A DNA stretch of 64,000 nt from Candidatus Levyibacteriota bacterium (GTDB taxonomy: Bacteria > Patescibacteriota > Microgenomatia > Levybacterales > UBA12049): the NCBI GenBank assembly GCA_041906785.1, contig JAYRIM010000014.1:3215-67214 (forward strand), in the 5' to 3' direction. The notes beneath the pieces are model-generated. The model was not told the origin of the DNA. It worked only from the letters and a program-made list of their open reading frames with translations, and ran no database searches. The position numbers and the translations under genes were made by a program. This document shows, one piece after another, positions 1 through 64,000 of the stretch; within the stretch, counting starts at the first letter, position 1; the number at the start of each line of letters is the position of its first letter.

Positions 1-12
1 TATAATACCTCT

Positions 13-852
13 ATGGATAATGTACTAAAAACTGCGTTACTTCTCGGGCTTCTGAGTGTTATTTTAGTTTCCCTTGGGGGTTTGTTTGGTGGTCGGGATG
101 GGCTTCTTTTTGCATTCGTTTTTTCACTCATCATGAATGTCGGGGCGTATTTTTACTCTGATAAACTTGCGTTATCGATGAGTAGAGCAAGGCCACTTGA
201 GAAAGGTGAGTTACCGGTCGTACAAATCGTCGTGGCAGAGTTAGCTGAAAAAATGAATATGCCTATGCCGAAACTTTATGTAACTCCTGATCGACAAGCA
301 AATGCTTTCGCTACTGGCCGTGATCCACAACATGCTTCAGTCGCTGTAACTTCAGGAATCGTTGAATTACTGAATAAGGATGAATTACGAGGAGTTCTCG
401 CGCATGAGCTCGCGCATGTAAAAAATAGAGACATTCTCGTCGCGACAATTGCTGCGGTTCTCGCATCTACTATCTCATATATGGCGAATATGGCTATGTG
501 GTCTGGAATGGGAAGAAGTAATGATGATGAAGATCGAGGAAGTGGTGTTCTCGGTTTACTAGCAATCATTTTCGTTCCTATCGCAGCATCGTTAATTCAA
601 CTGGCTATATCACGCCAGAGAGAATTCGGAGCTGATGAATCAGGTGCGAAAACGATAGGTAATGGTGAACCGCTTGCGAAAGCCCTGATCGCTATCAGCC
701 AATCGACAACTCGACATCCGATGAGGACAAACCCGGCATTATCTTCTCTGTATATAGAAAATCCTTTAGGAAAGCTTGGTAGCGGCATGCTTCAACTTTT
801 CTCTACCCACCCTCCAGTAGAAGAGAGAGTGAAGAGATTGAGAGAAATATAA
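13..852 (+). CDS. htpX: Zn-dependent protease HtpX (peptidase M48)
   Basis: N-terminal TM helices, HELAHVKNRD zinc motif (HEXXH), second hydrophobic pair, C-terminal ...STHPPVEERV typical of HtpX. Confidence 0.85.
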   Translation: MDNVLKTALLLGLLSVILVSLGGLFGGRDGLLFAFVFSLIMNVGAYFYSDKLALSMSRARPLEKGELPVVQIVVAELAEKMNMPMPKLYVTPDRQANAFATGRDPQHASVAVTSGIVELLNKDELRGVLAHELAHVKNRDILVATIAAVLASTISYMANMAMWSGMGRSNDDEDRGSGVLGLLAIIFVPIAASLIQLAISRQREFGADESGAKTIGNGEPLAKALIAISQSTTRHPMRTNPALSSLYIENPLGKLGSGMLQLFSTHPPVEERVKRLREI

Positions 853-975
853 CTCTGCTGTCATCCCGTACTTGCCTCGCCTTGTGAAGCCTTAGCGAAG
901 TTGGAATGCGGGTTCTATTTAACTATAAAGCAAATTTATCTTGTTCTTTTGTGCAGACAAAAGAACCAAAAACTC

Positions 976-1116
976 GTGAGCTAGTGAGAAAATCAGCTAA
1001 AATTGTTTCACTCGTATCGGGAGACTGTCCGCCCCCTTCCTTCATTCGCTTTGCTCTGAAGGGATTCCCCCTGATACTCATTCCACAATTTCTTCACGCA
1101 TTTTCTCAACGCTCAC
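976..1116. repeat. MITE-like element, family 1, copy A (carries an internal ~60-nt insertion)
   Basis: GTGAGCTAGTGAGAAAAT...CATTTTCTCAACGCTCAC terminal inverted repeats; near-identical to 22454-22536. Confidence 0.6.
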
Positions 1117-1266
1117 CTAAATATTTGATTCGTGGATCTTTGATACTTCGGGTAAAAGTGCTATACTTAGGGGATAGAAGAATTGGAAAAAGAAAAACGA
1201 GCGAGGTAGGACTCGTATCCACTTTTCTTATAATTTTACTTCGGCTAGTTTGGATAGTATTTAAAT

Positions 1267-2079
1267 ATGGTTGGTACAATTTATCCTATTGCTTATATTG
1301 TGTTATATGAAAACGGTAAATTTCTTCTCACACAGAGAAGGATAGATGCCGAGGATGATCCTGCTTTCGATGGAAAATGGCAGTTACCAGGTGGAGGATT
1401 AGAAATAGGGGAACATATATCAGCAGTTATACGCAGAGAGGCGAAAGAAGAACTCGGTATTGACGTCGATTTAAAAAGAACGCTCGCACTTACTGAAGTT
1501 ATTAGCCATGGAGATTCCTGGCATGGTCTCTCAATGGCATTTCTTTGTAAACGAGTTGACCCGACCCAGAATATTGTCGTAAATAGTGAAGCACACTCGT
1601 ACGGATGGTACTCGTTAGAGGAAGCTGAAAATTTAGATTTAATGCCGAATATGCTAAAGATTCTTCAGTATATCGCCCGCAATTATCGGTTATTTAAAGT
1701 TGGTGTCTTAGGAGTAATAAAAAAAGATGATAAGTTTCTACTTACGAAAATTCACGCACCAGGTAAAGATAAAGCGCATGGAAAATGGAGTTGTATGATG
1801 GGAACATGTGACATAAATGAAAGTATGACAGATGCATTAATACGTGAGGTTAAAGAGGAAACAGGTCTCGATGTTTCAATTGTCCGTCCGCTCACTCATG
1901 TGGTTGAGATGTATGATTTAAAAATTTTCTCCTTTTTAGTTACCCCTAACGATGATGGTCAGGAAATTAAGCTTAACTATGAGGCGAGTGATTCGGGATG
2001 GTATACGTACGATGAGGCATTAACATTAGATTTATATGGTGATACGAAAGCGATTCTCGAAGAAGCGAATTCTATTTAA
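1267..2079 (+). CDS. tandem Nudix hydrolase (two Nudix domains)
   Basis: Two Nudix boxes (GGGLEIGEHISAVIRREAKEELGI and GTCDINESMTDALIREVKEETGL), each GX5EX7REUXEEXGU-like. Confidence 0.75.
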   Translation: MVGTIYPIAYIVLYENGKFLLTQRRIDAEDDPAFDGKWQLPGGGLEIGEHISAVIRREAKEELGIDVDLKRTLALTEVISHGDSWHGLSMAFLCKRVDPTQNIVVNSEAHSYGWYSLEEAENLDLMPNMLKILQYIARNYRLFKVGVLGVIKKDDKFLLTKIHAPGKDKAHGKWSCMMGTCDINESMTDALIREVKEETGLDVSIVRPLTHVVEMYDLKIFSFLVTPNDDGQEIKLNYEASDSGWYTYDEALTLDLYGDTKAILEEANSI

Positions 2080-2147
2080 TCTTATTTTCCCTCTTGAATT
2101 TACCTCCATATTTTTTTACGATTATATCGAACGACCGTTCTCAATTT

Positions 2148-2215
2148 GTCATGTTGAGCGTAGCGAAACATCTTATGAAAGATCCTTCTCCGCCAGCTGG
2201 CGGATCAGGATGACA
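2148..2215. repeat. family-2 structured repeat (GTCATGYTGAGC...CAGGATGACA), copy 1
   Basis: Shares ends and internal hairpins with 2819-2882 and 47304-47364; the loop carries the perfect palindrome CCGCCAGCTGGCGG. Confidence 0.55.
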
Positions 2216-2236
2216 GACAAATTTTGATTTCCCATT

Positions 2237-2797
2237 ATGACGACACAAGAAAAAATTCTCAAATATATTATTAAACTATATGCCAATGGGGGATTCGAAG
2301 GAATGAGTATGAGACAGCTTGCAAGTAAAGTCGGTATTGTTCAGTCAGTACTCTACCATTATTTCCCAGATAAAGACAGAATGCTTCGATACATGTACGA
2401 TACTATACAAAATAATCTAGAAATAGAACGAACGAAACTACCAATTAAAAAGAATACCTTTGATTTCTTAAAGCAGCGTATTGAATTCCAATTCGATCAT
2501 GCAGAAGAGATAGTAGCTGCTATGAAATACTTCTACAATTATCGTAGAACTTTTAAACGTAATAATATTGGTTTTTTCCCTAAAGAAATGTATGCGTCGT
2601 TTCAGGAAGCTCTTGAGTATGGTATTGACCAAGGAGATATTCCGAACATTGATGTAAAAAGGAAAGCAAAAATCATGACGCATCTAGTCAATAGTATTAT
2701 TCTCGAGTATTTTCCAACGATTCCAAAAGGTTCAGAAAGAGCGAACATCATGCAATCACTGCTTACTATTTTTAAAAAAGATCTTCTAACAAAGTAG
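2237..2797 (+). CDS. TetR-like HTH transcriptional regulator
   Basis: N-terminal HTH-like segment MSMRQLASKVGIVQSVLYHYFPDKD, ~185 aa helical protein. Confidence 0.5.
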   Translation: MTTQEKILKYIIKLYANGGFEGMSMRQLASKVGIVQSVLYHYFPDKDRMLRYMYDTIQNNLEIERTKLPIKKNTFDFLKQRIEFQFDHAEEIVAAMKYFYNYRRTFKRNNIGFFPKEMYASFQEALEYGIDQGDIPNIDVKRKAKIMTHLVNSIILEYFPTIPKGSERANIMQSLLTIFKKDLLTK

Positions 2798-2818
2798 ACC
2801 ATTATCAAAATTGTTGGT

Positions 2819-2882
2819 GTCATGCTGAGCTATAGGCGAAGCATCTTTTCTAAGATCCTTCACATTTCGTTCAGGATGACAG
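2819..2882. repeat. family-2 structured repeat, copy 2 (followed by a T-run)
   Basis: GTCATGCTGAGC..GCGAAGCATC...AAGATCCTT...CAGGATGACA + TTTTTTT. Confidence 0.55.
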
Positions 2883-2971
2883 TTTTTTTCTCTTTCATAT
2901 CTATTACAGGGTTTTTAAGCGTATTTAACGCCATAAAGGTATTATTTCCATATAAACGGAGGATATTCTGT

Positions 2972-3772
2972 ATGGTAAGAAAAAAACAAGTGGTTGGCTT
3001 AAAAATGATCAGTTTACAAGATGGGAAAGAAGTTGGGGAAGTAAAAGATGTGATATATGATCCTAAAAAGAAAAAAGTTGAAGCTCTTATAGCTGAAGAA
3101 AAAGGAATTGTTAAAGGATCAAAAGTCGTTCCATTAGATGAAGTTCATACAATCGGCGATGATGCAGTAACTATCGATTCTGAAGAGCGAATGAAACCCT
3201 TATCGAAAGCGCCAGAGCCAGTAACTAAAGCAGCGAAGTTAAGCCAGAAGGTTGAAGAAACAACAATTGTGACTACTGATGGAAAAGAACTGGGAAATAT
3301 AAAAGATGTGTATTTTAATCCTTTAACAGGTGAAGTTGAAGAGTTTGAAATGCTTAAGGTTAACGAGAAAGGAGGCAAATCAAAAAAAAAGAAAGTCATC
3401 CTTTCTGAGGTATTAACAATTGGTGAAGAAGTTACAGTAGTACGAGGATATGGAGAAAATATTTTTCCTTCTCAGTCCGAGGATGTTTCTCAAACAAAAA
3501 AGAACAATCTATTAGAAGGTACTGACACATCGATAACCACTATTAAAAATTTTGAGAGTCTTGTAAATAAATCTCACGATATACAACCCCACTTCACAGA
3601 AGAAGATAAAAAACTTTATGAAAAAATTGTCGCTCCTAGTACAGCTTCTAGTAGTTCTTCTCTTCAAACTTCATCAGGAAAGGGAATTTGGAGAACATTC
3701 CATGATTGGCTAATCGGTCCTACAATTCAAGAGGCTATCAGTCAAATAACAGGCATTCCAAGAAAAATATAA
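2972..3772 (+). CDS. PRC-barrel domain protein (two PRC-like repeats)
   Basis: Repeated ...DGKEVGEVKDVIYDPKKKKVEALI... / ...DGKELGNIKDVYFNPLTGEVEEFEM... motifs; start moved to ATG 2972 which has a GGAGG RBS; the upstream part of the six-frame ORF 2822..2971 is translation of a repeat element. Confidence 0.5.
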   Translation: MVRKKQVVGLKMISLQDGKEVGEVKDVIYDPKKKKVEALIAEEKGIVKGSKVVPLDEVHTIGDDAVTIDSEERMKPLSKAPEPVTKAAKLSQKVEETTIVTTDGKELGNIKDVYFNPLTGEVEEFEMLKVNEKGGKSKKKKVILSEVLTIGEEVTVVRGYGENIFPSQSEDVSQTKKNNLLEGTDTSITTIKNFESLVNKSHDIQPHFTEEDKKLYEKIVAPSTASSSSSLQTSSGKGIWRTFHDWLIGPTIQEAISQITGIPRKI

Positions 3773-3880
3773 CCTGAGCAGCCACGTCCGTCGGTGTAAA
3801 TATTTGTTTTTACGTTAACCTGACCATTCGCTTAAAAGCGAAGACTTTCTCCTGAAAGGAGAATTTTATTAGGAGATTTG

Positions 3881-5035
3881 CTATTTTATTGGTAGTTCTA
3901 CAGTAAATTCTGATCCTTTATTTTCTTTGCTTTTAATCCGTATTTTTCCTCCATGGGCTATGACTATTTGATTTGATATATATAAGCCAATTCCTAATCC
4001 TTTAATATCACCATTTTGTCCGCCTCTCTCAAATAGGTTAAAGATTTTTTCCTGTTGGTTCTTCGGTATTCCCAATCCTTGATCCTTAACACTAATTCTA
4101 GCGACTGAACCTTCTTTCTGCAGGGAAACATGTATTGGTTTTCCCTGACCGTATTTCATCGCGTTTGAAATAAGATTTGCAATAACTTGCTCAATACGGA
4201 CCCTATCAACTTTCACAACTATTGAAGTTTTTGCATCAGATGTAATTTTCGTATGCTCATTTTCAGCTTTTTCTATAAAACGTTTGACGACATCTTGCAT
4301 GATTTCTTTTAAATCATGCTTATCCAATTCAAGTTCTAATCGACCTGTTCTCATTAATGAAACATTTAATAAATCATTTATCATTTTCGATAGCCGTTTG
4401 GTTTGGGTCTCAGCACTTTCTAACATATCCAGAAGGTTTTGGACAGAAAAATTTGCTAGTGAAACGTGACGGACATTATGTAATGCTGTTTGTAATTTTA
4501 ATAGCGTGGTAGTTAGTGGTGTTTTTAATTCGTGAGATGCTATTGATATGAATTCATCTCTAGCTCGAATTTCCTTTTCTGCTTGTCTTTTTTCACGTAT
4601 GAGACGTTCGATTTCTTCTTCAAATTCTTTTTCTCTTTTATTAAATAACGAAATTAATTTCGTTTTTTTACTGGTTGAAATAATCCATGTAATCACAAAT
4701 CCTGTGATTGAAAACACAATTAGTTCTATAATTGCCAGTATAGTTGTGTTTAAAAGAGGATAAGAAAAAAGTATCAAAAAAATTATTGCGTATATTGTTA
4801 GAAATATGCCAGTTTTTTTATTTCCTAAAAATGTAGCAAAAGCGATTGAAATAAGAAAAAGAAGTAAGAGTAGGTGATAAAACTGAATTTCTCTAAAAAC
4901 CGAACTGATAATTACCATAAATATACTAATGAAGAGAGTGAAACCGTATTGGAAAAGATAGCTATCAAACTTTTCACGAGGAAACCAAATATATGAGGAG
5001 AAATATTTTTGGATGGTATTTTCTTTTTTTACCAT
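3881..5035 (-). CDS. membrane sensor histidine kinase
   Basis: Multi-TM N-terminus, H-box SIASHELKTPLTT, HATPase_c G-boxes (GLGIGLYISNQIV). Confidence 0.8.
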   Translation of the reverse strand: MVKKENTIQKYFSSYIWFPREKFDSYLFQYGFTLFISIFMVIISSVFREIQFYHLLLLLFLISIAFATFLGNKKTGIFLTIYAIIFLILFSYPLLNTTILAIIELIVFSITGFVITWIISTSKKTKLISLFNKREKEFEEEIERLIREKRQAEKEIRARDEFISIASHELKTPLTTTLLKLQTALHNVRHVSLANFSVQNLLDMLESAETQTKRLSKMINDLLNVSLMRTGRLELELDKHDLKEIMQDVVKRFIEKAENEHTKITSDAKTSIVVKVDRVRIEQVIANLISNAMKYGQGKPIHVSLQKEGSVARISVKDQGLGIPKNQQEKIFNLFERGGQNGDIKGLGIGLYISNQIVIAHGGKIRIKSKENKGSEFTVELPIK

Positions 5036-5267
5036 TTAGCAATTTGACGATAGTATAACTCGTCACTATGAAGATGGCAAATGGAAAATAAAAGAATTTT
5101 TAATTTGAAATTTTTAATTTTTATTCAACTTAAAATGTCTTAATTTTAAAATTTAAATATTAATTACAAATTTAAAATTATAAATTAAAAATTAATCTTA
5201 TACTCTGTATTTTCTTACCTATTTCTAACATGCCAATTGCTATAGTTTTATATATCATATTTGCAAT

Positions 5268-8021
5268 ATGGCTTCTTTTCGTAAAGAAAAAAATCCGCTT
5301 GTGTCAGATATAACTTTTTTTCAAAAAATCGCTCATGCTGTTCCTGCAATGGTTGCTGTCTATGATATTAGAACAGGGAAATATCTTTTCGTTAATGATG
5401 GAATAAAAAAGATCCTTGGATATACAGCAGAAGATTTTCTAAATAAAGGCGTGCCATTTGCTATAAGTCTCGTACATCCCGATGATTTGCCTCTTATAAT
5501 GGAAAAAAATCAGCAAGCATTAGAAAGAGCAAATAAGGATCCCTTTGCGCGCAAGAGTAAGCCGATTGTTTCTTTCGAATATCGGATGCGACATAAAAAT
5601 GGTGAATATATTTGGTTACTTACAGAAGGTACGGTATTTACAAGAGATCAAAGACAAAAAGTTGCATCTGTTTTAAATACATCGATAGATATATCAGAAC
5701 AGAAAAGTGCAGAGGAAGACCTCATAAATTTTAATAGAACGTTGCAAGAGAAAATTTCACTGCACACGGGTGAGCTAAAAAAAAGTGAAGAAAAACTTAG
5801 GGAAAGTGAAGAACGTTATAAACAGTTTATTTATCAAAGTAATGATGGCATCTGGAGATTTGAAGTAGAAAAGCCTATTTCTACGAAGTTATCCGTTAAA
5901 AAACAGGTAGATTTGTGCTTTGCGAATGCTTATTTAGCAGAGTGCAACGATGCAATGGCGCGCATGTATGGATATAAAAAAGGTTCAGATCTTATAGGTG
6001 CTCGGTTACCAGCATTATTAGTTCCCACGGATAAAAAAAATAGAGATTTTTTAAAGGTTTTTATTCAAAACGGTTATAAAATTGTTAATGCTGAATCACA
6101 CGAAAAAGATAAGCAGGGAAAGGATAAATACTTTCTCAATAACTTTATAGGAGTTATAGAAAATAATCATATAGTCCGAGCCTGGGGTATTCAGAAAGAT
6201 ATCACTAAAGAGAGAGAAATACAGGAAGCAGTAAAAGCATACCATCAGAAAATAGAGGAAGTTTTAGAAAGTATTAATGATGGGTTTTACTCTGTTGATT
6301 ATTCATGGAAATTACAATATGTAAATGCTCATATTCTTAAACTCTGGAATAAGAAACGTGAAGAAGTACTTGGTAGAAGTATATGGGATGTTTTCCCGAA
6401 TGCGGTGGGATCAACAGTTTATAAGGAGCTAGCAAAGGCTGCAAAGACTAAAAAAGCGAGAAAGTTCGAATGGTTTTCAACAGTAGTAAATAGATGGGTC
6501 GAGTTACGTATCTATCCTACAAAAACAGGTATTTCAGTTTACTCTCGTGATATTTCAGAGCTAAAAGAACAAAAAAAACAACTAGAAGTAATTTTAAAAA
6601 ATATTTCAGATGGTATTACAGTTCAAGATGAAAACGGTAAAGTAATTTATGCAAATGATGCAGCTGCTAAACTCATAGGATTTAGGTCAGTAAATACATT
6701 TCTCAAAATACCCATTACGAAAATAATGGACAAATATGAAATGCTTGACGAAGCAGGTAGTCCATTACCGATAGATAAGTTGCCCGGGAGGGTGGCATTG
6801 CAAGGCAAAAAAAGTTCAGCAAAAATAATTCGATTTCGTATTAAGGAGACTGGGGATGAGCATTGGTCTATAGTCAGTGCTACACCTGTTTTCGATGCCA
6901 GGGGAAAAGTATCACTTGTAATAAATGTTATTCATGATATTACTGAATTTAAACAAGCTGAAGAGAAAGTAAAACAAAGTGAACGATACTTTCGATCTCT
7001 CACTGAAAAAAGTTGGGATGCAATTTTAAAGACTGATCTAGAAGGCATAATAACCTATGTCAGTCCTTCAGTAGAGCGCATTCTTGGATACTCGCCTCGT
7101 CACATTCTAGGTAAGAAAGCTATAGATTTCCTTCATCCGGATGATCTAGAACGAATAATGAAAGCAGGTATGGAGCTATTGAAGCGTGGTGGTACTATTA
7201 CTGTTCAAGCACGTTACCGACATATAAATGGGAAATGGTTATGGTTGGAAAGTAATGTAACAAATCTTATTAATGACCCGAATATACAGGGATTTGTATC
7301 TAATTTTCGTGATATAACAGAAAGGCAGCGTCTCGAGAGTCTGAAAGATGAATTTATCGGGCTCGCATCACATGAACTAAAAACTCCATTAACAAGTATG
7401 AAAGCGTACACGCAAGTGCTTCACCGATCGTTTCAGAAAAAAGGTGATAGTGAATCTGCATTGTTATTAGGGAAAATGGATCTTCAAATAAATAAGTTGA
7501 CAAACCTCATTTCAGATCTTCTTGATATAACAAGGATTCAAGAAGGAAAATTGGCCTTTATAAGGGAAACATTTGATGCAAATACACTAATCTCGGAAAT
7601 TGCTGAAGAGCTTCAGAGAACGACAGATATGCATACTATTGAGCTGCAACTTGATAAAACAATTTCTTTAATAGGAGATCGTGATAGGTATAGCCAGGTG
7701 CTATTAAACTTGCTTTCAAATGCGTTAAAATATTCTCCGACAGCAGGAAAAATAATTATAATTTCTAAGAACAATAAAACATGTATTCAAGTCTCCGTTA
7801 AAGATTTTGGTATAGGTATACCGAAAGAGAAGCAACAGTTTATTTTTGATAGGTTTTATCGTGTTCAAGGAGAGAATTCTAAAACATATACAGGGCTCGG
7901 ATTAGGATTATATATCTCAAAAGAAATTGTAGAGAGACAAGGTGGAAAATTATGGTTTGAAAGTATTGAAGGGAAGGGCTCGACTTTTCATTTTACAATA
8001 CCGCTGACATCAGGCTCCTAG
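5268..8021 (+). CDS. multi-PAS domain sensor histidine kinase (cytoplasmic)
   Basis: Several PAS/PAC-like segments, coiled-coil linkers, H-box GLASHELKTPLTSMKAY, HATPase_c (GLGLGLYISKEIVERQGG). Confidence 0.85.
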   Translation: MASFRKEKNPLVSDITFFQKIAHAVPAMVAVYDIRTGKYLFVNDGIKKILGYTAEDFLNKGVPFAISLVHPDDLPLIMEKNQQALERANKDPFARKSKPIVSFEYRMRHKNGEYIWLLTEGTVFTRDQRQKVASVLNTSIDISEQKSAEEDLINFNRTLQEKISLHTGELKKSEEKLRESEERYKQFIYQSNDGIWRFEVEKPISTKLSVKKQVDLCFANAYLAECNDAMARMYGYKKGSDLIGARLPALLVPTDKKNRDFLKVFIQNGYKIVNAESHEKDKQGKDKYFLNNFIGVIENNHIVRAWGIQKDITKEREIQEAVKAYHQKIEEVLESINDGFYSVDYSWKLQYVNAHILKLWNKKREEVLGRSIWDVFPNAVGSTVYKELAKAAKTKKARKFEWFSTVVNRWVELRIYPTKTGISVYSRDISELKEQKKQLEVILKNISDGITVQDENGKVIYANDAAAKLIGFRSVNTFLKIPITKIMDKYEMLDEAGSPLPIDKLPGRVALQGKKSSAKIIRFRIKETGDEHWSIVSATPVFDARGKVSLVINVIHDITEFKQAEEKVKQSERYFRSLTEKSWDAILKTDLEGIITYVSPSVERILGYSPRHILGKKAIDFLHPDDLERIMKAGMELLKRGGTITVQARYRHINGKWLWLESNVTNLINDPNIQGFVSNFRDITERQRLESLKDEFIGLASHELKTPLTSMKAYTQVLHRSFQKKGDSESALLLGKMDLQINKLTNLISDLLDITRIQEGKLAFIRETFDANTLISEIAEELQRTTDMHTIELQLDKTISLIGDRDRYSQVLLNLLSNALKYSPTAGKIIIISKNNKTCIQVSVKDFGIGIPKEKQQFIFDRFYRVQGENSKTYTGLGLGLYISKEIVERQGGKLWFESIEGKGSTFHFTIPLTSGS

Positions 8022-8119
8022 CTACTTGCTCTTAGCCTTTTAATTTTAATTCTTTGAATATCTAGAAGCTATAAGCTATTTTACTATTACATTCTTATAA
8101 CACTTCTCTGCTTGCCTTC

Positions 8120-8215
8120 ACACAACCGTTTTGTAGAAAGTAGTATGTAGCATGTAGTACGTATTAATCACACATTGTATTTTTTATACTTACTACTTAA
8201 TACTTGCTACATAAT
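8120..8215. repeat. family-3 promoter-proximal repeat (AAGTAGTATGTA ... TACTTGCTAC ... TACTTAATACT)
   Basis: Shares three motifs and an inverted-repeat arrangement with 49095-49185; both lie directly upstream of + strand genes. Confidence 0.45.
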
Positions 8216-8239
8216 ACACGTTGGGAGGGGGGTGAGAAA

Positions 8240-8989
8240 ATGACAAAAACAATTTTCGCTACATTTTCAGAGCGAACAGATGCTGAAGAGGCAATTAATA
8301 AGCTCAAAACTGATGGATTTAATCCCAAAGACATTTCTATTGTTATGAAAAATAGAAAAGAGGGAGAACAATTCGCAGAAGATACCGGTACTGATGTCGC
8401 CGGTGGAGCCGTATCAGGTGCAACGACAGGTGCAGTGTTGGGTGGATTAGCAGGATTACTCGCTAGTTTTGTAATTCCCGGACTTGGGGCGTTCTTTATC
8501 GGAGGCCCTATCGCATCAGCGCTAGGATTAACTGGTGCAGCAGCATCTACTGTATCTGGAGCAGCAACAGGAGCTGTAGCAGGAGGATTACTCGGAGCGT
8601 TAATGGGTCTTGGTCTATCTGAAGACGAAGCTCGAACATATGAAGAAAGTATTAACGAAGGAGCAATTCTTCTTGCGATTCCTGCAACTGATGCAATGGA
8701 ATCCAGAGTGACCGATATCTTAAACGAGTGTGATGCAGATAATATTAAATCTGTTGTCACACAGGAAGATCGGATTGAACGAACGACAAGTAGAACAAGC
8801 ATGGCAAATGAAAACAGAGACTATTCTGATCTACCAACACGTTCATATGCATATGCTGGGGCAAAGGGAGGAAAGACAAAAACGAAAGGACGATCTTCTG
8901 GTAAAAAAGGAGGACGTTCATCGAGTTCTAACAGAGGATGGCATGGTGATTCAGAAGGCCATTCACGAGCAGCAAAAAGAGGAAGGTAA
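8240..8989 (+). CDS. general-stress-protein-like (YflT/17M-like N-domain, Gly/Ala zipper, C-terminal KGG-type basic repeats)
   Basis: Start chosen at ATG 8240 after the G-rich RBS gggagggggg; N-terminus resembles Bacillus general stress protein 17M; central G/A-rich glycine-zipper; C-terminal GGKTKTKGRSSGKKGGRSS repeat. Confidence 0.5.
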   Translation: MTKTIFATFSERTDAEEAINKLKTDGFNPKDISIVMKNRKEGEQFAEDTGTDVAGGAVSGATTGAVLGGLAGLLASFVIPGLGAFFIGGPIASALGLTGAAASTVSGAATGAVAGGLLGALMGLGLSEDEARTYEESINEGAILLAIPATDAMESRVTDILNECDADNIKSVVTQEDRIERTTSRTSMANENRDYSDLPTRSYAYAGAKGGKTKTKGRSSGKKGGRSSSSNRGWHGDSEGHSRAAKRGR

Positions 8990-9010
8990 AAGGTTTTTAA
9001 TGTTTCTCTG

Positions 9011-9055
9011 AACAGGACAGGCGTATACACCTGTCCTGTTGTATGTTTTATTCTC
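9011..9055 (+). terminator. Rho-independent terminator after the stress-protein gene
   Basis: AACAGGACAGG-cgtatacac-CCTGTCCTGTT followed by a T-rich tract. Confidence 0.6.
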
Positions 9056-9120
9056 TCATTAATACATCAGATTGCTGTATATTTATGATTAATGGTTCTA
9101 AATCGGAAGATAATGGGTTT

Positions 9121-9148
9121 ATGTCCAGTATATTAGTATACTGGACAT
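9121..9148. promoter_or_regulatory. perfect 12-bp-arm palindrome (candidate operator) upstream of 9180 gene
   Basis: ATGTCCAGTATA-ttag-TATACTGGACAT. Confidence 0.4.
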
Positions 9149-9179
9149 AACAGATAACTCTTTTTGTTATAATTACTAT

Positions 9180-9728
9180 ATGGTTAAATGGATTACAATT
9201 TTTGGCTGTATATTGCTTATTATTACTCTCATTGGAGGATTAATACTTAGACAGAAAAAGGATGAAAGAATCAAAGAGCAGAAGACCATAACGTCCTTTG
9301 AGGAATGTGAGAAGGCGGAAGGTTCGATGATCCAAGAAAGCTATCCGCCTACGTGCGTTACAGCAGATAAACGCTCTTTTACCCAGGATATCGGAAATGA
9401 ATTAGAATATACTGATCTTATTCAGGTCGACAATCCACGTCCAAACCAACAAATCTCTTCGCCATTAAAAATTACCGGTAGAGCGCGTGGTACATGGTTC
9501 TTCGAAGCGACATTTCCGATCGAACTACTTGATGAGAGTGGAAAATCACTTGGAACTAGTGTTGCGACTGCAAAACGAGAATGGATGACTGAAGAATTTG
9601 TTCCATTTACAGCAGAATTGCAATTTGAGAAACCGTCGACTAAAAAAGGGAAATTAGTTATTAAAAACGCAAATCCTTCCGGTCTTCCTGAAAATGAAAA
9701 AGTTCTCAGTATGCCAGTTGAGTTTTAA
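9180..9728 (+). CDS. membrane-anchored hypothetical protein (Gmad2 Ig-like domain-like)
   Basis: N-terminal TM helix; PLKITGRARGTWFFEATFPIEL resembles Gmad2/GerM-associated Ig-like domain. Confidence 0.35.
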   Translation: MVKWITIFGCILLIITLIGGLILRQKKDERIKEQKTITSFEECEKAEGSMIQESYPPTCVTADKRSFTQDIGNELEYTDLIQVDNPRPNQQISSPLKITGRARGTWFFEATFPIELLDESGKSLGTSVATAKREWMTEEFVPFTAELQFEKPSTKKGKLVIKNANPSGLPENEKVLSMPVEF

Positions 9729-9828
9729 TCTCTCATAGGTTACTTAAGTAAATTAGGTAAGTTGAAATACTTCCTTTTTCGTAACTACTTTACAAAGTAA
9801 AGTTATTGAGATACACTTTTGAAGTTAC

Positions 9829-10779
9829 ATGTTACAAGTTATGAGAGCAGCACAAATACAGAATTACGGTGGGCCTGAAAGTATTACTATTACAGATACT
9901 GTAGAAAAGCCTTCATTAAAGCCAGGACAGATTCTTGTAGAAGTTCATGCATCGGCATTAAATCCATTCGATTCAAAACTTCGTTCTGGAGTATATAAAG
10001 AGATGATACCGCTCCAGTTTCCTTTTATACTTGGTGGAGATTTTTCCGGTGTGATAAATGAAATAGGAGAAGGGGTAACAGAGTATGCTCTGGGAGATGA
10101 AGTATTCGGCACAGCACTAGGTCTAACTGGTGGATCGGGAGCATTTGCAGAGTTTGCGACAGCGAACACAAAAAATATTTCAAAAAAACCAACAAATGTA
10201 TCTCATGTTGAAGCTGCAGCGCTAGTGCTGGTTGGAGTAAGCGCAATCCAAGCTATTGAACAACATATCAACTTGCAACCTAAGCAGCGAATTCTTCTTC
10301 ATGGTGGAGCGGGAGGTATTGGATCCGTTGCTATTCAATTAGCGAAGTCGAAAGGAGCTTATGTTGCTACTACTGTAAGTTTAGACAGTAAATCATTTGT
10401 TCAGCAGTTAGGAGCAGATGAAGTGATTGATTATAAGAATCAGAAATTTGAAGAACTGCTACACGATTATGATGCCGTGTATGATACTGTAGGTGGAGAT
10501 ACAACTGATCGGTCTTTTGCAGTTTTAAAAAGAGGTGGTGTGATTGTGTCAATGCTTGGGAAACCGAATCAGGAGCGGGCGAAAGAACTCGGTATAACTG
10601 CCATTGGCCAAATGACAAACACAAATGCAGAACATCTTTCTCGACTGAAAACATTGATTGAAACAAATGTGATTAAACCCCAGATTGATAAAACATTTCC
10701 ATTTTTTCAAGTGAGAGAATCTTTTACATACTTAGAGACAGGTCATCCTCGAGGGAAGGTTGTCCTCACTGTAAGATAA
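9829..10779 (+). CDS. NADPH:quinone oxidoreductase / Zn-independent MDR alcohol dehydrogenase family
   Basis: HASALNPFDSKLRSG, GGAGGIGSVAIQLAK Rossmann motif, typical MDR length. Confidence 0.75.
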   Translation: MLQVMRAAQIQNYGGPESITITDTVEKPSLKPGQILVEVHASALNPFDSKLRSGVYKEMIPLQFPFILGGDFSGVINEIGEGVTEYALGDEVFGTALGLTGGSGAFAEFATANTKNISKKPTNVSHVEAAALVLVGVSAIQAIEQHINLQPKQRILLHGGAGGIGSVAIQLAKSKGAYVATTVSLDSKSFVQQLGADEVIDYKNQKFEELLHDYDAVYDTVGGDTTDRSFAVLKRGGVIVSMLGKPNQERAKELGITAIGQMTNTNAEHLSRLKTLIETNVIKPQIDKTFPFFQVRESFTYLETGHPRGKVVLTVR

Positions 10780-10819
10780 CAGGTTGTAACCTAATTTCAG
10801 GTGTTTTATACTACTTTTT

Positions 10820-11950
10820 ATGCCCGAAAATGATCTTGATATACAAGCTTCTGATATTTCATCCGTACAGAATAATCCAGCTAAGAAAAAAAGAATAAGC
10901 AGTGGTTGGATTGTTTTTCTGACAGTATGTCTTTTCACGTTAGTGGTTTTTTTGGGTTTTTTCCGATTTTTTCCTCCAACTGTGAGTAATTCTGTTAGTA
11001 GAAAACTTAATTCTGTAGAAACCGTATCTCCAACACCGATGCCTTTTAGAGAACTGACGATTCCATATCTGCGAGAAAGAGAGTATACAAGTTCCTTCGA
11101 AGAAGAAACGTTACTTTCAGAAAATGAGTCGTATACAACGTATCTTACAGAGTATACCTCTGATGGTTTACGAATAAACGCATTACTGACAAAGCCGAGA
11201 GATGAAATACCAGAAGGTGGATGGCCGGCGATTATATTTGTTCATGGGTATATTCCTCCGTCTACCTATGAAACAAATGGCCAGGCGTATTCGTCATATG
11301 TTGATTATCTCGCACGTAATGGATTTGTAGTGCTTAAAATTGATTTACGTGGCCATGGAGAGTCTGAAGGGGAAGCGGGGGGAGGATACTATGGTTCTGA
11401 TTATGTCATAGATACGCTTAATGCATATGCAGCTTTACAAAACACTGCATTTGTAAATCCGAGAAAAATAGGAATGTGGGGGCACAGTATGGCAGGAAAT
11501 ATATTGATGAGGAGTTTTGCTGCGAAACCTACAATCCCAGCAATCGTTATATGGGCTGGAGCTGTATATTCATATACAGATATGCAGAAATATGGTATTC
11601 AGGATACGAGTTACCGGCCGCCAATGCCTACGACGAACACGAGAAGTCAAAACATGAGACGTAAAATGTTTGAAACGTATGGTAGTCCGAGTGCTACAAG
11701 CCCGTTTTGGAAACAAGTTGCGCCTATAAATTATCTAGATGACCTTAAAGGTGCCATTCAGATTCATCATGCTGTTGACGATTCAGTAGTCAATATCGGT
11801 TATAGCAGAGATTTAGTAACATTATTAAACGAAACTCAAGTAGAACATGAGTTCTATGAGTATACAAGTGGAGGGCATAATATTTCAGGAGAAAATTTTA
11901 CCATAGCAATGGACAGAACTGTAGATTTCTATAAAGCCTATCTTCAATAG
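10820..11950 (+). CDS. alpha/beta hydrolase (S9 prolyl-oligopeptidase / dienelactone-hydrolase-like), membrane anchored
   Basis: N-terminal TM, nucleophile elbow GMWGHSMAG (GxSxG), C-terminal ...HHAVDDSVV... and GGH. Confidence 0.65.
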   Translation: MPENDLDIQASDISSVQNNPAKKKRISSGWIVFLTVCLFTLVVFLGFFRFFPPTVSNSVSRKLNSVETVSPTPMPFRELTIPYLREREYTSSFEEETLLSENESYTTYLTEYTSDGLRINALLTKPRDEIPEGGWPAIIFVHGYIPPSTYETNGQAYSSYVDYLARNGFVVLKIDLRGHGESEGEAGGGYYGSDYVIDTLNAYAALQNTAFVNPRKIGMWGHSMAGNILMRSFAAKPTIPAIVIWAGAVYSYTDMQKYGIQDTSYRPPMPTTNTRSQNMRRKMFETYGSPSATSPFWKQVAPINYLDDLKGAIQIHHAVDDSVVNIGYSRDLVTLLNETQVEHEFYEYTSGGHNISGENFTIAMDRTVDFYKAYLQ

Positions 11951-11980
11951 TTTCTACAATGAATGGTGGCGAGTACACAA

Positions 11981-12727
11981 TTAATCTAAATAAGGGAGTT
12001 CTCCAGGAGAGTCTGGATGCTTTCTTAAAAAAAGCAAACCTTTTTTTAGATAATTCTGTAAAGGAGAAACGATTGCTTTATGTTCTATTCCTTTTCTGTT
12101 TAGATTATTCATCCACCCATCGACTGGAACATTAAAATGAGTTTGTAAATAATCAAATGAAGGTGTCTCTAAAAGGATCATGCCACCTTCAGGGTGTAGC
12201 ATTCTCCACATTCTGGCTAGTGTGATTCTATAATACCAGTTATTTACAGGTATGTGGTACATCCCAGCATCGCTTCGAGACATAATAAGATGTGCGTGAT
12301 CAGGATGTAACAAATCATCAATTTTTCTAAAAGAATCTGGTTTATTCATATCAAGTGGTAGCATGTCTATTCCTAAAGATTTATCAGCAATTTTATCTTC
12401 CTCTATGCGAGTATCTTCATAACCTATCGCGATGCCTCGTTTGGTCTGTTGGGGTAATCTTTTTAAGAGAGATCGGACAGCATAAGTTGGGGAAAGGAAA
12501 TCCATCACTACAGGTTTTTGTTGTGCAGCTAAATAATACATTATACTTTCTTGAGGTATCAGTTCTTTAAATTCATTCATATAATCATCAAAGGAACTAT
12601 AAAAAGTGGCCCAGTGTGCATCAAGGACTCCACGCCTTGGTTTTTTGCCTTTAGCTTCATATGCTGCGAGCTGTCTTTGAGCGTCGTGAATGTGATACCG
12701 TAATCGCGAGGTAAGGCTTTGTGACAT
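11981..12727 (-). CDS. hypothetical protein
   Basis: Long ORF with no motif I can assign. Confidence 0.4.
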   Translation of the reverse strand: MSQSLTSRLRYHIHDAQRQLAAYEAKGKKPRRGVLDAHWATFYSSFDDYMNEFKELIPQESIMYYLAAQQKPVVMDFLSPTYAVRSLLKRLPQQTKRGIAIGYEDTRIEEDKIADKSLGIDMLPLDMNKPDSFRKIDDLLHPDHAHLIMSRSDAGMYHIPVNNWYYRITLARMWRMLHPEGGMILLETPSFDYLQTHFNVPVDGWMNNLNRKGIEHKAIVSPLQNYLKKGLLFLRKHPDSPGELPYLD

Positions 12728-12902
12728 AGAAAATTAAGTTCAACAGATATATTATAGGATGTCAATGTAATGCATAAAAAGTAGAGTTTTATACAAATTA
12801 TTTATTAGTAGAAAAAAGTACATATCAGGTATTAAATTGGAAATTACTAACTGCTTTTTTTATAAAATTTTCAGCTGATTTTCAGCTCTCCTGGTATAAT
12901 CT

Positions 12903-13583
12903 GTGCATATGAGAATACTCGTGGTAGAAGATGAACATAAAATCGCTCATGCAATTAAAAAAGGATTAGAACAGGAACGGTATGCAGTAGATGTCGTATA
13001 TGATGGCGTTGATGGTCTCGACTATGCTTCGACTGAAGAGTATGACCTTATTATTCTCGATGTTATGTTGCCTGGAATGGATGGTATAGAATTTACAAAA
13101 CAGCTTCGCGGTATGCAGAAACATACGCCCGTTCTTATGCTTACAGCGAGGGGACAGACTGAAGATAAAATAAAAGGGTTAGATACAGGTGCAGATGATT
13201 ATATAACGAAACCTTTTGCTTTTACAGAGCTTGTGGCCAGAGTACGAGCTTTACAACGACGTCCGAGAAAAACAACAGGAACACAACTTTTTATAAAGGA
13301 TTTAGCATTAGATCCTGTGAAATTTGAAGTTACCCGAAATGGAGAATATATAAAGTTATCACAAAAGGAATTTGCTCTATTGGAGTATTTAATGAGACAT
13401 GCAAATCGTATTATTACAAAAGACCAAATTATCCAACATGTGTGGAATTATGATGCGAACGTTCTACCGAACTCTGTTGAGGTATATATCAAACATTTAC
13501 GAGATAAAATCGATAAACCCTTTTCTAACAAACCGAACTTAATCCATACAGTACGGGGATTTGGATATAAAATAGGTAATTAA
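12903..13583 (+). CDS. OmpR-family response regulator
   Basis: REC domain (ILVVEDE ... DLIILDVMLPGMDG ... LMLTARG) plus winged-helix C-terminus. Confidence 0.85.
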   Translation: MHMRILVVEDEHKIAHAIKKGLEQERYAVDVVYDGVDGLDYASTEEYDLIILDVMLPGMDGIEFTKQLRGMQKHTPVLMLTARGQTEDKIKGLDTGADDYITKPFAFTELVARVRALQRRPRKTTGTQLFIKDLALDPVKFEVTRNGEYIKLSQKEFALLEYLMRHANRIITKDQIIQHVWNYDANVLPNSVEVYIKHLRDKIDKPFSNKPNLIHTVRGFGYKIGN

Positions 13584-13683
13584 AAAATAAAATATAAAAA
13601 TGAAAAAAGATAAGGATTATATTTATAAAAATAATTCCTTATAACATTTTTGACTTTTCACTTTTCTTTTTTATTTTTTTACA

Positions 13684-14694
13684 ATGTTTCATTCTGCACG
13701 ACTTACATTAACTGCCTGGTATTTGGCTATCATCATGGCCATCAGTATACTATTCAGCTTAGTAATTTATGTGAATGTTAATAATGAATACCGCCAGCTA
13801 GAGCATTTAGAAGATATTATTGCAGAGCGAAGAATGCATGGTTTGCCAATTCCTCGCCAGCTTAATCGTTCCTGGATAGATCCACAATTAATTACTGAAG
13901 CACGTTCACGTTTCATTTCTCGTCTCATCTTAGTTAATGTATTTATTTTTGGTGTTTCTGGGGTTGCAGGATATTTTCTCGCTGGCAGAACATTACGTCC
14001 TATTCAAGAAATGGTTGATGAACAGCAGCGTTTTATTGCAGATGCATCTCATGAATTACGTACACCTTTAACATCTTTACGGTCTGAAATAGAGGTGGGG
14101 TTACGGAATAAGAAATTAACCACACATGAATCAAAAGCCTTATTAGAAAGTAATTTAGAGGAAGTAATACAGTTGCAGAGATTATCAGATAGTTTATTGG
14201 AGCTGGCTCAGGCGGAAAAACGTTCTAGTAGGTTACAGTTTGTGAAAATTTCGTTATATGATTGCATAGATGTAGCCATTAAAACATTACATGGGTCATT
14301 AAAAAAGAAACAGATAACTGTTGAGAAAAAAGGGACTAATGTATCTTTCGTCGCAGATTATGCTAGGTTAGTGGAGCTTTTCGTTATTCTTCTGGATAAT
14401 GCTTTGAAATATAGCGCAGAGAAGAGTGTGATTAAAGTGGAAGGGAAATATGTAAAAGACCATGTTGAAATGTATGTCATAGATGAGGGATATGGTATAG
14501 AAGATTCTGAATTACCACATATTTTCGACAGATTTTATCGTTCCAATAAATCGCGTTCAAAGGAACAGATTTCAGGATATGGGTTAGGATTAGCGATCGC
14601 AAAGAAAATAGTCGAAGATCATAATGGACAGATATCAGCTAAAAGTACGATTAATAAGGGAAGTACATTTATTATAAAATTACCTAGAAAGTAA
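13684..14694 (+). CDS. sensor histidine kinase (partner of the 12903 regulator)
   Basis: Two TM helices, H-box ADASHELRTPLTSL, G-boxes; the gene follows the regulator gene. Confidence 0.8.
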   Translation: MFHSARLTLTAWYLAIIMAISILFSLVIYVNVNNEYRQLEHLEDIIAERRMHGLPIPRQLNRSWIDPQLITEARSRFISRLILVNVFIFGVSGVAGYFLAGRTLRPIQEMVDEQQRFIADASHELRTPLTSLRSEIEVGLRNKKLTTHESKALLESNLEEVIQLQRLSDSLLELAQAEKRSSRLQFVKISLYDCIDVAIKTLHGSLKKKQITVEKKGTNVSFVADYARLVELFVILLDNALKYSAEKSVIKVEGKYVKDHVEMYVIDEGYGIEDSELPHIFDRFYRSNKSRSKEQISGYGLGLAIAKKIVEDHNGQISAKSTINKGSTFIIKLPRK

Positions 14695-14745
14695 AAAAAA
14701 GATTCCCTATAGACATTCTGTTTTTTTTGCTATACTGAAGTACAC

Positions 14746-15309
14746 ATGGCCGCATACCATTTCGTCAGCGATACACACCAACGATTAAAGGTGCTTATTA
14801 TTGAGCGTTTACCATGGTTGCTTTTGGGATTAGTAGGTGGGACAGCTGCTTCATTCCTCGTATCTCATTTCGAAGAAATTCTCCAGCAGAATATTCAGCT
14901 CGCATTTTTCGTTCCTATGATCGTCTATATGTCAGATGCAGTAGGGACACAAACAGAAACAATTTTCGTTAGAGATCTTACAGAACACAGAGCGAATTTT
15001 TATAAGTATTTATGGAAGGAATTTTATATTGGTTTATCATTGGGGGTTATTTTGGGTGTACTTATTGGTTTGATTGCATATCTGTGGCTTCGTGATAGTT
15101 TAATTGCCTTAACTGTTGGAGTCGCTATGCTTGTAAATGTCGCTATCGCACCTATGCTTGCGATTATAATCCCAGAAGCATTATTTAAAGAGCACCGGGA
15201 TCCTGCATTAGGTGCGGGTCCGTTTACGACAGTCGTTCAAGACTTTGTCAGTTTACTCGTGTATTTTGTGGTGGCGACAGTTATTATCTGGCATAGAGTT
15301 ATTTTTTAA
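14746..15309 (+). CDS. MgtE-type divalent cation transporter membrane domain protein
   Basis: MIVYMSDAVGTQTETIF motif and 5 TM helices characteristic of the MgtE C-terminal domain; no CBS/N domain. Confidence 0.5.
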   Translation: MAAYHFVSDTHQRLKVLIIERLPWLLLGLVGGTAASFLVSHFEEILQQNIQLAFFVPMIVYMSDAVGTQTETIFVRDLTEHRANFYKYLWKEFYIGLSLGVILGVLIGLIAYLWLRDSLIALTVGVAMLVNVAIAPMLAIIIPEALFKEHRDPALGAGPFTTVVQDFVSLLVYFVVATVIIWHRVIF

Positions 15310-15631
15310 TCGGTTTCTTCTTTGGTTTCCATTGGGAGATTGTTAGATCAACCCGATCTTGAATAAATGTTACTCCTTCTTCTATTAGTATTTTCTTTTT
15401 TTTGCGAACTCCTCCAAATGCATAGCCTGCGAGTTTTCCGTTTGCAGCGACGACTCGATGACAGGGAATGATTTCATTATCGGGATTTTCTTTCATACAG
15501 AGACCGACAGCTCGTGCGGCTCCTGGATGACCTATGAGATTTGCTATTTGGCTATAGGTAGCTACTTTTCCCGCAGGGATGTTTTTAGCAAGAGCATAGA
15601 CTTTATAGCGAAAAGTATATTGGATTGTCAT
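15299..15631 (-). CDS. ogt: methylated-DNA-protein-cysteine methyltransferase (MGMT/Ogt DNA-binding domain protein)
   Basis: Active-site IPCHRVV motif, HTH ...YSQIANLIGHPGAARAVG... Confidence 0.7.
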   Translation of the reverse strand: MTIQYTFRYKVYALAKNIPAGKVATYSQIANLIGHPGAARAVGLCMKENPDNEIIPCHRVVAANGKLAGYAFGGVRKKKKILIEEGVTFIQDRVDLTISQWKPKKKPIKK

Positions 15632-15864
15632 GCTTTAGTTTAATTCGGGTTCTGTCATTCGTTTGGTATACAGTGCTCGTTCTAGTCTCGCATTTTTTAA
15701 AAATTTAAGGAGGCAGCGAACGAACTGCGCGCTGTATACCTTCACTTCATGCCACCGGAATTTTTATATTTACCTTGAGTATAAAAAAAGAAACAGACTT
15801 TGTCTAATCTATAGTAGGAGATACATATTTTAAGCATTTTTTCAGATAGCTTTTATAGAGTATA

Positions 15865-15956
15865 CATTGGAGAAAGCGAAGACCGCTTTCGCTAAAGCTA
15901 TAGCGACCGAAGAGTGCCTTCGTTAAAACTATGGCACTCGAAGGAGGTGAATAAAT
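15865..15956 (+). promoter_or_regulatory. conserved 5'-leader hairpin/anti-RBS element, copy 1 (two tandem CGAAGA..GC.TTCG hairpins)
   Basis: GACCGAAGAGTGCCTTCGTTAAAACTATGGCACTCGAAGGAGGTGA immediately precedes ATG 15957; homologous to 24827-24882 with compensatory changes. Confidence 0.5.
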
Positions 15957-16433
15957 ATGAAGAAGCAATTGTTAGTTCCCATATTAGCAGTGACTACAGC
16001 AGGTACCGTTCTGTTTGGCGTTCATACTCTCTATGCGCAAACTCCTGAGACATCGTCGCTCGTCTCGAGAATAGCACAAAAATTTGGTTTAAAGGAAAGT
16101 GATGTTCAGTCAGTTTTCGATGAGTATCGAGATGAGCGTCATAAAGAAATGGAAGCGCGCTTTGAAGATAAACTGACTCAAGATGTAACAGATGGAAAGA
16201 TCACAGAATCGCAAAAACAGGCTATTTTATCGAAAATGAAAGAGCTGCAAGAGAAGAAACAATCGAACATCGATGCATGGAAAGATATGACTCCTGAGCA
16301 GCGAAGAGATGCGATGAAGAAAGAACGTGATGAACTAAAGAAGTGGGCAGATGATCAAGGAATTGATCTAAGCCTCATACATTTCGGGATGAAAGTTCAC
16401 GGAATGAGAATGATGGGTAAAATGATGAATTAA
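15957..16433 (+). CDS. secreted hypothetical protein (signal peptide, charged helical body)
   Basis: N-terminal signal-peptide-like MKKQLLVPILAVTTAGTVLFGVHTLYAQT; strong RBS; terminator downstream. Confidence 0.5.
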   Translation: MKKQLLVPILAVTTAGTVLFGVHTLYAQTPETSSLVSRIAQKFGLKESDVQSVFDEYRDERHKEMEARFEDKLTQDVTDGKITESQKQAILSKMKELQEKKQSNIDAWKDMTPEQRRDAMKKERDELKKWADDQGIDLSLIHFGMKVHGMRMMGKMMN

Positions 16434-16448
16434 GTTTGTCTGGTTTTA

Positions 16449-16481
16449 GAAAACACCCTCGATTCGTTCGGGGTGTTTTCG
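16449..16481 (+). terminator. Rho-independent terminator
   Basis: AAAACACCC-tcgattcgttc-GGGGTGTTTT. Confidence 0.65.
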
Positions 16482-16519
16482 TAGAAAAACATGCAATATA
16501 ATTTGGTACTATAATATTT

Positions 16520-16804
16520 ATGCAATTCTACGTATATATAGTGGAGTGCAATGATGGTACTTACTATATAGGAAAAACTTCAGATCTTCGAAAAAGGTTG
16601 TTAAAACATAATAAAAAACTACCTGGGGGAGCTAAATATACTCGAACAAGAAATCCTGTAATACTTGTATATTACGAACAATATATATTACATAAATTTG
16701 CAATGCAGCGGGAGTTCAGATTAAAACAATTCTCAAGAAAGAAGAAAGAGGAACTCGTCAATGGTTTTACTGCTTGTTTTTTAGATTTTAATTCTTATTC
16801 GTGA
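16520..16804 (+). CDS. GIY-YIG nuclease family protein (UPF0213/YhbQ-like)
   Basis: FYVYIVECNDGTYYIGKTSDLRKRLLKHN = GIY...YIG...R motif. Confidence 0.7.
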   Translation: MQFYVYIVECNDGTYYIGKTSDLRKRLLKHNKKLPGGAKYTRTRNPVILVYYEQYILHKFAMQREFRLKQFSRKKKEELVNGFTACFLDFNSYS

Positions 16805-17184
16805 AGTACTTCTGGTAGGGGTTGGTCTTTTGGGATAAATTTGATTGATAGAGAATTTACACAGTGACGTGTGTTCTTATCTGTTAAATATTCACCCCCG
16901 AACACATGGCCGAGGTGGCCTCCACAATTCGCGCATTGGATCTCAGTTCTTCGTCCGTCTAGATCAGCTAAACGTTTTACTGCATCGGGAAAATTTTCAT
17001 CGAACGCTGGCCAGCCGCAATGAGCTTCGAACTTGGCCTTCGATGAAAAAAGAGGATTATTACATTGTCTACAGATAAATGTACCGTCGACAAAGAAGTT
17101 ATCATATTCACCAGAGAAAGGAGGCTCTGTGCCTTTGCCTTTTACTACCATCATTTCTTCCTGGTTCAGTTTGTTATATGGCAT
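16795..17184 (-). CDS. msrB: peptide-methionine (R)-S-oxide reductase MsrB (cytoplasmic copy)
   Basis: CxxC...CxxC zinc site, CGWPAF, RTEIQCANCGGHLGHVF. Confidence 0.85.
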   Translation of the reverse strand: MPYNKLNQEEMMVVKGKGTEPPFSGEYDNFFVDGTFICRQCNNPLFSSKAKFEAHCGWPAFDENFPDAVKRLADLDGRRTEIQCANCGGHLGHVFGGEYLTDKNTRHCVNSLSIKFIPKDQPLPEVLHE

Positions 17185-17189
17185 AAAGA

Positions 17190-17549
17190 TTAAGCGACAG
17201 TGGAAATACTAAGTTGTTTTTCTATTCGGCCCAGGCGTTTCCGTTGATCCATTTGTTCTCGGTCGAGCAAATCAAGCATACTATCTTGGTCCTTTTTTAG
17301 TGATTTCAACATTTTACTGTGACCTTCAAGCGTTCTGGTATGACCTTCAAGTATTCTGGTGTGACTTTCCAATATTCTCGTATGACTTTCAAGTGTTCTT
17401 GTATGGCTTTCAAGTAACTTAGTATGGTTTCCAAGGATTTTAGTATGACTTTCAAGAATTTTTCCATGATTTTCTAGCTGTTTATGAATAGGCGCTAATT
17501 TTTCGTCAAGTAATTCTGAAATTTGTTGGAGATCATTGGTGTTTCTCAT
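17190..17549 (-). CDS. coiled-coil protein with ~7-8 tandem heptad repeats (LESHTRI)
   Basis: Protein contains ILESHTKILGNHTKLLESHTRTLESHTRILESHTRILEGHTRTLEGHSKML; the DNA has a 21-nt tandem repeat. Confidence 0.5.
   Translation of the reverse strand: MRNTNDLQQISELLDEKLAPIHKQLENHGKILESHTKILGNHTKLLESHTRTLESHTRILESHTRILEGHTRTLEGHSKMLKSLKKDQDSMLDLLDREQMDQRKRLGRIEKQLSISTVA
17305..17470. repeat. intragenic 21-nt tandem repeat (~7-8 units) encoding LESHTRI heptads
   Basis: ttcaagtattctggtgtgactttccaatattctcgtatgactttcaagtgttcttgtatggctttcaag... Confidence 0.75.
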
Positions 17550-17867
17550 TGTTTACTAGTTGTAGCATAGATTCTTATATTTTGTCTATAAGGATGTTAA
17601 GCTTTTGAGCTTTATTCTTATTGATTCTATGTCCCATAGTTTGACAAGCGCTTAAGAGTTTGATATTCTTCACATGACATTTGAAGAGATATAAGGCGTT
17701 TGCGCTGAAATATCTTTTCTTATGTTATTTTTTTCTCTTGCACATTGATAGTTCGTTACTGTAATACCGCCAGTTAGGAAAACAATAAGCTTTTTGATAA
17801 CTTGTTTCTCTTACGGGCGGTATTATTAACATGGGCTCAAGGAGCCCTCTCACGAAAGGAGTTCGCG

Positions 17868-18494
17868 ATGTTGTCTTCAGCTTTCTCGCTCGTAAGTCAT
17901 CTCAAGGAGAAGGCTCGGCGGGTCCGTAAGACGTCCTGGCACTTCAAGGTCGTCGAGAGCCTTTGGGGCCACCGAGTGTGGCATACAAAGGCATGCAAGT
18001 ACTGGTGGATAATGGTGCCGACGTCACTCTTCGTCCTGGGACTGGTGTACCTGATCGGCGGCATCATGTACACGGTAGGCTTTCTCCTCGGCTACGCGCC
18101 GAGGCCGGAAAGCAAGAAGTACAGCTCGAGCGACGATCGGATGTTCATGCCGCACGGCGAGTTGCCTAGTGGCCGGAAATGGCCGTGGTATATCCAGCCG
18201 TGGTTTATGCTGGCTGTCTTCGCGGTTTTCTGGTTTGCCGTGAGTTTCCCGGAAACCTTCTGGTGGACAGTTGGCTGGATCGTGAAGATTGTGGTCGTGG
18301 TCGTCCTGGTCGGCTTCGTCGTCTACTTGCTCGGGAAGGGCTGGAACCTTCCTGGCTTCCGCGCCGGCCGACGGACGGTCCGCCGGCAGATCTCGGGAGT
18401 CTGGGACAAGGTCTGTCCCAGTCTAGTCGTCGTTCAGAACGGCGACGATCGAGTAAACGATACTCACGCCGAAGAGTACGACTACGACGACTAG
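17868..18494 (+). CDS. hypothetical membrane protein encoded on a GC-rich segment
   Basis: ATG 17868 preceded by an aaaggag RBS (the six-frame ORF starts at TTG 17802); 3-4 TM helices; GC visibly far above flanks; own terminator. Confidence 0.45.
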   Translation: MLSSAFSLVSHLKEKARRVRKTSWHFKVVESLWGHRVWHTKACKYWWIMVPTSLFVLGLVYLIGGIMYTVGFLLGYAPRPESKKYSSSDDRMFMPHGELPSGRKWPWYIQPWFMLAVFAVFWFAVSFPETFWWTVGWIVKIVVVVVLVGFVVYLLGKGWNLPGFRAGRRTVRRQISGVWDKVCPSLVVVQNGDDRVNDTHAEEYDYDD

Positions 18495-18542
18495 CGTCTG
18501 GCTCACAAGTAACGAACAACATCATATGTCCGCAAGAGAACG

Positions 18543-18580
18543 CCCCGGCAGTACCCACTGACCGGGGCTTTCTCGTTTTA
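18543..18580 (+). terminator. GC-rich hairpin + T-tract terminating the GC-rich segment-1 gene
   Basis: CCCCGG-cagtacccactga-CCGGGG-ctttctcgtttt. Confidence 0.5.
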
Positions 18581-18589
18581 TGTGTAGTT

Positions 18590-19114
18590 CTATTTATCTG
18601 GGATAAATTTGAGTGCTATAGAATTCATGCAATACCGTTTTCCTGTCGGCGTAGGACCATCATCAAAAACATGACCTAGATGATTACCGCATTTGTCGAG
18701 TACTTCAATTCTTGTTAAGCCCAGTGTCGTATCTTCACGCAGAACCAACGCGTCTTCTGTAATAGGTGCCCAGAAACTCGGCCAGCCAGTTCCAGAATCA
18801 AATTTCTGTTCAGAGCGGAAAACTGGTTCATTACAGCCAACACTATAATATGTCCCTTTTCTTTTTTCATGATTTAATTCTCCAGTAAAAGGAATTTCAG
18901 TTCCTTGCTCCCGAAGAATATGATATTGTTCTGGAGTTAATAGCTTCTTCCATTCTTCATCAGTTTTTATTTTCGTTTTATCGAAAGAGCCAGAGATTAT
19001 TTTTCCTTCTTGTATTGATGAATCTGAGATTGTTTGCTTATCTTTTTTTATGAATATAAAAGATAGAATAGAAAGTATACAGATAAAACCTACTAGAAGT
19101 AATTTTTTATTCAT
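18590..19114 (-). CDS. msrB: MsrB, exported/membrane-anchored copy
   Basis: N-terminal TM/signal MNKKLLLVGFICILSILSFIF, then GCNEPVF...GWPSF...RIEVLDKCGNHLGHVF. Confidence 0.8.
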   Translation of the reverse strand: MNKKLLLVGFICILSILSFIFIKKDKQTISDSSIQEGKIISGSFDKTKIKTDEEWKKLLTPEQYHILREQGTEIPFTGELNHEKRKGTYYSVGCNEPVFRSEQKFDSGTGWPSFWAPITEDALVLREDTTLGLTRIEVLDKCGNHLGHVFDDGPTPTGKRYCMNSIALKFIPDK

Positions 19115-19937
19115 ATAGTAATAGTTTAAGTTTACTTATTTAAAGAGAATTATACCTCTCCGCTTCAGATTTGCAATTAGTTTTGGATAAATCTGAAGCT
19201 ACGGGTATAATACGCTATTTGTAAATCTAAGTAAAAGGAGTATAGTCAAAACTTTATTGCTACTCTCTTTAGATTTATTTATAATCCAATTGCTGAAAAG
19301 AATAACGGAGAATGTTTGCATTCTTAATCGTTGTTTGATCGGCATTACCTTACTTGTAAACTATTCGAGAAGTGAAGGGGAGAGAGAGGAGAGATATGAT
19401 TTCTTTTCTCTTTCCCTCACTTCTCACTCGGGGAAGTGAGTATAAGAAAGAGGACTTCCGATGGCACGTACGAAGCTTCAACTCACTGATGAGCAGCTTT
19501 GGGCTCTGCGCTTCTGGTTTCCAGAAGCTAAAGACAAACGTGAGATGCAGGTTTTAAGGGTTACAAGATCCAGACGGAAGAATACCGAGCAGACACATCT
19601 GAGAGTAGTGATGGCGAAGCCAGAAGGAGTAATACTCTATCTGAATACTTTAACATTAGCTGTCTCTGAAGTGCCAGCATGACTCTATCGCGAGTAAGGA
19701 TAGGCACCCGTCCCCGGGTGCCTTCGTCGTTTTCTACCTTTTTCCTCTTGCATCTCCGATATATAATACGCCTAAGGTAAATCCATTATCATTCGTCAAA
19801 GTCTGGGACGAGGGCGTTCCAGATCGAAGACGAAAGATCTTTGACAAGGAAGGAGAGATATCCCCACAACCACACAATTGAATACGCTTCTATCAACTGA
19901 GTAAGTCGTTAACTTAGTCCAACAGGAGAGGACACTA

Positions 19938-20648
19938 ATGTCTACTATAACTGTCGAGCACGGCACACAGGAACTCCATATCTATCGGTTTGGAACGCAG
20001 GGCAAAGCGAAGCCTGTCCAGCAGTACTTTCCCGTTGAAGCAGAAACGGAGTTGAGACTTCATACTGGTCCCGGTACCGCTCGGACAGCTACGTTCAGTC
20101 TCACACCAGAGGCTGACTTTGCGAGATTGGTACTCAAGAAACGTATCGGTCGCACACCCGTGGCCGAAAGGAAAGTTCAAAAGGAGGAACTGGATGCAGG
20201 GGTAACGTCAGTAACAGTGAGGTTTGAAACTCAGCCGACTGAGAGAGGGCAAGTAGCTCAACCGATCACTAGCGTCAGATCAGTTCCTAAGAAGGGGGAC
20301 CCCTTCAGATTGGTCAGCATTCGAACACTCGCCGGCCTGCTTCAAAGAGCAGATGTTGATGGGGGTGAATATCGGGAAGTACAGGTTATTGACCTCGTGG
20401 CGCGGAACGTTGATGCCGAAGAGGATGACAGCATTGAGGCACAAGTGCGTCGTTTTGCCGAAGCAGGCGGAAGCCTGGCAGAACTAGCGCGCCGTGTAGT
20501 TCGGTATGCCACGCGGGGTCGCTCGGTTGACTCAGCGACCTTTGAGACAGAAGTAGGTGCCTTCGAAAAAACACTCACAGCTATGGTGGCACCAGAACAG
20601 CCGTCACTCGTCAAATCAGTACTGCGGCGCTTCAAGATTGGCAAGTAG
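19938..20648 (+). CDS. hypothetical protein encoded on a GC-rich segment
   Basis: 236-aa ORF, GC-rich codon usage unlike neighbours, no recognisable motif. Confidence 0.4.
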   Translation: MSTITVEHGTQELHIYRFGTQGKAKPVQQYFPVEAETELRLHTGPGTARTATFSLTPEADFARLVLKKRIGRTPVAERKVQKEELDAGVTSVTVRFETQPTERGQVAQPITSVRSVPKKGDPFRLVSIRTLAGLLQRADVDGGEYREVQVIDLVARNVDAEEDDSIEAQVRRFAEAGGSLAELARRVVRYATRGRSVDSATFETEVGAFEKTLTAMVAPEQPSLVKSVLRRFKIGK

Positions 20649-20716
20649 TCAGTGACCGGGGTTTGGGACTGTTGATTCATGATGTGGGTGGGAGATAGAA
20701 CTCCTTCTTTTTCTTA

Positions 20717-20812
20717 CCTACACTCATGAATCTTTGTGATTATACGCGCTAAACTACGCAGAACTATACGCGTAAATACGCTGAATCAATCACAGAGATT
20801 CTGAGTGTAGGG
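20717..20812. repeat. ~25-bp imperfect inverted repeat flanking TACGCG direct repeats, at the edge of GC-rich segment 2
   Basis: CCTACACTCATGAATCTTTGTGATT ... AATCACAGAGATTCTGAGTGTAGG; centre atacgcgctaaactacgcagaactatacgcgtaaatacgctg. Confidence 0.45.
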
Positions 20813-20833
20813 ACATACTTTACCCTACGGAAA

Positions 20834-20888
20834 CCTGTTGGCTGAACATATGCGTTCATAACCAGCAGGTTTTTTTGTTTTTTTTCAC
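20834..20888 (+). terminator. hairpin + long T-tract at the right edge of GC-rich segment 2
   Basis: CCTGTTGGCTGAAC...GTTCATAACCAGCAGG + TTTTTTTGTTTTTTTT. Confidence 0.45.
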
Positions 20889-21066
20889 ATCAATAGATAC
20901 GTCCTTAGTGTTTTTTGTTTTACTTTGCTATAATTTACAGTAGAGTTATATACTAATTTCTACGAATTATATCCAAATTAATCCAAATAATTGTTTTATT
21001 CGTAATAATTAGGATTAAATAATCTTTTTTATTCGGATCAATTTGTAGGGAGAGGTGGTGATAAGA

Positions 21067-21489
21067 ATGAATGTTGAAGTAAATTTTCTCGCAGTTCTTC
21101 TCGCAGCTGTTGCTTCTATGGCACTTGGTTTTCTATGGTATAGTCCGACAATGTTCGGAAAACCCTGGATGAAACTCATGGGTTTGACAAATGAAAGTTT
21201 AAAAAAAGCGCAAAAAGAAATGGGAAAACTGTACGGTGTTAGTTTCGTCCTCGCTCTCGTCACTGCATATGTTTTATCACATGTCATGACATTATCTGGA
21301 AATTTTTATAACTATACGAGAGTGATGACTGGACTAACGACTGCTTTCTGGATGTGGCTCGGTTTTATCATGCCAGTTCAGCTTACTGACCAGATCTTCG
21401 GCGCAAAAAAGTGGAAACTGTTCGGGATAAATACAGGATACCAACTTGCATCATTAGTCGTGATGGCAGTAGTGCTGGGGTTTTTATAA
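21067..21489 (+). CDS. DUF1761-like small membrane protein
   Basis: MNVEVNFLAVLLAAVASMALGFLWYSP... pattern, 4 TM helices; ATG 21067 after RBS ggagaggtgg. Confidence 0.45.
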   Translation: MNVEVNFLAVLLAAVASMALGFLWYSPTMFGKPWMKLMGLTNESLKKAQKEMGKLYGVSFVLALVTAYVLSHVMTLSGNFYNYTRVMTGLTTAFWMWLGFIMPVQLTDQIFGAKKWKLFGINTGYQLASLVVMAVVLGFL

Positions 21490-21674
21490 TCAGTTAGTTT
21501 TTACTTCTTTTAAACTTATTCTGTTATAACAGAATTTATTTTAGTGGGATTTTAAGTCTCCAATTTCGAGTTTCCAGTTTCCATTTAGTAACGATTTATC
21601 AATTTATTATGAAAATAATTGGAAAATGGAAATTGGCAATTCGAAAATTTAATTACGTGCTATACTAGGCGCGT

Positions 21675-21932
21675 ATGCATGACACCTATATCTCTGCAAG
21701 TGAACTAGCTGAATATGTGTATTGCCAGTGCTGCTGGATGGATAAACTTGAAGGCTTACAGAAAGAAACTCTAGAAATGGAGAAAGGAAAAAGTGCACAT
21801 GATTCTATCTACCGCTGGGTATTTCTTTTCCTTCGAGCTCGATTAGCTATCATTTTTCTCATATTAGTTAGTGCCATTATTTTCTTAGCACAATTTATTT
21901 TAGTATTTATCTATCATACAAGCCTATGGTAA
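21675..21932 (+). CDS. Cas4-like nuclease N-terminal fragment (Cys motif) fused to a hydrophobic segment
   Basis: ISASELAEYVYCQCCW resembles the Cas4/DUF83 N-terminus; overlaps the next ORF by 7 nt in another frame. Confidence 0.4.
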   Translation: MHDTYISASELAEYVYCQCCWMDKLEGLQKETLEMEKGKSAHDSIYRWVFLFLRARLAIIFLILVSAIIFLAQFILVFIYHTSLW

Positions 21933-22414
21933 TACTTATAGTTTTTTTCATATTATTTATCCTGGGAATTAGTGCACTTTTTACTATTACTTTCGCAAGG
22001 AGAAATTTCCTTCCTGAAGGAGAAATCATGTATGCTGACTCATCAGCCAAACCTGCTGGCATTCTGCATTCGACTACCATTCCTATAATGGGAAGACCAG
22101 ACTATGTGTTAAAGAAAGATGAATTTTATATTCCAGTAGAAGTGAAAACGGGGAAGACTCCGAAAACACCATACCCGAATCACGTCGCACAGCTATATGC
22201 ATATTGTTTTCTCGTCGAAGAACGATATCATGTTCGTCCGCCATATGGCGTTATCCGGGACCCTGAGAAAGAATTTATGCTGGCATTTCCTGAGCAGACT
22301 GAGAATTACTTAATTCACACGGTTAATGAGATTATAGAAAAGAAAAAAGGAGAATTGTCGAGAAAAGAATTAAAAAGGATGTGTAAGGAATGTAGGGAAC
22401 ATATAAAAGAATAA
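21926..22414 (+). CDS. Cas4/RecB-like PD-(D/E)XK nuclease core with N-terminal TM helix
   Basis: GRPDYV...IPVEVKTGK (D...EVK), QLYAYCFLVEE (QxxxY), C-terminal CKEC. Confidence 0.55.
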   Translation: MVILIVFFILFILGISALFTITFARRNFLPEGEIMYADSSAKPAGILHSTTIPIMGRPDYVLKKDEFYIPVEVKTGKTPKTPYPNHVAQLYAYCFLVEERYHVRPPYGVIRDPEKEFMLAFPEQTENYLIHTVNEIIEKKKGELSRKELKRMCKECREHIKE

Positions 22415-22453
22415 TTTTTCTTCTTACTTTTGTTGGCAAAAGTAACAAAACCA

Positions 22454-22536
22454 GTGAGCTAGTGAGAAAATGAGCTAAAATTGTTTCATTCTGACACTCA
22501 TTCAACAATTTCTTCACGCATTTTCTCAACGCTCAC
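22454..22536. repeat. MITE-like element, family 1, copy B (83 nt)
   Basis: Same ~19-bp terminal inverted repeats and internal sequence as 976-1116. Confidence 0.6.
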
Positions 22537-22676
22537 AGATATAATTGTTTTTGTAATAGTCCTGTAGTATAATCCTCTGGCTTATCTGTATCTTATAGAT
22601 TTTATCTAAAAAGATTGCTTTTAAGCGCACTTTTACAAGCTAGTGCGTATTACGTGGCCGTTAGGAATATAGTTAT

Positions 22677-22702
22677 GAGTTGTCAGTTGTCGGCTGTCAG
22701 TT
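22677..22702. repeat. CAGTTnTC(A/G)G decamer-family repeat, short intergenic copy
   Basis: GAGTTGTCAGTTGTCGGCTGTCAGTT. Confidence 0.5.
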
Positions 22703-22709
22703 AAGACAA

Positions 22710-23700
22710 TTTGCTCATTACTATATTGCTAGCGGTCACTAGCACTTCTCATATCAGAACAAGACTCGAAACACAGGAGTTACTACTATGCGAGATCCAG
22801 AGCGTGATCCATTCGAAATCGTTGATAAGACGCTTGCGTTTGCTCAACGAATCATATCAGCGTCCGGCCAGAAAGGGTTGTTCACGACAGTGCTTGTCGT
22901 AGATCCTCGGGGCCGAGAACTGGTCGGTAAGAAAGCATGGGCGGGTAGCCCACCCACAGATCCGAAGCCGCGTCCACCGCACATCGGCCCGGCCAAGTTG
23001 GCGGAGATTCTGCTATATGGCGACCTTGACTTGCCGCTAGAGATGAGTCCTATAAGTGGGTTACTGTCAACCGGCTTCATGGGCGGTGTTCGACGACTCG
23101 TCCATGACTACCTCGTGGACATCCACTTTCTCACATCGTGCAGTGGGTGGTCGCAGGAGAGCGACGCGATGATGGCGCTCCTTCTCAACTACTGCATGAC
23201 ATACCCGATCCAACTGCACCACGTAGGATTTGGGTACAAGACAGAGGAGGATGCGCGGGCCGCTATCGAGGCCGACGAGAGGTACTACGGTGTCACGGGT
23301 CTCTATCATCCCGTGGATGACCATCACCGGGTTTACATTCTCACACCCGCTGGTCATTATCGCGAACACCAGTGGGGCGAGGACGTTAAGCCTGGCAACG
23401 TCCACTGGGACTTTTGGACACCAGACATCTCGCCTGAGTTCGTTATCAACTTCATTGCCCGGCAATTGGGGAGGCGTGTCCTGGAGACCAACATGTGGGA
23501 CCACTCTCCCAATTCGCCTGTTGGCGTCGTATGGACAGACAACGACGGGAGACCCTTCGGCGTGATGACCAGGAAAGAGTGGTGGAACGTTTCCACCGCG
23601 TAAGTATCAACCTGAGAAGTGTGACCGCACTAGCTTGCGGGATGGGGCGAGTTTAGGTGTAACAGCCTAGCTCGTCCCTCCCAACAGCTAAACTATAGAG
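22710..23700. other. GC-rich segment 3 (putative acquired cassette)
   Basis: Elevated GC over the 271-aa ORF; a family-1 MITE and decamer repeats lie at its left edge. Confidence 0.45.
22788..23603 (+). CDS. hypothetical protein encoded on a GC-rich segment
   Basis: 271-aa ORF with GC-rich codon usage, no recognisable motif. Confidence 0.4.
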   Translation: MRDPERDPFEIVDKTLAFAQRIISASGQKGLFTTVLVVDPRGRELVGKKAWAGSPPTDPKPRPPHIGPAKLAEILLYGDLDLPLEMSPISGLLSTGFMGGVRRLVHDYLVDIHFLTSCSGWSQESDAMMALLLNYCMTYPIQLHHVGFGYKTEEDARAAIEADERYYGVTGLYHPVDDHHRVYILTPAGHYREHQWGEDVKPGNVHWDFWTPDISPEFVINFIARQLGRRVLETNMWDHSPNSPVGVVWTDNDGRPFGVMTRKEWWNVSTA

Positions 23701-23715
23701 TGAAATAATGTGAAT

Positions 23716-24777
23716 TTACTTCTTCTCGCCCTCTTCATTTTTATGGAGTTCTCCATCTTCACGAAGAAATTTTATAATACTTGGAATACTGGCAGCAGTC
23801 GGAAGTGCTAGGAATGCGCCAATAACGCCGAATAACGATGCGCCGATAATAAGTGCTATAAATCCGAGAGCTGGAGATATGTGTAACGCTTTATTATAAA
23901 TAGTCGGCGCGAGAATTCCCCCTTCGATTTGTTGATAAATCAGATAGAGTAACGCTATTAATAGAGCAGTAAACGGTGAAATACTTAACCCAATTAAAAT
24001 TGCAGGAATCATCGCGAGTGTTAATCCCACAAGCGGAAATAAATCGAGGAGTGCAGTGAAAATAGCTAAAGGTGCTGCGAAGGGAATATTCATAAGCGTT
24101 AGTCCGATAAAGATAGTTAAACCGCAAAATGTTGAAATAAATAATCCACCTCGAACATATTGTCCATTCACATGAGCGAGTTCATGGAGTAATCGTGCGA
24201 TTCGTTTTTGTCGCGGGCTGGGAAGAACAGAGAGAAACATCTCTACTAATCGTTTTCCATCCAGAAGGAAATAAAATGTTAAGAAAAATAATGTTAGTAA
24301 AGAAGTAAAAATACTTGTAATAAATGTTGTCGATAATAAAACGTAACTGGCTGCATTTTCGGCATACTGTGAAAGATCTACTTTTCTCGCTGCAGGTGGA
24401 ATAATAGGAGACTTATTTAATAACCCATCAATAGTTGTTAATACATCCGGGAGTTGATTAATAAAACTCGGAATAATTGTAAGACCAAGAATAATAAAAG
24501 GAATAAGCAGTAGACAAACCACAAGCATCGCTGAAATGATCATGGGAAGATGTTTATCCAGTTTTTTAGCCAAAGGATAGAGTGCAGTTGAAAGCATCGC
24601 CGAAATCAGAATTAGAATGAGTATCGGTAATGCTTTCCATACGAAAAGAAGAATTAACCCGGCAGTGATAATGCGTCCAAGTGCATTCCAACTAAAAGGG
24701 TGTTCGTATTTCTGCATATAAATATTGTACGGTATAAATCTATGTGTTACAACACATCTTGCAAAACGTATTCTCAT
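23716..24777 (-). CDS. AI-2E family transporter (PerM/UPF0118)
   Basis: 8 TM helices with the characteristic AI-2E pattern; true start may be the internal Met (MQKYEH, ~24717). Confidence 0.75.
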   Translation of the reverse strand: MRIRFARCVVTHRFIPYNIYMQKYEHPFSWNALGRIITAGLILLFVWKALPILILILISAMLSTALYPLAKKLDKHLPMIISAMLVVCLLLIPFIILGLTIIPSFINQLPDVLTTIDGLLNKSPIIPPAARKVDLSQYAENAASYVLLSTTFITSIFTSLLTLFFLTFYFLLDGKRLVEMFLSVLPSPRQKRIARLLHELAHVNGQYVRGGLFISTFCGLTIFIGLTLMNIPFAAPLAIFTALLDLFPLVGLTLAMIPAILIGLSISPFTALLIALLYLIYQQIEGGILAPTIYNKALHISPALGFIALIIGASLFGVIGAFLALPTAASIPSIIKFLREDGELHKNEEGEKK

Positions 24778-24826
24778 CCTTCTATAGTAAAGATAGATGA
24801 GTAAATTCGGTCAAACAATATATTCT

Positions 24827-24882
24827 GGGTGACCGAAGACCGCCTTCGTTGAAATTTCGGCGGTCGAGGGAGGTGAGGAGAA
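24827..24882 (+). promoter_or_regulatory. conserved 5'-leader hairpin/anti-RBS element, copy 2
   Basis: GACCGAAGACCGCCTTCGTTGAAATTTCGGCGGTCGAGGGAGGTGA immediately precedes GTG 24883. Confidence 0.5.
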
Positions 24883-25125
24883 GTGGAAGAACAGAGCGTG
24901 CAAAGCAATACTGCGGTTACATCGAAAAGCAATTCTAATCTAGGTTTATTTATTGTTGTTTTTCTGGCAGTCGTGGCTGGGTTTGTGGGAGGTTTTTTCG
25001 TTGCTAGAGACCGCTACATTATGCGAATAGGTGAGATCAGTAGAATGCATATGGAGAAAGCTGTAGCTGTAGATTCATTACGACAGGAACTCCGTGTCTT
25101 AGGAGCAAGTACAAAGGCTAAATAG
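24883..25125 (+). CDS. small membrane protein (GTG start)
   Basis: GTG start after a GAGGGAGGTGAGG RBS; single TM helix; conserved 5' leader shared with 15957 gene. Confidence 0.4.
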   Translation: MEEQSVQSNTAVTSKSNSNLGLFIVVFLAVVAGFVGGFFVARDRYIMRIGEISRMHMEKAVAVDSLRQELRVLGASTKAK

Positions 25126-25196
25126 TCTTATTGCAATTAAGACACAGCTGTACTGTTTCGTCTTTCCTTGCTTCAAAAGATTAGCTTTGCTATCAT

Positions 25197-26132
25197 TTGC
25201 GAATGGCAGAGCGATTATCATATTATTCTTGGAGTGTTAGTTCGGCAAGTAATCCTTCAAATATAGAAACAACGTTTGCTGTTGCAAGGCAACTGTCAAA
25301 TGAAGATAGACCGTTTCATGTCCTCGTTTATCCATTTAAAGATTCTCTCGGTTTTGGGCTTCGACAAGCAGCTCAAATATATGGATATGATCCTCAACCA
25401 GTGACAGTAGCAGATACCATGAAAGCAGTAGAAAAATACGGAATACAAGTTAGCAGCGTTCATGGAGAGTTTGACTATAATGAAGCAGATAAACATGAAC
25501 AAGTTAATAGACATAGTAAGTGGTTTACACGTCAACGAGAAGATCGTGTGTGGCCACAGGTATTAGGTTATGCAGAATCAGGTCATGCCCTTGATTTCAC
25601 GTTGCGATTAAGAGATGAACAAATGAAAAGACGACAAGGAAATGATCCGATAGCACCATCAATCGGCTATCATCTGAATATCTTTGCACATATGAGCGAT
25701 GCCCTTGCAGCACGACTTGAGAAAAGCGGATTACAGCTAATGGTTGAAACGACTGGATATGTTTCTGATAGGGAAGGAACTCCACCAGAAGAATTAGCAT
25801 TGCAGTTTCTTGAAAGATTTCCAAATGGGGAAATTATTTTCGCTGCAGATCATCATCCTGAAGAGCAAAAACCAATATACGAAAATAGAGTGTTTATTGA
25901 CCGAGTAGCGATGGTGCATGTTGACCATAGTGGAGTTGCGTTAGCAGCTCAAGGAGATAAGCGTAATCGTGATCTCTATGGCCCTATTGCGCAAGGAGTT
26001 TTACTACCCGGAACTGAACTTGTTCTTGAGCATCGTAATCCTCGATTTAATAAATTATCAGTAGCGAAACAAGCAGACGAACATAGAAAAGTTATTGAAT
26101 TTTTCCGAGTACCAGAGCGTATCGCTGCATAA
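25197..26132 (+). CDS. hypothetical protein
   Basis: 311-aa ORF, no confident motif. Confidence 0.4.
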   Translation: MRMAERLSYYSWSVSSASNPSNIETTFAVARQLSNEDRPFHVLVYPFKDSLGFGLRQAAQIYGYDPQPVTVADTMKAVEKYGIQVSSVHGEFDYNEADKHEQVNRHSKWFTRQREDRVWPQVLGYAESGHALDFTLRLRDEQMKRRQGNDPIAPSIGYHLNIFAHMSDALAARLEKSGLQLMVETTGYVSDREGTPPEELALQFLERFPNGEIIFAADHHPEEQKPIYENRVFIDRVAMVHVDHSGVALAAQGDKRNRDLYGPIAQGVLLPGTELVLEHRNPRFNKLSVAKQADEHRKVIEFFRVPERIAA

Positions 26133-26201
26133 GATGGTTATTGACTTTCTATCGCTAACGTTATAACATGTTATAACCCTTCGACAAGCTCAGGGCAAGC
26201 T

Positions 26202-26450
26202 ATGAAGACAAAAATAAGAAAAATCGGAAATTCGATGGGCGTCATAATTCCTAAAGAAGTTCAGAAAGAGGCTGAATTAAAATTAGGAGACAATGTTGCT
26301 GTTTTATATTCTCCCTCAGAAAGTACAGTAGTTATTGGAAAGGAAGAAGATATGAAAGTAAAATCTCCTATCACGCCTGAATTTTATAATTGGTTAAAAA
26401 ACTTCAATAAAAAATATAAAAAAGCGCTTACTGAGCTTGCAAAAAAGTGA
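26202..26450 (+). CDS. AbrB/MazE-type antitoxin
   Basis: MKTKIRKIGNSMGVIIPKEV swapped-hairpin motif; overlaps doc by 4 nt. Confidence 0.65.
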   Translation: MKTKIRKIGNSMGVIIPKEVQKEAELKLGDNVAVLYSPSESTVVIGKEEDMKVKSPITPEFYNWLKNFNKKYKKALTELAKK

Positions 26451-26845
26451 AAATACACTATCTTACATTAGATGAAGTGCTTGCTATTCATGATAGTATG
26501 ATTGAAGAATATGGGGGTAGTTCTGGAATTCGAGATGTTGGTTTAATCCAATCTGCAATCGCAAGGCCACAAGCATCCTTCGGAGGTGAAGATCTTTATA
26601 AGAATATTTTTGACAAAGCTGCTGCTTTTTTTCATTCTTTGATGTTTAATCATGCATTTGTCGATGGGAATAAACGAACGACGATTACATCAACAGCACG
26701 ATTTTTATATAAAAATGGATATGAGCTAGCGGTCAATGAGAAAGAATTTGTTGCATTTCCTTTACGAGTAGAAAATAATCATTTAGATATAGAAGAAATT
26801 TCTGCTTGGTTGAAAAAGAATACAAAAAAATTAACAGATCTATGA
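26447..26845 (+). CDS. doc: Doc toxin (Fic/Doc family death-on-curing kinase)
   Basis: HAFVDGNKRTTI = Doc HxFx(D/N)GNKR motif. Confidence 0.8.
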   Translation: MKIHYLTLDEVLAIHDSMIEEYGGSSGIRDVGLIQSAIARPQASFGGEDLYKNIFDKAAAFFHSLMFNHAFVDGNKRTTITSTARFLYKNGYELAVNEKEFVAFPLRVENNHLDIEEISAWLKKNTKKLTDL

Positions 26846-27567
26846 GTAAAGTGATTATCATTGAGGGTCGAAACATGGTTCATGATGCATTAACTTCAGA
26901 TAAAAAACTGAAGAAAGTGGTTATCAGTAGAGAAAGTATCGGTGATCCAAAAATTGAAGAGATTATTCAGCTCACAAAGAAGAAAAATGTTTCTTTTTCT
27001 ATTCTTCCTTCTCATGAAATTCGAGGTATAGCACAATCACAAAATCCTCAAAATATCATCGCTGAAATGGAAATAGAAATTCCTTCATTGAAGAAGATTT
27101 TAGATTCTAAAGAAAATCCTTTAATTCTTCTATTTAACCGTTTAGATTATGAACAGAATCTAGGTGCTATTTTACGAACTTCGTGGGGTGCAGGTGTAGA
27201 CGCTGTCATCGCATCACCCAGCGGTGTTCATGAATTAACTCCTGTTGTGACAAAAGTATCCATGGGAGGAGCGGCACATGTTCCACTTCTCGGCGAAAGT
27301 CTTTTCCCCGCGCTAAAACTGATAAAAGATTATGGAATTCCTGTTGTGGGTGTAGAGGAAGATTTAGGTGAGCCATATTTTAGTCAAGAACTTCGTGGGC
27401 CTGTAGCATTCGTTTTTGGAGGAGAGGATTCAGGTTTGTCAGAACCTTTAAGAAAATACTGTGATATATTTATTCACATTCCTATGAAATCAGGATTGTC
27501 TTCTCTTAATGTCAGTGTAGCTACAGCGTTAATTGTTTTTGAGAAAATGAGACAAGAAAGAGAATAA
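26842..27567 (+). CDS. SpoU/TrmH-family RNA 2'-O-methyltransferase (RlmB-like)
   Basis: SPOUT motifs LDYEQNLGAILRTSWGAGVDAVI, FVFGGEDSGLS, SLNVSVATAL; ATG overlaps the doc stop (ATGA). Confidence 0.75.
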   Translation: MSKVIIIEGRNMVHDALTSDKKLKKVVISRESIGDPKIEEIIQLTKKKNVSFSILPSHEIRGIAQSQNPQNIIAEMEIEIPSLKKILDSKENPLILLFNRLDYEQNLGAILRTSWGAGVDAVIASPSGVHELTPVVTKVSMGGAAHVPLLGESLFPALKLIKDYGIPVVGVEEDLGEPYFSQELRGPVAFVFGGEDSGLSEPLRKYCDIFIHIPMKSGLSSLNVSVATALIVFEKMRQERE

Positions 27568-27570
27568 AAT

Positions 27571-28038
27571 ATGCCGCATATTCATGAAGACATAGATTTT
27601 ACAGTGGATGTCTACGTCGTGTATAAAAATAAAGTTCTCCTACGTATGCATGAAAAGTATAATATGTGGCTTGCAGTAGGAGGGCATGTAGAATTGACTG
27701 AAGATGTGAATGAAGCTGCTATTCGTGAAGTAAAAGAAGAAGTTGGTTTAGATGTCGTATTAGATAATCATTTACAGACATTCCATTTGGACAATAAAAA
27801 CTTTAAAGAGCTTATCCCACCATACCATTTTAATATTCACACTATTAATGAACGACATAGACATTCATCGTTAGTTTATTTTGCTCGTTCGAATAGTGAT
27901 TTCATCATCCAACCTGAAGGAGAAGAGAAAAGTAGTGCTTGTGTGTGGTTTACGAAAGAAGAAATAGAGAAACATCCTGATTTAAACCCAGAGATCAGAT
28001 ATTATGCACTTCATGCCCTTACAGTTCTAGGTGAATAA
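27571..28038 (+). CDS. Nudix hydrolase
   Basis: Nudix box GGHVELTEDVNEAAIREVKEEVGL. Confidence 0.7.
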   Translation: MPHIHEDIDFTVDVYVVYKNKVLLRMHEKYNMWLAVGGHVELTEDVNEAAIREVKEEVGLDVVLDNHLQTFHLDNKNFKELIPPYHFNIHTINERHRHSSLVYFARSNSDFIIQPEGEEKSSACVWFTKEEIEKHPDLNPEIRYYALHALTVLGE

Positions 28039-29625
28039 TTATCTTTTTCTTTGTTTAAGTTTCTTCGCGATAAACCATGTAAAAACTACAATAATAGCAA
28101 TTATAGGAATCGAAAAGACGATTATTTCCGGCGCAAAATACTTATACAATTCTGAAGCATTCCGTACTTGGGGTTCTCGTTTTTCTTCAGGTAGGGCTGC
28201 TGACGAAATAATAATAGTATTTTTTTTCCACATATCAGGTTGTCCTTTTTTTGAAACCCGCCACAATACTCCGCTGCCAGGTACATATTTCACGCCATCT
28301 GTACCTATTGTCGTTGCACCCCAATCCACAATATAAAGACTATTATCTGGTCCGAATACTACATCTGACGGTCGGTTTAATCCTCCTGATTGATTTATAT
28401 ATGATGGACCTGGTAAGAAATTTGATGCGAATGAAGTCACTTCCTTTGTTTCCATGTTCACTTTCGATACACGAAAACCATTTGGCGTTATATTAAATCC
28501 AGCTGTCGGAACTGTATATGTTCCGAACTCAGCGACGAATAGATCGCCTTTATAACCGAAATCATCACTATTTGAGAAGGCTATGCCATTTGTCCCGCTA
28601 TGGGTAGGAAAAGTGAGAATTGGTTCTTTTAATTCAGGATGTTTCTGCCAAAGAAATTCCGGTTTCGGTTTACTCGGTTCATGGAACCGTTCATCAGTAA
28701 CAGGTGCGCTATCGAAATATTCAGGCCATCCATACCATGCGTCTTGTTTAACCTCGACAAGATAATCAACATCATTAAATACCGGTCTACTGCCGCGGAC
28801 ATCTGCACCGTGGAATGTAGACCAAAGAGTGTTATTTGCATCAAATGTTAAACCAAACGGATTTCGTAAACCCCACGCAACTAATTCGATTTCAGAACCA
28901 TCAGGATTAAACCGGATAATAGATCCGCCACATTTTACATTACCTTTTATTATTTCACCTGGTTTACTTGACGTCCCCAAAGGTTTATACGCACCCGTGG
29001 TAACTTTTTCACCTTTTTTTAAAGGATTGTCAGTTGTGAAATTTTTTCCGGTAAGTGTTATATCTTTACATGGAACCTCGTGTGCCTCTGGAGATTTATC
29101 CAGCCAACCAAAAAGATAATTATCTTCGCCCACAACTCCAGTATTAGTTGTCGTTCCTTGTCCCACATATATTTTCCCATCAGGACCGCGAACGATTTTA
29201 TTATTTTGATGATCTCCTTGTGAAGGTAGTCCTGTTACGATATCTGTCAGCTTTCCGTTCTGAAGAAGAGAGATTTTTCCTTTGTGCGAAATATATAATT
29301 TCTTATCAAGCATTAAAAGACCAGTGACCGGACTCTCTAAACCTTTTTCCAGTAAAACCTCTACCTTTCCTTCAGGAGTAATCTTTAAAATGCGGGGTTT
29401 TGCAGTATTTTGAAATCCAGATTCTGCTATGAGGACATTTTTCCCATCAAAGATTGCGGTAGTAGGTACGCTTAGATTCGCTACTACTGCTTCGACTTCG
29501 TAACCATCAGGTACGTTAATTGCGTTTGGTTCAATCTTTCGTTTGAGTTCCTCAGCAGTAGCAGTACGGTTGAATGCTTGGGTTACAATGAAAAACCCAA
29601 GTAGACAACTCATAATTTTTTTCAT
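28039..29625 (-). CDS. exported beta-propeller protein (PQQ-dependent sugar dehydrogenase / NHL-like), C-terminal TM anchor
   Basis: Signal peptide, recurring GPDGKIYVG / GPDNSLYIVD blade motifs, C-terminal hydrophobic helix + KKLKQRKR. Confidence 0.4.
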   Translation of the reverse strand: MKKIMSCLLGFFIVTQAFNRTATAEELKRKIEPNAINVPDGYEVEAVVANLSVPTTAIFDGKNVLIAESGFQNTAKPRILKITPEGKVEVLLEKGLESPVTGLLMLDKKLYISHKGKISLLQNGKLTDIVTGLPSQGDHQNNKIVRGPDGKIYVGQGTTTNTGVVGEDNYLFGWLDKSPEAHEVPCKDITLTGKNFTTDNPLKKGEKVTTGAYKPLGTSSKPGEIIKGNVKCGGSIIRFNPDGSEIELVAWGLRNPFGLTFDANNTLWSTFHGADVRGSRPVFNDVDYLVEVKQDAWYGWPEYFDSAPVTDERFHEPSKPKPEFLWQKHPELKEPILTFPTHSGTNGIAFSNSDDFGYKGDLFVAEFGTYTVPTAGFNITPNGFRVSKVNMETKEVTSFASNFLPGPSYINQSGGLNRPSDVVFGPDNSLYIVDWGATTIGTDGVKYVPGSGVLWRVSKKGQPDMWKKNTIIISSAALPEEKREPQVRNASELYKYFAPEIIVFSIPIIAIIVVFTWFIAKKLKQRKR

Positions 29626-29707
29626 TGTCGTACATCTACCACAGCTACATTAAAGTTACGTAAGAATTTTGCTATTGTAGATACAACTATCGAAAGGAGG
29701 TGAACAT

Positions 29708-29890
29708 ATGAAAAAATGGCTTGTTGTTTTCGTTTTACTACTTCTGGGCATATATTGGTTATTCGACCATACAGCTCCTATGCCTTTAAATCATGAACAA
29801 TTCGGACTCTATAACCACGATATACATCGCATGATAGGAATTGTATTTTTCCTTAGCGCAGGATTAGTATGGTGGAAATGGAAAGTTTAG
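29708..29890 (+). CDS. small membrane protein
   Basis: 60 aa, two hydrophobic helices, RBS aaggagg. Confidence 0.3.
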   Translation: MKKWLVVFVLLLLGIYWLFDHTAPMPLNHEQFGLYNHDIHRMIGIVFFLSAGLVWWKWKV

Positions 29891-29956
29891 TAGGTATATA
29901 TTTATCTATAGCTTAAGTGTGTCTTTGCTGTGGAATTCTTGCTATAATATAACTTC

Positions 29957-31144
29957 ATGATTAAAAATAATCGGAATCTCCTTATTATCGCGTTGATCGC
30001 GCTTGTGAACATGCTCGGATATGGAATTATTATTCCTATTCTCTATGCATATTCTAAGAAATTTGGTCTTTCTGATTTCCAAAATGGCCTTCTTTTTGCT
30101 TCATTTTCAATTTGCCAATTTATCGCCACACCCATTATCGGCCGTTTATCAGATAAATATGGCCGAAGACCGATGCTTCTCATGTCAATTAGCGGAACTG
30201 CACTTTCTTTTTTCATTATGGCGTTTGCGCCGAATGCTTGGTTTTTATTTTTAGCTCGTGCTCTTGATGGTATCACTGCAGGGAACATACCTGTGGCGTT
30301 TGCAGTTATCTCTGATTCGACAAAGCCTGAAGATCGAGCAAAAGCATTCGGGCTTATCGGAGCTGCATTTAATTTCGGATTTGTATTTGGTCCGGCAGTG
30401 GCAGCTTTTACTGTAGGTTTCGGGGAAGCGATTCCATTTATCATCGCCGGCATTATAACCCTGATTGCAGTATTGTTAACAGCGATATATTTACCTGAAA
30501 CAAATAAGCATATGGGAGAAGTGAAACAAGGAAAGCTTTTCGATTTTCCGAAATTATGGCATACGCTTTTCGATCCGAATATCGGAGTAACATTCGTGAT
30601 CTCACTCATATTTTTCCTTGCATTTTCCTGTGCGATTATTTATGGTTTTCAGCCATTTACTATGCATGTGTTGCATATTTCACAATCACAGAATGCTGTG
30701 TTATTCACAGTGTTCGGAACTGTCGGTCTTATCTCACAAAGTTTCTTAGTGCAGCGGATATCAAAAGTGCTGGGTATGAAAAAGGCCTTTACAACAGCTA
30801 TATTCTTTACAGCGGTTTCATTTATTCTTATGTTCTTTTCTCATGCGCTTCCGTTATTTATCGCCGCATCTATTATCCTGGCGCTATTTAACAGTGTGGT
30901 ACAAACATTACTTCCAGCGATTCTCTCCCAAGAGGCAGATGCGAAATCCCAAGGATCTATAATGGGATTGAATGCTTCCTATCAAAGTATCGGCATGATA
31001 GTCGGGCCTATTCTCGGAGGAGCAGTAGCAGAAAAAATTAGTATTTCATCTCCATTTATTATCGGAAGCGTACTCGTACTTATTTGTTTTTTCCTTTCCT
31101 TCCAAGTTCTTCGCCCAGGAGTCAGAAAAGAATCTGCATTCTGA
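29957..31144 (+). CDS. MFS transporter
   Basis: 12 TM, GRLSDKYGRRP motif A. Confidence 0.8.
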   Translation: MIKNNRNLLIIALIALVNMLGYGIIIPILYAYSKKFGLSDFQNGLLFASFSICQFIATPIIGRLSDKYGRRPMLLMSISGTALSFFIMAFAPNAWFLFLARALDGITAGNIPVAFAVISDSTKPEDRAKAFGLIGAAFNFGFVFGPAVAAFTVGFGEAIPFIIAGIITLIAVLLTAIYLPETNKHMGEVKQGKLFDFPKLWHTLFDPNIGVTFVISLIFFLAFSCAIIYGFQPFTMHVLHISQSQNAVLFTVFGTVGLISQSFLVQRISKVLGMKKAFTTAIFFTAVSFILMFFSHALPLFIAASIILALFNSVVQTLLPAILSQEADAKSQGSIMGLNASYQSIGMIVGPILGGAVAEKISISSPFIIGSVLVLICFFLSFQVLRPGVRKESAF

Positions 31145-31189
31145 TTTTAATCAGAAAATTTGCTACAATAGCGCCCATAATGCTCTTCT

Positions 31190-31999
31190 ATGATTCGTAG
31201 TGAATTTGAAGGACCACTAGGTTTAAAACCGTCTTTAGCTCGTACTGTTTTTGAAGGTGCAAGAAAAATGAGTGGGTTAGAGATAAGCCAGGAAAGTAGA
31301 GAAAATCTCGCTAGAGTAAACGAGCGACTTGGAACAGGACCATTAGTAGTCTATGCAAATCACATATCCTTTCATGACGCCGGGGTCAGTATTCCGCTTG
31401 TACTTTCTCTACCAAACGCTAGACAAATACTCGGTCCAGTCGGATATAAATACTATGATTTACAACGTAATCCGGTTATGGGCGCATTCCTCCGATCATT
31501 GCCAGCAGTAGGGATTTATCCACTTCCAGTTGTTCAAGAAAATGATAGCTCTTCCTATCCAGGTGAGGTCCAAGAAAAGTTAGCACGTGCATATCTTCGT
31601 AGAACAAGAGAAACGCTTGATCAACCAGGTACACTCTTTGGTATTGCTCCTGAAGGAACAAGAAATTCGAAAGGAACTTTACAACGCGGACATCCTGGTT
31701 TAGGTTACCTTGAGAGGTTGGTGCGTAAACATGAATTATCATATGTGCCGATTGGTTTTGCATATCGGGAACATTCAGACCGACCAAGCATAACCGTTGG
31801 TGAACCGTTTACATTACGAGAGCTATTGCCTGAGGGATTTATGTTTGGAGAGCCTCAGAGAGAGCATGCACAGCAGCGCACAGATCTACTCATGGTAAAA
31901 CTTGCTGCACTACTGCCTCCGCATATGCGTGGGGATTATAGCGACCCTGAGCAGTATCTGGAACCCTTGGGTTTGCAAGTAGATGATATAGCGTTATAG
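31190..31999 (+). CDS. lysophospholipid acyltransferase (PlsC-like) family protein
   Basis: NHISFHD (HX4D), later ...GIAPEGTRN... block. Confidence 0.55.
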   Translation: MIRSEFEGPLGLKPSLARTVFEGARKMSGLEISQESRENLARVNERLGTGPLVVYANHISFHDAGVSIPLVLSLPNARQILGPVGYKYYDLQRNPVMGAFLRSLPAVGIYPLPVVQENDSSSYPGEVQEKLARAYLRRTRETLDQPGTLFGIAPEGTRNSKGTLQRGHPGLGYLERLVRKHELSYVPIGFAYREHSDRPSITVGEPFTLRELLPEGFMFGEPQREHAQQRTDLLMVKLAALLPPHMRGDYSDPEQYLEPLGLQVDDIAL

Positions 32000-32163
32000 T
32001 GACAGGACACCCTAAACATTCATAATTTTTCATGAGAGAAGAAGCATTTTTTCTATGTGGGTAGGTACATACTGTAGACATGAAGAAACCTGAACGAGAA
32101 ACATTTTCCACGAGAACGAGTAAGGTATTTGGTGGTATTGAGGTTGCAAATTAACTTTCCGAA

Positions 32164-32505
32164 CTATTCAAGCGGATATTTTTTAATTCGCCATGCAAGC
32201 AATCCGCTTTTCATATTGAAAACATTTGTATACCCTAGTTTCACCATAGTATCGACTGCAATTACGCTTCGAGATCCACTGAGACAATAAACTACTATTT
32301 TCGCATTTTTATCAGGGATTACATCATCTATATGTTGCTGGACTTGATCAACAGAAAGATTGATACTTGAAGAGATATGATTTTTACCATATTCTTCAGG
32401 GGTTCGTACATCCAGCACAGTTATATTCTCTTTAGCCTTTAGAGAGGTATATACTTCTTCAACTGAAATAGTGGGTACATCGGGCTCAAAAAATCCAAAT
32501 ATCAT
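32164..32505 (-). CDS. rhodanese-domain protein
   Basis: Active-site loop VVYCLSGSRS. Confidence 0.75.
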   Translation of the reverse strand: MIFGFFEPDVPTISVEEVYTSLKAKENITVLDVRTPEEYGKNHISSSINLSVDQVQQHIDDVIPDKNAKIVVYCLSGSRSVIAVDTMVKLGYTNVFNMKSGLLAWRIKKYPLE

Positions 32506-32506
32506 A

Positions 32507-33022
32507 TTATTTTTTTACCTTCCAAGTAAAAAACGCGATAAGGAGAAACGCTGTTAGACAGAGAGTTGCCTGTGTAATAAATCCGAAAAGATTAAAATAT
32601 TTTGTCGTGCATACGACGCTGGCAGAACATGCTTGCTGCGTAGCGTCGATAACATTCCAATGAATAAGCTGTTGATATGCTGCTGCAGGAATACCGAAGA
32701 GAAGGGAAGGAAAAACATATGCTGAAATGTTGCGGTCTTTTTTCAGAATTCCTACAGTAAGAATAAGAAGGGTCCCAAACATGAGCATTCGCTCAAACCA
32801 GCATAATGATGCAGCAGGGTTACCTTTTATTTCAATAAAGTACACACTGGCCAGTGTAGCGGCGAATGCAGTAACCCAAGATGCATATAGAAGAGTACTT
32901 CGTTCGCGCTCTTTCTCAGCATTCATATATTTATTATAGCGAAGAGAATATATCTGTCTGTGATTAAAATCGCAGAATGATTGTTCATAGGGATTCAAAA
33001 AAAATGCTGTGATAGAGATCAT
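32507..33022 (-). CDS. DsbB/BdbC-like membrane protein (degenerate first CxxC)
   Basis: 4 TM, SLCWFERM resembles the BdbC LCWYQR loop but the first Cys is absent; second pair QQACSASVVC. Confidence 0.45.
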   Translation of the reverse strand: MISITAFFLNPYEQSFCDFNHRQIYSLRYNKYMNAEKERERSTLLYASWVTAFAATLASVYFIEIKGNPAASLCWFERMLMFGTLLILTVGILKKDRNISAYVFPSLLFGIPAAAYQQLIHWNVIDATQQACSASVVCTTKYFNLFGFITQATLCLTAFLLIAFFTWKVKK

Positions 33023-33063
33023 ACCGAAGAATAATATGAGAACTTATAATTTTAATTTATCAT

Positions 33064-33594
33064 ATGCCGCATTGTGATACTTTAAACGGTCCGGTTGTTT
33101 TAGCAGCGAAAAAAGCGTTAGAAGCAGGAAATGTGAATTACGTTCTTATTTGGGTGCCGAAAGAAGCTGAAAGCGAACTAAAACATGCTTTCGAGAAAAC
33201 TCTTGCTGTTAGCAAATTGGGAAATGAAGCGAAGGAACTCGCAGAGTATTGGTTTTACGAAACAGCAGTGCGTTTACATCGTGCCGGTGAAGGAGAAGGT
33301 TTTACAGGATTAAAACCAGAAGGAAAACTTGATCCTATTGTTCAAAAAGCGGAACATGCTATTGAAGTTGACACTGCACATGAGTTTGTGGATATTATCA
33401 AGCGGGCTGTAGAGGTCGAGTTGAACGAGCGGTTTGAAAAAGTACTTCATACGAAAAATTATGAGGTGAATGATGTTGACGCTGGAAGAAAATTTATAGA
33501 GGCATACATAGGGTTTGTAATCTATGCTCACCATTTATTCGAAAGTCTATCAGCAAGTCATCATCTGGATGAAAAAAGTAAACACGAACACTAA
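33064..33594 (+). CDS. hypothetical protein
   Basis: 176 aa, helical, no motif. Confidence 0.4.
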   Translation: MPHCDTLNGPVVLAAKKALEAGNVNYVLIWVPKEAESELKHAFEKTLAVSKLGNEAKELAEYWFYETAVRLHRAGEGEGFTGLKPEGKLDPIVQKAEHAIEVDTAHEFVDIIKRAVEVELNERFEKVLHTKNYEVNDVDAGRKFIEAYIGFVIYAHHLFESLSASHHLDEKSKHEH

Positions 33595-33669
33595 TTTTTA
33601 TAGCTCTATCGTTGCTTTCTTTTCCATTTTTTAGCATACTAAATGTAATCCTCCTGCAGGAGAGATTAT

Positions 33670-36015
33670 ATGGTGTTTTTTAGAGTTTTTCAGAATTTTT
33701 GTATATTTCTTTTTTGTTTATATTCTTTGTTATTTCTACCTCGATTCGCTTTTGCTGCAAGTCAGGTGGTAACGAATAATAATAATTCAGGAGCAGGGTC
33801 ACTGCGTCAAGCAATTCTTGATATAGAGTCCAGCGGCTCTGATGGAGATACTATTACATTTAATCTCTCTGCAGGAAACGAGACTATTACTATTTCTTCA
33901 CAATTTGCGCTTATTTGGCAAAAGAATTTTACAATTGATGGTGACAATACTGCAGGAAGTGGTACGAATGTGACTATTCAAGTAACTACGCCGGGCAGTT
34001 CTTCATTCAGAATCTTTGAAATACGACCATATAGCGGAACCTATTTATTTAAAAACATGACTTTGTATGGAGGAAACGTTAGTACTGAGTACGGTGGAAC
34101 TATTAAAGTTTACTCTGGTGACAGTACAGGAAACTTAACACTTGATAATGTAATAATTGATGGATCAAAAGCTATGTATGGTGGTTGTGTCTATGCATGG
34201 GGAACAATGGGAACATTAACTATCACAAACAGCACCTTTACCAATTGTCAGGCTACCAATGCATCGCCTTATGGTGGTGGAGCATTATTTATGCGGTCTG
34301 TCGGTACGATAAATATCAGTAGTTCTTCATTTACTAATAACTCAAGCATTTACCAGGGAGGAGGTATCTATATGTTCGATCAAACATTTACTATGGATAA
34401 AATAACGGTTACCGGTAATTCAGCGAGTAACCAAGGTGGAGGAATATATTTAGATGGGGATAATGCTTTAGCAATTGCTACATTAACGAATTCTACCATA
34501 GCAAATAATACCTCTTCGTCTCATGGTGGTGGGCTTCTTTTATATTACGGAAGAGTGCAGATTACGAACAGTACAATAAGTAGTAATACTTCTTCAGGTG
34601 TGGGAGGAGGATTTTATTCGGGATATGGAAGCCCCTATTTAACTAATGTCACACTTGCAAATAATAATTCTACAGGAGGAACAGCTGATGGCGTGTATCA
34701 TGAAGGTGGCTCTACGCTGTATATGAAAAACACGATTCTTGCAAATAACGGTACAGGCTATGATATGACAAATAATGCTACTGTATCAGATAGCGGATAT
34801 AATATTGTAGAAAATTCTTCCGGAAAAACATTTAATGCGACAGGAGATATAGCTGGCAACCAAGCAAATTTGAACCTTGATAGCACACTGGCTGATAATA
34901 GTACTTTAAATGGGACACAAACATTAGCTCTTGCTTCTGGCAGTGTGGCAATTGATGCTGGAAATTCTACGACATATCAGTCAATAACAATACCTTCTAC
35001 AGATCAACGCGGTTTAAGTAGATCAGGAACATTGGATATAGGTGCTTATGAATATGCAGGAGGGGGAAGTACGCCTACTCCCACGCCTACAAATACACCA
35101 ACACCTACACCGACACCTACAAATACCCCGACGCCCACACCTGCTCCCACAAGCACGCCTACTCCCACGCCCACAAATACTCAAACTCCTACTCCAACAA
35201 ATACCCCTAGTCCTACCTCAACACCTACTCCCACTGTGGTGCAAACTACAAGTACATCTACATCAGAAACTTCTTCAAAAGGAACAGAAACATGTCCTTC
35301 AAGATATGTTGAATGTCCGAATACAGGACCAATATTCCAAAGAGCTCAGTTAGTAACATCAGATGGAGTCTACGCTAGCCATGGACAGTTTTTCCTAAAT
35401 CCGCTTCCAGGCAGTATGGATTTAGTCATAAAGATAGACCAACAGAATACGGTTAACCTTCTAACTAAACAGGTTGATGTGCCAGTGCCTTGGCAGCAGG
35501 GATACAACACAGCCGGAGAAATTTTTTCTTATAATGCTAAGTCAGCGTTTAACGGCTACCCTGTGACGACTATTGATTCTCCTGCGATTATTATCTTACC
35601 ATATGACCCGAATCGTCTGTTCGGTCGCACACCAGATGAATTACGAATAGGGTATTATAACCAAACACTGAAACGATGGGAGATTATTCAGGATAATACA
35701 GTTGTGGATACAGAAAAACATACAGTAGCCAATACGACACGTATAATGACGTATTATGCTGTAGTCTATCCTCGTACGAATATCATTCCGCCTGTTCTGA
35801 AGGCAGCTTCAAAAAAAACAAAAACCCTAGGGGTGAAAACGAAATGTGGAGAATATATAGTGGAAGCTGGAGATTCGTTATGGACTATTGCGGAAGAGTT
35901 TTTAGGAAAAGGGGAAAACTACAAATCAATAAGAGAAAAAAATAAAAAGCAATTTCCTTCCTTAGAGAAATCTACCATGATAAAACCTGGTTGGAAGTTA
36001 CAGGTAGGTTGTTAA
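33670..36015 (+). CDS. secreted right-handed beta-helix (pectate-lyase-like repeat) protein with Pro/Thr linker and C-terminal LysM domain
   Basis: Signal peptide; many NxT/GGG beta-helix rungs; PTPTPTNTPTPTP linker; C-terminal LysM (CGEYIVEAGDSLWTIAEEFLGKGENYKSIREKN). Confidence 0.65.
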   Translation: MVFFRVFQNFCIFLFCLYSLLFLPRFAFAASQVVTNNNNSGAGSLRQAILDIESSGSDGDTITFNLSAGNETITISSQFALIWQKNFTIDGDNTAGSGTNVTIQVTTPGSSSFRIFEIRPYSGTYLFKNMTLYGGNVSTEYGGTIKVYSGDSTGNLTLDNVIIDGSKAMYGGCVYAWGTMGTLTITNSTFTNCQATNASPYGGGALFMRSVGTINISSSSFTNNSSIYQGGGIYMFDQTFTMDKITVTGNSASNQGGGIYLDGDNALAIATLTNSTIANNTSSSHGGGLLLYYGRVQITNSTISSNTSSGVGGGFYSGYGSPYLTNVTLANNNSTGGTADGVYHEGGSTLYMKNTILANNGTGYDMTNNATVSDSGYNIVENSSGKTFNATGDIAGNQANLNLDSTLADNSTLNGTQTLALASGSVAIDAGNSTTYQSITIPSTDQRGLSRSGTLDIGAYEYAGGGSTPTPTPTNTPTPTPTPTNTPTPTPAPTSTPTPTPTNTQTPTPTNTPSPTSTPTPTVVQTTSTSTSETSSKGTETCPSRYVECPNTGPIFQRAQLVTSDGVYASHGQFFLNPLPGSMDLVIKIDQQNTVNLLTKQVDVPVPWQQGYNTAGEIFSYNAKSAFNGYPVTTIDSPAIIILPYDPNRLFGRTPDELRIGYYNQTLKRWEIIQDNTVVDTEKHTVANTTRIMTYYAVVYPRTNIIPPVLKAASKKTKTLGVKTKCGEYIVEAGDSLWTIAEEFLGKGENYKSIREKNKKQFPSLEKSTMIKPGWKLQVGC

Positions 36016-36052
36016 GTTATAGAAAAATATTCTTCATGCTATAATTAGCTTC

Positions 36053-37165
36053 ATGAATCTATCAGTCGGGATTGTAGGGTTGCCCAACGTTGGGAAGTCT
36101 ACGCTTTTTAATGCGCTTCTCAAAAAGCAGCAGGCGCTCGCTGCGAACTATCCGTTCGCGACTATAGAACCGAATGTCGGTGTCGTGCCAGTGCCTGATG
36201 CAAGGTTAAACAAATTGGCAGAGATTACGAAAGAGGAAGAAAAGATGAATGAACTGCCACCACTTAAGCCAGCGACGGTGGAGTTTGTGGATATTGCTGG
36301 ACTTGTGAAAGGTGCTTCAGAAGGAGCAGGCCTGGGAAATAAATTTCTCGCCAATATTCGTGAAGTGAATATCATTGCTCATGTAGTAAGGGCTTTTACC
36401 GATGAAAATGTTATACGCGAAGGAAGTGTCAGTCCTGAAGAAGATTATAGAACGATTCAGACAGAATTAGTTTTAGCAGATCTGGCGACGATTGAAAAGC
36501 AGCGCGAGAGCAAAACAGTGAAAACTGATCCCATGAAAAAGGAAGTCGTCGAAAAACTATATAAAGGATTAAATGCAGGTGTCTCGGCGAAAGATATACC
36601 ATTAACAGATGAAGAACGGGAAGTTGCAAGGGAATTTTTTCTTTTATCAAACAAACAGGAAGTAATTGTATTAAATGTCGTGGAAGGCGATTATAACCCT
36701 TCGGGTATTGAGGCCGCAATTGAGAAATATACGAATGAGATTGGGTCGTCTTCTGCTCGCAATGACAATATTGTTGTTATTTCTGCAAAAATCGAATCAG
36801 AACTTGCTGCATTGTCTGAAGAAGAGCAAAAAATATATTTGGCAGATTTAGGGCTTGAAGCATCGGGGTTGGAACGACTAATTCAGAAAGCATATGCGAC
36901 GCTCGGGTTGATTTCTTTTCTGACAGCTGGTGAGAAAGAAGTTCGTGCGTGGACTATTAAAAGAGGAACAAATGCGCAGAATGCAGCGGGAGAAATTCAT
37001 ACAGATTTTATTAAAAAGTTTATTAAAGCTGAGGTTGTTGCCTATGAAGATTTCATTACCCAAAAGGGTTGGAAAGGGAGTAGGGAAGCAGGAAAGGCGA
37101 GGTTAGAAGGAAAAGAGTATTTGATGCAAGACGGTGATGTGGTTGAATTTAAGATAGGCTCTTAA
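36053..37165 (+). CDS. ychF: ribosome-binding ATPase YchF
   Basis: GIVGLPNVGKSTLFNAL P-loop, TGS C-terminus, typical length. Confidence 0.9.
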   Translation: MNLSVGIVGLPNVGKSTLFNALLKKQQALAANYPFATIEPNVGVVPVPDARLNKLAEITKEEEKMNELPPLKPATVEFVDIAGLVKGASEGAGLGNKFLANIREVNIIAHVVRAFTDENVIREGSVSPEEDYRTIQTELVLADLATIEKQRESKTVKTDPMKKEVVEKLYKGLNAGVSAKDIPLTDEEREVAREFFLLSNKQEVIVLNVVEGDYNPSGIEAAIEKYTNEIGSSSARNDNIVVISAKIESELAALSEEEQKIYLADLGLEASGLERLIQKAYATLGLISFLTAGEKEVRAWTIKRGTNAQNAAGEIHTDFIKKFIKAEVVAYEDFITQKGWKGSREAGKARLEGKEYLMQDGDVVEFKIGS

Positions 37166-37195
37166 CACCAAACCACGCTAAAATTGAACGCGAAA

Positions 37196-37624
37196 CTACG
37201 CTTTTAGCCTAGCAGTATCATAAATCCTACGAATAATTTTTATTCCATTTGGTTCTCCAAAATTAATTAAATAGCCTAGTTTGTATTCTGAATTTTTTAA
37301 GTAGTACCAAAACTGTTTAACGTCATCCTTGTATAAAAATGGTTTAGCTTTTAGCTCAATAATAATAGAATTGTTTACCAGTAGGTCAGGAGTATAAACC
37401 CCAACTTTTGTTTCTAAGTGGTGAATTGGTAATTGTTTTTCTCGTTCAACAGTTAGTCCTTTATTTTTCAGCTCTACAAATAAAGCTTTTTGATAAATAG
37501 ATTCTTTTTGCGTGTTGCGAAATTTCTTATAAATAGAAAAGCATGCACCTTGAATTAAGAATGACTCTTGTGGAAAAAGTAGCGTGGTTTCGCGTAATGT
37601 TTTGCTTGGTTTTGCGATATCCAT
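37196..37624 (-). CDS. GxxExxY family protein (PD-(D/E)XK-like)
   Basis: GACFSIYKKF...ESIYQKAL matches the GxxExxY family signature. Confidence 0.6.
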   Translation of the reverse strand: MDIAKPSKTLRETTLLFPQESFLIQGACFSIYKKFRNTQKESIYQKALFVELKNKGLTVEREKQLPIHHLETKVGVYTPDLLVNNSIIIELKAKPFLYKDDVKQFWYYLKNSEYKLGYLINFGEPNGIKIIRRIYDTARLKA

Positions 37625-37636
37625 ACTAAAATTATA

Positions 37637-38623
37637 CTATTCTATAATCTCATAATAAACACCATTCGTAGTTCCGCGTTTTCTAATAAATCCCGTGTCT
37701 TGTAATTTCTTCAAGTCATACCGAAGAGTTCGTTCATTTATTTTCATGAACCGTCTTCGGATAATATCGAAATTGACAAGCTTATGATCCTTTATAATCT
37801 GCAAGATCTCTGCTCGTCGGGGTAGAAGGTAATCTTCAGCTTCACTTTTTTGTTTCGTCAGAACAATTTTTTTCGCAGCATCAGCAGTTTCAGCAATCGC
37901 ATCAAGCATAAATTCCACATAATCAGTAGCATCTTTTTCAGGTTCTTCAAGTGCTCTGTAATATTTACTTCTATTTTCATCCAAATATTCCTCAACAGGT
38001 AATAATTGTTTCATGCCGTATCCTCCTTTTTCTAGGATTGCTTGGAGGAACAGCCGGCCGACTCTACCGTTTCCATCTAAAAATGGATGAATTTTTTCAA
38101 AGGAATAATGTGCAAGAACAGCTCTAATCGGAATAAATACTTCTTTATCGCTATTTGCATATTTTATTAAACGTTCTATTAATAATGGCACTTGTTTTGG
38201 TGGAGGAGGAAGATAAATAGCAATTCCTGCTGCGTTATATATCGCTTCTGCTTGTTTTCTAAATTGTCCCAGGTTATCTTTATCTGTTAAATTTGCCATA
38301 ACTTTTTCATGCATTTGTAATAGGACAGCTGTACTGATATCTCTGGCACCACGCTCATGAATAAACTGCAAGCCTTTCAGGACATTAAAAACTTCAACTT
38401 TTTTCTGGTCACTAGATGGTTTGTGATTTAACTCTTCTAACGTGAGTGGATTTCCTTCAATTCGGGCTGAATAAAGCGAGCTTTTTAACACAGATACTCT
38501 TCGAATATTTGTTTCTATTTCTGGCGGGATCTGTATTGTATTCACAATTTCCCGCGCTGCTTCTATATGCTGTAATAATTGCGTTATTCGGGGTGTAAGT
38601 GAATATTTAGGTGGAATTAACAT
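37637..38623 (-). CDS. fic: Fic family protein (AMPylator-type) with C-terminal wHTH
   Basis: HPFLDGNGRVGRLF = Fic motif HPFx(D/E)GNGRxxR. Confidence 0.85.
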   Translation of the reverse strand: MLIPPKYSLTPRITQLLQHIEAAREIVNTIQIPPEIETNIRRVSVLKSSLYSARIEGNPLTLEELNHKPSSDQKKVEVFNVLKGLQFIHERGARDISTAVLLQMHEKVMANLTDKDNLGQFRKQAEAIYNAAGIAIYLPPPPKQVPLLIERLIKYANSDKEVFIPIRAVLAHYSFEKIHPFLDGNGRVGRLFLQAILEKGGYGMKQLLPVEEYLDENRSKYYRALEEPEKDATDYVEFMLDAIAETADAAKKIVLTKQKSEAEDYLLPRRAEILQIIKDHKLVNFDIIRRRFMKINERTLRYDLKKLQDTGFIRKRGTTNGVYYEIIE

Positions 38624-38634
38624 ATAATTTTGAA

Positions 38635-38682
38635 GTTACAAGTTACAAGTTACAAGTTACAAGTTACAAGTTACAAGTTATG
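38635..38682. repeat. GTTACAA heptamer microsatellite (~6.5 units) in the fic/rpsF divergent intergenic region
   Basis: gttacaagttacaagttacaagttacaagttacaagttacaagtta. Confidence 0.8.
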
Positions 38683-38836
38683 GATTATGAGAAATTTAAC
38701 TAACAGACAACCCAAAACTTACTTTATTCCAAATATTACCTTATATTACCAAATGCTTCCGAATATTTCCATATGTAGTAATTCTTATTTCGCGCTTGCA
38801 ATATTGCTTCAGCTACGGTAAAATTACAACTTAAGT

Positions 38837-39136
38837 ATGAGATCTTATGAATTAGTATTAGTGCTGAGGCCTTCCTTAAATGAAAAGGACCGAGAGAAAC
38901 TTCTTAAAACCGTTAAAGATTGGTTAAAGGATGTTAAAATTAGTAAAGAAGATGTCTGGGGACAAAAGCCTCTTGCGTATAAAATAAAAAGAGAGGTAGC
39001 AGGATATTATGTTAAATATGATTTAGAGGCAGATCCTTCGGCAAGCTCAGGACAAGGAACCATTTCTTCAGAATTTGAAAAAAGATTAATTAACGATGAA
39101 AATATCATTAGACATTTATTGTTAAGAACGAAGTAA
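38837..39136 (+). CDS. rpsF: 30S ribosomal protein S6
   Basis: MRSYELVLVLRPSL... S6 N-terminus. Confidence 0.9.
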   Translation: MRSYELVLVLRPSLNEKDREKLLKTVKDWLKDVKISKEDVWGQKPLAYKIKREVAGYYVKYDLEADPSASSGQGTISSEFEKRLINDENIIRHLLLRTK

Positions 39137-39141
39137 GCATT

Positions 39142-39654
39142 ATGGCACGAAGTTTAAATAAGGTACAGTTGATCGGGAATCTTACACGAGATCCAGAATT
39201 GCGTTATACACCAAGTGGAGCAGCTGTTTGTACCTTTGGTATCGCGACAAACCGTTCATGGACAACTGAAACCGGAGAGAAGCATGAAGAGACAGAGTTC
39301 CATAATATCGTCGCTTGGAATAAGTTAGCAGAACTCTGCAGCCAGTTTCTCGTCAAGGGACGAAAAATTTATGTTGAAGGTCGTTTAGCAACAAGAAATT
39401 GGCAAGGCCAGGATGGTCAGCAGAAATCAAGGACTGAAATAGTCATCGATGATATGATTTTACTTGATAGTATGCGAGGCGGAGCAGCACACGCTGAAGG
39501 AGACAGAGCGAAAACTGCACCAGCTGCGAAAAGTGTACCAGCGAAGCCAGAAAAAGAGCAAAGTCAGAAAGAGGAAACAAAGCCAGATACGAAAGAAGAG
39601 TATCAAGACCAAGGGAACGTTATAGATGTTCCGCCAGATGATATTCCATTCTAG
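39142..39654 (+). CDS. ssb: single-stranded DNA-binding protein
   Basis: OB-fold N-terminus (NKVQLIGNLTRDPELRYTPSGAAV), acidic C-terminal DDIPF tail. Confidence 0.9.
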   Translation: MARSLNKVQLIGNLTRDPELRYTPSGAAVCTFGIATNRSWTTETGEKHEETEFHNIVAWNKLAELCSQFLVKGRKIYVEGRLATRNWQGQDGQQKSRTEIVIDDMILLDSMRGGAAHAEGDRAKTAPAAKSVPAKPEKEQSQKEETKPDTKEEYQDQGNVIDVPPDDIPF

Positions 39655-39770
39655 GTCGCGAAAAATGCGAAGATTAAGAAAATAATATTTCTATCACGAA
39701 TATCGCGAAAAATAAGATTCGTGAAGTTCGCAAACTATTCGCAACTTTCGTGAGAATGGAGCTATAAAAA
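39655..39770. repeat. family-4 repeat built from TCGCGAA / TTCGTG / TCGCAAA units
   Basis: ..ATATCGCGAAAAAT..ATTCGTGAAGTTCGCAAAC..TTCGTGAGAATGG; related to 60755-60900. Confidence 0.4.
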
Positions 39771-39796
39771 TAAATTATTAAGTTTAGGAGAACAAA

Positions 39797-40039
39797 ATGA
39801 AAAGAAAAATTACAAGGATTAAAAAACAACAACCAGTAAATTTGGAATGTTTTTTCTGTACTGAAAAGAAAGAACCTTCCTATGTAAATACGAGTGAACT
39901 GATGAAGTTTGTTTCAGATAGAGGAAAGATCATGTCTCGAAGCAGGAACGGTTTGTGTGCTGTTCACCAACGAAGAGTATCAGATGCAGTAAAATATGCC
40001 CGTCATCTCGCACTTCTTCCATTCGTCGTCAGAGACTGA
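39797..40039 (+). CDS. rpsR: 30S ribosomal protein S18
   Basis: ...SRSRNGLCAVHQRRVSDAVKYARHLALLPF. Confidence 0.9.
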   Translation: MKRKITRIKKQQPVNLECFFCTEKKEPSYVNTSELMKFVSDRGKIMSRSRNGLCAVHQRRVSDAVKYARHLALLPFVVRD

Positions 40040-40135
40040 TAGGAATTGAGAATTGAAAGTTGAGAATTGAGAAATTTATAAGGAATTTTTCAATAACTCT
40101 CAACTCTCCTTTCTCAACTCTCAATTCTTGCCATG
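40040..40135. repeat. long imperfect palindrome of TTGAGAAT units between rpsR and the following gene
   Basis: GAGAATTGAAAGTTGAGAATTGAGAAAT ... CTCTCAACTCTCCTTTCTCAACTCTCAATTC. Confidence 0.5.
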
Positions 40136-40900
40136 TCTTTTCTGCCTTTAGTATTACCTCAAGGATTTATTCCTATCATTAAGCAAAGCGATTCAGTAAA
40201 GATTGGGCAAGTCTTAGCCCAAAAAACAACATCTTCAGAAGTTTCCTTAGCACTTACAAAAGAACTCGGCATTAAAGCGAAAGAAGTCGCAAAATTTCTA
40301 AAAAAACAACCAGGAGAGAAAATAACTCCAGGTGAAATTATCGCTCAAAAAAAGAATGTATTTGGTAGAATAACTGCGAAAGTTGTAAGTAAAACTATTG
40401 GGACAATAACGCGGTTTGAGCGTGATACGGGAGAGTTATTCATACTCATCGAGCAGCAGGAAAACAATACGCCTGAAACATTTATTTCGCCTATTGAAGG
40501 TACCATTTTAGTATGTAATAATGAGAAAATTGTCATTCAGACAGAAAAGAATGCAGTAGTTGGCACAAAAGGTTTCGGACCCCAAGTTTTTGCATCATTA
40601 TATATTTTAGAAGATGTAGAAACAGTTGATCCATACCATATTCAGTCTGATGCCATTGGAGGAATAGTAGTCGGTAGGTTTTTCCCAAGAGAAGTATTAG
40701 TAAAAAGTGTAAGTATCGGTGTAAAAGCAGTAATAGCATCTAAAGTACTTGATACGGACATATACTTTCTGACAGAAAAAAAATTACAACTTCCTCTTAT
40801 AGAAGTCGATCCAAACAATTTAGGAAAAATTCGCGAATGGCACGGAAGAAACGTTTTTTTAGATGGAGAGACAAAGACAATAATATTATTGCATAACTAA
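40133..40900 (+). CDS. hypothetical protein (occupies the position usually held by rplI)
   Basis: 255 aa, no similarity to L9 that I can see. Confidence 0.45.
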   Translation: MSFLPLVLPQGFIPIIKQSDSVKIGQVLAQKTTSSEVSLALTKELGIKAKEVAKFLKKQPGEKITPGEIIAQKKNVFGRITAKVVSKTIGTITRFERDTGELFILIEQQENNTPETFISPIEGTILVCNNEKIVIQTEKNAVVGTKGFGPQVFASLYILEDVETVDPYHIQSDAIGGIVVGRFFPREVLVKSVSIGVKAVIASKVLDTDIYFLTEKKLQLPLIEVDPNNLGKIREWHGRNVFLDGETKTIILLHN

Positions 40901-41037
40901 ATCCGAAATACGAATATTGAAATACAAAACAAATTTGAATAATTGAATACAATAAATAATAATGTTTTAAACATTTGAAAATTCAAGTTTTAGATTTGTT
41001 TCGAGTTTCGAAATTATATATTCAATTTTAATATTCC

Positions 41038-42303
41038 ATGCGTAGACAAAAATTTTATTTCATTATTGCGATACTTTTTTCTGGATTTGTCGGATATATC
41101 ATTGGTACGAGTAAAATTAAAGCTGATTGGAAGAATTTCCAACCACATTTAGAAATCACAAGTAAACAACCTCCAGCCTCTATTTCGCATATCGATTTTT
41201 CACCAATGTGGGTAGTTCTTCAGCACTTAGAGAGTGAATATTATGATAAACAGGCATTAAATCCTCAAAAAGTCCTGAACGGTGCTATTTCAGGAATGGT
41301 TTCAAGTTTAGATGATCCCTATACAGTCTATCTTCCTCCAGCAGAAAACAATGATTTTAAAGAAGTCATGGCAGGTAAATTTGAAGGAATAGGAGCAGAG
41401 TTAGGAATGAAAGAAAAACAAATAATAGTCGTAGCTCCTCTTGATGGAAGTCCTGCGAAACAGGCTGGTATTCGTGGAGGCGATGCGATTATAAAAGTTG
41501 ACAACCAGACGACTTATGGATGGACTATCGCAGAAGCTGTCGATAAAATTCGGGGTCCAAAAGGTTCGAAGGTTACACTTCTTATAGCACGGGAAGGAGA
41601 AAAAGAAGCAAAAACTATTACCATAATGCGGGATACAATAACTATCAAAAGTATCACTTCATGGGTTAAACCAGTGAAAGATGTGGAGAATATCAAAATG
41701 ACTTCGACCTTACAATCAAATAAAGATAAGAAAGTTGCATATATCCGTTTATCACAGTTTGGTGATAGCACAAATCAAGAATGGGTAAATGTGACTAATG
41801 AAGTTAGTCTCGCGATGAAAAGAGATCCAGATATACAAGGTGTTATTTTCGATTTACGTAATAATCCTGGTGGGTATTTAAATGATGCAGTATTTATCGC
41901 ATCTGAGTTTCTAAAAGATGGAACTGTGGTCATGCAGGAAGACAGGGAAGGTAACCGAATGAAGATGGATGTGACACGACAAGGATTGTTAACCTCAGTT
42001 CCAGTGTATGTATTAATAAATAAAGGATCAGCATCTGCTTCAGAAATAGTGGCTGGTGCATTATCAGATCATGGCCGAGCGAAATTAATAGGAGAAGTTT
42101 CATTCGGAAAAGGAACTGTCCAGGCAGCAGAAGAACTTGGTGGTGGTTCAGGTTTGCATGTTACTATAGCGAAATGGTTAACGCCGAACGGAACATGGGT
42201 ACATCAAAAAGGCTTAACGCCGCAGATAGAAGTAAAACTTGATGATAAAGATCCCTCACATGATACGCAATTGGAAAGGGCTGTGGAGGAACTCGTTAGA
42301 TAG
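41038..42303 (+). CDS. ctpA: carboxyl-terminal processing protease (S41, CtpA-like)
   Basis: N-terminal TM, PDZ, S41 catalytic region GSASASEIVAGAL and ...VSFGKGTVQ. Confidence 0.8.
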   Translation: MRRQKFYFIIAILFSGFVGYIIGTSKIKADWKNFQPHLEITSKQPPASISHIDFSPMWVVLQHLESEYYDKQALNPQKVLNGAISGMVSSLDDPYTVYLPPAENNDFKEVMAGKFEGIGAELGMKEKQIIVVAPLDGSPAKQAGIRGGDAIIKVDNQTTYGWTIAEAVDKIRGPKGSKVTLLIAREGEKEAKTITIMRDTITIKSITSWVKPVKDVENIKMTSTLQSNKDKKVAYIRLSQFGDSTNQEWVNVTNEVSLAMKRDPDIQGVIFDLRNNPGGYLNDAVFIASEFLKDGTVVMQEDREGNRMKMDVTRQGLLTSVPVYVLINKGSASASEIVAGALSDHGRAKLIGEVSFGKGTVQAAEELGGGSGLHVTIAKWLTPNGTWVHQKGLTPQIEVKLDDKDPSHDTQLERAVEELVR

Positions 42304-42481
42304 GGGCAAATGAGACAAAAGAGCCAGAGGTACCAAATGTTCACTTGTTCTAAATTCTATTGTTTTTTCTCTTATATCCCCTTTGTCTCATTTGTCTCCT
42401 TGGTCCCTTCTGTAAGCTGATTGTAATCTTCTTATAAAGGTGTTCTTTACTTTTTTTAGTATACTCGGCTATAGTAAAAGT

Positions 42482-44839
42482 ATGGCCGAAGATACTGAAG
42501 GACAAGGTGATAAAGCAGGAGCAGAAGGTTTTAAAGCCAGAGCTGGAGGAGTGGAACAAGGTAGAGATCGCACACCTAAATTAGTAAAAGAAGAAGTTTC
42601 ATTTGTTGAACAACGAGCATATTGGGATCGGGAAACAGTCACTGAAGTAGTAGACGGACAGGATGTTACACGACAATTAACAGATGACGAGAGATTGGAG
42701 CTTGCTGAAATTGCGTATAGAAGATTTGCTTATGAACGATTTGAAGAATTTGAAAAGGATCAAGGTGGTAAATTTAGAGATCGTGGAGACAGTGTAGAGT
42801 ATTCATTCTTAAAAGCATTAGGCATAGATCTTCGCGATTTTGATTTTGAAAGTTTTCATAGAGCTCATTTCCTTCGAGAAAAAGGTGGAAAAACTATTTA
42901 TACAAGAGATATAGTACCCTTTGTACGATTTGTTGCAGATAAGTTTCCACTTGATGAAAATCAAAGAAGTTTCGCACTCCATCCGAGAAATCAACAAGCT
43001 TTAAGAATGTGGGGACAGTTATGGGGACAGAGGGAAGCAAAGCTACTTCCAGATTATGTAAGAATGGCCATTCAGGAACCAAGGAAATTTGAAGAACTCG
43101 TTAGACAAAGAGACGAAAAAGCTGAAGCTGCAGATAGAGACGATGTAGCTGCACAAATAACAGTAGGCCAGCCAGAAGTTGCAGTAGATGTTAGCGATGA
43201 TGATGAAACCGGAAGGAGGGGTATTGCGGTCGTAAGAGCTATTGAGCGACCTACACAAACAATTGCAGTCGAGAGGCCACTAAATGCGTCAAGCCCAATT
43301 AATTTAATAGCCTTACGGAGACCTGAAACCTTAAATACAGTAGCAAATCAATTACGAGAACATGGGTCTGTACAGATAGTGATACAAGATAGGACGCCAC
43401 GTGAGAATGCAAGAGAAAAAATCGAAGCAGGCATAGTCGATCGGCTTGGAACGGTGGGAGATTTGCATAATCTCAATGTTGAAGTTCGTCGTGTATCTGC
43501 TGGTTCCGTCCGTGGACAGACAAGTTGGGTATATGAAGTCCGTTTAAAAGATACTGGACAGGAAATAGTTGGAGGGGCAGAAGTAGTTGCTCCAGCGGAG
43601 CCTGAAGAAAATTTAGATACGAGAGTGGAGAGAGTTAGGAGAGAAGTGTTTAAGAGTCGAGAGGAATGGACAGAAGAAGATATGATAGCTCTCTCTGATA
43701 AAGTGACAGGAATTCTACAAAGGGATAAGGCACAGGGTGCGGAAGTGGTTAAAACATTAGGTAACGCAGATCCAACCGAAATTACATACCATGACAGAGC
43801 TGTATTTATACCGAAAAGAGAAAGAAAAATTTTCATAGCGCATGATATTCATGGTGATTCTACTGCCTTAGGAAATATTTCAGAAGCTTTTATTAGGGAG
43901 ATGCTGGATCCGAATGTTTCCGAGGATAAAAAACCACTTCTTATTATTAGCGGTACGAAATTTAATCGAGGAAATGCGAACGTTTCAACGATGGGTGCAG
44001 GTTTAAAACTAAAAGAACTTTTTAGACAGAACGTCCAATTCAGTCAGGGTCTTTATGATACTACCGAGGATCAACATACGGAAAGGAAGAAATTCGTTCC
44101 TGCAGACGGCGTGGAAGAAGTATATGGTTGGCATGCAGGACAACCTATAGATAAAGCGAAAACTATTTTACGAGGAATAAAAAATACAAATCTAAGAGCA
44201 ATTCTAGAATTAGATGCTGAAGCAGATGTACAAGAACAAAATGTTTTACAAAAAGAATTAGTGATACTGCTTTCGGAAGCATTACAAGGAAGAAAAGTAT
44301 CTTCTTATTTAGAAACCCAGATGTCACAACGGGGTTTAAAAAGACGTAAAGACCTCCCTGGAATTGCTAAGTTATCTGCAGAAGATCGTGATCGACTCCG
44401 TGGAGCCATTGGTAGAGTTACCAGAGAATTAGGAACAGAATTAGAGGTGACGCAAGCATTTAACAGAGTGTTTGCTGCAATGCCAGAGTCAGTTGTTTGC
44501 CAAAATGGTTTAATAATTTCTTCAGTTTCAGGTGGTTATTCAGATGATGAGTTATTACGTAATACAGCAGAAATTGGTCTTTCAACTATTATAACTTCTT
44601 TAACAGCTGATCAGGATAAAGAGAAAAGTTATGAACCTGAATCAGGGAAAAAGATTATGAGATTTCGATCTACCGGAGGGTATCGTTCTGGCAAAGATCC
44701 GTGGGATAATAAAGATAGCGGATTTGCACATCGAGAACATAGACCGAAATATATGGTTCTTAATGGAAATGAAGATGTTACAGAGTTTAAGCCTGAATAT
44801 TTTAAAGATGTATTTCCAGAATTAGCGGAAGCAGCTTGA
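42482..44839 (+). CDS. large (785 aa) hypothetical cytoplasmic protein
   Basis: Start moved to ATG 42482 (MAEDTEG); acidic, no signal peptide; one HDIHGD segment but no full phosphoesterase motif set. Confidence 0.5.
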   Translation: MAEDTEGQGDKAGAEGFKARAGGVEQGRDRTPKLVKEEVSFVEQRAYWDRETVTEVVDGQDVTRQLTDDERLELAEIAYRRFAYERFEEFEKDQGGKFRDRGDSVEYSFLKALGIDLRDFDFESFHRAHFLREKGGKTIYTRDIVPFVRFVADKFPLDENQRSFALHPRNQQALRMWGQLWGQREAKLLPDYVRMAIQEPRKFEELVRQRDEKAEAADRDDVAAQITVGQPEVAVDVSDDDETGRRGIAVVRAIERPTQTIAVERPLNASSPINLIALRRPETLNTVANQLREHGSVQIVIQDRTPRENAREKIEAGIVDRLGTVGDLHNLNVEVRRVSAGSVRGQTSWVYEVRLKDTGQEIVGGAEVVAPAEPEENLDTRVERVRREVFKSREEWTEEDMIALSDKVTGILQRDKAQGAEVVKTLGNADPTEITYHDRAVFIPKRERKIFIAHDIHGDSTALGNISEAFIREMLDPNVSEDKKPLLIISGTKFNRGNANVSTMGAGLKLKELFRQNVQFSQGLYDTTEDQHTERKKFVPADGVEEVYGWHAGQPIDKAKTILRGIKNTNLRAILELDAEADVQEQNVLQKELVILLSEALQGRKVSSYLETQMSQRGLKRRKDLPGIAKLSAEDRDRLRGAIGRVTRELGTELEVTQAFNRVFAAMPESVVCQNGLIISSVSGGYSDDELLRNTAEIGLSTIITSLTADQDKEKSYEPESGKKIMRFRSTGGYRSGKDPWDNKDSGFAHREHRPKYMVLNGNEDVTEFKPEYFKDVFPELAEAA

Positions 44840-44905
44840 AGATAGACTACAATTTTTCAGCGAAAATTATTGCATTTCTTACAAATCAGTACTAGAATAT
44901 TTTTT

Positions 44906-46057
44906 ATGCGTAAACTCATAGGTTTAGTTATTTTACTTCTTGGTATTCTTGCTCTTTTAAATGGAGCATCCGATTCATTTCCTCAACTTCGAAATTTTAC
45001 CCAAAAACTAGAACAGCCTCAAGTTACGAAAGAAAATGTTAAAGTTGTGACAGAAGAGTCAGTTGTTATTAATGTTGTTAAGAATTCAGGTCCTTCTGTA
45101 GTCACAATTGCGGCACAATCAGGCCAACGATCAACCTTCGAGGATGATCCCTTCTCAATTTTCGGTACACCCAGACGTTCTACAGAGCCACAAAATATCG
45201 GTTCTGGATTTGTCGTTTCTTCAGACGGCTTAATCGTTACTAATAAGCACGTAGTGAGCCAAACAGGGGTGAATTATTCTGTTATTACCACCGGAGAAAA
45301 GCGGTATAAAGTGGAAAAAATTTATCGTGACCCATTAAATGATATTGCAATAGTAAAAATTAATCCAAAAGAAAATAGCCAAGAATTAAAACCTCTTGAG
45401 CTTGGTGATTCTTCAAAACTACAAGTTGGACAATTAGTTATCGCTATAGGTACAGCATTGGGAGAATTTAATAATACAGTAACAACAGGTGTTATATCAG
45501 GGCTCGGTCGAGGAATTGTCGCAGGATCATATTTCGAAGGTTTTGCTGAAAAACTAGATGATGTTATTCAGACAGATGCAGCTATTAACCCGGGAAATAG
45601 TGGTGGTCCATTATTAAATTCAGCAGGGCAGGTGATAGGAGTAAATACAGCAGTCTCACAAAGCGGACAGAATATTGGTTTTGCGTTACCAATTAATGTC
45701 ATAAAAGATTCATTAAAGAACTTCAATGAAACAGGCCAGTTTAATCGGCCATACCTAGGGATCTCATATCAAATGGTTACCAGGGAAGCTGCTCTACAGA
45801 ACGATATTCCAGAGGGTGCGTATATACGTGGTGTTATTGAAGATTCAGCAGCATCAAAAGCTGGTTTGGAAGTAGGGGATATCGTTACAAAAGTAAATGG
45901 CCAGAAACTTCAAGCAGAGACAAATGAACTTGCGAAAGTTATCAGTCAAAAGAAGGTCGGCGATAAACTGATACTTACTGTCTGGAGAGAAAACGAAGAG
46001 GGAAAAGGAGAAACGTTTGATACAACTGTTACATTGGAAGCCGCCCCGGAGGAATAG
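44906..46057 (+). CDS. htrA: HtrA/DegP-family serine protease with PDZ
   Basis: TNKHVV (His), D, GNSGGPLLN (Ser) triad blocks, C-terminal PDZ. Confidence 0.85.
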   Translation: MRKLIGLVILLLGILALLNGASDSFPQLRNFTQKLEQPQVTKENVKVVTEESVVINVVKNSGPSVVTIAAQSGQRSTFEDDPFSIFGTPRRSTEPQNIGSGFVVSSDGLIVTNKHVVSQTGVNYSVITTGEKRYKVEKIYRDPLNDIAIVKINPKENSQELKPLELGDSSKLQVGQLVIAIGTALGEFNNTVTTGVISGLGRGIVAGSYFEGFAEKLDDVIQTDAAINPGNSGGPLLNSAGQVIGVNTAVSQSGQNIGFALPINVIKDSLKNFNETGQFNRPYLGISYQMVTREAALQNDIPEGAYIRGVIEDSAASKAGLEVGDIVTKVNGQKLQAETNELAKVISQKKVGDKLILTVWRENEEGKGETFDTTVTLEAAPEE

Positions 46058-46200
46058 TCAGTTCTCAGTTTTCAGTTGTCGGTTTTCAGATTGCAGTTTA
46101 TCGGTTATTAGTCTTTCAGTTTTTAAATATCTGACAAACTGAAAATGGATAGACTGGTAGCTGACGCTGATAACCGAAAACTGATTACGGATTCTGCCTC
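46057..46200. repeat. CAGTTnTC(A/G)G decamer-family element arranged as a long imperfect palindrome
   Basis: Direct decamer variants (CAGTTCTCAG TTTTCAGTTGTCGG TTTTCAG...) followed by the inverted set (CTGATAACCGAAAACTGA). Confidence 0.55.
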
Positions 46201-46266
46201 TTGCGTAGTCTTTTTTTCTTCTATATAATACTATAAAGTACATATACATACTGTATACTTTTAGCC

Positions 46267-47007
46267 ATGCCAGAAAAGAAAACACAGAAAACTACTGCTA
46301 AACCTACTAAGACAAAAACTCCATCACGAGCCAGAAAGTCATCTGTAAAAACTCAAGCTGTACAGTCAGAAAAAACCGTGAACAAAGAAAATGCATCTTC
46401 ACCTCGTCTTGCTTCTTTACGTTCAGTTCGCGTAAGAAGAACGTATATAATTATCGCAGCAGTTATTCTTCTCCTTGTAGCAGGAATTTTTCTCGCTAGA
46501 AATTATCTTATCGCCGCTATGGTTAATGGACAGCCTATTAGCCGTTTAAGTGTCATTAGCGAACTGGAGCGACAGGGTGGGAAACAAACACTCGATACAA
46601 TCATTACTAAGACGCTTATCGCTCAAGAAGCGAAAAAAAGAAATGTTACGGTATCACAAAAAGATATTGATAATGAATTAAAAAGACTTGAACAACAATA
46701 TTCGACTCAAGGTCAAAAGTTAGATCAAGTTCTCGCGATGAACGGTATGACAAAAGATCAGCTCGTCGAACTTATTGAAACTCAGAAAAGAATTGAAAAA
46801 ATGGTTGGAGAACAGAAAGTGACAGATAAAGAAGTCGATGAGTATATTGAAAGGAACAGAGAATCTCTTCCTCAAGATCAGGATGAAGCGGTATTAAAGA
46901 AAAATACGAAAGAGCGATTACAGCAACAAAAACTGAATGAGAAAGCACAGACATTTCTCGATGACTTACGCAAAAATGCAAAGATTGATTACTACGTCCA
47001 GTACTAA
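46267..47007 (+). CDS. SurA-N-terminal-domain-like membrane-anchored chaperone
   Basis: Lys-rich N-terminus, single TM, helical domain resembling the SurA/PrsA N-domain; no PPIase domain. Confidence 0.45.
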   Translation: MPEKKTQKTTAKPTKTKTPSRARKSSVKTQAVQSEKTVNKENASSPRLASLRSVRVRRTYIIIAAVILLLVAGIFLARNYLIAAMVNGQPISRLSVISELERQGGKQTLDTIITKTLIAQEAKKRNVTVSQKDIDNELKRLEQQYSTQGQKLDQVLAMNGMTKDQLVELIETQKRIEKMVGEQKVTDKEVDEYIERNRESLPQDQDEAVLKKNTKERLQQQKLNEKAQTFLDDLRKNAKIDYYVQY

Positions 47008-47138
47008 ATTCATTCATTACCTCTTATTTATATCCTATTGACAAACACAGCCATTCTCTTTCAGAATATATATATGCGCTAGATGTAACCTGCAACAGGT
47101 TACAAGTCACTTGTGACATAATTTGGGAGGTGATATTC

Positions 47139-47276
47139 ATGGCTAAGAGGAAAAAAACTACATCAAAAAAGGTACGAAAAAGTTATAATTTAGTAGAAGG
47201 GAATAGTAATGAGTTTTTGCTTATTGTCGGGGCAGTTTGTTTTGTAATCATGTCAGTATTATACTTAACGTTCTAG
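47139..47276 (+). CDS. small (45 aa) tail-anchored membrane protein, not in the six-frame track
   Basis: ATG 47139 preceded by gggaggtga RBS and a TTGACA-containing promoter-like sequence; MAKRKKTTSKKVRK + C-terminal TM; followed by repeat-family-2 hairpin. Confidence 0.35.
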   Translation: MAKRKKTTSKKVRKSYNLVEGNSNEFLLIVGAVCFVIMSVLYLTF

Positions 47277-47303
47277 TGTTTTCATTAGAAGTCATTTTAA
47301 AAC

Positions 47304-47364
47304 CTGTCATGCTGAGCGACAGCGAAGCATCTTGCGTTAAGATCCTTCACTTCGTTCAGGATGA
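47304..47364. repeat. family-2 structured repeat, copy 3
   Basis: Same element downstream of the 45-aa ORF. Confidence 0.55.
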
Positions 47365-47387
47365 CAAAGAAGGTTTTGAAATAAACT

Positions 47388-49070
47388 CTACGTAAGATAT
47401 TGAGAGCTACTCGTATATATTTTTACTATATCTGCATCTGACAATAAACGTATCTTCTTCATGTTTTTCGTGTCCTTAAGATATCGATGGATAATTTTAT
47501 ACATATCGAGGTCAAAAGTATAATTAGTCGATAAATCCGAAGTGCGTAACCCGAAGTTCGAAAAAGAATCTAACTTTGAATTTTGTGCACTTAAAACGTT
47601 TTGATCATTCGGCATTGCTTCGAGTTTCGATAGTATAATTTCTGATGTATCTTCGTTACCTTCTTGATCGATTTTAACACTACCTATAAAGCACCATTTA
47701 TCGATGATAAAATGTTCTGTTATGCCTGTGATTTCATTTTTTTCATCGATAATAATTGGGCCAGTGAATGGCCAAGGTTTTATTTTCGTTTTACTAAATG
47801 CAGTGACGAATCTCGTATTGTAGAACAATGCTGATTCTTTACCAACGCATGCCCCTTTACATTTGTTTAGTCTGTAAGCGAAACAGGCGGTTGACGTTTT
47901 TTCTAGTCCGATTAGTTTCTCACACAATTGATATTCTTTCGAAACATCAGCCAAAAAATTCTTGGCTTGTTTTCTGGATTTAAAGAGGCCTAGTATTGTT
48001 CCTATTTCTCCTGAAGTTATTGTTTGTACAGGAAATAGTTCTATTCCATCATATCCTTTCGTGTTCGTTACTTTTCTTAAAGCGATAAGCTCATGTTTTA
48101 CCCTCAACATCCTATTATAGATAGGAAGTTTTTGCTTTATAAGGGTTGCTTCGAGAAAGAGTGCTCCAAGTTCGCCTGCAGTAACGATAGTTTCAATATG
48201 TTCAACTTGTTGCGCTATAGACATTTCTTTCGTTGATCGAATATCTCCTGAAAAATGTGATAAAACACGATCACGAATGTTTTTACTTTTACCGATATAT
48301 AAAGGAACAGGTTGTAAGTTGTCAGTTCTAGGTTGTGGGTTATCAGTAACAGAACTTTGACTGGTTATTCCATTTACATACTGATGACTGATGACTGACG
48401 ACTGACTACCATACATAATATACACCCCTGGCAATTCGGGAAGAGAATCTATGAGTGACCAAGACAATTTAGTAGGTACGGTTGGTCTTCGTAATGCTAG
48501 ATTTACAGCTTTAAGAAACTCATCTTCAGAAAAGGTTTTTTTTGCATATTGGTAAAAATGCCATAACGCTGACGCATCGTCAAAAGCACGATGTCGCTGT
48601 TCACAGTGAATCCCGCAGCGTTGAATAACAGCATCCAGATTATGATGAGATGCCGTAGGGAAGAGAGAACGAGAAAGTTTCACTGTACAGAGTTGCCTTG
48701 CCTGAAATGGTATATTTTCTCGAAGGAAGGAATGTTTTAAAAAACTATAATCAAATCGTGCATTATGCGCGACAAAAATGCATTCATTGAGAAGTGTGCG
48801 TATTTCATCAGCTACTTCTTGAAATGTAGGTTTATTTTCGAGATCGCGTTGAGTTATACCTGTCAACAGTTCGATTTCAGGAGGGAGATGAGTTTGGGGG
48901 TTAATAAGTGATTGGTATGTCTGTACAAGCTTATTTCCTTCAACTCGGAGAATTCCTATTTCGATAATCCTTCCGTAGGAAGCAGAAGTACCAGTAGTCT
49001 CAATATCGACAAAAGCAAGTCTATCAGGCAGCATGTGTTTGATTTTAACAAGCTTGATTTTGTCCTGCAA
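47388..49070 (-). CDS. DnaQ-like 3'-5' exonuclease fused to a GIY-YIG (UvrC/Cho-like) nuclease domain
   Basis: FVDIETTG exo I motif, HNARFD, later GVYIMYG...LYIGKSKNIRDRVLSHF GIY-YIG motif interrupted by ~28 extra residues. Confidence 0.7.
   Translation of the reverse strand: MQDKIKLVKIKHMLPDRLAFVDIETTGTSASYGRIIEIGILRVEGNKLVQTYQSLINPQTHLPPEIELLTGITQRDLENKPTFQEVADEIRTLLNECIFVAHNARFDYSFLKHSFLRENIPFQARQLCTVKLSRSLFPTASHHNLDAVIQRCGIHCEQRHRAFDDASALWHFYQYAKKTFSEDEFLKAVNLALRRPTVPTKLSWSLIDSLPELPGVYIMYGSQSSVISHQYVNGITSQSSVTDNPQPRTDNLQPVPLYIGKSKNIRDRVLSHFSGDIRSTKEMSIAQQVEHIETIVTAGELGALFLEATLIKQKLPIYNRMLRVKHELIALRKVTNTKGYDGIELFPVQTITSGEIGTILGLFKSRKQAKNFLADVSKEYQLCEKLIGLEKTSTACFAYRLNKCKGACVGKESALFYNTRFVTAFSKTKIKPWPFTGPIIIDEKNEITGITEHFIIDKWCFIGSVKIDQEGNEDTSEIILSKLEAMPNDQNVLSAQNSKLDSFSNFGLRTSDLSTNYTFDLDMYKIIHRYLKDTKNMKKIRLLSDADIVKIYTSSSQYLT
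48311..48410. repeat. decamer-family repeat embedded in frame in the exonuclease/GIY-YIG gene
   Basis: GTTGTCAGTTCTAGGTTGTGGGTTATCAGTAACAG ... CTGATGACTGATGACTGACGACTGAC; encodes the extra residues between the GIY and YIG motifs. Confidence 0.5.
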
Positions 49071-49094
49071 GCTCTACTTTTCACTTTGGTTTTT

Positions 49095-49185
49095 CAGTTA
49101 TGAATTGTATTATGTATTAAGTAGTATGTATTATGAGAGTATGCAGTTTATTACTTGCTACTTAGTACATTCTACTTAATACTAT
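49095..49185. repeat. family-3 promoter-proximal repeat, second copy
   Basis: AAGTAGTATGTA...TACATTCTACTT inverted pair plus TACTTGCTAC. Confidence 0.45.
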
Positions 49186-49189
49186 TATC

Positions 49190-50875
49190 ATGGAAGGGAT
49201 TTTTCTTGAAATCACTATTATTATTTGTTTGGCTGCTGCATTATCAATAATTTTCCGTATTCTTCGCCAGCCAACCATTACCGCATATCTTCTGACCGGT
49301 ATTTTGCTTGGACCTGTAGGATTATTCCATTTAGAAAATCATCTTACACTTGAGTCATTGGGCAAACTTGGCGTCACGTTTTTACTTTTCATGCTGGGTT
49401 TAGAATTAAAACTTCGTGAGTTAAAATCCATAGGTCTCCCAGCAGTCATCATAGGTACATTGCAAATGTGGTTTACTTTTTTTCTCGGATTTTATATTTC
49501 GCTATTTCTGGGTTACAGCACGATGGCAAGTGTATATGTAGGTATCGCACTGTCGTTTTCAAGCACGATCCTTATCGTTAAAAACTTATCAGATCGAAAG
49601 GATCTTAATAGTCTCCATGGAAAGTTAAGCATAGGCATTCTCTTAATGCAGGATTTCTTTGCGGTATTTACCATGTTACTCTTTAACGGTATTTCCGGAG
49701 GATCTTCACAGGCTTCAATTCCAATGAGTATTATAACGATCCTTATTAAAGCAGCTTTATTATTCGGGCTTATCATTTTCGCAAGTATGACTATCATTCC
49801 AAAAATCATACGATATGTTGCACGGTCTGCTGAAGTCCTTTTTCTTTTCTGCCTCGCATGGGTTTTTCTTTTAACTGCGATTGTTGCATCACCATTCGTG
49901 GGATTTTCTTCTGAAATAGGAGGATTTTTAGCTGGTTTGGCTTTAGCAAATAGTGCTGAAAACTTCCAAATCGTCGCACGTATGAAAGCATTACGGGATT
50001 TCTTTATAACCATTTTTTTCGTTATGGTTGGGTTGAGCATCTCGTTTGATAATTTTTTGGCTGTCTTGTTTCCATCCTTCGTATTTCTCCTTTTCGTGGC
50101 AATTATTAAACCAATTCTGATTATGCTTTTAGTACGCGCATTAAAGTACAGAAAACGGACCTCATTTTTTATTGGTAACAGCATGGGTCAAATATCTGAA
50201 TTCAGTTTCCTTATTCTTTTCTTAGGTCAACAACTTGGCCATGTTGAAAGTACGCTGGTCACAACAGTTCTTTTCGTCGGAATTGTGAGCTTTTTAACCT
50301 CTTCTTATGTTATCCAGCGTGCAGATCACGTGTATAAATATTTACAAAAACGATTTGTTTTCCTACAGAAAGATGACACACATGAGAAAAATTTCGGACG
50401 TTCACCAATCTCTGTTATAAAAAACCATATTGTTATAGTTGGAGGACACCAGATGGGGCAGCGGTTGTTACATGAATTAGAAGATCAGAAAACAGATATT
50501 GTCGTTGTCGATTTCGATCCAGATATTGTTAGAAAGTTGGAAACAAAACATGAGCCTGTTGTATTCGGAGATATAGCGGATCCTGATATCCAAGAACATG
50601 TCCATTTAGATAAAGCCAAGCTTGTTATTTCTACAGCGCCTGACTTAGAGGATAATCTGTTACTACTTGAAAGCGTTAGAAAAACGAATGAAAAAGCGAA
50701 AGTAATTGTTATGGCTTTAGAAAACGAAGATGCGAAGGCTCTTTATCATTCTGGGGCAGATTATGTGGTATTACCTCATCTAGCAGGTGGAAGATATCTC
50801 GCGAAGCTTTTAAAAGATAATCATTTAGAAACTATTGAGTGGCATAAAGCGAGAGATCTCGTGTATATTAGCTAA
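49190..50875 (+). CDS. Kef-type K+/H+ antiporter (CPA2) with C-terminal TrkA-N/RCK domain
   Basis: 12-13 TM Na+/H+ exchanger core; IVGGHQMGQR Rossmann RCK domain. Confidence 0.8.
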   Translation: MEGIFLEITIIICLAAALSIIFRILRQPTITAYLLTGILLGPVGLFHLENHLTLESLGKLGVTFLLFMLGLELKLRELKSIGLPAVIIGTLQMWFTFFLGFYISLFLGYSTMASVYVGIALSFSSTILIVKNLSDRKDLNSLHGKLSIGILLMQDFFAVFTMLLFNGISGGSSQASIPMSIITILIKAALLFGLIIFASMTIIPKIIRYVARSAEVLFLFCLAWVFLLTAIVASPFVGFSSEIGGFLAGLALANSAENFQIVARMKALRDFFITIFFVMVGLSISFDNFLAVLFPSFVFLLFVAIIKPILIMLLVRALKYRKRTSFFIGNSMGQISEFSFLILFLGQQLGHVESTLVTTVLFVGIVSFLTSSYVIQRADHVYKYLQKRFVFLQKDDTHEKNFGRSPISVIKNHIVIVGGHQMGQRLLHELEDQKTDIVVVDFDPDIVRKLETKHEPVVFGDIADPDIQEHVHLDKAKLVISTAPDLEDNLLLLESVRKTNEKAKVIVMALENEDAKALYHSGADYVVLPHLAGGRYLAKLLKDNHLETIEWHKARDLVYIS

Positions 50876-50910
50876 TTGACATTTTTGTCCTATAAAGATA
50901 TATTCAGCGG

Positions 50911-51222
50911 ATGTTACAAACAGAATCTGAATTATATTTAATAATGCAAGCATATGATTCTCCGGAAGAAATAGAACGAGTAGTTCGCGAACAGACAGTT
51001 TTTCAGGCAACTATGGAGACTAAAACTTCTGAAGATGCTGTTGCTGCTTCCAGACAGGCTAATCAAGTCGTTTGGGATTTAGTTGTCCGAACTTCAGCAC
51101 GGGCTGAGTTAAGTGGAAAAACAAGTTGGATTGAAGAGGCGAGAGCATTACGTCAATGGAATAGAATAGCTCGAAGACATGAGGTCTTGTTTGATGCTAA
51201 CCAGTTAAATGGTACTCCTTAG
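50911..51222 (+). CDS. hypothetical protein
   Basis: 103 aa ORF, no motif. Confidence 0.3.
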   Translation: MLQTESELYLIMQAYDSPEEIERVVREQTVFQATMETKTSEDAVAASRQANQVVWDLVVRTSARAELSGKTSWIEEARALRQWNRIARRHEVLFDANQLNGTP

Positions 51223-51225
51223 TTT

Positions 51226-52167
51226 TTACTCAGTTTCTTCGAGTTTCTTTTTTGTTGCTTCAATAACTTCAGTTAAACCGTCTCCATCAAGAATATTCGG
51301 AAGGTTATGCCATGACTGACCAATTCTATGATCTGTTAAACGATCTTGAGGAAAATTATAAGTTCGTATTTTTTCAGCTCGCATTCCACGACCAACTTGT
51401 GTAGATTTAAGAGAACTTATTTCAAGATGTTGTTTTTCTACTTCTATTTCCCACAATTTAGCTCTGAGAAGCTTCATAGCTATTTCACGATTCTGTATTT
51501 GAGATCTTTCTGACTGAGATGTTACGACAATTCCGCTCGGCTTATGTGTAATTCTCACTGCACTTGAAACTTTATTTACATTTTGACCACCATGTCCGCC
51601 TGCACGGAATGCTGAGAATTCTATATCATCAGGATTTACATGCAGATCTATATCTTCAAGTTCAGGGAGCATTGAGACTGTAGCCGTCGATGTGTGAATA
51701 CGGCCGCGTTTTTCAGTTGTCGGAATTCGTTGTACACGGTGTACTCCTGCTTCAAATTTCAGCTTACCAAAAGCACCTTTTCCTGCGATTTTAATGACAT
51801 TCTCGTCTACATTCTCTACACGGAATCCTTGGGATTCAGCATAACGGCGGTACATTCTCACTAATTCTTCTCCCCATAATTTCGCTTCGTCTCCACCTGC
51901 TGCTCCTTGCAACTCTAAAATAATATTCCTGGTATCTAGATCATTTTTTTCTTCTGCACTAGATGCAGATAGAGAATCTTCAAGTAGTTTTTTTTGTGCT
52001 TCTAGATCTATAATCTCTGCTTGTGCGAGTTCAATCATCGCAGGATCTGTAAGCAGCTGTTGCGTCTCAGCGATTTTCTGTTCTAACTCTTGGATTTGGA
52101 TCAGTCGGTAATCGTTCATATTGAGGTTTTTGATTGAACGCAGAGGATTTGGTGAAGTATTGTACAC
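51226..52167 (-). CDS. prfA: peptide chain release factor 1
   Basis: GGQ motif RAGGHGGQNVNKV; tripeptide region RIPTTE (PxT-type, RF1) rather than SPF; RTYNFPQDRLTDHRI; start may be the internal MNDYRL (~52119). Confidence 0.7.
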   Translation of the reverse strand: MYNTSPNPLRSIKNLNMNDYRLIQIQELEQKIAETQQLLTDPAMIELAQAEIIDLEAQKKLLEDSLSASSAEEKNDLDTRNIILELQGAAGGDEAKLWGEELVRMYRRYAESQGFRVENVDENVIKIAGKGAFGKLKFEAGVHRVQRIPTTEKRGRIHTSTATVSMLPELEDIDLHVNPDDIEFSAFRAGGHGGQNVNKVSSAVRITHKPSGIVVTSQSERSQIQNREIAMKLLRAKLWEIEVEKQHLEISSLKSTQVGRGMRAEKIRTYNFPQDRLTDHRIGQSWHNLPNILDGDGLTEVIEATKKKLEETE

Positions 52168-52218
52168 CCTTGTCTCGCTTTGCTTGCAAGCGGACTCCTT
52201 CGCTGCGCTCAGTCCGTC

Positions 52219-52515
52219 CTATTTCATGCCTAAAAGCATATCGCGAAGTGACTTAGGGGCTTCGTCTTTCTTTTTCTGTTCTTCAACTTTCTTTTTCTGT
52301 GTAGCTTGGTATGTTGCAGCTTTCTGGCGTGCATCTTCAAACCGTTTTATAGAAGAGCGAGTATCGACAAATTTTTGCTCTCCTGTATAAAATGGATGGC
52401 AGTTATAGCATAACTCGACCTGGATAGTTTGCTGTGTTGAGCCTACGGTAAATCTGTTACCGCATACGCAGATGACTTGAGCGTCATAATATTGTGGATG
52501 GATATTTGCTTTCAT
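52219..52515 (-). CDS. rpmE: 50S ribosomal protein L31
   Basis: MKANIHPQYY...CxC...CxxCHPFYTG. Confidence 0.9.
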   Translation of the reverse strand: MKANIHPQYYDAQVICVCGNRFTVGSTQQTIQVELCYNCHPFYTGEQKFVDTRSSIKRFEDARQKAATYQATQKKKVEEQKKKDEAPKSLRDMLLGMK

Positions 52516-52680
52516 AGTTCGATAATTATACTAAATTAGCATAGAGGAAACAAGTATTTGTCTGAAAAGAGTAAAGATATAAACAGTTTTCTGGTTTGTT
52601 TGTTATCTAGTTGTCTAGTTGTTTTAACCAGAAAACAAGCAAAAAAGTAAACTAGACAACTCGGGTTTCTTAGATACTTC

Positions 52681-53670
52681 TCAAATAATGGACTTTAGTC
52701 CTTCAGAAAGTTTAGTTATTGTTTGATAATGCAGCCTTCCTTCAGCCACGAAAAGGCCTAAAAAAACGAGAGTAGAGCCGAGGAGATAGGTAAAGGTAAT
52801 TGTTTCATCTAATAAAGGAATGGCTATAAGCACTGCAATAATTGGATCCATATAAGAGAAAATCCCAATCTCACTAGCGTCTAAATATTTCATAGCGATA
52901 CAGGATAAGCTATACGCTAAAGCAGAAGAAAGACATGCGCCAAAAATAATACCGACAACTCCTGGAAAACCGATGTTGGTTAAAAAGCCTTTTGTCGATA
53001 TTTCAGAAAGCATAAAAGGGAGAAAAGTTATAGAACCGATAAGGAATGTCCAAAACGTGAGTACAAGAGGGTCATAATATGTAACTAATTTTTTTAAATA
53101 CACTGTGTGTACTACTCCACCAATGGTTGCCAGGAGAAAGTAAAGGTTTCCTATAAATGATGTATCTAATCCCTGTTCTATAAGGGGGCGTATAATAATG
53201 ATCGTTACACCTGCCAAGCTAAGAAACATGCCATAAATAACTTTTTTTTTCGGTTTTTCTTTTAAAAATAATATTGCAGCCAGTAAAATAAGAACTGGTC
53301 CTGACGAACCAATAATAGGAGCATTAACACTTGAAGCGTACTCTAATCCTAGAAAGAAAAAGGTGATATTTATCGTTATACCTGCAATAGCACCGAATAT
53401 GATATGCCCGAAATGTTCCTTTCTTATTGTTACATTTTTATATACAAGTGGTAGTAGTAGATAGGTAGCAAGAAAAAAACGAAGAAAAGCTAACGTAAAC
53501 GGTTCTATATCTAATAAAGACCATTTAAAGACTGGCGCAGCAGCTCCCCAAATAAAATTTGCAATTATGAGAGCTAAAATGGCGCGGCGTGTTTTCGGCA
53601 GGGTCATGGGTATTAATAATAATTGCTGTATTGCTATATTATTATATTGTTGAGAAAAACAATTTAGCAA
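52681..53670 (-). CDS. EamA/DMT-family transporter
   Basis: 10 TM, duplicated EamA halves. Confidence 0.7.
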   Translation of the reverse strand: MLNCFSQQYNNIAIQQLLLIPMTLPKTRRAILALIIANFIWGAAAPVFKWSLLDIEPFTLAFLRFFLATYLLLPLVYKNVTIRKEHFGHIIFGAIAGITINITFFFLGLEYASSVNAPIIGSSGPVLILLAAILFLKEKPKKKVIYGMFLSLAGVTIIIIRPLIEQGLDTSFIGNLYFLLATIGGVVHTVYLKKLVTYYDPLVLTFWTFLIGSITFLPFMLSEISTKGFLTNIGFPGVVGIIFGACLSSALAYSLSCIAMKYLDASEIGIFSYMDPIIAVLIAIPLLDETITFTYLLGSTLVFLGLFVAEGRLHYQTITKLSEGLKSII

Positions 53671-53699
53671 TATAACAATAAAACAATTAGTAGAAGATA

Positions 53700-54917
53700 C
53701 TAAATAAGTGAAAATTTGAATTCACTCAGAAATTGCTCAAGCGGCATTTCTTTCTGCTCTCTTTTCACCATGTTCTTTAATAGTATAGCATTTTTACTAG
53801 CCTCTTCAGAGCCAATAATAATGACATAAGGGATCCCTTTCTTATCTGCATATTTCAATTGTTTTTCCATTTTCGCATTTTCATCAAGATATAATTCTGT
53901 ATTTATATTATTCGAGCGAAGCCGAGAACTAATTTCCAACGAAATATTCTTTAATTCTGGCGAAAAAATCGTTACGAGTACTTTTGTCGTTGTTTTTGTT
54001 TTTGGTAGCAACCCAAATTGTTCGGCTGCTTCCAGTGTCCTTTCAAAGCCTAAACCAAAACCTGTGCCTGGTATATCCTGTCCAGCAATTTTTGTCGTTA
54101 ATGAATCATATCTTTCTCCACCTAATACTGATCCTGCTTCATAACCAGGTACAACAATTTCCCAGATAGGACCGTCGGAATAAGCGAAAGATCGTGCTAT
54201 TGTCGGATCAAATTCATACCATGTTTCATCAAAACCATATTGTTTTAATGATGTGAGAATAGTTGTAATTCTTTCATTTGGTTGTAAGTTTATAATCGTT
54301 TCTAAATATTCTTTTGCTTTTTCGGTTGGTATTCCTTTCATTTCCATATCTTTTATTACACCTTCAGGACCAATCTTTTTAAGTTTATCTATTGCTACTA
54401 CTGCCTCATAAGGAAACTCTTTTAATAACTTACGATCGTTTATTTTTACGATTACTTGTTTAAACCCAAGCTTTTTATAAATATCGAGTGAGAGAGCTAT
54501 GGTTTCAGCGTCAGCGACAGGTGAGGGGAGGCCCCATATATCTGCATCACAGGAAAGAAATTCACGGTAGCGTCCTTTCTGTGGATTTTCAGATCTAAAT
54601 ACAGACTGGATTTGATATCGTTTAAATGGCATGGGAAGATCATTTTGATATTGTGCCACAAATCTGCACGAAGGAACTGTTTGATCATACCGAAGCGCTA
54701 CATTTCTTCCACCACGATCCTCAAACTGAAAAAATAATTTTTCATCTTCACCAATAACACCTTGAAAAAGTTCGAGATATTCAAGAGTTGGTGTTTCTAT
54801 AGGATCATACCCCCATAGCTCGAATACCTCCCGGATTTTATCACGAAGAAAATTACGCTTTATAGCGTCTTCTGGTAAAAAATCCCGAAATCCTTTTAAT
54901 GTTTGTGGTTGATTCAT
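53700..54917 (-). CDS. hisS: histidine--tRNA ligase
   Basis: Class II aaRS motifs, LKGFRDFLPED N-terminus, anticodon-binding C-terminus. Confidence 0.85.
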   Translation of the reverse strand: MNQPQTLKGFRDFLPEDAIKRNFLRDKIREVFELWGYDPIETPTLEYLELFQGVIGEDEKLFFQFEDRGGRNVALRYDQTVPSCRFVAQYQNDLPMPFKRYQIQSVFRSENPQKGRYREFLSCDADIWGLPSPVADAETIALSLDIYKKLGFKQVIVKINDRKLLKEFPYEAVVAIDKLKKIGPEGVIKDMEMKGIPTEKAKEYLETIINLQPNERITTILTSLKQYGFDETWYEFDPTIARSFAYSDGPIWEIVVPGYEAGSVLGGERYDSLTTKIAGQDIPGTGFGLGFERTLEAAEQFGLLPKTKTTTKVLVTIFSPELKNISLEISSRLRSNNINTELYLDENAKMEKQLKYADKKGIPYVIIIGSEEASKNAILLKNMVKREQKEMPLEQFLSEFKFSLI

Positions 54918-54938
54918 ATATATTATTCTTCCGTAATT

Positions 54939-55970
54939 TTACAATAGAACTTGTTCATATTGAAGCCCCAATTGTTGGGGGCTAAATAACTTCCTACCTT
55001 TTCTAGTTCTCCAAATCGGGACTGCTTTTTTTGCAAAAATCATAACTTTTTTGTTGCTATTTTTATTAAAATTATTAATTCCTTGTATTCTATCTGTATC
55101 CATAAGAAGAATCGAATCAGGTGCCGTTACTACTACCTTATCATTTTTGAGTAAGATAATATTTTCATTTTTATACACTACTTTCCAGATACAACTTTTA
55201 GATTTGATAGTATATTCACCAGATTCAAATCCTTTTGTTTGAGTTGTACTATTACTGGTAATTATGCCAGTATCGTAATAAATTAAATCTAACATCGTAC
55301 AAAGTTCCTCAACAGTTTTTTTCTTACTTCTTATTTCTCGTAAAAATTCTCCAGCTTGTTCAGCAAGGATTAGACTATTTTGAGGAGTGGCATTTCTTAT
55401 CTGTTTTATTTGCATAGGATAACCAGCTATATAAGCATCACCACCTGCAGCAACAGCGAAACTTCTCAAAAGTAATTCAAGATGTTGAATCGATGCCGTG
55501 TTCCATAGGACAGCAGTGTTGTTTTTATCATCAGCGATAACACAGGGAGTTCTACTTACATTGATTAAGCTAATAAGTTCTAAATACACTTCTGGTGCGG
55601 AACGTAATCCGACTAAGTCACTATTTAAGACAGGTACTCCAAGTGTATTTGCTGCAAAAAGTGCTGTAGCGATAGACTCTGCTCCTAGTTCCACAGGGAC
55701 TATAGCAGTGATAGGTCTCTTATTTATTTCCATGAACACGGATAACGCAGAACGGACTGCTTTTACAGGATCAATTGTTTGTTTTCCTCCGATACCAAAA
55801 ACAGTGCAAACAAGATCTGTCTCTATAAGTTCATTAAAATTAATAAGGTCTACTCTTTCAATCTTTTTGAGTAAAGGCTCAGCATCGGCGATTGTTCCAC
55901 CACCACCAGTTCCTAGAAAGTTAGCGCCTTCAATAATATTATTTATTTTTGTTTTAGTGAGTGTTTTCAT
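54939..55970 (-). CDS. DUF917-like protein
   Basis: N-terminal ANFLGTGGGGT glycine loop typical of DUF917; start overlaps the stop of the upstream gene by 4 nt. Confidence 0.5.
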   Translation of the reverse strand: MKTLTKTKINNIIEGANFLGTGGGGTIADAEPLLKKIERVDLINFNELIETDLVCTVFGIGGKQTIDPVKAVRSALSVFMEINKRPITAIVPVELGAESIATALFAANTLGVPVLNSDLVGLRSAPEVYLELISLINVSRTPCVIADDKNNTAVLWNTASIQHLELLLRSFAVAAGGDAYIAGYPMQIKQIRNATPQNSLILAEQAGEFLREIRSKKKTVEELCTMLDLIYYDTGIITSNSTTQTKGFESGEYTIKSKSCIWKVVYKNENIILLKNDKVVVTAPDSILLMDTDRIQGINNFNKNSNKKVMIFAKKAVPIWRTRKGRKLFSPQQLGLQYEQVLL

Positions 55971-57373
55971 ACTTCAATTCCTTCTGTTATATAAGAAAAA
56001 AAAGCTCTGAGATCCCGGGCAAGTAAAAAATTTCTTTCTCTTACTTGATCAATTAATTCAGCTTTCAATGTCTCAGTTTTCTGCTGCATTCTTCCTCTTG
56101 CTGAAGGATCTGCCCCTTTTCCATTTGTCATAAATTGTGTACTCAGTCGTGTCTTTTCATCTCTGAATATTTGTTGTATGTCTGCGAGTTCTAATAATAC
56201 TCTTTGTGTTGATCCAAGTGGTAGAAAGTTGACACCCCACAGATAAAGATTATTATCTGCTGGGTTTAGTACACAGTTTCTTTCTGGATCAAGTATACCA
56301 TTGGTTTGTAGCATTGAATTCCAATTGGAAATGTTTGGAACCTGGCCGGCTGCTAACTCTTTTCGAACATTCCTACCATTTCCTGTCAGACATTCAATAT
56401 ATGCGATAAACCCTGTATCGTTATTAAATCCCCTTTGATCCATGTATTTTCCTTTATCCCAGTAAATAGCCCGCCCCATTTCTTTTTCTGCTTCACTTTC
56501 TAATGCTGCATGCATAGCAGGTTCTACGACAAATGCCTTTTGATTTTGTATGTAGCCTTTTTGCCTTAGCATATCCAGATATGGTTGTGAATACATAGCC
56601 CAAACGAGAGAAGAAGATTGTAGAGTATTTTTTTGTCGTGGATTGGATGTTTCAAGTTTCTCGACAGTTAATCCTACTTGTCGTAGCATATCGTCTCGTG
56701 CTTTTTCTAAATCCTCCCAAATATCATCATCTACTACTCGTTGAAATATGACTCGATCTTTTCCAGTAACATATTCAATATATCGGGCAGTTAATTCTGC
56801 TTTTATTCTTTCTGCTGTCTCGACTGATAGTTCAAGTTCGTCTCTCTCTTCTGATGATAATTTTCCAAGAATTGCTTCCACTTTATCACTAAGTCGTTGA
56901 CTCCATAAACGGCGTTCTGAAATGACAGCATATTCCCGTGCGTTTACCGCTCCGACGCTTTCAATGATTTGATCGAATGCGATAGCTCGGGGAATCCAGT
57001 CTGCAACTTGACTAACGCTGCTCACTTTTTCTAGTTCTCCAGTTACCGGATTCATAATAACTCCTGCATTGGATATATTTTCGACATCTTTTGTTCTAAT
57101 TGCACACCACCCACCAGCCACAGCTAACTGTTCAGGGACAAGTGAACATCCACTATTCGGGTTAGATGCTATAAGTACTTTTGGTGCGAATTCACCTAGT
57201 AGAGTAGAGAACTCGCATTCATCACCTTCGAGTAGCGGTAGTTCTTTTCCATCTGGAAGCATACCGCGTTTTGCTAGATCAATTTTTCTTTGTAATAAGT
57301 TTTCTCCGCCAAGTGGTTGCCAAAGTCTTCTTTGGACATCGCTTGATGAGTATATTTTGTTATTTCTTTCCAT
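55967..57373 (-). CDS. hypothetical 469-aa protein co-transcribed with the DUF917-like gene
   Basis: Start set at ATG 57373 (MERNNK), which has a ggtgaaaa RBS; no motif recognised. Confidence 0.45.
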   Translation of the reverse strand: MERNNKIYSSSDVQRRLWQPLGGENLLQRKIDLAKRGMLPDGKELPLLEGDECEFSTLLGEFAPKVLIASNPNSGCSLVPEQLAVAGGWCAIRTKDVENISNAGVIMNPVTGELEKVSSVSQVADWIPRAIAFDQIIESVGAVNAREYAVISERRLWSQRLSDKVEAILGKLSSEERDELELSVETAERIKAELTARYIEYVTGKDRVIFQRVVDDDIWEDLEKARDDMLRQVGLTVEKLETSNPRQKNTLQSSSLVWAMYSQPYLDMLRQKGYIQNQKAFVVEPAMHAALESEAEKEMGRAIYWDKGKYMDQRGFNNDTGFIAYIECLTGNGRNVRKELAAGQVPNISNWNSMLQTNGILDPERNCVLNPADNNLYLWGVNFLPLGSTQRVLLELADIQQIFRDEKTRLSTQFMTNGKGADPSARGRMQQKTETLKAELIDQVRERNFLLARDLRAFFSYITEGIEV

Positions 57374-57596
57374 AGTTTTCACCACAAAAAAACCGCCTTT
57401 CAGCGGTGGTATTTTTGGTTTACGAACGTAAACACGATAAAACACACCGCCTAAGAGGAGGTATGCTTGTGTCCGTTTTTGTTAGTAATGCTATATGTCA
57501 TATTTCAGCCATTCTACTATAAGATGATAATGATGTCAACAGTATACATAAAGAAGAGCTTGACAGACAAGTGAAGAATAGAACTATAATAAGTTA

Positions 57597-58376
57597 ATGT
57601 CAAAGATCATATTTTTCCTGTCTGCATTAATCTCTCTTCTTTTTGTTCCGATTAGTTATGCGTATGCACAAAAAGGTGTTGATGATCTTCCAGAAGTAGC
57701 AGGGGATTATGCAGTTGAAGGGAAAAAGGACCTTCGAGTTCGTGTATTTGTTCATCCTCATAAAGAAAAAGACGCGTTTAAAAGTTCACCTGTAACGTTG
57801 GCTGCTTGTACGCCTGATGTAGAATCAAGCGCAACAGTCGGTCTTGCTGGTTGGCATTTACCAAGTGGTGCAACAGCGTATAGAGTAAATTACTCTACAG
57901 TGCCATCGAGCGTTGGTACTCTTTCAGCGAAAACAGCAATAGCTAATGTATTTTCTACATGGGATAATGAAATTGTTGCTGTGTCTTTTACAGAAGGTTC
58001 GCAGACATCGGTAACTCGAGCGAAATTAGATGGACAAAATGCAGTTTTTTGGAACAGGCTTTCTTCATCCACTCTTGCAGTTACATATGTTTGGTATAAC
58101 ACAACCTCACAAGAAGCAGTAGAGATAGACATGGTGTATAACAAACGTCATCCCTGGAAATATACACCATACACGAATAGCGCTTGCGGTGATTTAAATT
58201 CATATGATGTTCAAAATATCGGTACGCATGAGGTAGGGCATTGGATGGGTTTGGATGATATGTATGGATCTTCAGATGTCGATGTGACTATGTATGGATA
58301 TGGTGAAAAAGGTGAGTTAAAGAAAGATACATTAACGACAGGTGATATAAACGCTGTGAAAGTGTTGTATCCTTGA
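57597..58376 (+). CDS. secreted metzincin-like zinc metalloprotease (snapalysin/M7-like HEXXHXXGXXD)
   Basis: Signal peptide; HEVGHWMGLDD zinc-binding motif. Confidence 0.55.
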   Translation: MSKIIFFLSALISLLFVPISYAYAQKGVDDLPEVAGDYAVEGKKDLRVRVFVHPHKEKDAFKSSPVTLAACTPDVESSATVGLAGWHLPSGATAYRVNYSTVPSSVGTLSAKTAIANVFSTWDNEIVAVSFTEGSQTSVTRAKLDGQNAVFWNRLSSSTLAVTYVWYNTTSQEAVEIDMVYNKRHPWKYTPYTNSACGDLNSYDVQNIGTHEVGHWMGLDDMYGSSDVDVTMYGYGEKGELKKDTLTTGDINAVKVLYP

Positions 58377-58383
58377 ACTTATG

Positions 58384-59499
58384 CTATAACTCCTTAAAAT
58401 CCCTTGGGGTATCTGTTAACTGTTTAAGTGTATTATTTTCTATTACAAATAAGTCTTCAATTCTCACTCCTCCATAGTTTGGAATATAGATTCCCGGTTC
58501 TATAGAAAACACCATTCCTTCAGTTAGTATTTGTTTTGACACAGGTGAAAGAGTAGGGGCTTCATGAACTTGTAACCCAATACCATGACCTAGAGAATGG
58601 GGGATGGAGGGGTAGTCTTGGGAGAGAATATGATTTCTTGCGGCGGCATCTATATTTGATGCTATTATCTCCTTAGCTCCAGAGTTGTCGGTTATCAGTT
58701 GTCGGTTGTCAGCTAGATGCAAATGAATATAATCAATTGCTTTTTGTTGGGCTTCTCGAACAACATTATATATGCGTTTTTGTTCATCAGTTGCTTTGCC
58801 AAAAAATAGTGTTCTCGTCATATCTGAACAATAAGATTCAACTTTCACGCCAAAATCCAGTAACACCAGGTCGCTAGTCGCAAGTCGTTTGTCGCCTGTT
58901 TGGTGGTGGGGGATGGCGGCGTTTGATCCAAATGCCACAATTGGATCGAACGATAGTTCTGCTCCTTGTTCTAAAATAAAGATTTTCAGTTTTTTTGCTA
59001 ACTCTTTTTCAGTTATACCAGGTTTTATTTTTGTAAGAATGAAATTAAATCCCAAATCTCCAATACGACATGCTTCTGCTATTTTTTCAATTTCTTTATG
59101 TTCTTTCTGGATGCGAAGCGTGTGTAATTCTGCTGGTTTAGTATCAAGTACTATTTCTTGAATTTTCTTTAATTCATAAACAGTTATATCTTTTTCTTCT
59201 ATCCCTAATGTTTGTATATTGTTTTGTTCGCATAATTCAGTAAACACTTTCTGAAACTGATTTGTTGAAGATAGCTCGATAAGCTTTAAATGTCCTAAAG
59301 CATGTATTGCTGTTGTATATCGGCCGTCAGTGAGAACATATGCTTCTTTTGCTGTTATAACGAGATATGCTTCTCGTTCTTCAACAGAAAAGTTTGTATA
59401 TCCACTTAGATACGATATATTCGCAACAGAGGTGATAAGAAACGCATCAAGTTTCTGTTTGTCTAATAAGCGACGAACTTTTTCGATTCTATTATGCAT
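58384..59499 (-). CDS. pepP: Xaa-Pro aminopeptidase (M24B)
   Basis: Pita-bread fold metal ligands ...DFG..., HSLGHGIGLQVHE, C-terminal ...GVRIEDL. Confidence 0.85.
   Translation of the reverse strand: MHNRIEKVRRLLDKQKLDAFLITSVANISYLSGYTNFSVEEREAYLVITAKEAYVLTDGRYTTAIHALGHLKLIELSSTNQFQKVFTELCEQNNIQTLGIEEKDITVYELKKIQEIVLDTKPAELHTLRIQKEHKEIEKIAEACRIGDLGFNFILTKIKPGITEKELAKKLKIFILEQGAELSFDPIVAFGSNAAIPHHQTGDKRLATSDLVLLDFGVKVESYCSDMTRTLFFGKATDEQKRIYNVVREAQQKAIDYIHLHLADNRQLITDNSGAKEIIASNIDAAARNHILSQDYPSIPHSLGHGIGLQVHEAPTLSPVSKQILTEGMVFSIEPGIYIPNYGGVRIEDLFVIENNTLKQLTDTPRDFKEL
58679..58712. repeat. decamer-family repeat embedded in frame in pepP
   Basis: AGTTGTCGGTTATCAGTTGTCGGTTGTCAG encodes ...ADNRQLITDN... 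Confidence 0.45.
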
Positions 59500-59504
59500 G
59501 GCAG

Positions 59505-60320
59505 TTATCGTGGTGAAGGTTTTGGTGTAGAACTTTTTGGAGCAGAGTTATTTACTGGTGTAGAAGTGGGCTGAGTTTCCTGGAATTCTATTTTCGGGTT
59601 TCCTGGAAGTTCAGGAAAAATAATAAATCTGGAAGCTGTTATTCTATTCTTTTCCGTTTTACTGGAGAATCCTACGACATACACTCTACTTCCGGTTTCA
59701 ATACGAGAAAATCCTGATCGTTTAATATTGTCGTCCTCAGTATATGTAGATGTTTTTGTAACATTTTCGATGTCGATAGTGTACGATTTATCATTCTCAG
59801 ATAAAATCGTCACTGTAAAATTTGCCTTATCTACTGATTTAACAATACCTGTGATGAATACAGGTCCATTAGCGACGTCGATAAACCGTGCGAGAATCCT
59901 TTTCGATTGCTTATTATATAAGCCAATTGTACTGATTGTCATACCTTCTTTTATGTCAGAGATTCCGAATGATTTGGCTGTAGGGGATGAGAATTTTGTT
60001 AATTCGTCAACGTCTATTATGCGCACTTTCTGTCCTAGATCTTCTCCTGTGATTTTATTACCAGCAACTTCTTTAACGACTATAATAATTCCTCTTTTTT
60101 CTACTAACCGTAACTCTGCAACTTTTGAAGCGACTTTCTCTTTCAGATTATTTATTTGTTCTATTAGTTTTTCTTCTTTTTCCGCTTCTGTAGCCTTCGG
60201 TTCCGCAGTAGGCGTTGCAGCGTAGATGGGGCGTAGAGCTAAGAGCATAGAGCTTAGAGAAAATATAAGTAAGAAAGATAGCAATTTATGAATATTGATT
60301 TTTGATTTTTGATTTTTCAT
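59505..60320 (-). CDS. secreted hypothetical protein
   Basis: Signal peptide, coiled-coil, C-terminal Pro/Ser/Thr tail. Confidence 0.4.
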   Translation of the reverse strand: MKNQKSKINIHKLLSFLLIFSLSSMLLALRPIYAATPTAEPKATEAEKEEKLIEQINNLKEKVASKVAELRLVEKRGIIIVVKEVAGNKITGEDLGQKVRIIDVDELTKFSSPTAKSFGISDIKEGMTISTIGLYNKQSKRILARFIDVANGPVFITGIVKSVDKANFTVTILSENDKSYTIDIENVTKTSTYTEDDNIKRSGFSRIETGSRVYVVGFSSKTEKNRITASRFIIFPELPGNPKIEFQETQPTSTPVNNSAPKSSTPKPSPR

Positions 60321-60751
60321 TAGAATTCTTCAGTTGTGCTTGTTACTGTTCGTGTTTGTGTTTCTTCTTCGCCATTACTAAATATAGCAGTTACATGTAA
60401 GACATTTACGCCATCTTCCAGTGTATGCGTTAAAGTAAAATCTCCTTTTGTATTTGGAGTTACGACTTGATCTGATGATTGTGTAGAAATAATGACCAAT
60501 GTTCCTGGTGAAGTTTTTCCCGTAATCGTTATTAATCTTTTATCAAATACCTCTTCATCTTTAGGGTTTTCTACGATAAGGAAATTTGAGTCATTACTCA
60601 CAGATTTAGTTGGCTGAACAACTGTTGATTCCTTTTGTGTTTCAGGCTCGCTAATTGTTCTTGTCATTTGATAAATATAAAATGCGCCTCCGGCAACAAA
60701 AAGGCCAAGAATAATTGCTATAAATGACAAAATAATTTTTTCTTTACTCAT
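60320..60751 (-). CDS. membrane-anchored hypothetical protein
   Basis: N-terminal TM, Thr-rich; stop/start adjacent to the downstream gene. Confidence 0.4.
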   Translation of the reverse strand: MSKEKIILSFIAIILGLFVAGGAFYIYQMTRTISEPETQKESTVVQPTKSVSNDSNFLIVENPKDEEVFDKRLITITGKTSPGTLVIISTQSSDQVVTPNTKGDFTLTHTLEDGVNVLHVTAIFSNGEEETQTRTVTSTTEEF

Positions 60752-60754
60752 GTG

Positions 60755-60900
60755 AAGATGCGAAAATCGCGAATACGCATTTCCTTATTGTGCAATTCGT
60801 GTATTTCGCAAAGATTTCGTGTTTTTAGTGATAAATTCCCTGCTCGCAAATATCGCGAAACATAGCAGTAGAATGGAATTTATCGTAGCTGAATGATAAG
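60755..60900. repeat. family-4 repeat, second copy (in a divergent promoter region)
   Basis: ..CGAAAATCGCGAATACG..TATTTCGCAAAGATTTCGTG..TCGCAAATATCGCGAAACA..GAATGG. Confidence 0.4.
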
Positions 60901-60941
60901 GTATAATCATCCTATTGTCAAGAAATTAAGCATGTGTTAGG

Positions 60942-61469
60942 ATGTACGTTATGGAAATCTCCTTAGTATCTCCACATAGCATCAGAATAAAAAATAGACA
61001 AGGTTCTTTACTGATAAATCCTGGTGGTAAATCTATAGTAGCAAATGGTATTATCATCATGAAAAATGCTTCATTCGACTTGAAAAGCTTGGAGGAAGGA
61101 ACAGTTGTTATCCAAGGTGCTGGAGAATACGAATTTGCTGGAATAAAAATATCAGGTTTTAGAAATGGAGAGGACATTCTGTATAGTATCCGTACAGATA
61201 GAATAGAAATCCTTTTCGGTTCAATTAAAACATTGGAAAAAGATTATGCGAAATTGAAAGAACATCATATCGTTATCGCATTTGCTGATAGTGAGGCGGA
61301 TCCCTCATTTCTTACATCAGTCGCATCAAATGTGATTATATTTGTTGGTGAGAAAGCCGAAGGAACAATCAGTAAAATTGCTAAAGATGGATATAGAAAA
61401 GAATCTAAATACTCTATAACATTTGAAAAATTACCACAGGAGATAGAAGAGATACTACTAACTTCTTGA
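60942..61469 (+). CDS. hypothetical protein (possibly degenerate MBL-fold, UPF0173-like)
   Basis: LLINPGG...VVIQGAGEYEF pattern but no HxHxDH. Confidence 0.35.
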   Translation: MYVMEISLVSPHSIRIKNRQGSLLINPGGKSIVANGIIIMKNASFDLKSLEEGTVVIQGAGEYEFAGIKISGFRNGEDILYSIRTDRIEILFGSIKTLEKDYAKLKEHHIVIAFADSEADPSFLTSVASNVIIFVGEKAEGTISKIAKDGYRKESKYSITFEKLPQEIEEILLTS

Positions 61470-61470
61470 T

Positions 61471-61600
61471 ATTCAGTTATCAGTTTTCGGTTATCAGTTA
61501 TCGGAATTTAGGTCACCAGTTATCAGGTTGCCAGTCTGATAAACAGAAAACCGTTCAACTAGTATCTGAAAACAGACAACTGAAGACTGATAACTGAACT
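61471..61600. repeat. CAGTTnTC(A/G)G decamer-family element (direct then inverted units) upstream of dnaB
   Basis: CAGTTATCAGTTTTCGGTTATCAGTTATCGG ... CTGAAAACAGACAACTGAAGACTGATAACTGAAC. Confidence 0.55.
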
Positions 61601-62914
61601 ATGGCAACTCGAACCTTACCTCATAATGAAGAAGCAGAAAAAAGCGTTTTAGGTGCAGTTCTTATAGATAAAGATGCTATGATAACCGTTTCCGAGCTTC
61701 TTGTTCCTGAATGTTTTTATAATTCCACAAATGCAATTATTTATGAATGTATGTTAGTACTCTACGAGCAGAGGAAACCAATAGATTTATTAACAATAAC
61801 AGCAGAATTAAAGAAAAAAAAAGCGAATACAATAGACAGTGAATATTTTACAAGTCTTGTTGAAGCTGTACCGACAGCAGCAAATGTAGAACACTATGCA
61901 AGTATTGTCCGAGAAGCATACACAAAACGATCATTAATACGTGCAGGAACAGAAATCGCAGATTCAGCCTATGAAGATGGAAAAGATGTTAAAGAGGTAC
62001 TCGATAAAGCTGAATCAGCAGTTTTTTCTATTTCGCAACGTTTTATAACACGTGGTTTTATTCCGATAAAAGATACACTAACAGCAAGTTTCGATAAAAT
62101 TGACGAGCTTCATAGAAAAGGTGCAGGACTTCGTGGTATTAAAACTGGATTTGGAGACCTAGACACTGTTTTATCCGGGATGCAGAAATCAAATCTTATC
62201 ATATTGGCCGCACGCCCTGGGCAGGGAAAAACTGCAATTATGTTAAACATGGCTCAATACGTTGCAGTACATGAAAAAACTCCGATAGGCGTTTTTTCCC
62301 TCGAAATGAGTAAAGAAGAATTAGTAGATAGACTTTTAGTCGGACAGGCAGATGTCGATGCTTGGAGATTGAAAACCGGAAAATTATCAGAAGATGACTT
62401 TACTAAAATTTCAGAAGCGATGGGACAGTTAGCTGATGCGCCAATTTTTATTGATGATACTCCTGGATTATCTATCATGGAAATGCGTAGTAAAGCGAGA
62501 CGTTTACAGCTTGAACATAATATTGGATTAATTGTTGTTGATTATTTACAGCTTGTTGATCCTGGGAGACATTATGAGAGTAGAGTACAAGAAGTTTCTG
62601 CGGTTTCTCAATCATTGAAAAATTTAGCTCGTGAGCTAAATGTACCAGTTCTCGCCGCATCTCAGCTTTCTCGTGCAGTAGAACATAGAGGAGAAAGAAG
62701 ACCACAATTAGCAGATCTTCGTGAGTCAGGTGCAATAGAACAAGATGCAGATGTAGTGATGTTTCTCTACAGACCTGATGTAGAGGTGACAGGACCGACA
62801 ATACCAACCAAATTACTTGTTGCGAAACATCGTAACGGCCCAACTGATGAGATCGATTTGTTATTTAGGGGAGATAGAATAAAATTCTATAGTATAGATA
62901 AAAAGAGGGAATGA
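61601..62914 (+). CDS. dnaB: replicative DNA helicase DnaB
   Basis: N-terminal domain, Walker A GARPGQGKTA, ...IVVDYLQL..., ...ASQLSRAVE..., ...EQDADVV... Confidence 0.9.
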   Translation: MATRTLPHNEEAEKSVLGAVLIDKDAMITVSELLVPECFYNSTNAIIYECMLVLYEQRKPIDLLTITAELKKKKANTIDSEYFTSLVEAVPTAANVEHYASIVREAYTKRSLIRAGTEIADSAYEDGKDVKEVLDKAESAVFSISQRFITRGFIPIKDTLTASFDKIDELHRKGAGLRGIKTGFGDLDTVLSGMQKSNLIILAARPGQGKTAIMLNMAQYVAVHEKTPIGVFSLEMSKEELVDRLLVGQADVDAWRLKTGKLSEDDFTKISEAMGQLADAPIFIDDTPGLSIMEMRSKARRLQLEHNIGLIVVDYLQLVDPGRHYESRVQEVSAVSQSLKNLARELNVPVLAASQLSRAVEHRGERRPQLADLRESGAIEQDADVVMFLYRPDVEVTGPTIPTKLLVAKHRNGPTDEIDLLFRGDRIKFYSIDKKRE

Positions 62915-62917
62915 AAA

Positions 62918-64000
62918 CTAACGGTTAATTACTCGTTTCGTTGTGGGATGTATATGGACTAATAATTCATAAGGGATCACATCACATATTTTAGAAGCGT
63001 TGACTATAGAATTTTTATCATTTGATTGACTTGAAAATATAACGGCTTCATCTCCAATTTCTGCTTGTTTAATATCCGTAATATCAATAGTTGTTATATT
63101 CATGCTTACTTTTCCAATTATTCTGCAGTATATCCCGCGGACCTGGACATAGCCTTTATTTGATAACCTTCTATCAACGCCATCATTATATCCGATGGGG
63201 AGAACAGCGATAGTCATATCTTTAGTTGCAGTAAACGTAAAATCATATCCAATTTTTTCTCCTTTTTTTACTATTTTAATTTGAACTATTGTTGATCTGA
63301 GTTTAAGTACTGGTAAAAGATTTTTGTCTCTACCTTCAGGATCAATGCCGTACAAAGCAATACCTGCTCGCGCCACATTACTTAATGTTTGATACTCTTT
63401 ATTATATAAAATACCTAGCGAAGCGGGTAAATGAATGTATGTTGGGTTTACTCCTAATGTATGGAGTATCTTTTGGGCTTTAAGAAAATTTGTCACTTGC
63501 TCTTTGGTTTCTTTCTTACGTGGTTGATTTGCCATTCCAAAATGAGACATAAGACCTTCTATTTTTAGAGATAAAGATTGCGTCTTTTTTATAAATATAG
63601 GCAGTTCTTCAAGTGATACACCTTCCCTATGAAGGCCGGTATCAACGAAAATATGCACACCTGCATGAGGCTGATATTTTTTTATTCCTTCAAGCATCTC
63701 ATACTCGTATACAGCGAAAGAGAAGGGCAGCTTTTTAACACGAAGATTCTCAGGATTCACGTATCCCATTATCAGAATTGGTGTGCGAATATTTGCCTTT
63801 AACAGTTGATAGCCTTCATAAATACTATCCACACAGAAGAAAGGCGCCTGTAGATGATCAAGTATGTTTGCAATTAATGATATGCCATGTCCATATGCAT
63901 TGCTTTTTAAAACAGGAGCTATTTTTTTACCACTACTCATCTGTGTAAGGTATGAATAATTTTCTACGAGATTTTTTTCTGCAATTTCTACAGTATTTAA
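62918..64000 (-). CDS. alr: alanine racemase (5' end runs off the window)
   Basis: PVLKSNAYGHG PLP-lysine motif; reading frame stays open upstream of the annotated Met to position 64000 (…LNTVEIAEKNLVENYSYLTQ…). Confidence 0.8.
   Translation of the reverse strand, partial: LNTVEIAEKNLVENYSYLTQMSSGKKIAPVLKSNAYGHGISLIANILDHLQAPFFCVDSIYEGYQLLKANIRTPILIMGYVNPENLRVKKLPFSFAVYEYEMLEGIKKYQPHAGVHIFVDTGLHREGVSLEELPIFIKKTQSLSLKIEGLMSHFGMANQPRKKETKEQVTNFLKAQKILHTLGVNPTYIHLPASLGILYNKEYQTLSNVARAGIALYGIDPEGRDKNLLPVLKLRSTIVQIKIVKKGEKIGYDFTFTATKDMTIAVLPIGYNDGVDRRLSNKGYVQVRGIYCRIIGKVSMNITTIDITDIKQAEIGDEAVIFSSQSNDKNSIVNASKICDVIPYELLVHIHPTTKRVINR

Follow-up and report, generated by a model that had tools for sequence, protein, structure and literature searches.

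Two overlapping genes in a 64,000-nt stretch of DNA from a Candidatus Levyibacteriota bacterium (hereafter the window) are in all likelihood real genes for the two halves of one membrane-anchored DNA nuclease of the Cas4 family (PD-(D/E)XK), standing outside CRISPR as a 'solo-Cas4'. The small gene (ORF1) encodes the N-terminal module of Cas4 followed by a predicted membrane helix, and the large gene (ORF2) encodes a second predicted helix followed by the nuclease core and a C-terminal cysteine motif. The features of the locus are listed in Table 1.

Table 1. Features of the two-gene locus, in positions of the window
Feature	Position	Strand	Remarks
ORF1, gene for the putative small subunit	21675..21932	+	85 aa; basis: ORF calls, profile matches, hydropathy
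ORF2, gene for the putative large subunit	21926..22414	+	162 aa; basis: profile, fold, alignment
Overlap ATGGTAA, 7 nt	21926..21932	+	ORF2 start lies within the last codons and stop of ORF1
DNA for two predicted membrane helices and a short external turn	21825..22000	+	GC 0.29
TGcTATACT, extended -10-like box	21659..21667	+	ends 7 nt (8 bases) before the ORF1 ATG

The two reading frames together cover a Cas4 domain

ORF1 and ORF2 matched complementary parts of the Cas4 profile. On NCBIfam TIGR00372 (cas4), residues 6-46 of ORF1 aligned with profile positions 1-43 (E 0.0019) and residues 46-157 of ORF2 with positions 60-173 (E 1.1e-13, 51.5 bits), so that jointly they span both of these stretches of the 180 profile positions. 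The ORF2 score on this profile lay below the strict equivalog cut-off of 65 bits; on Pfam Cas_Cas4, ORF2 passed the gathering score of 22.7 with 27.6 bits. With the Cas4 models of PADLOC, E was 2.6e-4 for ORF1 and 2.8e-14 for ORF2, and a family-specific HMM of the N-terminal module matched ORF1 at E 7.7e-22. The N-terminal likeness of ORF1 to Cas4, pointed out in a preliminary description of this DNA, thus held in profile searches, with the generic profiles linking this module to canonical Cas4 weakly (E 2.6e-4 to 1.9e-3). When a profile of the N-terminal module alone was run against PDB sequences, it found no Cas4, and its chance match was HIV gp160 (E 1). The link between this module and Cas4 therefore rests on the generic HMMs, on colinearity and on the fold model.

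All the motifs quoted in the preliminary description (ISASELAEYVYCQCCW, GRPDYV, IPVEVKTGK, QLYAYCFLVEE and CKEC) were present. The N-terminal module of ORF1 carries S7, A8, Y16, C17, W21, G38 and H42, plus the extra cysteines C19 and C20, and the core in ORF2 carries D38, G56-R-P-D59, E72-V-K74, Q89...Y93-C94 and the C-terminal C153-K-E-C156-R-E-H159. The catalytic motifs (D59, E72, K74, Q89 and Y93 of ORF2; G38 and H42 of ORF1) were invariant across 26 family members. After concatenation, ORF1 and ORF2 aligned end to end with 25 single-chain relatives. In the numbering of the concatenation, the invariant residues were S7, A8, Y16, C17, W21, G27, G38 and H42 in the ORF1 part, and D123, GRPDY141-145, E157, V158, K159, Q174, Y178, C179, C238 and C241 in the ORF2 part. 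The two ORFs thus run colinear with an entire Cas4 domain that a two-helix membrane hairpin interrupts. A sequence profile search of the PDB reached 8d3l Cas4 at 3e-6, with its CxxCx5C aligned with the C-terminal cysteines of the family. H42 appears to match the metal-binding histidine of SSO0001, judging from a weak alignment and the description in PMC13621843.

An AlphaFold2 model of the artificial ORF1+ORF2 concatenation, computed as a monomer, had a moderate pLDDT of 73.9 (about 90 in the core) and contained long helices at residues 33-79 and 85-111, breaking at the split point. The best Foldseek match was the type I-C Cas4 8d3l (E 5e-6, prob 1.0, TM 0.54-0.56), and further matches were Cas4-Cas1 7mi4, 4ic1 (SSO0001), 4r5q, MGME1, Dna2 and AdnAB. 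The model thus predicts a Cas4/RecB-like fold for the concatenated chain.

A predicted membrane hairpin lies between the N-terminal module and the core

The membrane helix proposed for each ORF was also predicted by hydropathy: the Kyte-Doolittle 19-residue mean was 3.07 in the segment around residues 55-80 of ORF1 and 3.15 in residues 1-24 of ORF2. The small subunit looks tail-anchored, with a cytoplasmic N-terminal module followed by a C-terminal membrane helix. The gene break is at the tip of the hairpin, and among the relatives the stop of the small gene was always at the hairpin turn. In 34 pairs, lysine plus arginine per residue was 0.21 and 0.26 beside the soluble domains versus 0.13 and 0.02 on the opposite side, and the external residues between the helices numbered five in the median. 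The hairpin is predicted from these sequence features to be integral to the membrane, with both soluble parts in the cytoplasm.

The DNA of the hairpin has a GC content of 0.29, against 0.39-0.40 on both flanks, because it is rich in codons for Ile, Leu and Phe (35 of its 60 codons). It had been described as AT-rich and repetitive, suggesting an insertion. The AT-richness stands and is explained by the codon content, but the only repeats were short ones at chance level. An insertion is not supported, since the single chains of the archaeal relatives carry the same hairpin. When homologs were checked for the membrane segment, the hairpin was found in every relative examined, indicating that the family inherited it from its ancestor rather than acquiring it by a recent insertion.

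The gene is split in the bacterial and fused in the archaeal loci surveyed

We surveyed the 80 best of 291 genome matches, which came from species-representative genomes and were assigned to taxa by MAG labels, some of them apparently wrong. The two parts were fused in 33 loci, split and adjacent in 35, split with another gene between them in nine, and cut by contig ends in three. Among these best 80 of 291, all 33 informative archaeal loci were fused and all 44 informative bacterial loci were split at the hairpin turn, the nine with an intervening gene (about 210 aa) being bacterial. The split loci came from independent assemblies with GC contents of 38-60%.

The junction between the halves varied. 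In L001 (59% identical), genes of 85 and 164 aa share a 7-nt overlap as in the window, and in L009 the junction is identical to the window's. L003 (82 + 178 aa) and L006 (78 + 158 aa) have 1-nt gaps, L004 (60% GC; 93 + 173 aa) has a 5-nt gap by called genes, and other relatives have ATGA, TGATG or gaps of 1-5 nt. Over 39 adjacent pairs, comprising the window, L003, L004, L006 and survey loci, the spacing was -7 nt in two, -4 in ten, -1 in four, +1 in five and +2 in three, with larger gaps in the rest; gaps spanned 1 to 31 nt and more, and all three relative frames were seen.

Both halves are under purifying selection. Between the window and L001, dN/dS was 0.215 for the small gene, and the large gene had a pN of 0.24 and a pS of 0.87 (saturated). 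In a neighbour-joining tree of the core, one bipartition parted 34 archaeal from 50 bacterial sequences. This agreement with the archaea/bacteria divide suggests mostly vertical descent rather than the mobility of a defence island.

The overlap is a probable translational-coupling junction

ORF1 ends with ...CTA TGG TAA and ORF2 begins with ATG GTA ATA, in the -1 frame relative to ORF1. The coordinates bear out the earlier observation that ORF1 ends 7 nt inside ORF2 in a different frame. A slippery sequence had been suggested as something to look for; no X XXY YYZ heptamer was found before the ORF1 stop or in the overlap zone. The 7-nt overlap is no frameshift site but a likely junction for translational coupling, and the two genes are probably co-transcribed and translationally coupled.

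The TGcTATACT box may serve as promoter for a leaderless transcript of both genes. Similar boxes precede the small gene in L001, L003 and L006, and there is no Shine-Dalgarno sequence before the ORF1 ATG. The box was absent from the list of a simple consensus promoter scan, which performed at chance level. No terminator turned up in a scan around the locus, and Rfam and tRNA scans of the window yielded nothing useful on regulation or taxonomy.

Candidate metal ligands are distributed over the two chains

The Fe-S module of Cas4 has four conserved cysteines, one N-terminal and three in a C-terminal CX2CX5C (PMC5704561). In 64 loci of the family we found one N-terminal cysteine together with CxxCx5C. 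The clade of the window has YCxCCW, with three cysteines, together with CxxC, the third C-terminal cysteine being lost; L030 has two cysteines in each part (YCRQCFW and CTKC); and six loci have one cysteine together with CxHxxxH. In the window, the small subunit has the candidate ligands C17, C19 and C20, and the large subunit has just C153 and C156, with H159 in addition. Four candidates are available, in a non-canonical spread over two chains. The candidates of the two polypeptides covary, and their shift from one polypeptide to the other argues for a cluster that bridges the subunits.

The histidine of the G..H motif is a ligand of the catalytic metal in solved Cas4. We propose that the ancestral form, which archaea would have kept, was a single chain running from the Cas4 N-terminal module through a membrane hairpin (of two, four or more predicted helices in archaea) to the nuclease core and the C-terminal cysteine motif, and that the bacterial gene was divided where the hairpin makes its external turn. 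The tail-anchored small subunit would supply the first cysteine or cysteines of the metal cluster and the G..H motif. The large subunit, starting with the second membrane helix, would supply D59, E72, K74, QxxxY and the C-terminal Cys/His residues. The two helices would pair within the membrane with only about five residues outside, and the two soluble parts on the cytoplasmic face would rebuild the Cas4 fold, with a metal site (Fe-S or Zn) ligated by residues of both chains. Homology, covariation and the monomer model of the artificial concatenation are consistent with such a heterodimer, with its bridging cluster and with a composite active site; on the same grounds the protein would have this topology and DNase activity.

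A stricter version, which we put forward only tentatively and consider rather doubtful, is that the heterodimer is obligate. Neither chain would function alone, and helix pairing would join the catalytic histidine and the cysteine ligand(s) of the 85-aa subunit with the D/ExK core of the other subunit around an inter-chain metal cluster. If so, the DNase would exist nowhere but at the membrane, and the state of the membrane or DNA translocation could gate its assembly, for example when CPR bacteria degrade imported DNA to salvage nucleotides or when injected foreign DNA is destroyed. It would then be the first membrane-integral nuclease of the Cas4/RecB group and the first with an iron staple between subunits.

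Alternative explanations of the gene pair

The preliminary description had offered three options: a frameshifted pseudogene, a programmed frameshift or a membrane-tethered two-piece nuclease. The pseudogene option, with its variant of an assembly or sequencing error in a single Cas4-like gene, is suggested by the overlap of the ORFs in different frames, by the many A/T runs of the region and by the lack of stops in the -1 frame over about 54 nt (18 codons) ahead of the ORF2 start, which means that a single indel could fuse the ORFs. We consider it extremely improbable, as the same two-gene layout occurs in independent assemblies at 44 of 44 informative bacterial loci, with the stop of the small gene always at the hairpin turn, with varying junctions and nine intervening genes, and with purifying selection on both halves. 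A programmed -1 ribosomal frameshift or a translational bypass, yielding one fused membrane nuclease, would fit the conservation of the overlap and its flanks between the window, L001 and L009. The close relatedness of the window and L009 accounts for their share of this conservation, however, and the overlap zone lacks a slippery heptamer. Relatives have their halves at +1, at +2, in frame, separated by up to tens of nucleotides or by a whole gene; such varied junctions and frames are incompatible with a conserved recoding signal and leave recoding very little credence. The bacterial splits and their junctions thus speak against both of these options and leave the two-piece membrane nuclease.

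It could further be argued that ORF1 is an unrelated small membrane protein whose likeness to Cas4 is due to chance, and that ORF2 is an N-terminally truncated Cas4 remnant, stand-alone or inactive. Matches of ORF1 to generic Cas4 profiles are indeed weak (E about 1e-3), and the N-terminal module alone retrieves no Cas4 from the PDB. ORF1 nevertheless shows a residue-by-residue alignment to the N-terminal ends of the single-chain relatives, with S, A, Y, C, W, G and H invariant, and its match to the family HMM is strong. It also covers exactly the profile segment that ORF2 misses, and the cysteine content of the small ORF covaries with cysteine loss in the large ORF. A chance resemblance is accordingly most implausible, and we retain two genes for the halves of one nuclease.

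Genomic context and possible role

Apart from Cas4, no Cas HMM matched the ORFs tested in the 64-kb window, and no CRISPR-like array or array-like repeats were found there, confirming the initial impression that the locus lacks a CRISPR context. Heptamer repeats are present in the window. Because of these repeats and of the best matches of some kinases and proteases, we considered a cyanobacterial origin, but rejected it since DnaB shares 75-76% identity with proteins named Candidatus Levybacteria and Patescibacteria group. The neighbours of relatives likewise included no cas genes. Chromosomal genes, DnaB and HisS among them, are present in the window, and the neighbours of the locus are the housekeeping genes MsrB, DUF1761, AI-2E transporter and SpoU. 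About 20 loci of Anaerolineae/Chloroflexota have genes for NAD kinase, a B-box membrane protein and RecN on their downstream side, and in Thermoplasmata, MtnA-like and aconitase-X genes lie upstream. We considered NAD kinase/RecN and MtnA-like/aconitase-X as functional partners and rejected them, since the linkages stop short of the clade of the window. They may reflect lineage synteny, with a weak hint towards DNA repair. No partner gene was consistently conserved, the neighbours in the window's clade being heterogeneous.

We favour a housekeeping role in DNA end-processing or degradation at the membrane over dedicated defence. A nuclease devoted to destroying phage or plasmid DNA where it enters through the membrane would fit the link of the Cas4 family to immunity and the predicted anchor, which would put a DNase right where the DNA arrives. 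The window locus is flanked by variable, GC-rich orphan genes; a type I restriction R subunit adjoins one relative, and a DNA methylase adjoins another. HMMs of defence systems, on the other hand, matched nothing in the neighbours except through Cas4 models, and no relatives turned up on viral sequence in a pattern scan covering 2.9 million IMG/VR contigs. The conserved housekeeping neighbours in Anaerolineae and Thermoplasmata and a core tree that mirrors the archaea/bacteria divide also point away from defence, which we regard as unlikely.

Comparison with known nucleases

Solo-Cas4 proteins abound in archaea and are also found in many bacteria, and their roles are poorly understood. The present pair resembles solo-Cas4 (COG1468 / PF01930 DUF83) in its PD-(D/E)XK core with D, ExK and QxxxY, in its N-terminal cysteine and C-terminal cysteine motif, and in the lack of cas neighbours. 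Its distribution over Chloroflexi, CPR (e.g. Roizmanbacteria) and many archaea also matches the clades noted for solo-Cas4 in 2017 (Hudaiberdiev et al., PMC5704561), which include Chloroflexi and CPR. It differs in the predicted membrane hairpin between the N-terminal module and the core, where the bacterial gene is divided, and, in the clade of the window, in the replacement of the third C-terminal cysteine by extra cysteines in the other polypeptide. Solo-Cas4 of M. mazei is a soluble oligomer (PMC12501428), and that report uses neither 'membrane' nor 'transmembrane'.

CRISPR-associated Cas4 proteins (8D3L, 7MI4, SSO0001 4IC1, Pcal_0546 4R5Q) gave the best fold and sequence matches, and their catalytic residues and cysteine motif align with those of the pair. 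8D3L is the type I-C Cas4 in Cas4-Cas1-Cas2, and 7MI4 is a Cas4-Cas1 fusion. The pair, in contrast, has no Cas1, Cas2 or array, is predicted to be membrane-anchored, consists of two chains and shares only 13-27% identity with them. Iron-staple nucleases (RecB/AddB/Dna2/MGME1) share the nuclease fold, with MGME1, Dna2 and AdnAB among the fold matches, and have cysteines before and after the core that clamp the domain around a cluster, as proposed here for the pair. Those nucleases are soluble, either as single chains or as domains within large helicase-nucleases, whereas here the 'staple' would join two separate small membrane proteins.

Other naturally split enzymes, too, come from adjacent coupled cistrons joined by ATGA, TGATG or short gaps, which encode the N- and C-terminal parts of a protein that other lineages make as a single chain. 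In this pair the break is predicted to lie outside the cytoplasm, where the membrane hairpin turns, so that assembly would rely on helix-helix pairing in the bilayer and a common metal site. We know of no Cas4-family example of such fission, and our literature searches found no description of a membrane-anchored or split Cas4. The word 'novel' used for the pair earlier could thus apply to the hairpin and the split, but not to the proteins, which are already in databases as Cas4, Dna2/Cas4 or PD-(D/E)XK. The bacterial two-gene form can be seen as a natural protein-fission experiment, in which catalytic and metal-binding residues are divided and ligands have moved between chains. A Cas4 nuclease anchored on the cytoplasmic side of the membrane would point to membrane DNA transactions undescribed for the Cas4 family.

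At E <= 1e-30, the clade comprised 212 cluster representatives (50% identity clusters), and it was abundant in marine Poseidoniia, Thermoplasmatota, Chloroflexota and CPR bacteria. As to annotation, the partner gene of 78-93 aa is without a family assignment in the loci examined, and the large gene is labelled "CRISPR-associated Cas4" despite having no CRISPR context.

A Cas4 domain divided between two genes

ORF1 and ORF2 overlap by 7 nt (ATGGTAA), and their layout and motifs were as the preliminary description had reported. The ORF1 protein begins with MHDTYISASELAEYVYCQCCW and is very hydrophobic at its C-terminal end, and the ORF2 protein starts with a hydrophobic stretch, followed by GRPDYV, IPVEVKTGK, QLYAYCFLVEE, and CKEC. 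Profile searches indicated that one Cas4 domain is shared out between the two. Residues 6-46 of ORF1 matched positions 1-43 of NCBIfam TIGR00372 (E 0.0019), consistent with the Cas4-like N-terminus noticed earlier, and residues 46-157 of ORF2 matched positions 60-173 (E 1.1e-13). ORF2 passed the gathering score of Pfam Cas_Cas4, and the PADLOC Cas4 models were divided in the same way. About 85 residues, nearly all hydrophobic, were inserted between positions 43 and 60 of TIGR00372, with the gene boundary in the middle of the insert.

Features of the Cas4-family gene pair, its relatives, and the surrounding DNA
Feature	Position	Strand	Details
ORF1 (small subunit)	21675-21932	+	85 aa; last codons ...CTA TGG TAA
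ORF2 (large subunit)	21926-22414	+	162 aa; start ATG GTA ATA within the last codons of ORF1, -1 frame
L001 pair			85 aa + 164 aa; 7-nt overlap, as in the window
L003 pair			82 + 178 aa; 1-nt gap
P0004 contig pair			78 + 156 aa; 1-nt gap
L004 pair (60% GC)			93 + 173 aa; 5-nt gap by called genes
L006 pair			78 + 158 aa; 1-nt gap
Chloroflexota three-gene loci			L015, L028, L031, L038, L042, L044, L050, L051, L070
Three-gene order, L050 example	2933-3253 / 3266-3898 / 3905-4444
GC-rich ORF a, window	17802-18494
GC-rich ORF b, window	19938-20648
GC-rich ORF c, window	22788-23603
GC-rich ORFs, L009	2170-2859; 5192-5473
-10-like box, window	21659-21667
-10-like box, L001	~4733-4741
-10-like box, L003	~83-91
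-10-like box, L006	~2339-2347
Inverted repeat, window	21564-21597 / 21613-21646		34 nt, imperfect; 76% complementary; 15-nt spacer
21-nt-period tandem array, window	17304-17471		~6.7 copies; consensus TGACTTTCAAGTATTCTAGTA; upstream of a GC-rich ORF
Heptamer repeats, window	38633-38680, 46058-46123, 40043-40128, 48380-48405, 58683-58712, 61472-61504 and others		48380-48405 lies within the exonuclease/excinuclease ORF
Exonuclease/excinuclease ORF, window	47388-49070	-	559 aa

The split is conserved in bacteria

Relatives were sought with the concatenated ORF1 and ORF2 proteins as the query. Many were single chains of 266-355 aa, covering 77-98% of this query; those with a named source came from Thermoplasmatota and Poseidoniia archaea and were labelled Cas4, Dna2/Cas4, or PD-(D/E)XK nuclease. 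The nearest relatives (40-59% identical) were all of 156-181 aa, corresponding to ORF2 alone. Each contig of a short relative that was examined had a small gene just upstream, an ORF1 homologue wherever DNA was available.

One genome per species was scanned, giving 291 relatives. The best 80 of the 291 were classified with HMMs of the N-module (the Cas4 N-terminal part, in ORF1) and the core (the nuclease part, in ORF2) against stop-to-stop ORFs. Both parts were in a single ORF in 33 loci, all archaeal, and the N-module had its own ORF directly upstream in 35, all bacterial. In nine more, all from Chloroflexota, the small and large genes were separated by a gene for about 210 aa that weakly matched HEAT repeats, all on the same strand and tightly packed; this clade may thereby have a third component. 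The small ORF of one of them, L051, appears to have no membrane helix, possibly by a frameshift or assembly error. The remaining three loci were cut by contig ends and are uninformative on the split. In a neighbour-joining tree of the core, a single branch has the 34 archaeal sequences on one side and the 50 bacterial ones on the other, therefore one fission, or one fusion, is enough for the pattern.

Among 39 adjacent pairs, the junctions were overlaps of 7 nt (2), 4 nt (10), and 1 nt (4), or gaps of 1 nt (5), 2 nt (3), and 3-5 nt (4), others being larger, and all three relative frames were present. Short overlaps and gaps of this kind are the usual signature of translationally coupled cistrons. 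The preliminary description had offered a frameshifted pseudogene, a programmed frameshift, or a membrane-tethered two-piece nuclease, and had suggested that the intervening DNA was an insertion. A sequencing error in one gene is excluded by the conserved split, the varied junctions, and the selection on both genes. The conserved two-gene layout likewise excludes a pseudogene, together with dN/dS of 0.215 for the small gene and pN of 0.24 (pS 0.87, saturated) for the large gene between the window and L001. A programmed frameshift is excluded because no X XXY YYZ heptamer was found upstream of the ORF1 stop and the relative frames vary among relatives. The third option was thus retained, and the insertion was abandoned since single-chain archaeal relatives carry the same hydrophobic hairpin. 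We consider it highly probable that the two genes are real and together encode a membrane-anchored nuclease of the Cas4 family.

Predicted membrane topology and a possible composite active site

The hydrophobic segment is C-terminal in the small protein, as in tail-anchored proteins, and N-terminal in the large one. Kyte-Doolittle means over 19 residues reached 3.07 (ORF1) and 3.15 (ORF2) in the window and 2.0-3.5 across 34 pairs. In these 34 pairs, K+R per residue was 0.21 and 0.26 next to the soluble domains and 0.13 and 0.02 on the opposite side of the helices, where a median of five residues in total lay beyond the helices. Because of this enrichment and the positive-inside rule, both soluble parts are predicted to be cytoplasmic, with only the chain ends outside. 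The cytoplasm is the side where Fe-S insertion is possible.

The window concatenation could be aligned over its full length with 25 single-chain relatives. Invariant positions were S7, A8, Y16, C17, W21, G27, G38, and H42 in the small subunit and D38, G56-R-P-D59-Y, E72-V-K74, Q89, Y93-C94, C153, and C156 in the large subunit (ORF2 numbering); these are the PD-(D/E)XK motifs of Cas4 and its N- and C-terminal cysteines. An AlphaFold2 model of the concatenation had a mean pLDDT of 73.9 (about 90 in the core) and two long helices, 33-79 and 85-111; the break between them falls on the gene boundary (residue 85/86). Its best matches by structure were the type I-C Cas4 of 8D3L (E 5e-6, TM 0.54-0.56), the Cas4-Cas1 fusion 7MI4, MGME1, Dna2, SSO0001, and ACE1. 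The 8D3L Cas4 was also found by sequence profile (E 3e-6), in which its cysteines aligned with the C-terminal CxxCx5C of the family; the alignment of the family YxYC...W...G..H with its N-terminal FQFC...W...GQHLH was weaker. SSO0001 is described as holding its catalytic metal through a His that lies upstream of the core together with an Asp, an acidic residue, and a Lys of the core (PMC13621843). We infer from the alignment that H42 is the counterpart of this His; if so, the active site would be assembled from H42 of the small subunit and core residues of the large subunit.

A second site may also be shared. The canonical set of one N-terminal Cys and CxxCx5C was present in 64 loci, and exceptional loci still had about four candidate ligands, placed differently. 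In the window, L009, L003, and L010, the third C-terminal Cys was lost (CKEC, CKLC, CRRC) and two Cys were gained in the small subunit (YCQCCW or YCECCW). L030 had two and two (YCRQCFW with CTKC), and six loci had one Cys with CxHxxxH. Loss in one polypeptide matched by gain in the other is the pattern expected of a shared site, and N- and C-terminal ligands likewise meet in the single-chain "iron staple" of Cas4, AddB, and Dna2. Of the indirect arguments that the two proteins assemble, this matching is the strongest, with a candidate Fe-S or Zn site bridging them.

Relation to known Cas4 proteins

The pair belongs to the Cas4 family by profile, motifs, and fold, and is a solo-Cas4 by genomic context. 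Monophyletic solo-Cas4 were reported in many Chloroflexi and CPR phyla including Roizmanbacteria (Hudaiberdiev et al., PMC5704561), where the words "transmembrane" and "split" are absent. The sole biochemically studied solo-Cas4 found in the literature, that of M. mazei, is a soluble oligomer (PMC12501428), whereas the window pair is predicted to be membrane-anchored. Literature searches found no description of a membrane-anchored or two-gene Cas4; the membrane-hairpin architecture and the bacterial split thus appear not to have been described previously, and a membrane-integral, heterodimeric Cas4 would surprise a specialist. When 1.84 billion cluster representatives were searched with a profile, 212 matched at E <= 1e-30, therefore the family is sizeable and already deposited. 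Single chains among them clustered near 265-285, 320-360, and 500-600 aa, and large subunits near 160-190 aa. A single-chain form with four helices was seen directly, and the longest chains are inferred to have further membrane helices.

Genomic context and possible role

The window is bacterial chromosomal DNA, encoding DnaB, HisS, a PAS histidine kinase, and a C-terminal processing protease. Its DnaB shares 75-76% identity with proteins named Candidatus Levybacteria or Patescibacteria group, so the source is probably a Microgenomates-like CPR bacterium. The pair is surrounded by genes for MsrB, DUF1761, an AI-2E transporter, and a SpoU methyltransferase and by GC-rich orphan ORFs; for DUF1761 and AI-2E the synteny extends to L001. 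NAD kinase, a B-box membrane protein, and RecN come after the pair in about 20 Anaerolineae/Chloroflexota loci, with SSB or RecQ close by in a few. Neighbours are metabolic genes in Thermoplasmata and heterogeneous in the window's own clade. Apart from the Cas4 models, searches of the 64 kb for further cas genes, CRISPR arrays, and matches to defence HMMs found none, in agreement with the lack of CRISPR context noted before, and no relatives were found on viral contigs. From these neighbourhoods and the lack of cas, defence, or viral context, the pair therefore reads as a self-contained housekeeping nuclease passed on largely by vertical descent. It would most likely carry out metal-dependent cleavage or resection of DNA at, or entering through, the membrane. 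We regard dedicated defence as improbable, and less likely than repair or the breakdown and salvage of imported DNA; any one biological role is proposed with low confidence.

Other features of the locus

Three window ORFs of 53-57% GC, in a 38% GC genome, flank the DUF1761/nuclease pair, and two ORFs of L009 were grouped with them. ORF c had no relative but itself in 5.8 billion proteins. The sole homologue of ORF b, in the closest relative, was weak (30% over 69 aa) and positional; it is likewise GC-rich, at 52% in a 39% genome. Fast-evolving GC-rich genes thus keep their positions in both genomes.

Extended -10-like boxes (TGcTATACT, TATACT, TGcTATAAA, TGgTATAAT) end 5-8 nt before the small-subunit ATG, with no Shine-Dalgarno sequence, which suggests a leaderless transcript conserved across divergent relatives. 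The inverted repeat between the DUF1761 and small-subunit genes could be an operator or RNA structure. Many short tandem heptamer repeats, such as AAGTTAC x6.9 (100% identical) and TCAGTTT x9, lie between or at the edges of window ORFs >= 150 aa. Similar repeats are known from some cyanobacteria; a cyanobacterial affinity was rejected, as DnaB places the genome in CPR. The ORF containing one of them combines DnaQ-type DEDD exonuclease and Cho/UvrC-like GIY-YIG excinuclease domains and is unrelated to the Cas4 pair.

The MAGs of L009, L010, L012, L017, L022, and L030 are titled 'uncultured Gammaproteobacteria'. These titles are probably placeholders or errors, because the window, nearest to L009, has a Levybacteria/Patescibacteria-like DnaB and one sister locus is in a Roizmanbacteria MAG.

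Follow-up and report, generated by a model that had tools for sequence, protein, structure and literature searches.

A heptamer-repeat insert, probably an old hairpin copy, in the GIY-YIG turn of a Cho+Exo nuclease from Patescibacteria

Rickettsia palindromic elements (RPEs) are reportedly short palindromic repeats that occur both in spacers and, in frame, in conserved genes. They are said to share a consensus across their roughly 100-150 bp, to leave the open reading frame (ORF) open, to place their extra peptide in a loop of the enzyme, and to exist in copies that decay with age. The cyanobacterial STRR heptamers, 7-nt repeats similar to those described below, form direct arrays, and the coding repeats of Borgs are also direct, with a unit length divisible by three. 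Direct repeats of the heptamer TAACTGA are known so far from Beggiatoaceae and one Chromatiaceae species, from Cyanobacteria and from a few Bacteroidetes (MacGregor, 2015, PMC4679880). In their perfect forward form these repeats contain stops whichever of the three frames is read, and those within ORFs are read as LITDN (forward) or LSVISYQ (reverse); a single set among the 170 in the BOGUAY genome is indirect and the rest are direct (PMC4679880). According to the part of an earlier study relayed in that paper, 7-nt units are disfavoured in coding DNA (Mrazek, 2007, via PMC4679880).

We analyzed a stretch of 64,000 nt (hereafter the window) from a Candidatus Levyibacteriota bacterium. Its ORF at 47388..49070 (- strand) is real and uninterrupted; the start codon is probably at 49034, giving a 548-aa protein, and this form is identical to database protein P0001. 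From the N-terminus, the domains identified by Pfam and precomputed annotation are a DnaQ/RNase_T 3'-5' exonuclease, GIY-YIG, a Cys-rich region (UvrC_M) and Cho_C. RNase_T was matched at residues 20-169 (Pfam, 2.9e-33), and PDB searches matched the N-terminal part to the exonuclease domains of DinG, PolC and epsilon, with UvrC N-terminal domains matching, in the sequence search, only from residue 241 onward. GIY-YIG gave a partial Pfam match of 20.1 bits (cutoff 22.6) that covers profile positions 15-74 and begins downstream of the insert described below, which is what a motif split by that insert would be expected to produce. The precomputed annotation of the identical protein lists PF27096 (UvrC_M) and PF27115 (Cho_C), the latter marked faint for this member, and four cysteines (C371, C384, C392 and C396) are invariant among 49 sequences. 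The gene is thus the fusion of a DnaQ-like exonuclease with GIY-YIG that a preliminary description, made from the letters alone, had proposed. Its architecture matches the Cho+Exo subfamily as defined by Dunin-Horkawicz et al. (2006, PMC1564403): an ExoIII/epsilon exonuclease, GIY-YIG, a C4 region and the Cho C-terminal domain. Within the subfamily's description in that paper, members are known from a few Betaproteobacteria, whereas the host here belongs to the CPR/Patescibacteria, and a hypervariable insert between GIY and YIG, present here, is not among the features described.

Alignment with orthologues revealed an in-frame insert of 34 codons, SQSSVISHQYVNGITSQSSVTDNPQPRTDNLQPV, at 48306..48407 (- strand), in the turn between the GVY and LYIG strands. 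It places 34 extra residues between GVYIMYG and PLYIGKS, inside the GIY-YIG motif as had been noticed earlier. Its counterpart measures four residues wherever the loop was readable in about 50 distant loci (Proteobacteria, Bacteroidota, Ignavibacteriota, many CPR), the exceptions being a few inserts that are short and unrelated. The insert is polar, lacks stop codons and has two periodic arms, both delimited by TRF on the - strand. On the coding strand, the 5' arm (48380..48407) reads GTCAGTC GTCAGTC ATCAGTC ATCAGTA, with period 7, 3.7 copies and 94% matches; it holds TAACTGA-type units in their 'reverse' orientation, which is free of stops, and is read as SQSSVISHQ. The 3' arm (48311..48347), ACTGATA ACCCACA ACCTAGA ACTGACA ACTTACA AC, has period 7 at 73% matches and represents a degenerate 'forward' orientation with no in-frame stop; it encodes TDNPQPRTDNLQ and contains AACTGACAACTTA at 48315-48327. 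The insert of the window folds no better than shuffles (DNA z +0.37; RNA z -1.6 to -1.9), and the case for its palindromic origin rests on relatives, its own fold having been lost. No target duplication was seen at its junctions in the orthologue comparison.

The repeat unit is the heptamer TCAGTYN (reverse complement NRAACTGA), of the TAACTGA type. The decamer CAGTTnTC(A/G)G, originally taken as the unit, is in fact two overlapping heptamers, with matches at 46059, 46066 and 46073 spaced 7 nt apart. Seven is also the dominant tandem period of the window: a first scan found 11 tracts against 0-1 for periods 5, 6, 8, 9 and 10, in a second the counts were 11 for period 7, 4 for period 14 and 0-3 for the other periods from 3 to 13, and shuffled sequence gives about 0. 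Outside the Cho gene, CAGTTNTCRG occurs 13 times against 1.04 expected, a count reached by 0 of 100 shuffles, so the over-representation claimed for the family holds. The exact CAGTTNTCRG is absent from the Cho insert, whose arm carries the variant CAGTC[AG]TCAG; the claim that the DNA of the insert belongs to the dispersed family stands for the heptamer family and not for the decamer as written. Allowing Y at position 5 (CAGTYNTCRG) gives 17 matches against 1.27 expected, three of them inside the insert, in its 5' arm, and AACTGANAACTGA with at most one mismatch gives 14 against 0.62 expected, including 48315-48327 in Cho and 58688-58707 in pepP. Most TAACTGA-type units in the window deviate at one variable position, and the TCAGTYN unit is common to five separate loci in the 64 kb.

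The family also forms intergenic palindromes. Two of the three proposed earlier, at 46057-46200 and 61471-61600, were recovered as such, and the third, at 22677-22702, proved to be a direct array. The first hairpin (46058..46190, + strand; RNA fold and TRF) combines TCAGTTN units in its left arm with NAACTGA-type units in its right arm, has period 7 with 9.1 copies, and begins right behind the stop codon of an htrA-like gene; the region 46050-46200 folds at -56.9 kcal/mol (z -7.5 against shuffles). The orthologous spacer of locus L082 lacks this hairpin, a clean presence/absence difference of a 135-nt block with no target duplication seen at the junction, and that of L084 is occupied by a different, period-8 hairpin. 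The second (61471..61598, + strand; RNA fold and TRF), built of TCAGTTA / TAACTGA units with an exact AACTGATAACTGA at 61473-61485, fills the whole spacer from a stop codon at 61469 to the ATG of a dnaB-like gene at 61601; 61465-61605 folds at -46.2 kcal/mol (z -5.1 against shuffles). The orthologous L090 spacer is 62 nt long, without such a hairpin. The direct array (22678..22702, + strand; TRF) consists of 3.6 copies of AGTTGTC, a TCAGTYN-type unit, with no inverted partner and no significant fold (z -0.47).

The hairpins of the window share this architecture but are built of unrelated units (TGTAGTA, GTTTCCA, GAATTGA, TCAGTTN and an octamer). One with a heptamer stem of TGTATTA / TACTTAN units (49106..49180; fold z -5.75) separates the divergently oriented Cho and kefB-like genes and has homologues of the same unit family in L082 and L093. 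Another, of GAATTGA / TCTCAAC units (40043..40128; fold z -5.0, TRF), illustrates the common architecture with a different unit sequence. Comparing spacers across genomes showed parallel gain and replacement of hairpins at one intergenic spot. We found no Rfam family at gathering score anywhere in the 64 kb. A role as intrinsic terminators was also rejected: terminator-like sites around the Cho gene do not exceed shuffles, none falls at the hairpins, and hairpins are also found between divergent genes, which counts against such a role.

A second in-frame copy, also anticipated, was confirmed by TRF and alignments as a direct array at 58683..58712 (- strand) in a pepP-like M24 peptidase gene (58384..59499, - strand). 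Its coding strand, CTGACAA CCGACAA CTGATAA CCGACAA, encodes DNRQLITDN, and TRF assigns it a period of 14 (93% matches) as well as one of 7 (80%); the alternate units carry CCGA instead of CTGA, which removes TGA codons. The copy is an insertion of 13-16 residues relative to solved prolidases (PDB chains 1wy2, 3q6d and 1wn1) and of 10-11 residues relative to the clade orthologues L085, L086, L087 and L090. In L082, pepP has an insertion of the same place and length with a different sequence.

With intergenic palindromes, in-frame copies in two genes (Cho and pepP) and absence from unrelated taxa, the comparison with RPEs that had been drawn at the outset is apt. As in RPEs, palindromic repeat DNA is found both between genes and in frame, insertion at 48306-48407 in Cho+Exo and at 58683-58712 in pepP has not disrupted the ORF, the peptide lies in a loop of a conserved enzyme, and copies erode with time. 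The stem-loop that characterizes RPEs is pronounced in the intergenic copies (z -7.5 and -5.1) and present in orthologous coding copies (z -2.2 to -3.5), the coding copy of the window scoring +0.37 as DNA and about -1.6 as RNA. The elements here differ from RPEs in being tandem 7-nt units (8-nt in relatives) with no consensus beyond the units, in having a CPR host rather than one of the Rickettsiales, and in that the same protein site has been repeatedly invaded or replaced in many lineages. They are RPE-like in behavior but are probably not RPEs, and they are not MITEs or REPs. A MITE would have terminal inverted repeats with target duplication, neither of which was seen; here an inverted repeat of periodic units spans the element from end to end, leaving no unique termini. 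REP/REPIN sequences are G+C-rich palindromes of 20-40 nt with a GTAG/CGTC head and an associated RAYT transposase, whereas the elements here are 100-135 nt long, A+T-rich and heptamer-periodic, and lack such heads.

With the TAACTGA repeats (PMC4679880), the elements share the heptamer itself (TAACTGA / TCAGTTA with one-base variants), a mostly intergenic location, the limit that stop codons set on the forward orientation, and the coding readings: QLITDN in pepP against LITDN, and SSVISHQ in Cho, followed there by TDN..TDN, against LSVISYQ. Those repeats typically lie just upstream of start codons in forward orientation, whereas here only one array adjoins a start, ending at 61598, 2 nt before the ATG at 61601. 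They are direct arrays, whereas here inverted pairs form 130-nt hairpins from units that are degenerate at one or two positions. Their copies within ORFs are found at protein ends or in hypothetical proteins, whereas ours lie within catalytic domains of conserved enzymes, and the published host list does not include CPR/Patescibacteria, to which this host belongs. The 7-nt simple repeats, as relayed in the same paper (Mrazek, 2007, via PMC4679880), resemble these elements in that period 7 is dominant, several units coexist and slippage is presumed; in that account they are direct arrays not known as inverted pairs, whereas here they are paired and inverted. The tandem repeats of Borgs are reported to be fast-evolving, to have independent origins within ORFs and to add disordered segments (PMC9879509), much as is proposed here; in the present case a unit has 7 or 8 nt, one arm is inverted, and the genome is a bacterial chromosome.

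How old is the insert, and how stable is the site? Inserts of 10-82 residues are present, always in frame, in 70 of 118 close orthologues, and the four-residue loop is found in 44; the alignments show a turn of four residues as the ancestral state. The insert of the window is homologous to those of P0002 and P0006, in proteins 59-60% identical, and so predates those splits; it is not a recent private invasion, and of the lineage specificity first supposed for it only the absence from unrelated taxa stands. The inserts of L082 and L084 have the same build and better folds (z -2.2 to -3.5) and can be aligned with that of the window at both ends, and this comparison shows that the insert already existed when the lineages of L082 and L084 parted from that of the window. 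Five copies align with a mean column identity of 64%, located in the periodic units with no unique non-periodic core seen, a figure that may owe much to the common periodic units. Period-8 versions with TCAGAnnn occupy the site in L086, L088 and L092. In 14 orthologues the inserts exceed control windows of the same genes in self-complementarity (mean z -1.9 versus -0.06, p = 5e-7), and clear 7- or 8-nt periodicity was found in 6 of 14 inserts examined as DNA. Among 58 long inserts, the composition is generic polar low complexity with no global 7-residue period at the protein level, and we therefore do not claim a heptamer origin for all inserts.

Turnover at the site is fast even among close relatives. 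Alleles that are 92-97% identical elsewhere carry unrelated inserts or no insert. P0106 keeps the ancestral ENGA loop, and an insert is common to P0057 (97% identical to P0106) and P0081 (85% identical). Simple gain and later decay would not produce this pattern, which calls for exchange between alleles or for repeated insertions that prefer the site. An insert type 'EAACE..ETG' is found at the site in four separate lineages. A frameshift as the source of the unrelated inserts in P0005 and P0006 was rejected, because the L084 insert DNA, translated in all six frames, gives nothing like the P0005 insert. A period scan of the 17-21 kb available for L082 and L084 scored no TCAGTTN-type array outside the insert, and the match between an insert and its genome's own family is accordingly shown for the window only; 12-mers of the L089 and L090 inserts were shared with their own loci only as single, chance-level matches. 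An exact 23-mer scan of metagenome contigs gave no strain variants of the window allele, and a protein-based scan gave one distant locus. Programmed bypass or excision of the segment is unlikely, since each of more than 70 inserts keeps an open frame and stops have been cleared from the arm prone to them. Judged from sequence comparison, the Cho loop is a recurrent insertion site of fast turnover across the whole CPR clade, and what is new here is this very fast turnover in related bacteria.

We consider it probable, at roughly 0.6, that the Cho insert is an old, translated and partly eroded copy of the lineage's heptamer-repeat hairpins, placed in the β1-β2 turn of a putatively functional Cho+Exo repair nuclease. 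A hairpin of the dispersed family would have reached the turn either as an inserted copy or through gene conversion with another hairpin locus as donor; alternatively, a seed in the turn would have grown by 7-nt slippage. Only in-frame, stop-free versions would survive, and the 'forward' arm would be degenerate (73% periodicity) because its perfect form has stops in all frames, while the stop-free 'reverse' arm, still 94% periodic, is probably slipping to date. Stem complementarity would have decayed because the stem was presumably not under selection within a coding region. The encoded peptide may be a tolerated, disordered surface loop and not a new functional module. If the GIY/YIG turn is the most permissive spot of the gene, repeat or palindrome DNA would be gained, replaced and lost there at a pace well above that of the remaining protein, replacement taking place through interallelic recombination or turnover of arrays. 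As we saw neither a target-site duplication nor terminal inverted repeats, nor any consensus outside the periodic units, the data do not establish that a defined element transposed.

A possible, if doubtful, alternative is a purely local origin, with in-place slippage in steps of 7 or 8 nt, fold-back or template switching to produce the inverted arm, and a genome-wide mutational bias to account for the likeness to the spacers. Hairpins alike in architecture and unrelated in unit suggest a generating process rather than one element, a perfect (AAGTTAC)x6.9 array detected by TRF in the window shows active slippage, different hairpins occupy one spacer position in different genomes, and neither target duplication nor terminal repeats were found. 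Among long simple repeats, heptanucleotides are moreover the most frequent class in many bacteria, and polymerase slippage is held responsible for them in the account relayed by PMC4679880 (Mrazek, 2007). However, with TCAGTYN at five loci in 64 kb (17 matches versus 1.27 expected), independent births would have to converge; the spacers of the window and L082 differ by a clean 135-nt block; 'EAACE..ETG' recurs at the site in separate lineages; and a frame-neutral gain requires 21-nt steps.

More speculatively, the GIY/YIG turn in this Levybacteria-like CPR clade could be a preferred landing or exchange site, served by a dedicated mechanism that makes or mobilizes heptamer-stem hairpins and is common to the TAACTGA repeats of Cyanobacteria and Beggiatoaceae; we think this rather unlikely. 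Several kinds of palindromic or short-period DNA appear to be installed, swapped and removed at the turn even between alleles that are 95-97% identical.

Selection for the loop itself, either as a disordered peptide making partner or substrate contacts of Cho or as an mRNA hairpin affecting translation or stability, might explain its frequent occupancy, and we regard this as improbable. Inserts of at least 10 residues are kept in 70 of the 118 close orthologues, the window type persists across proteins only 59% identical, some self-complementarity is retained, and Borg tandem repeats are reported to create disordered protein regions under selection (PMC9879509). Yet sequence, length and motif are all unconserved among inserts, the 44 insert-free relatives include some 97% identical to insert-bearing ones, the fold of the window copy is lost, and the composition is generic.

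The residues that are invariant among 49 sequences (G203, V204, Y205, Y208, Y246, G248, K249, S250, R256, E288 and N307) are all present in Cho+Exo, and the columns of Y205, Y246, K249, R256, E288 and N307 are probably the counterparts of UvrC catalytic residues. An AF2 model has a mean pLDDT of 84, with low confidence only in inserts. The Cho insert (pLDDT 47-66) appears in it as a loop between the confident strands 203-209 and 243-250, with the β1-β2-α topology retained around it. When the complete model was searched against the PDB with Foldseek, matches to the exonuclease domain dominated and gave no information on the GIY-YIG loop. The preliminary suggestion that the insertion inactivates or remodels the domain, which would leave a gene that is decaying or active as an exonuclease only, is highly improbable and, with the invariant residues kept, is not supported by the alignments or the model: the insert does split the family's name-giving motif and leaves the Pfam match below cutoff, but those residues are retained on both flanks, UvrC_M and Cho_C remain conserved downstream, the ORF is intact, lies in conserved synteny and matches an orthologue at 59% identity along its whole length, most members of the clade carry an insert, and both modeled strands are preserved.

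These repeats extend the host range of the TAACTGA type to small-genome Patescibacteria, in paired inverted arrays. The Cho loop offers a natural test series of a catalytic motif tolerating 5-82 extra residues at one turn, which is useful for engineering GIY-YIG nucleases, and near-identical alleles with unrelated or no inserts make the origin of the repeats (mobile element, recombination or slippage) testable with population data. The split motif also matters for annotation, as it pulls the Pfam GIY-YIG match under its cutoff; PF01541 is missing from the precomputed annotations of most orthologues that carry an insert.

Orthologue comparison revealed a second in-frame insert in Cho+Exo, of 36 aa (47538..47645, - strand; residues 464-499 of the 548-aa form). 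It is lineage-specific, being common only to the orthologue P0003. It has a pLDDT of 34-54 in the AF2 model and folds no better than shuffles (z +0.4); its DNA has a weak period-7 signal (0.39) and inverted CGAA/TTCG arms.

The Cho+Exo nuclease gene (ORF 47388..49070, minus strand) is one continuous reading frame, and translation from 49034 gives a 548-amino acid form identical to the database protein P0001. Pfam placed an RNase_T/DnaQ exonuclease domain at residues 20–169 (2.9e-33) and the second half only of GIY-YIG (profile positions 15–74, 20.1 bits versus a cutoff of 22.6), and precomputed annotations of P0001 add UvrC_M and Cho_C; this architecture matches the Cho+Exo subfamily of Dunin-Horkawicz et al. 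(PMC1564403). In a search of PDB sequences, matches to UvrC N-terminal domains start only at residue 241, right after 34 residues (SQSSVISHQYVNGITSQSSVTDNPQPRTDNLQPV, DNA 48306–48407) lying between GVYIMYG and PLYIGKS. The loop was readable in about 56 of 80 orthologous loci drawn from GTDB species representatives. Roughly 50 of these loops have four residues (ENGM, ENGA, ENDL etc.), including those of Nitrosomonas, Methylomonas, Thiobacillus, Chitinophagales-labelled MAGs, Ignavibacteriota and other CPR, and six carry inserts of 11–19 residues. Because four-residue loops predominate across phyla, four residues is the ancestral state; the comparison with unrelated taxa thus agrees with the preliminary description of this DNA in making the extra segment a derived insertion into the turn. 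The source organism belongs to Patescibacteria/CPR and is probably Levybacteria-like, judging from source names and synteny. In the 118 closest proteins, the loop has four residues in 44, 5–9 in 4 and 10–82 in 70, and S, K, N, E, T and D are abundant in the long inserts.

The insert has heptamer units in inverted arms. On the coding strand its 5' arm reads GTCAGTC, GTCAGTC, ATCAGTC, ATCAGTA (period 7, 94% matches by TRF) and its 3' arm ACTGATA, ACCCACA, ACCTAGA, ACTGACA, ACTTACA (period 7, 73% matches). The decamer CAGTTnTCRG, originally proposed as the repeat unit, was rejected since it is two overlapping heptamers whose matches lie 7 nt apart within arrays. The source genome has a tandem period of 7: one scan gave 11 tandem tracts at period 7, 4 at period 14 and 0–3 at other periods within 3–13, another gave 11 at period 7 versus 0–1 at periods 5, 6, 8, 9 and 10, and shuffled sequence gave about none in either. 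The suspected over-representation outside the Cho gene is real, with 13 matches to CAGTTnTCRG in the window versus 1.04 expected (13 was reached by 0 of 100 shuffles) and none of the 13 inside the insert. With either C or T accepted at position 5 there are 17 matches versus 1.27 expected, three of them inside the insert. The original finding of an in-frame member of a repeat family is genuine and stands on firm statistics. The complementary dimer AACTGANAACTGA, at one mismatch or fewer, has 14 matches versus 0.62 expected, including 48315–48327 in the insert and 58688–58707 in pepP.

By sequence, the insert is related to the window's intergenic hairpins. Two of the three intergenic palindromes first reported proved to be long hairpins with a left arm of TCAGTTN units and a complementary right arm (46058–46190 and 61471–61598, RNA z of −7.5 and −5.1); the third, at 22678–22702, is a direct array only. 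Five other intergenic hairpins share this architecture with stem units unrelated in sequence: TGTAGTA (8133–8217), GTTTCCA (21555–21650), GAATTGA (40043–40128, z −5.0), TGTATTA (49106–49180, in the Cho-kefB spacer, z −5.8) and an octamer (53622–53687, z −4.8). Hairpins lie 3' of co-directional genes, between divergent genes and once across a whole spacer up to the start codon, positions too varied for a single role such as termination. An Rfam scan of both strands of the whole 64-kb window found no family at gathering score, and no tRNA, rRNA or riboswitch family.

The insert is old as well as in frame. It is homologous to the insert of the orthologue P0002 (locus L082): both begin SQSSV and end NPQ..T..LQP[IV], and their DNA is alignable at either end, with internal indels between. 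Clear homology in turn links the left arms of the L082 and P0006 (L084) inserts, and the element therefore predates splits of proteins only 59–60% identical. At the DNA level, the heptamer hairpin is clearer in the L082 and L084 inserts (z −2.2 and −3.5), the inserts of L086, L088 and L092 are period-8 TCAGAnnn/TCTGAnnn versions, that of L089 bears the palindrome GATTCCCGC..GCGGGAATGAC, and the remaining inserts viewed as DNA have no clear period. Self-complementarity averaged z −1.9 in 14 orthologue inserts versus −0.06 in 140 control windows of equal length from the same genes (Mann-Whitney p = 5e-7). The insert of P0066 (L089:10682–10807) holds the palindrome GATTCCCGCTTCCGCGGGAATGAC, with the peptide DSRFRGNDK, another sort of repeat in this same position of the protein; a similar stretch, RFRNEFGMT, occurs in P0087.

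Turnover at this site is fast. Four-residue loops and long inserts interleave in tree order. P0057 and P0106, 97% identical outside the loop, have 35 residues and ENGA, respectively, and P0081, 85% identical to both, has the P0057 insert. Loop contents are unrelated in P0062 and P0092 (95.5% identity outside the loop; 27 and 53 residues), in P0005 and P0006 (95.3%; 32 and 49 residues, frameshift versions of one another being ruled out) and in P0032 and P0053 (92%). Four separate lineages have inserts of one recurring type, 'EAACE..ETG'. Unrelated or ancestral loops in alleles 95–97% identical imply either that alleles are exchanged here or that inserts are repeatedly gained and removed. Spacers behave likewise: the one between htrA and surA holds a TCAGTTN hairpin of 135 nt in the window and none in L082, the difference being a clean block with no target duplication at its junction; 3' of it, before the surA-like gene, a promoter-like TTGCGT-N17-TATAAT is conserved (window 46191–46266 and L082:12635–12708). 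The L084 spacer has a period-8 hairpin differing from the window's. By contrast, L082 and L093 share the Cho-kefB hairpin (49106–49180) with the window, and this conservation hints at a function within the control region of the divergent Cho and kefB genes.

Our preferred reading, to which we give a probability of about 0.6, is a composite one: a hairpin of the dispersed family would have been copied into the turn, or seeded there and grown, selection would have kept open, in-frame versions alone, stem pairing would have decayed afterwards, and the peptide would be tolerated as a disordered loop. Copies might travel by transposition, gene conversion between hairpins, allele exchange over conserved flanks, or slippage with fold-back. 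It is the insert's forward arm that has eroded, an asymmetry that would arise because perfect forward TAACTGA repeats carry stops in every frame and the reverse orientation is open, reading LSVISYQ (MacGregor, PMC4679880). Purely local generation of the insert we consider less likely, and an adaptive loop improbable.

There is a second in-frame copy in pepP, as previously claimed. This heptamer array (58683–58712, minus strand; peptide DNRQLITDN) lies in the M24 peptidase gene 58384..59499 (minus strand); at its position three solved prolidases lack 13–16 residues and four clade orthologues (L085, L086, L087, L090) lack 10–11, and pepP of L082 has a segment of equal length and different sequence. 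CCGA replaces CTGA in every other unit, which eliminates TGA codons; the alternation would be explained by the stops in perfect forward TAACTGA repeats (PMC4679880).

The likeness to Rickettsia palindromic elements drawn in the preliminary description is partly right: it holds for behaviour, palindromic repeat DNA sitting in frame within enzyme loops. The heptamer elements have no defined consensus. The TAACTGA heptamer is the one of MacGregor 2015; unlike those repeats, the window's arrays are paired in inverted orientation, their host belongs to a new phylum (CPR), and coding copies lie inside catalytic domains rather than at protein ends. The elements are not MITEs, as they have no TIR or TSD, and they are not REPs. 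Full-text searches of a limited literature collection turned up neither heptamer hairpins in CPR nor a variable GIY|YIG loop in Cho. What the analysis adds is a recurrent, fast-turnover insertion site and a heptamer-hairpin class within a CPR clade. Separately, a perfect (AAGTTAC)x6.9 array at 38633–38680 and a related motif, TTTTGAAGTTAC..AAGTTATG, at 9815–9843 both run into ATG, recalling Beggiatoaceae TAACTGA repeats just upstream of start codons.

The AlphaFold2 model of the Cho+Exo protein (mean pLDDT 84) has strands at 203–209 and 243–250, and after them the helices and the third strand that a GIY-YIG fold should have; between these strands the insert is of low confidence (block-mean pLDDT 47–66), and the extra residues are predicted to exit and rejoin the fold at the β1–β2 hairpin tip. 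From known UvrC and I-TevI folds, this tip is probably exposed to solvent and clear of the active-site face. Every column that is invariant in an alignment of 49 sequences is kept in the protein, including G203, V204, Y205, Y208, Y246, G248, K249, S250, R256, E288, N307 and four cysteines; with these residues and the modelled strands kept, the suggested inactivation of GIY-YIG is not supported and is very improbable. Routine annotation misses the domain in long-insert orthologues, and precomputed Pfam lists give PF01541 (GIY-YIG) almost only for short-loop orthologues of ~470–490 residues.

A second in-frame insert in the same protein (36 residues, 464–499 of the 548-amino acid form; 47538–47645, minus strand), also modelled with low confidence, is missing in 47 of the 49 aligned orthologues and common only to P0003; it has a weak period-7 signal and inverted CGAA/TTCG arms, and its fold is not significant. 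Elsewhere, a 21-nt unit repeated in tandem (6.7 copies; period 63 also scored) at 17307–17460 overlaps ORF 17190..17549 (minus strand), and hexamer-based coding repeats (TACACC and 18–30-nt super-units) at 35070–35223, within the 781-amino acid ORF 33670..36015, probably form a Thr/Pro-rich linker.

Follow-up and report, generated by a model that had tools for sequence, protein, structure and literature searches.

An in-frame heptamer array in a patescibacterial Xaa-Pro peptidase, probably a tolerated by-product of repeat slippage

The DNA analysed here, called the window below, is a 64-kb stretch of the genome of a Candidatus Levyibacteriota bacterium, a member of the Patescibacteria. It contains pepP, an open reading frame of 371 codons with both a Peptidase_M24 domain (Pfam PF00557, E = 1.6e-62) and a Creatinase_N domain (PF01321, E = 5.2e-19). 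In an alignment of 47 sequences, D215, D226, H305, E334 and E348 all fall in invariant columns, and we take these residues to be the five metal ligands of the family (Asp, Asp, His, Glu, Glu). Foldseek matches the protein to 5cnx, 3q6d and 1wn1 with TM scores of 0.88-0.92. Domains, conserved residues and predicted fold thus point to an M24B Xaa-Pro peptidase that is apparently intact. A protein database search returned no pepP relative above 59% identity. The gene and the repeat features that surround it are collected in Table 1.

Table 1. Coordinates of pepP and of the heptamer repeat features in the window
Feature	Position	Strand	Basis or description
Small M24B Xaa-Pro peptidase (prolidase/YpdF type), apparently intact	58384..59499	-	Pfam, alignment, Foldseek
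In-frame four-heptamer array	58683..58712	-	Sequence; Tandem Repeats Finder period 7/14; sole open forward frame used
Hypervariable connection, codons 255-283	58651..58737	-	Anchor-to-anchor lengths, structure gaps, pLDDT
Intergenic element	46058..46195	.	Reverse arm (TCAGTTN)n directly 3' of upstream stop codon, plus forward arm (CYGANAA)n
Intergenic element with exact TAACTGA units	61472..61598	.	63-nt arms, 71% complementary; fold z = -5.1
Short intergenic array (AGTTGTC)	22677..22702	+	Centre of larger inverted repeat; 17/18 identical to pepP tract
Degenerate two-arm in-frame heptamer element, Cho-like nuclease gene	48311..48412	-	Second in-frame occurrence

The pepP tract consists of four heptamers arranged head-to-tail. 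On the coding (minus) strand these read CTGACAA, CCGACAA, CTGATAA and CCGACAA, followed by CT, and they encode residues A263 to N272 (ADNRQLITDN); the reverse complement of the tract is translated as ...HLHLADNRQLITDNSG..., residues 259-274. An earlier note on this DNA had described a decamer repeat and had taken the strand it quoted for the coding one. In fact, the quoted (plus) strand is antisense to the gene and the unit is 7 nt, or 14 nt if counted as a double unit, the decamer being the longest word that is shared exactly. Tandem Repeats Finder accordingly reports both a period of 14 (2.1 copies, 93% matches) and a period of 7 (3.9 copies, 80% matches), and the tract shows the head-to-tail short units beyond chance that define heptanucleotide long SSRs (LSSRs).

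How such an array can be read through is apparent from its frames. Frames 0 and 1 hold stop codons and frame 2 alone is open, which is the frame in use. A pure TAACTGA array in the pepP frame would give DN-stop-stop-LIT where pepP has DNRQLIT: the TGA and TAA of the pure array are replaced by CGA (R266) and CAA (Q267). The units CAACCGA, CAACTGA and TAACCGA are each one or two mismatches from TAACTGA, none being exact, and the length that the array adds is exactly 30 nt, or 10 codons. We discarded a candidate promoter, TTGTCA-16-TATAAT (58706-58733), which lies antisense to pepP and is made in part by the array: in a scan of positions 45000-64000, consensus counts for promoters and terminators alike are at shuffle level.

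The earlier note had also placed the tract, in frame, within the family that builds the two large intergenic elements of Table 1, and word matches across the window bear this out. The family consensus, CYGANAA (equally written NAACYGA), is a degenerate variant of TAACTGA, a heptamer repeat known from the literature. Allowing at most one mismatch, GTTGTCGGTT has 15 matches in the window where 2.3 are expected, among them exact ones at 46075, 58684 and 58698, and the two-unit pattern CRGTTNTCRGTTNTC has 16 (0.19 expected). The 18-mer at 58695-58712 recurs with a single mismatch (17/18) at 22683-22700 and 46072-46089, and with up to three mismatches it is matched 10 times where 0.04 are expected. 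Exact CRGTTNTCRGTTNTC had no match in the syntenic relative L002; at that stringency, the strict family is not common to both. A scan of the whole window with Rfam at gathering thresholds matched no family.

The preference for seven nucleotides extends well beyond this family. At a periodicity threshold of 75%, the window holds 14 period-7 arrays against 0.2 in shuffled controls (about 70-fold), and periods 5-6 and 8-12 give 0-1; a threshold of 85% gives 3 arrays. All unit types counted, 11 of the 14 arrays are intergenic. Their density per 100 kb is 21.9 in the window, 7.1 at Patescibacteria loci and 1.1 in other phyla, among the matches listed, and intergenic elements at other loci are built of entirely different units. 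The element at 46058-46195 forms a long hairpin (RNA fold -56.9 kcal/mol, z = -7.9). Forward arms of the intergenic elements end 2-8 nt before the start codons at 61601, 40133 and 49190; the first of these is the dnaB ATG, and the arm at 61536-61598 stops 2 nt short of it. When intergenic arms are cut into 30-nt windows, 29% are free of stops in the forward orientation versus 78% in the reverse one. In a DnaQ-exonuclease/Cho-like nuclease (ORF 47388..49070), the second in-frame element separates the GIY motif from the YIG motif and encodes SQSSVISHQ...VTDNPQPRTDN, and the L002 orthologue carries a longer insert of related units at the same site. We dropped the idea of in-gene hairpins, since the folds are no better than shuffles at either the pepP tract (z = -0.7) or the Cho-gene insert (z = -0.8).

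In the protein, the array falls where two helices of the catalytic pita-bread domain, in its second half, are connected. Measured from anchor to anchor, this connection has 29 residues here versus 13 in 71 of the 72 homologues listed from other phyla. In Patescibacteria it ranges from 14 to 38 residues among the matches listed, where the commonest length is 19, and 19 plus the 10 array codons makes 29. Alignments to the solved prolidases 1wy2, 3q6d and 1wn1 open a gap of 13-16 residues exactly at the pepP segment. The view that canonical M24B enzymes lack this segment is thus upheld, and in the homologue alignment it is not conserved in distant PepP proteins (13 versus 29 residues). Its size had been put at some 12-14 residues; we find 16 relative to canonical M24B, exactly 10 of them encoded by the array. 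It had been located just upstream of a conserved block, and upstream it is, but at a distance of about 30 residues from HSLGHG.

The structure model has its lowest pLDDT (78-79) at residues 261-280 and a predicted helix at 238-271. It predicts that the array segment lengthens the helix and gives a loop of lower confidence. Judging from these values and the general pita-bread fold, the connection is probably exposed at the surface, and the same fold would keep the segment distant from the metal centre. Among relatives the loop is low in complexity and without sequence conservation. We also considered a discrete, genome-unique insertion into an otherwise canonical protein; this was rejected because the loop is already long and hypervariable across Patescibacteria, among the matches listed.

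The same loop carries heptamer repeats in other genomes. The comparison covers 14 Patescibacteria genomes, a small census to which a genome-collection scan contributed at least 8 loci, the rest of its matches coming from other phyla. Loop DNA is heptamer-periodic in 8-9 of the 14 genomes, among the matches listed, and the unit sequences differ. Period 7 is the best loop period in the window and in L004, L007, L008, L009, L012, L085 and L086 (again among the matches listed). L007 has four perfect copies of TTTTCAA and L086 four of TTCTCAA, L085 has units of the TAACTGA family in the same orientation as in pepP, and in L012 even the orientation of the array differs. Over the length of the gene, period 7 is strongest in this loop in 7 of the 12 Patescibacteria listed (one being L001, the window's own genome) as well as in L085 and L086, compared with 3 of the 72 genes listed from other phyla. 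In L003 the loop forms a small palindrome (TCGAGAA...TTCTCGA) instead of a heptamer array, and a search for words common to the loop DNA and its own 20-kb surroundings in L002, L003 and L004 gave nothing convincing. PepP proteins of the genomes with loop arrays are only 45-59% identical. Taken together, the heptamer periodicity in 8-9 of the 14 listed genomes, built of other units, marks the helix connection as a putative long-standing repeat hotspot in Patescibacteria. Because loop sequences differ in the closest relatives (58-59% identity), the arrays may reflect either common descent or repeated independent origin.

We propose that in the pepP tract the dominant heptanucleotide SSR of this genome forms an array in frame, likely produced by slippage and tolerated in a variable connection. 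Replication slippage that strongly favours 7-nt units would create, expand, contract and homogenise arrays throughout the genome. Between genes, arrays would persist in inverted pairs, which form long hairpins; within genes, survival would require a protein that can accommodate them, a gain in length divisible by three and a frame free of stops. Perfect arrays, (AAGTTAC)x6.9 at 38633-38680 in the window and (TTTGTTA)x4.9 in L003, suggest that slippage is ongoing. The heptamer periodicity with other units in relatives argues for a resident array remodelled by slippage rather than for the one-off insertion of an intergenic element. The encoded peptide is probably neutral, and the tract as a whole is probably no new function but a by-product that is tolerated. 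One point against slippage is that four imperfect units are a poor substrate for it today. Also, an origin in situ alone leaves unexplained the match of 17 of 18 bases between the pepP units and the main intergenic family, although such matches are expected among family members because the family has few variable positions.

This near-identity, found at two loci, speaks for a mobile or templated insertion, in which a hairpin arm was copied or transposed into pepP and landed in frame by chance, in the manner of Rickettsia palindromic elements (RPEs) or MITEs. A complete two-arm element does sit in frame in the Cho-like gene at 48311-48412, and the array amounts to exactly 10 codons over the common Patescibacteria loop length (matches listed). 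Like RPEs and in-frame MITEs, these repeats are genome-specific and occur both between genes and in frame in conserved proteins, at sites compatible with function: pepP has 10 extra codons and retains an intact reading frame and its catalytic residues. However, RPEs are elements of 100-150 bp with a defined consensus and palindromic ends. Measured against a consensus of about 100 bp or more, terminal inverted repeats and many near-identical copies, the 30-nt pepP tract falls short: it is a single arm of the hairpin architecture, with inverted partner, terminal repeats and evident target duplication all absent. What it has in common with the other copies is no longer than the 7-nt unit, and other intergenic elements use different units. 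At least 7 other genomes have arrays of other heptamers in this loop, for which site-specific hits are less economical than local slippage. We thus regard such an insertion as unlikely.

A broader claim, which we find rather doubtful, is that heptamer arrays are a selected, heritable feature of a Patescibacteria clade, upheld by a system that generates or binds heptamer repeats specifically, and not the debris of slippage. Its fixed sites may include the PepP helix connection, the Cho-like GIY-YIG hairpin, the N-terminus of the gene adjacent to pepP and, between genes, the hairpins that border start codons. If this were true, arrays within genes would act as sites of regulation or as contingency tracts that switch the frame, in organisms where classical regulators are very few, and the unexplained patchy distribution of TAACTGA (Beggiatoaceae, Cyanobacteria, Bacteroidetes) would extend to the candidate phyla radiation.

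Very unlikely, in our judgement, is the narrower proposal that the pepP tract itself acts as nucleic acid, either as a binding site for a heptamer-repeat regulator or as a contingency locus that toggles pepP by gain and loss of units. Arrays are kept at the loop among genomes whose PepP proteins have diverged to 45-59% identity, four units are perfect in L007, and the intergenic forward arms stop shortly before start codons, as in Beggiatoaceae (PMC4679880). Yet units vary from genome to genome, orientation included (L012), so that no common binding motif is conserved, and those of pepP are imperfect (80% matches). L001, a Logan assembly and the only second one, does not differ from the window over 14.7 kb and thus shows no copy-number variant. 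Moreover, PepP is a cytoplasmic housekeeping peptidase, not a typical phase-variable surface gene.

An adaptive addition of peptide, for example a new oligomer contact or a substrate-gating element, seems more improbable still. The segment is predicted, with moderate confidence, to continue the helix, and loop lengthening is general in Patescibacteria among the matches listed; against this, the loop is unconserved, of low complexity and anything from 14 to 38 residues long among the relatives listed, and it is the DNA repeat that sets the sequence of the segment, with its periodicity of DN-RQ-LIT. Finally, the tract is short (30 nt), but chance resemblance of an ordinary variable loop to the repeat is effectively refuted, given 10-16 matches where shuffles give 0.04-0.19 and period 7 as the sole enriched period.

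If slippage is the source, the pepP tract offers a clean and checkable case of a genome-specific 7-nt habit writing residues into a conserved enzyme, with a frame and stop-codon logic (two stops turned into RQ) that can be read directly in the sequence. Within the pita-bread fold, one connection between helices emerges as permissive, with room for between 1 and 25 additional residues. The tract also places TAACTGA-type heptamers in a Patescibacterium, in a hairpin arrangement, which bears on what they may do near start codons. For annotation it carries a warning: low-complexity loops in proteins of candidate phyla can be derived from repeats rather than functional.

Among known systems, contingency loci such as those of Haemophilus influenzae are long perfect tracts in surface and virulence genes with documented copy-number variation (PMC2651432). 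In both cases a tandem repeat lies within a reading frame and a change in unit number would shift it, but pepP has four imperfect units in a housekeeping peptidase, identical in the second assembly. Cyanobacteria have heptamer repeats (STRR) as well, and those of Nostoc are contiguous heptamers near start codons (bioRxiv 10.1101/2022.06.06.494920). There too, one genome holds several tandem unit types near starts or promoters, with a regulatory role that is suspected and unproven; phylum and units are different, and recurrent residence in one protein loop is not reported. Heptanucleotides are the commonest class of LSSRs with 5-11-nt units in the account of Mrazek et al. (2007) given in PMC4679880 (see also PMC4692102). 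As summarised there, these share with the present arrays the head-to-tail arrangement, a specific excess of period 7 and polymerase slippage as the proposed generator. Units that are not a multiple of three would be expected to be excluded from genes, whereas the pepP array persists in frame because its total added length is 30 nt and its stops have been removed.

A further known system is that of TAACTGA, direct repeats described from marine Beggiatoaceae, some Cyanobacteria and Bacteroidetes and proposed to be regulator binding sites upstream of start codons (MacGregor 2015, PMC4679880). The core heptamer of the family is the same: TAACTGA directly repeated at least twice, which defines that system, occurs exactly in the element at 61472-61598, and the pepP units are one or two bases away from it. 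In both systems the repeats are mostly intergenic, with forward arms (of the family, not of the pepP copy) that end a few nucleotides before start codons, and the total TAACTGA count is not enriched, either in the genomes of that study or in the window (10 versus 13.5 expected). Forward repeats translate as LITDN followed by stops and are thus largely excluded from genes (PMC4679880); LITDN is present in the pepP peptide, and in-gene copies are likewise rare and peripheral. Reverse repeats give LSVISYQ-like peptides, matched here by SVISHQ in the Cho-like gene. There are also differences. Our host is a Patescibacterium, a phylum absent from the published list, its units are degenerate (CYGANAA, with alternating CTGA and CCGA), and many other period-7 unit sequences occur in the same genome. 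The published survey counted 169 sets of direct repeats and one indirect set (PMC4679880), whereas the arrays of the window are usually inverted pairs that form long hairpins. The pepP copy, for its part, occupies the middle of a catalytic domain, and its stop codons are mutated to sense.

The tract in pepP is a degenerate TAACTGA-type heptanucleotide simple-sequence repeat, found here in a Patescibacterium and lying in frame in an M24B peptidase. On the coding strand of the 371-residue ORF (58384..59499, minus) it reads CTGACAA CCGACAA CTGATAA CCGACAA CT and encodes A263-N272 (ADNRQLITDN), within ...IDYIHLHLADNRQLITDNSGAKEIIASNID.... Tandem Repeats Finder gives period 14 (2.1 copies, 93% matches) and period 7 (3.9 copies, 80%). 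The decamer reported in the earlier note, GTTGTCGGTT, is a real word, the longest exact one common to both 14-nt double units and 46075-46084, but the repeating unit is not 10 nt; the quoted peptide was correct, and the strand quoted as coding is antisense to pepP. The near-identity to intergenic elements claimed there is borne out by three shuffle-controlled searches of the window: GTTGTCGGTT with at most one mismatch gave 15 matches against 2.3 expected, the two-unit pattern CRGTTNTCRGTTNTC 16 against 0.19, and the 18-mer 58695-58712 with at most three mismatches 10 against 0.04, with one-mismatch copies at 22683-22700 and 46072-46089. Matches to CRGTTNTCRGTTNTC fall only at 22677-22698, 46059-46087, 46169-46183, 51707-51721, the pepP tract and both arms of 61474-61596. 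With such controls, a chance likeness to the repeat family is practically inconceivable. The observation holds once corrected, and its interpretation holds in part. On the plus strand, antisense to pepP, the array also supplies a TTGTCA 16 nt upstream of a TATAAT (11/12 match, 58706-58733), a curiosity only, as the region overall has no more promoter-like sites than shuffles do.

The enzyme that carries the array looks intact, judging from its sequence and predicted structure. Creatinase_N and Peptidase_M24 domains are recognised in the ORF, its PDB matches are small prolidase/YpdF-type Xaa-Pro peptidases (E = 1e-50 to 1e-54), and D215, D226, H305, E334 and E348, the metal ligands in this family, occupy invariant columns of a 47-sequence alignment. 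The AlphaFold model (mean pLDDT 94, pTM 0.91) superposes on 5cnx, 3q6d and 1wn1 with TM 0.88-0.92. In a database of 5.8 billion proteins the nearest relatives are only 58-59% identical and belong to Patescibacteria MAGs; those named among the matches include Daviesbacteria and "Patescibacteria group", and a Levybacteria-labelled one came from a genome-collection scan. The syntenic loci recovered carry dnaB, a small gene, two secreted-protein genes, pepP, hisS and onward. Five of the comparison loci (L006, L007, L008, L011 and L013) are clearly Patescibacteria-like in pepP and synteny, yet their public records say "uncultured Gammaproteobacteria bacterium", probably a labelling problem in MAG submissions.

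Where does the array sit in this enzyme? HMMER alignments to 1wy2, 3q6d and 1wn1 leave 13-16 query residues unmatched exactly at hlhladnrqlitdnsg, a stretch that separates the long helix ...EAQQKAIDYI from the one that follows, NIDAAARNHIL. Between anchors A254 and D284, measured in 84 listed loci, homologues from other phyla have 13 residues in 71 of 72 cases and 14 in the remaining one, so that the tract peptide indeed lacks a counterpart in canonical M24B enzymes, as the first reading had it. The listed Patescibacteria loci have 14, 16, 19 (four times), 20, 23, 30, 30 and 38 residues, and the window has 29, the sum of the ten array codons and 19, the length seen most often in Patescibacteria. 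A wider protein alignment shows 0 to about 35 extra residues of low-complexity content. In the model, helix 238-271 runs on through array-encoded residues, and pLDDT is lowest (78-79) in blocks 261-270 and 271-280. In the pita-bread fold the helices lie on the outer face and the metal site on the concave face of the sheet; from this general architecture the loop, a variable connection of the peptidase, is probably exposed and far from the active site.

The same loop carries repeats in relatives. When the DNA between the anchors was taken from each Patescibacteria pepP and the best self-match periods were compared, period 7 came out best in the window and in seven other loci (see table). The loop takes up some 6% of the gene; the gene's strongest period-7 window lies inside it in 7 of 12 Patescibacteria sequences (counting L001, a second assembly of the window's own genome, and with a weak score, 13/21, in L002), plus L085 and L086, as against 3 of 72 genes from other phyla. 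The loop is thus a long-standing site of heptamer arrays in the clade rather than the place of a single hit in this genome. It accepts other repeat-like DNA too, since in L003 (10784-10873) its peptide, SSRERSESRSEFSTSS, comes not from a heptamer array but from a short palindrome, TCGAGAA GTGA GTTCTCGA.

Repeat features of the window and pepP loops of other Patescibacteria loci (L handles)
Feature	Position	Sequence or context	Period
pepP tract	58683-58712	+ strand reads AGTTGTCGGTTATCAGTTGTCGGTTGTCAG; gene on minus strand	
Degenerate two-arm heptamer element	48311-48412	in frame in DnaQ-exonuclease/Cho-like nuclease ORF 47388..49070, minus strand	
Heptamer arrays encoding N-terminal tail/signal region	60231-60259, 60284-60321	secreted-protein gene beside pepP (59505..60320), minus	
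Intergenic inverted pairs of tandem arrays	5095-5195, 8132-8217, 21555-21648, 40043-40128, 49106-49182	own unit per locus	7
Intergenic inverted pair of tandem arrays	53622-53687	own unit	8
L004 loop		TTCTCAA TTCTCAA CTCTC..., then ...CAACTCT CAACTCT	7
L007 loop		TTTTCAA x4, perfect	7
L008 loop		ATCAATC, GTCAATA	7
L009 loop		ATCAATC x3-4	7
L012 loop		GTTGTCA-type, window's family in opposite orientation	7
L085 loop		TAACTGA TAAACTGA AAACTGA TAACCGG, window's family in same orientation; encodes ITDKLKTDNR	7
L086 loop		TTCTCAA TTCTCAA TGTTCAA TTCCCAA	7

Two other genes of the window harbor such arrays. The Cho-like insert sits between GVYIMYG and PLYIGKS, the GIY and YIG motifs, which it sets about 36 residues apart against the usual 10 or so, and it encodes SQSSVISHQ (reverse-type) ... 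VTDNPQPRTDN (forward-type); its fold is no better than that of shuffles. The L002 orthologue (19262-20863, 59% identity) carries a still longer insert at this site, including CTCAGTTGTCTGATTCAGGTTTATCAGTTTTCGG and GAAAACTGATAA, with related CAGTTNT/ACTGATAA units. Elsewhere in the Cho-like ORF, a segment of about 36 residues, IILSKLEAMPNDQNVLSAQNSKLDSFSNFGLRTSDLSTN (47531-47642), is missing from this orthologue, and its DNA has TCGAA/TTCGG-type short inverted words. The secreted-protein gene adjacent to pepP has orthologues with arrays at L002 9219-9257 and L003 9266-9299, the latter a perfect (TTTGTTA)x4.9; its N-terminus is a second recurrent in-gene array site, in three genomes.

These arrays belong to a heptamer-specific habit of the genome. 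We removed low-complexity runs and scored arrays of periods 5-12 that had four copies and a self-match of 75% or more. The window holds 14 period-7 arrays against 0.2 in shuffles, and 0-1 of each other period; 11 of the 14 are intergenic and three lie in real genes, the array at 46053-46092 having scored as coding only through a spurious antisense ORF. The density of period-7 arrays per 100 kb is 21.9 for the window, 7.1 for eleven further Patescibacteria loci and 1.1 for the 72 loci from other phyla, where periods 6, 9 and 12 are relatively commoner, as expected of coding repeats. Units vary by locus (TGTAGTA, AGTTTCC, AAGTTAC, GAATTGA, TGTATTA, CAGTTNT), and most arrays form inverted pairs. 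The two intergenic elements of the earlier note form long hairpins, at 46050-46205 (z = -7.9) and 61465-61605 (z = -5.1); no Rfam family matched anywhere in the window. The start codons at 40133 and 49190 follow the end of a right-hand arm by 4-8 nt, and the one at 61601 by 2 nt. Upstream of dnaB, inverted-array hairpins occur with period 7 in the window (61472-61598), 9 in L002 (7947-8031) and 8 in L004 (7984-8053); across these three genomes the architecture is conserved, whereas unit length and sequence are not. This spacer is almost absent in L003 and present in L086 without obvious arrays. A perfect (AAGTTAC)x6.9 occupies 38633-38680, in the spacer from which genes 37637..38623 (minus) and 38837..39136 (plus) diverge, and is the window's best candidate for an actively slipping tract.

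The most economical explanation of these arrays is that heptamer simple-sequence repeats slip during replication. Slippage has been proposed for the general bacterial excess of heptanucleotide repeats (Mrazek et al. 2007, as cited in PMC4679880), an excess also remarked in PMC4692102. We envision that arrays arise and turn over genome-wide. Between genes they would be retained, and inverted pairs may also act as structured RNA or DNA; within genes they would be filtered to permissive segments, multiple-of-three lengths and stop-free variants. Three units would make 21 nt, seven residues or one helical heptad, a step that would fit both the 6-7 residues by which the common Patescibacteria length, 19-20, exceeds the canonical 13 and the helix extension predicted by the model. 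The pepP units may stem either from homogenisation in situ or from copying of an intergenic array. Perfect arrays ((AAGTTAC)x6.9 in the window, (TTTGTTA)x4.9 in L003, (TTTTCAA)x4 in L007 pepP) suggest that this turnover continues; the second assembly matches the window exactly over 14.7 kb and offers no length variant to show slippage.

An RPE/MITE-like insertion, to which the two-arm element of the Cho-like gene lends some credit, is an unlikely source of the pepP tract, which has neither a long consensus nor terminal inverted repeats, and it accounts poorly for recurrence in many genomes with different units. Less likely still is a role of the array as nucleic acid, as a regulator site or contingency tract: units and even orientation vary between genomes, those in pepP are imperfect, and pepP is a housekeeping peptidase. 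That the inserted peptide is adaptive for the enzyme is very improbable in a loop without any conservation. Slippage remains our preferred generator, and four leads beyond the tract are more interesting than the tract itself: an excess that is specific to period 7, pairing into hairpins, arrays that end right at start codons, and recurrence in the same protein loops of diverged genomes.

TAACTGA direct repeats are abundant in marine Beggiatoaceae, some Cyanobacteria and five Bacteroidetes (MacGregor 2015, PMC4679880), mainly between genes and often a few nt before start codons; a search of one literature library yielded nothing on heptamer repeats in Patescibacteria. The window's family, CYGANAA (= NAACYGA), is a degenerate version. 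In the published repeats every frame of the forward orientation gives LITDN and then stops, and the reverse gives LSVISYQ (PMC4679880). In the pepP frame a pure array would read GAT AAC TGA TAA CTG ATA ACT (D N stop stop L I T), where pepP has GAC AAC CGA CAA CTG ATA ACC (D N R Q L I T), each would-be stop being a single T-to-C change from a sense codon. Of the array's three forward frames a single one is open, that read in pepP, and among 30-nt windows cut from the intergenic arms only 29% lack stops when read forward against 78% in reverse. The C variants also occur in these arms (CCGACAA at 46075-46084, for example), and are thus normal family variation that need not have originated inside pepP. 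Like the TAACTGA repeats, the element at 61472-61598 has exact TAACTGA tandems, with a forward arm ending 2 nt before the dnaB ATG, and, like their forward translation, the pepP peptide includes LITDN.
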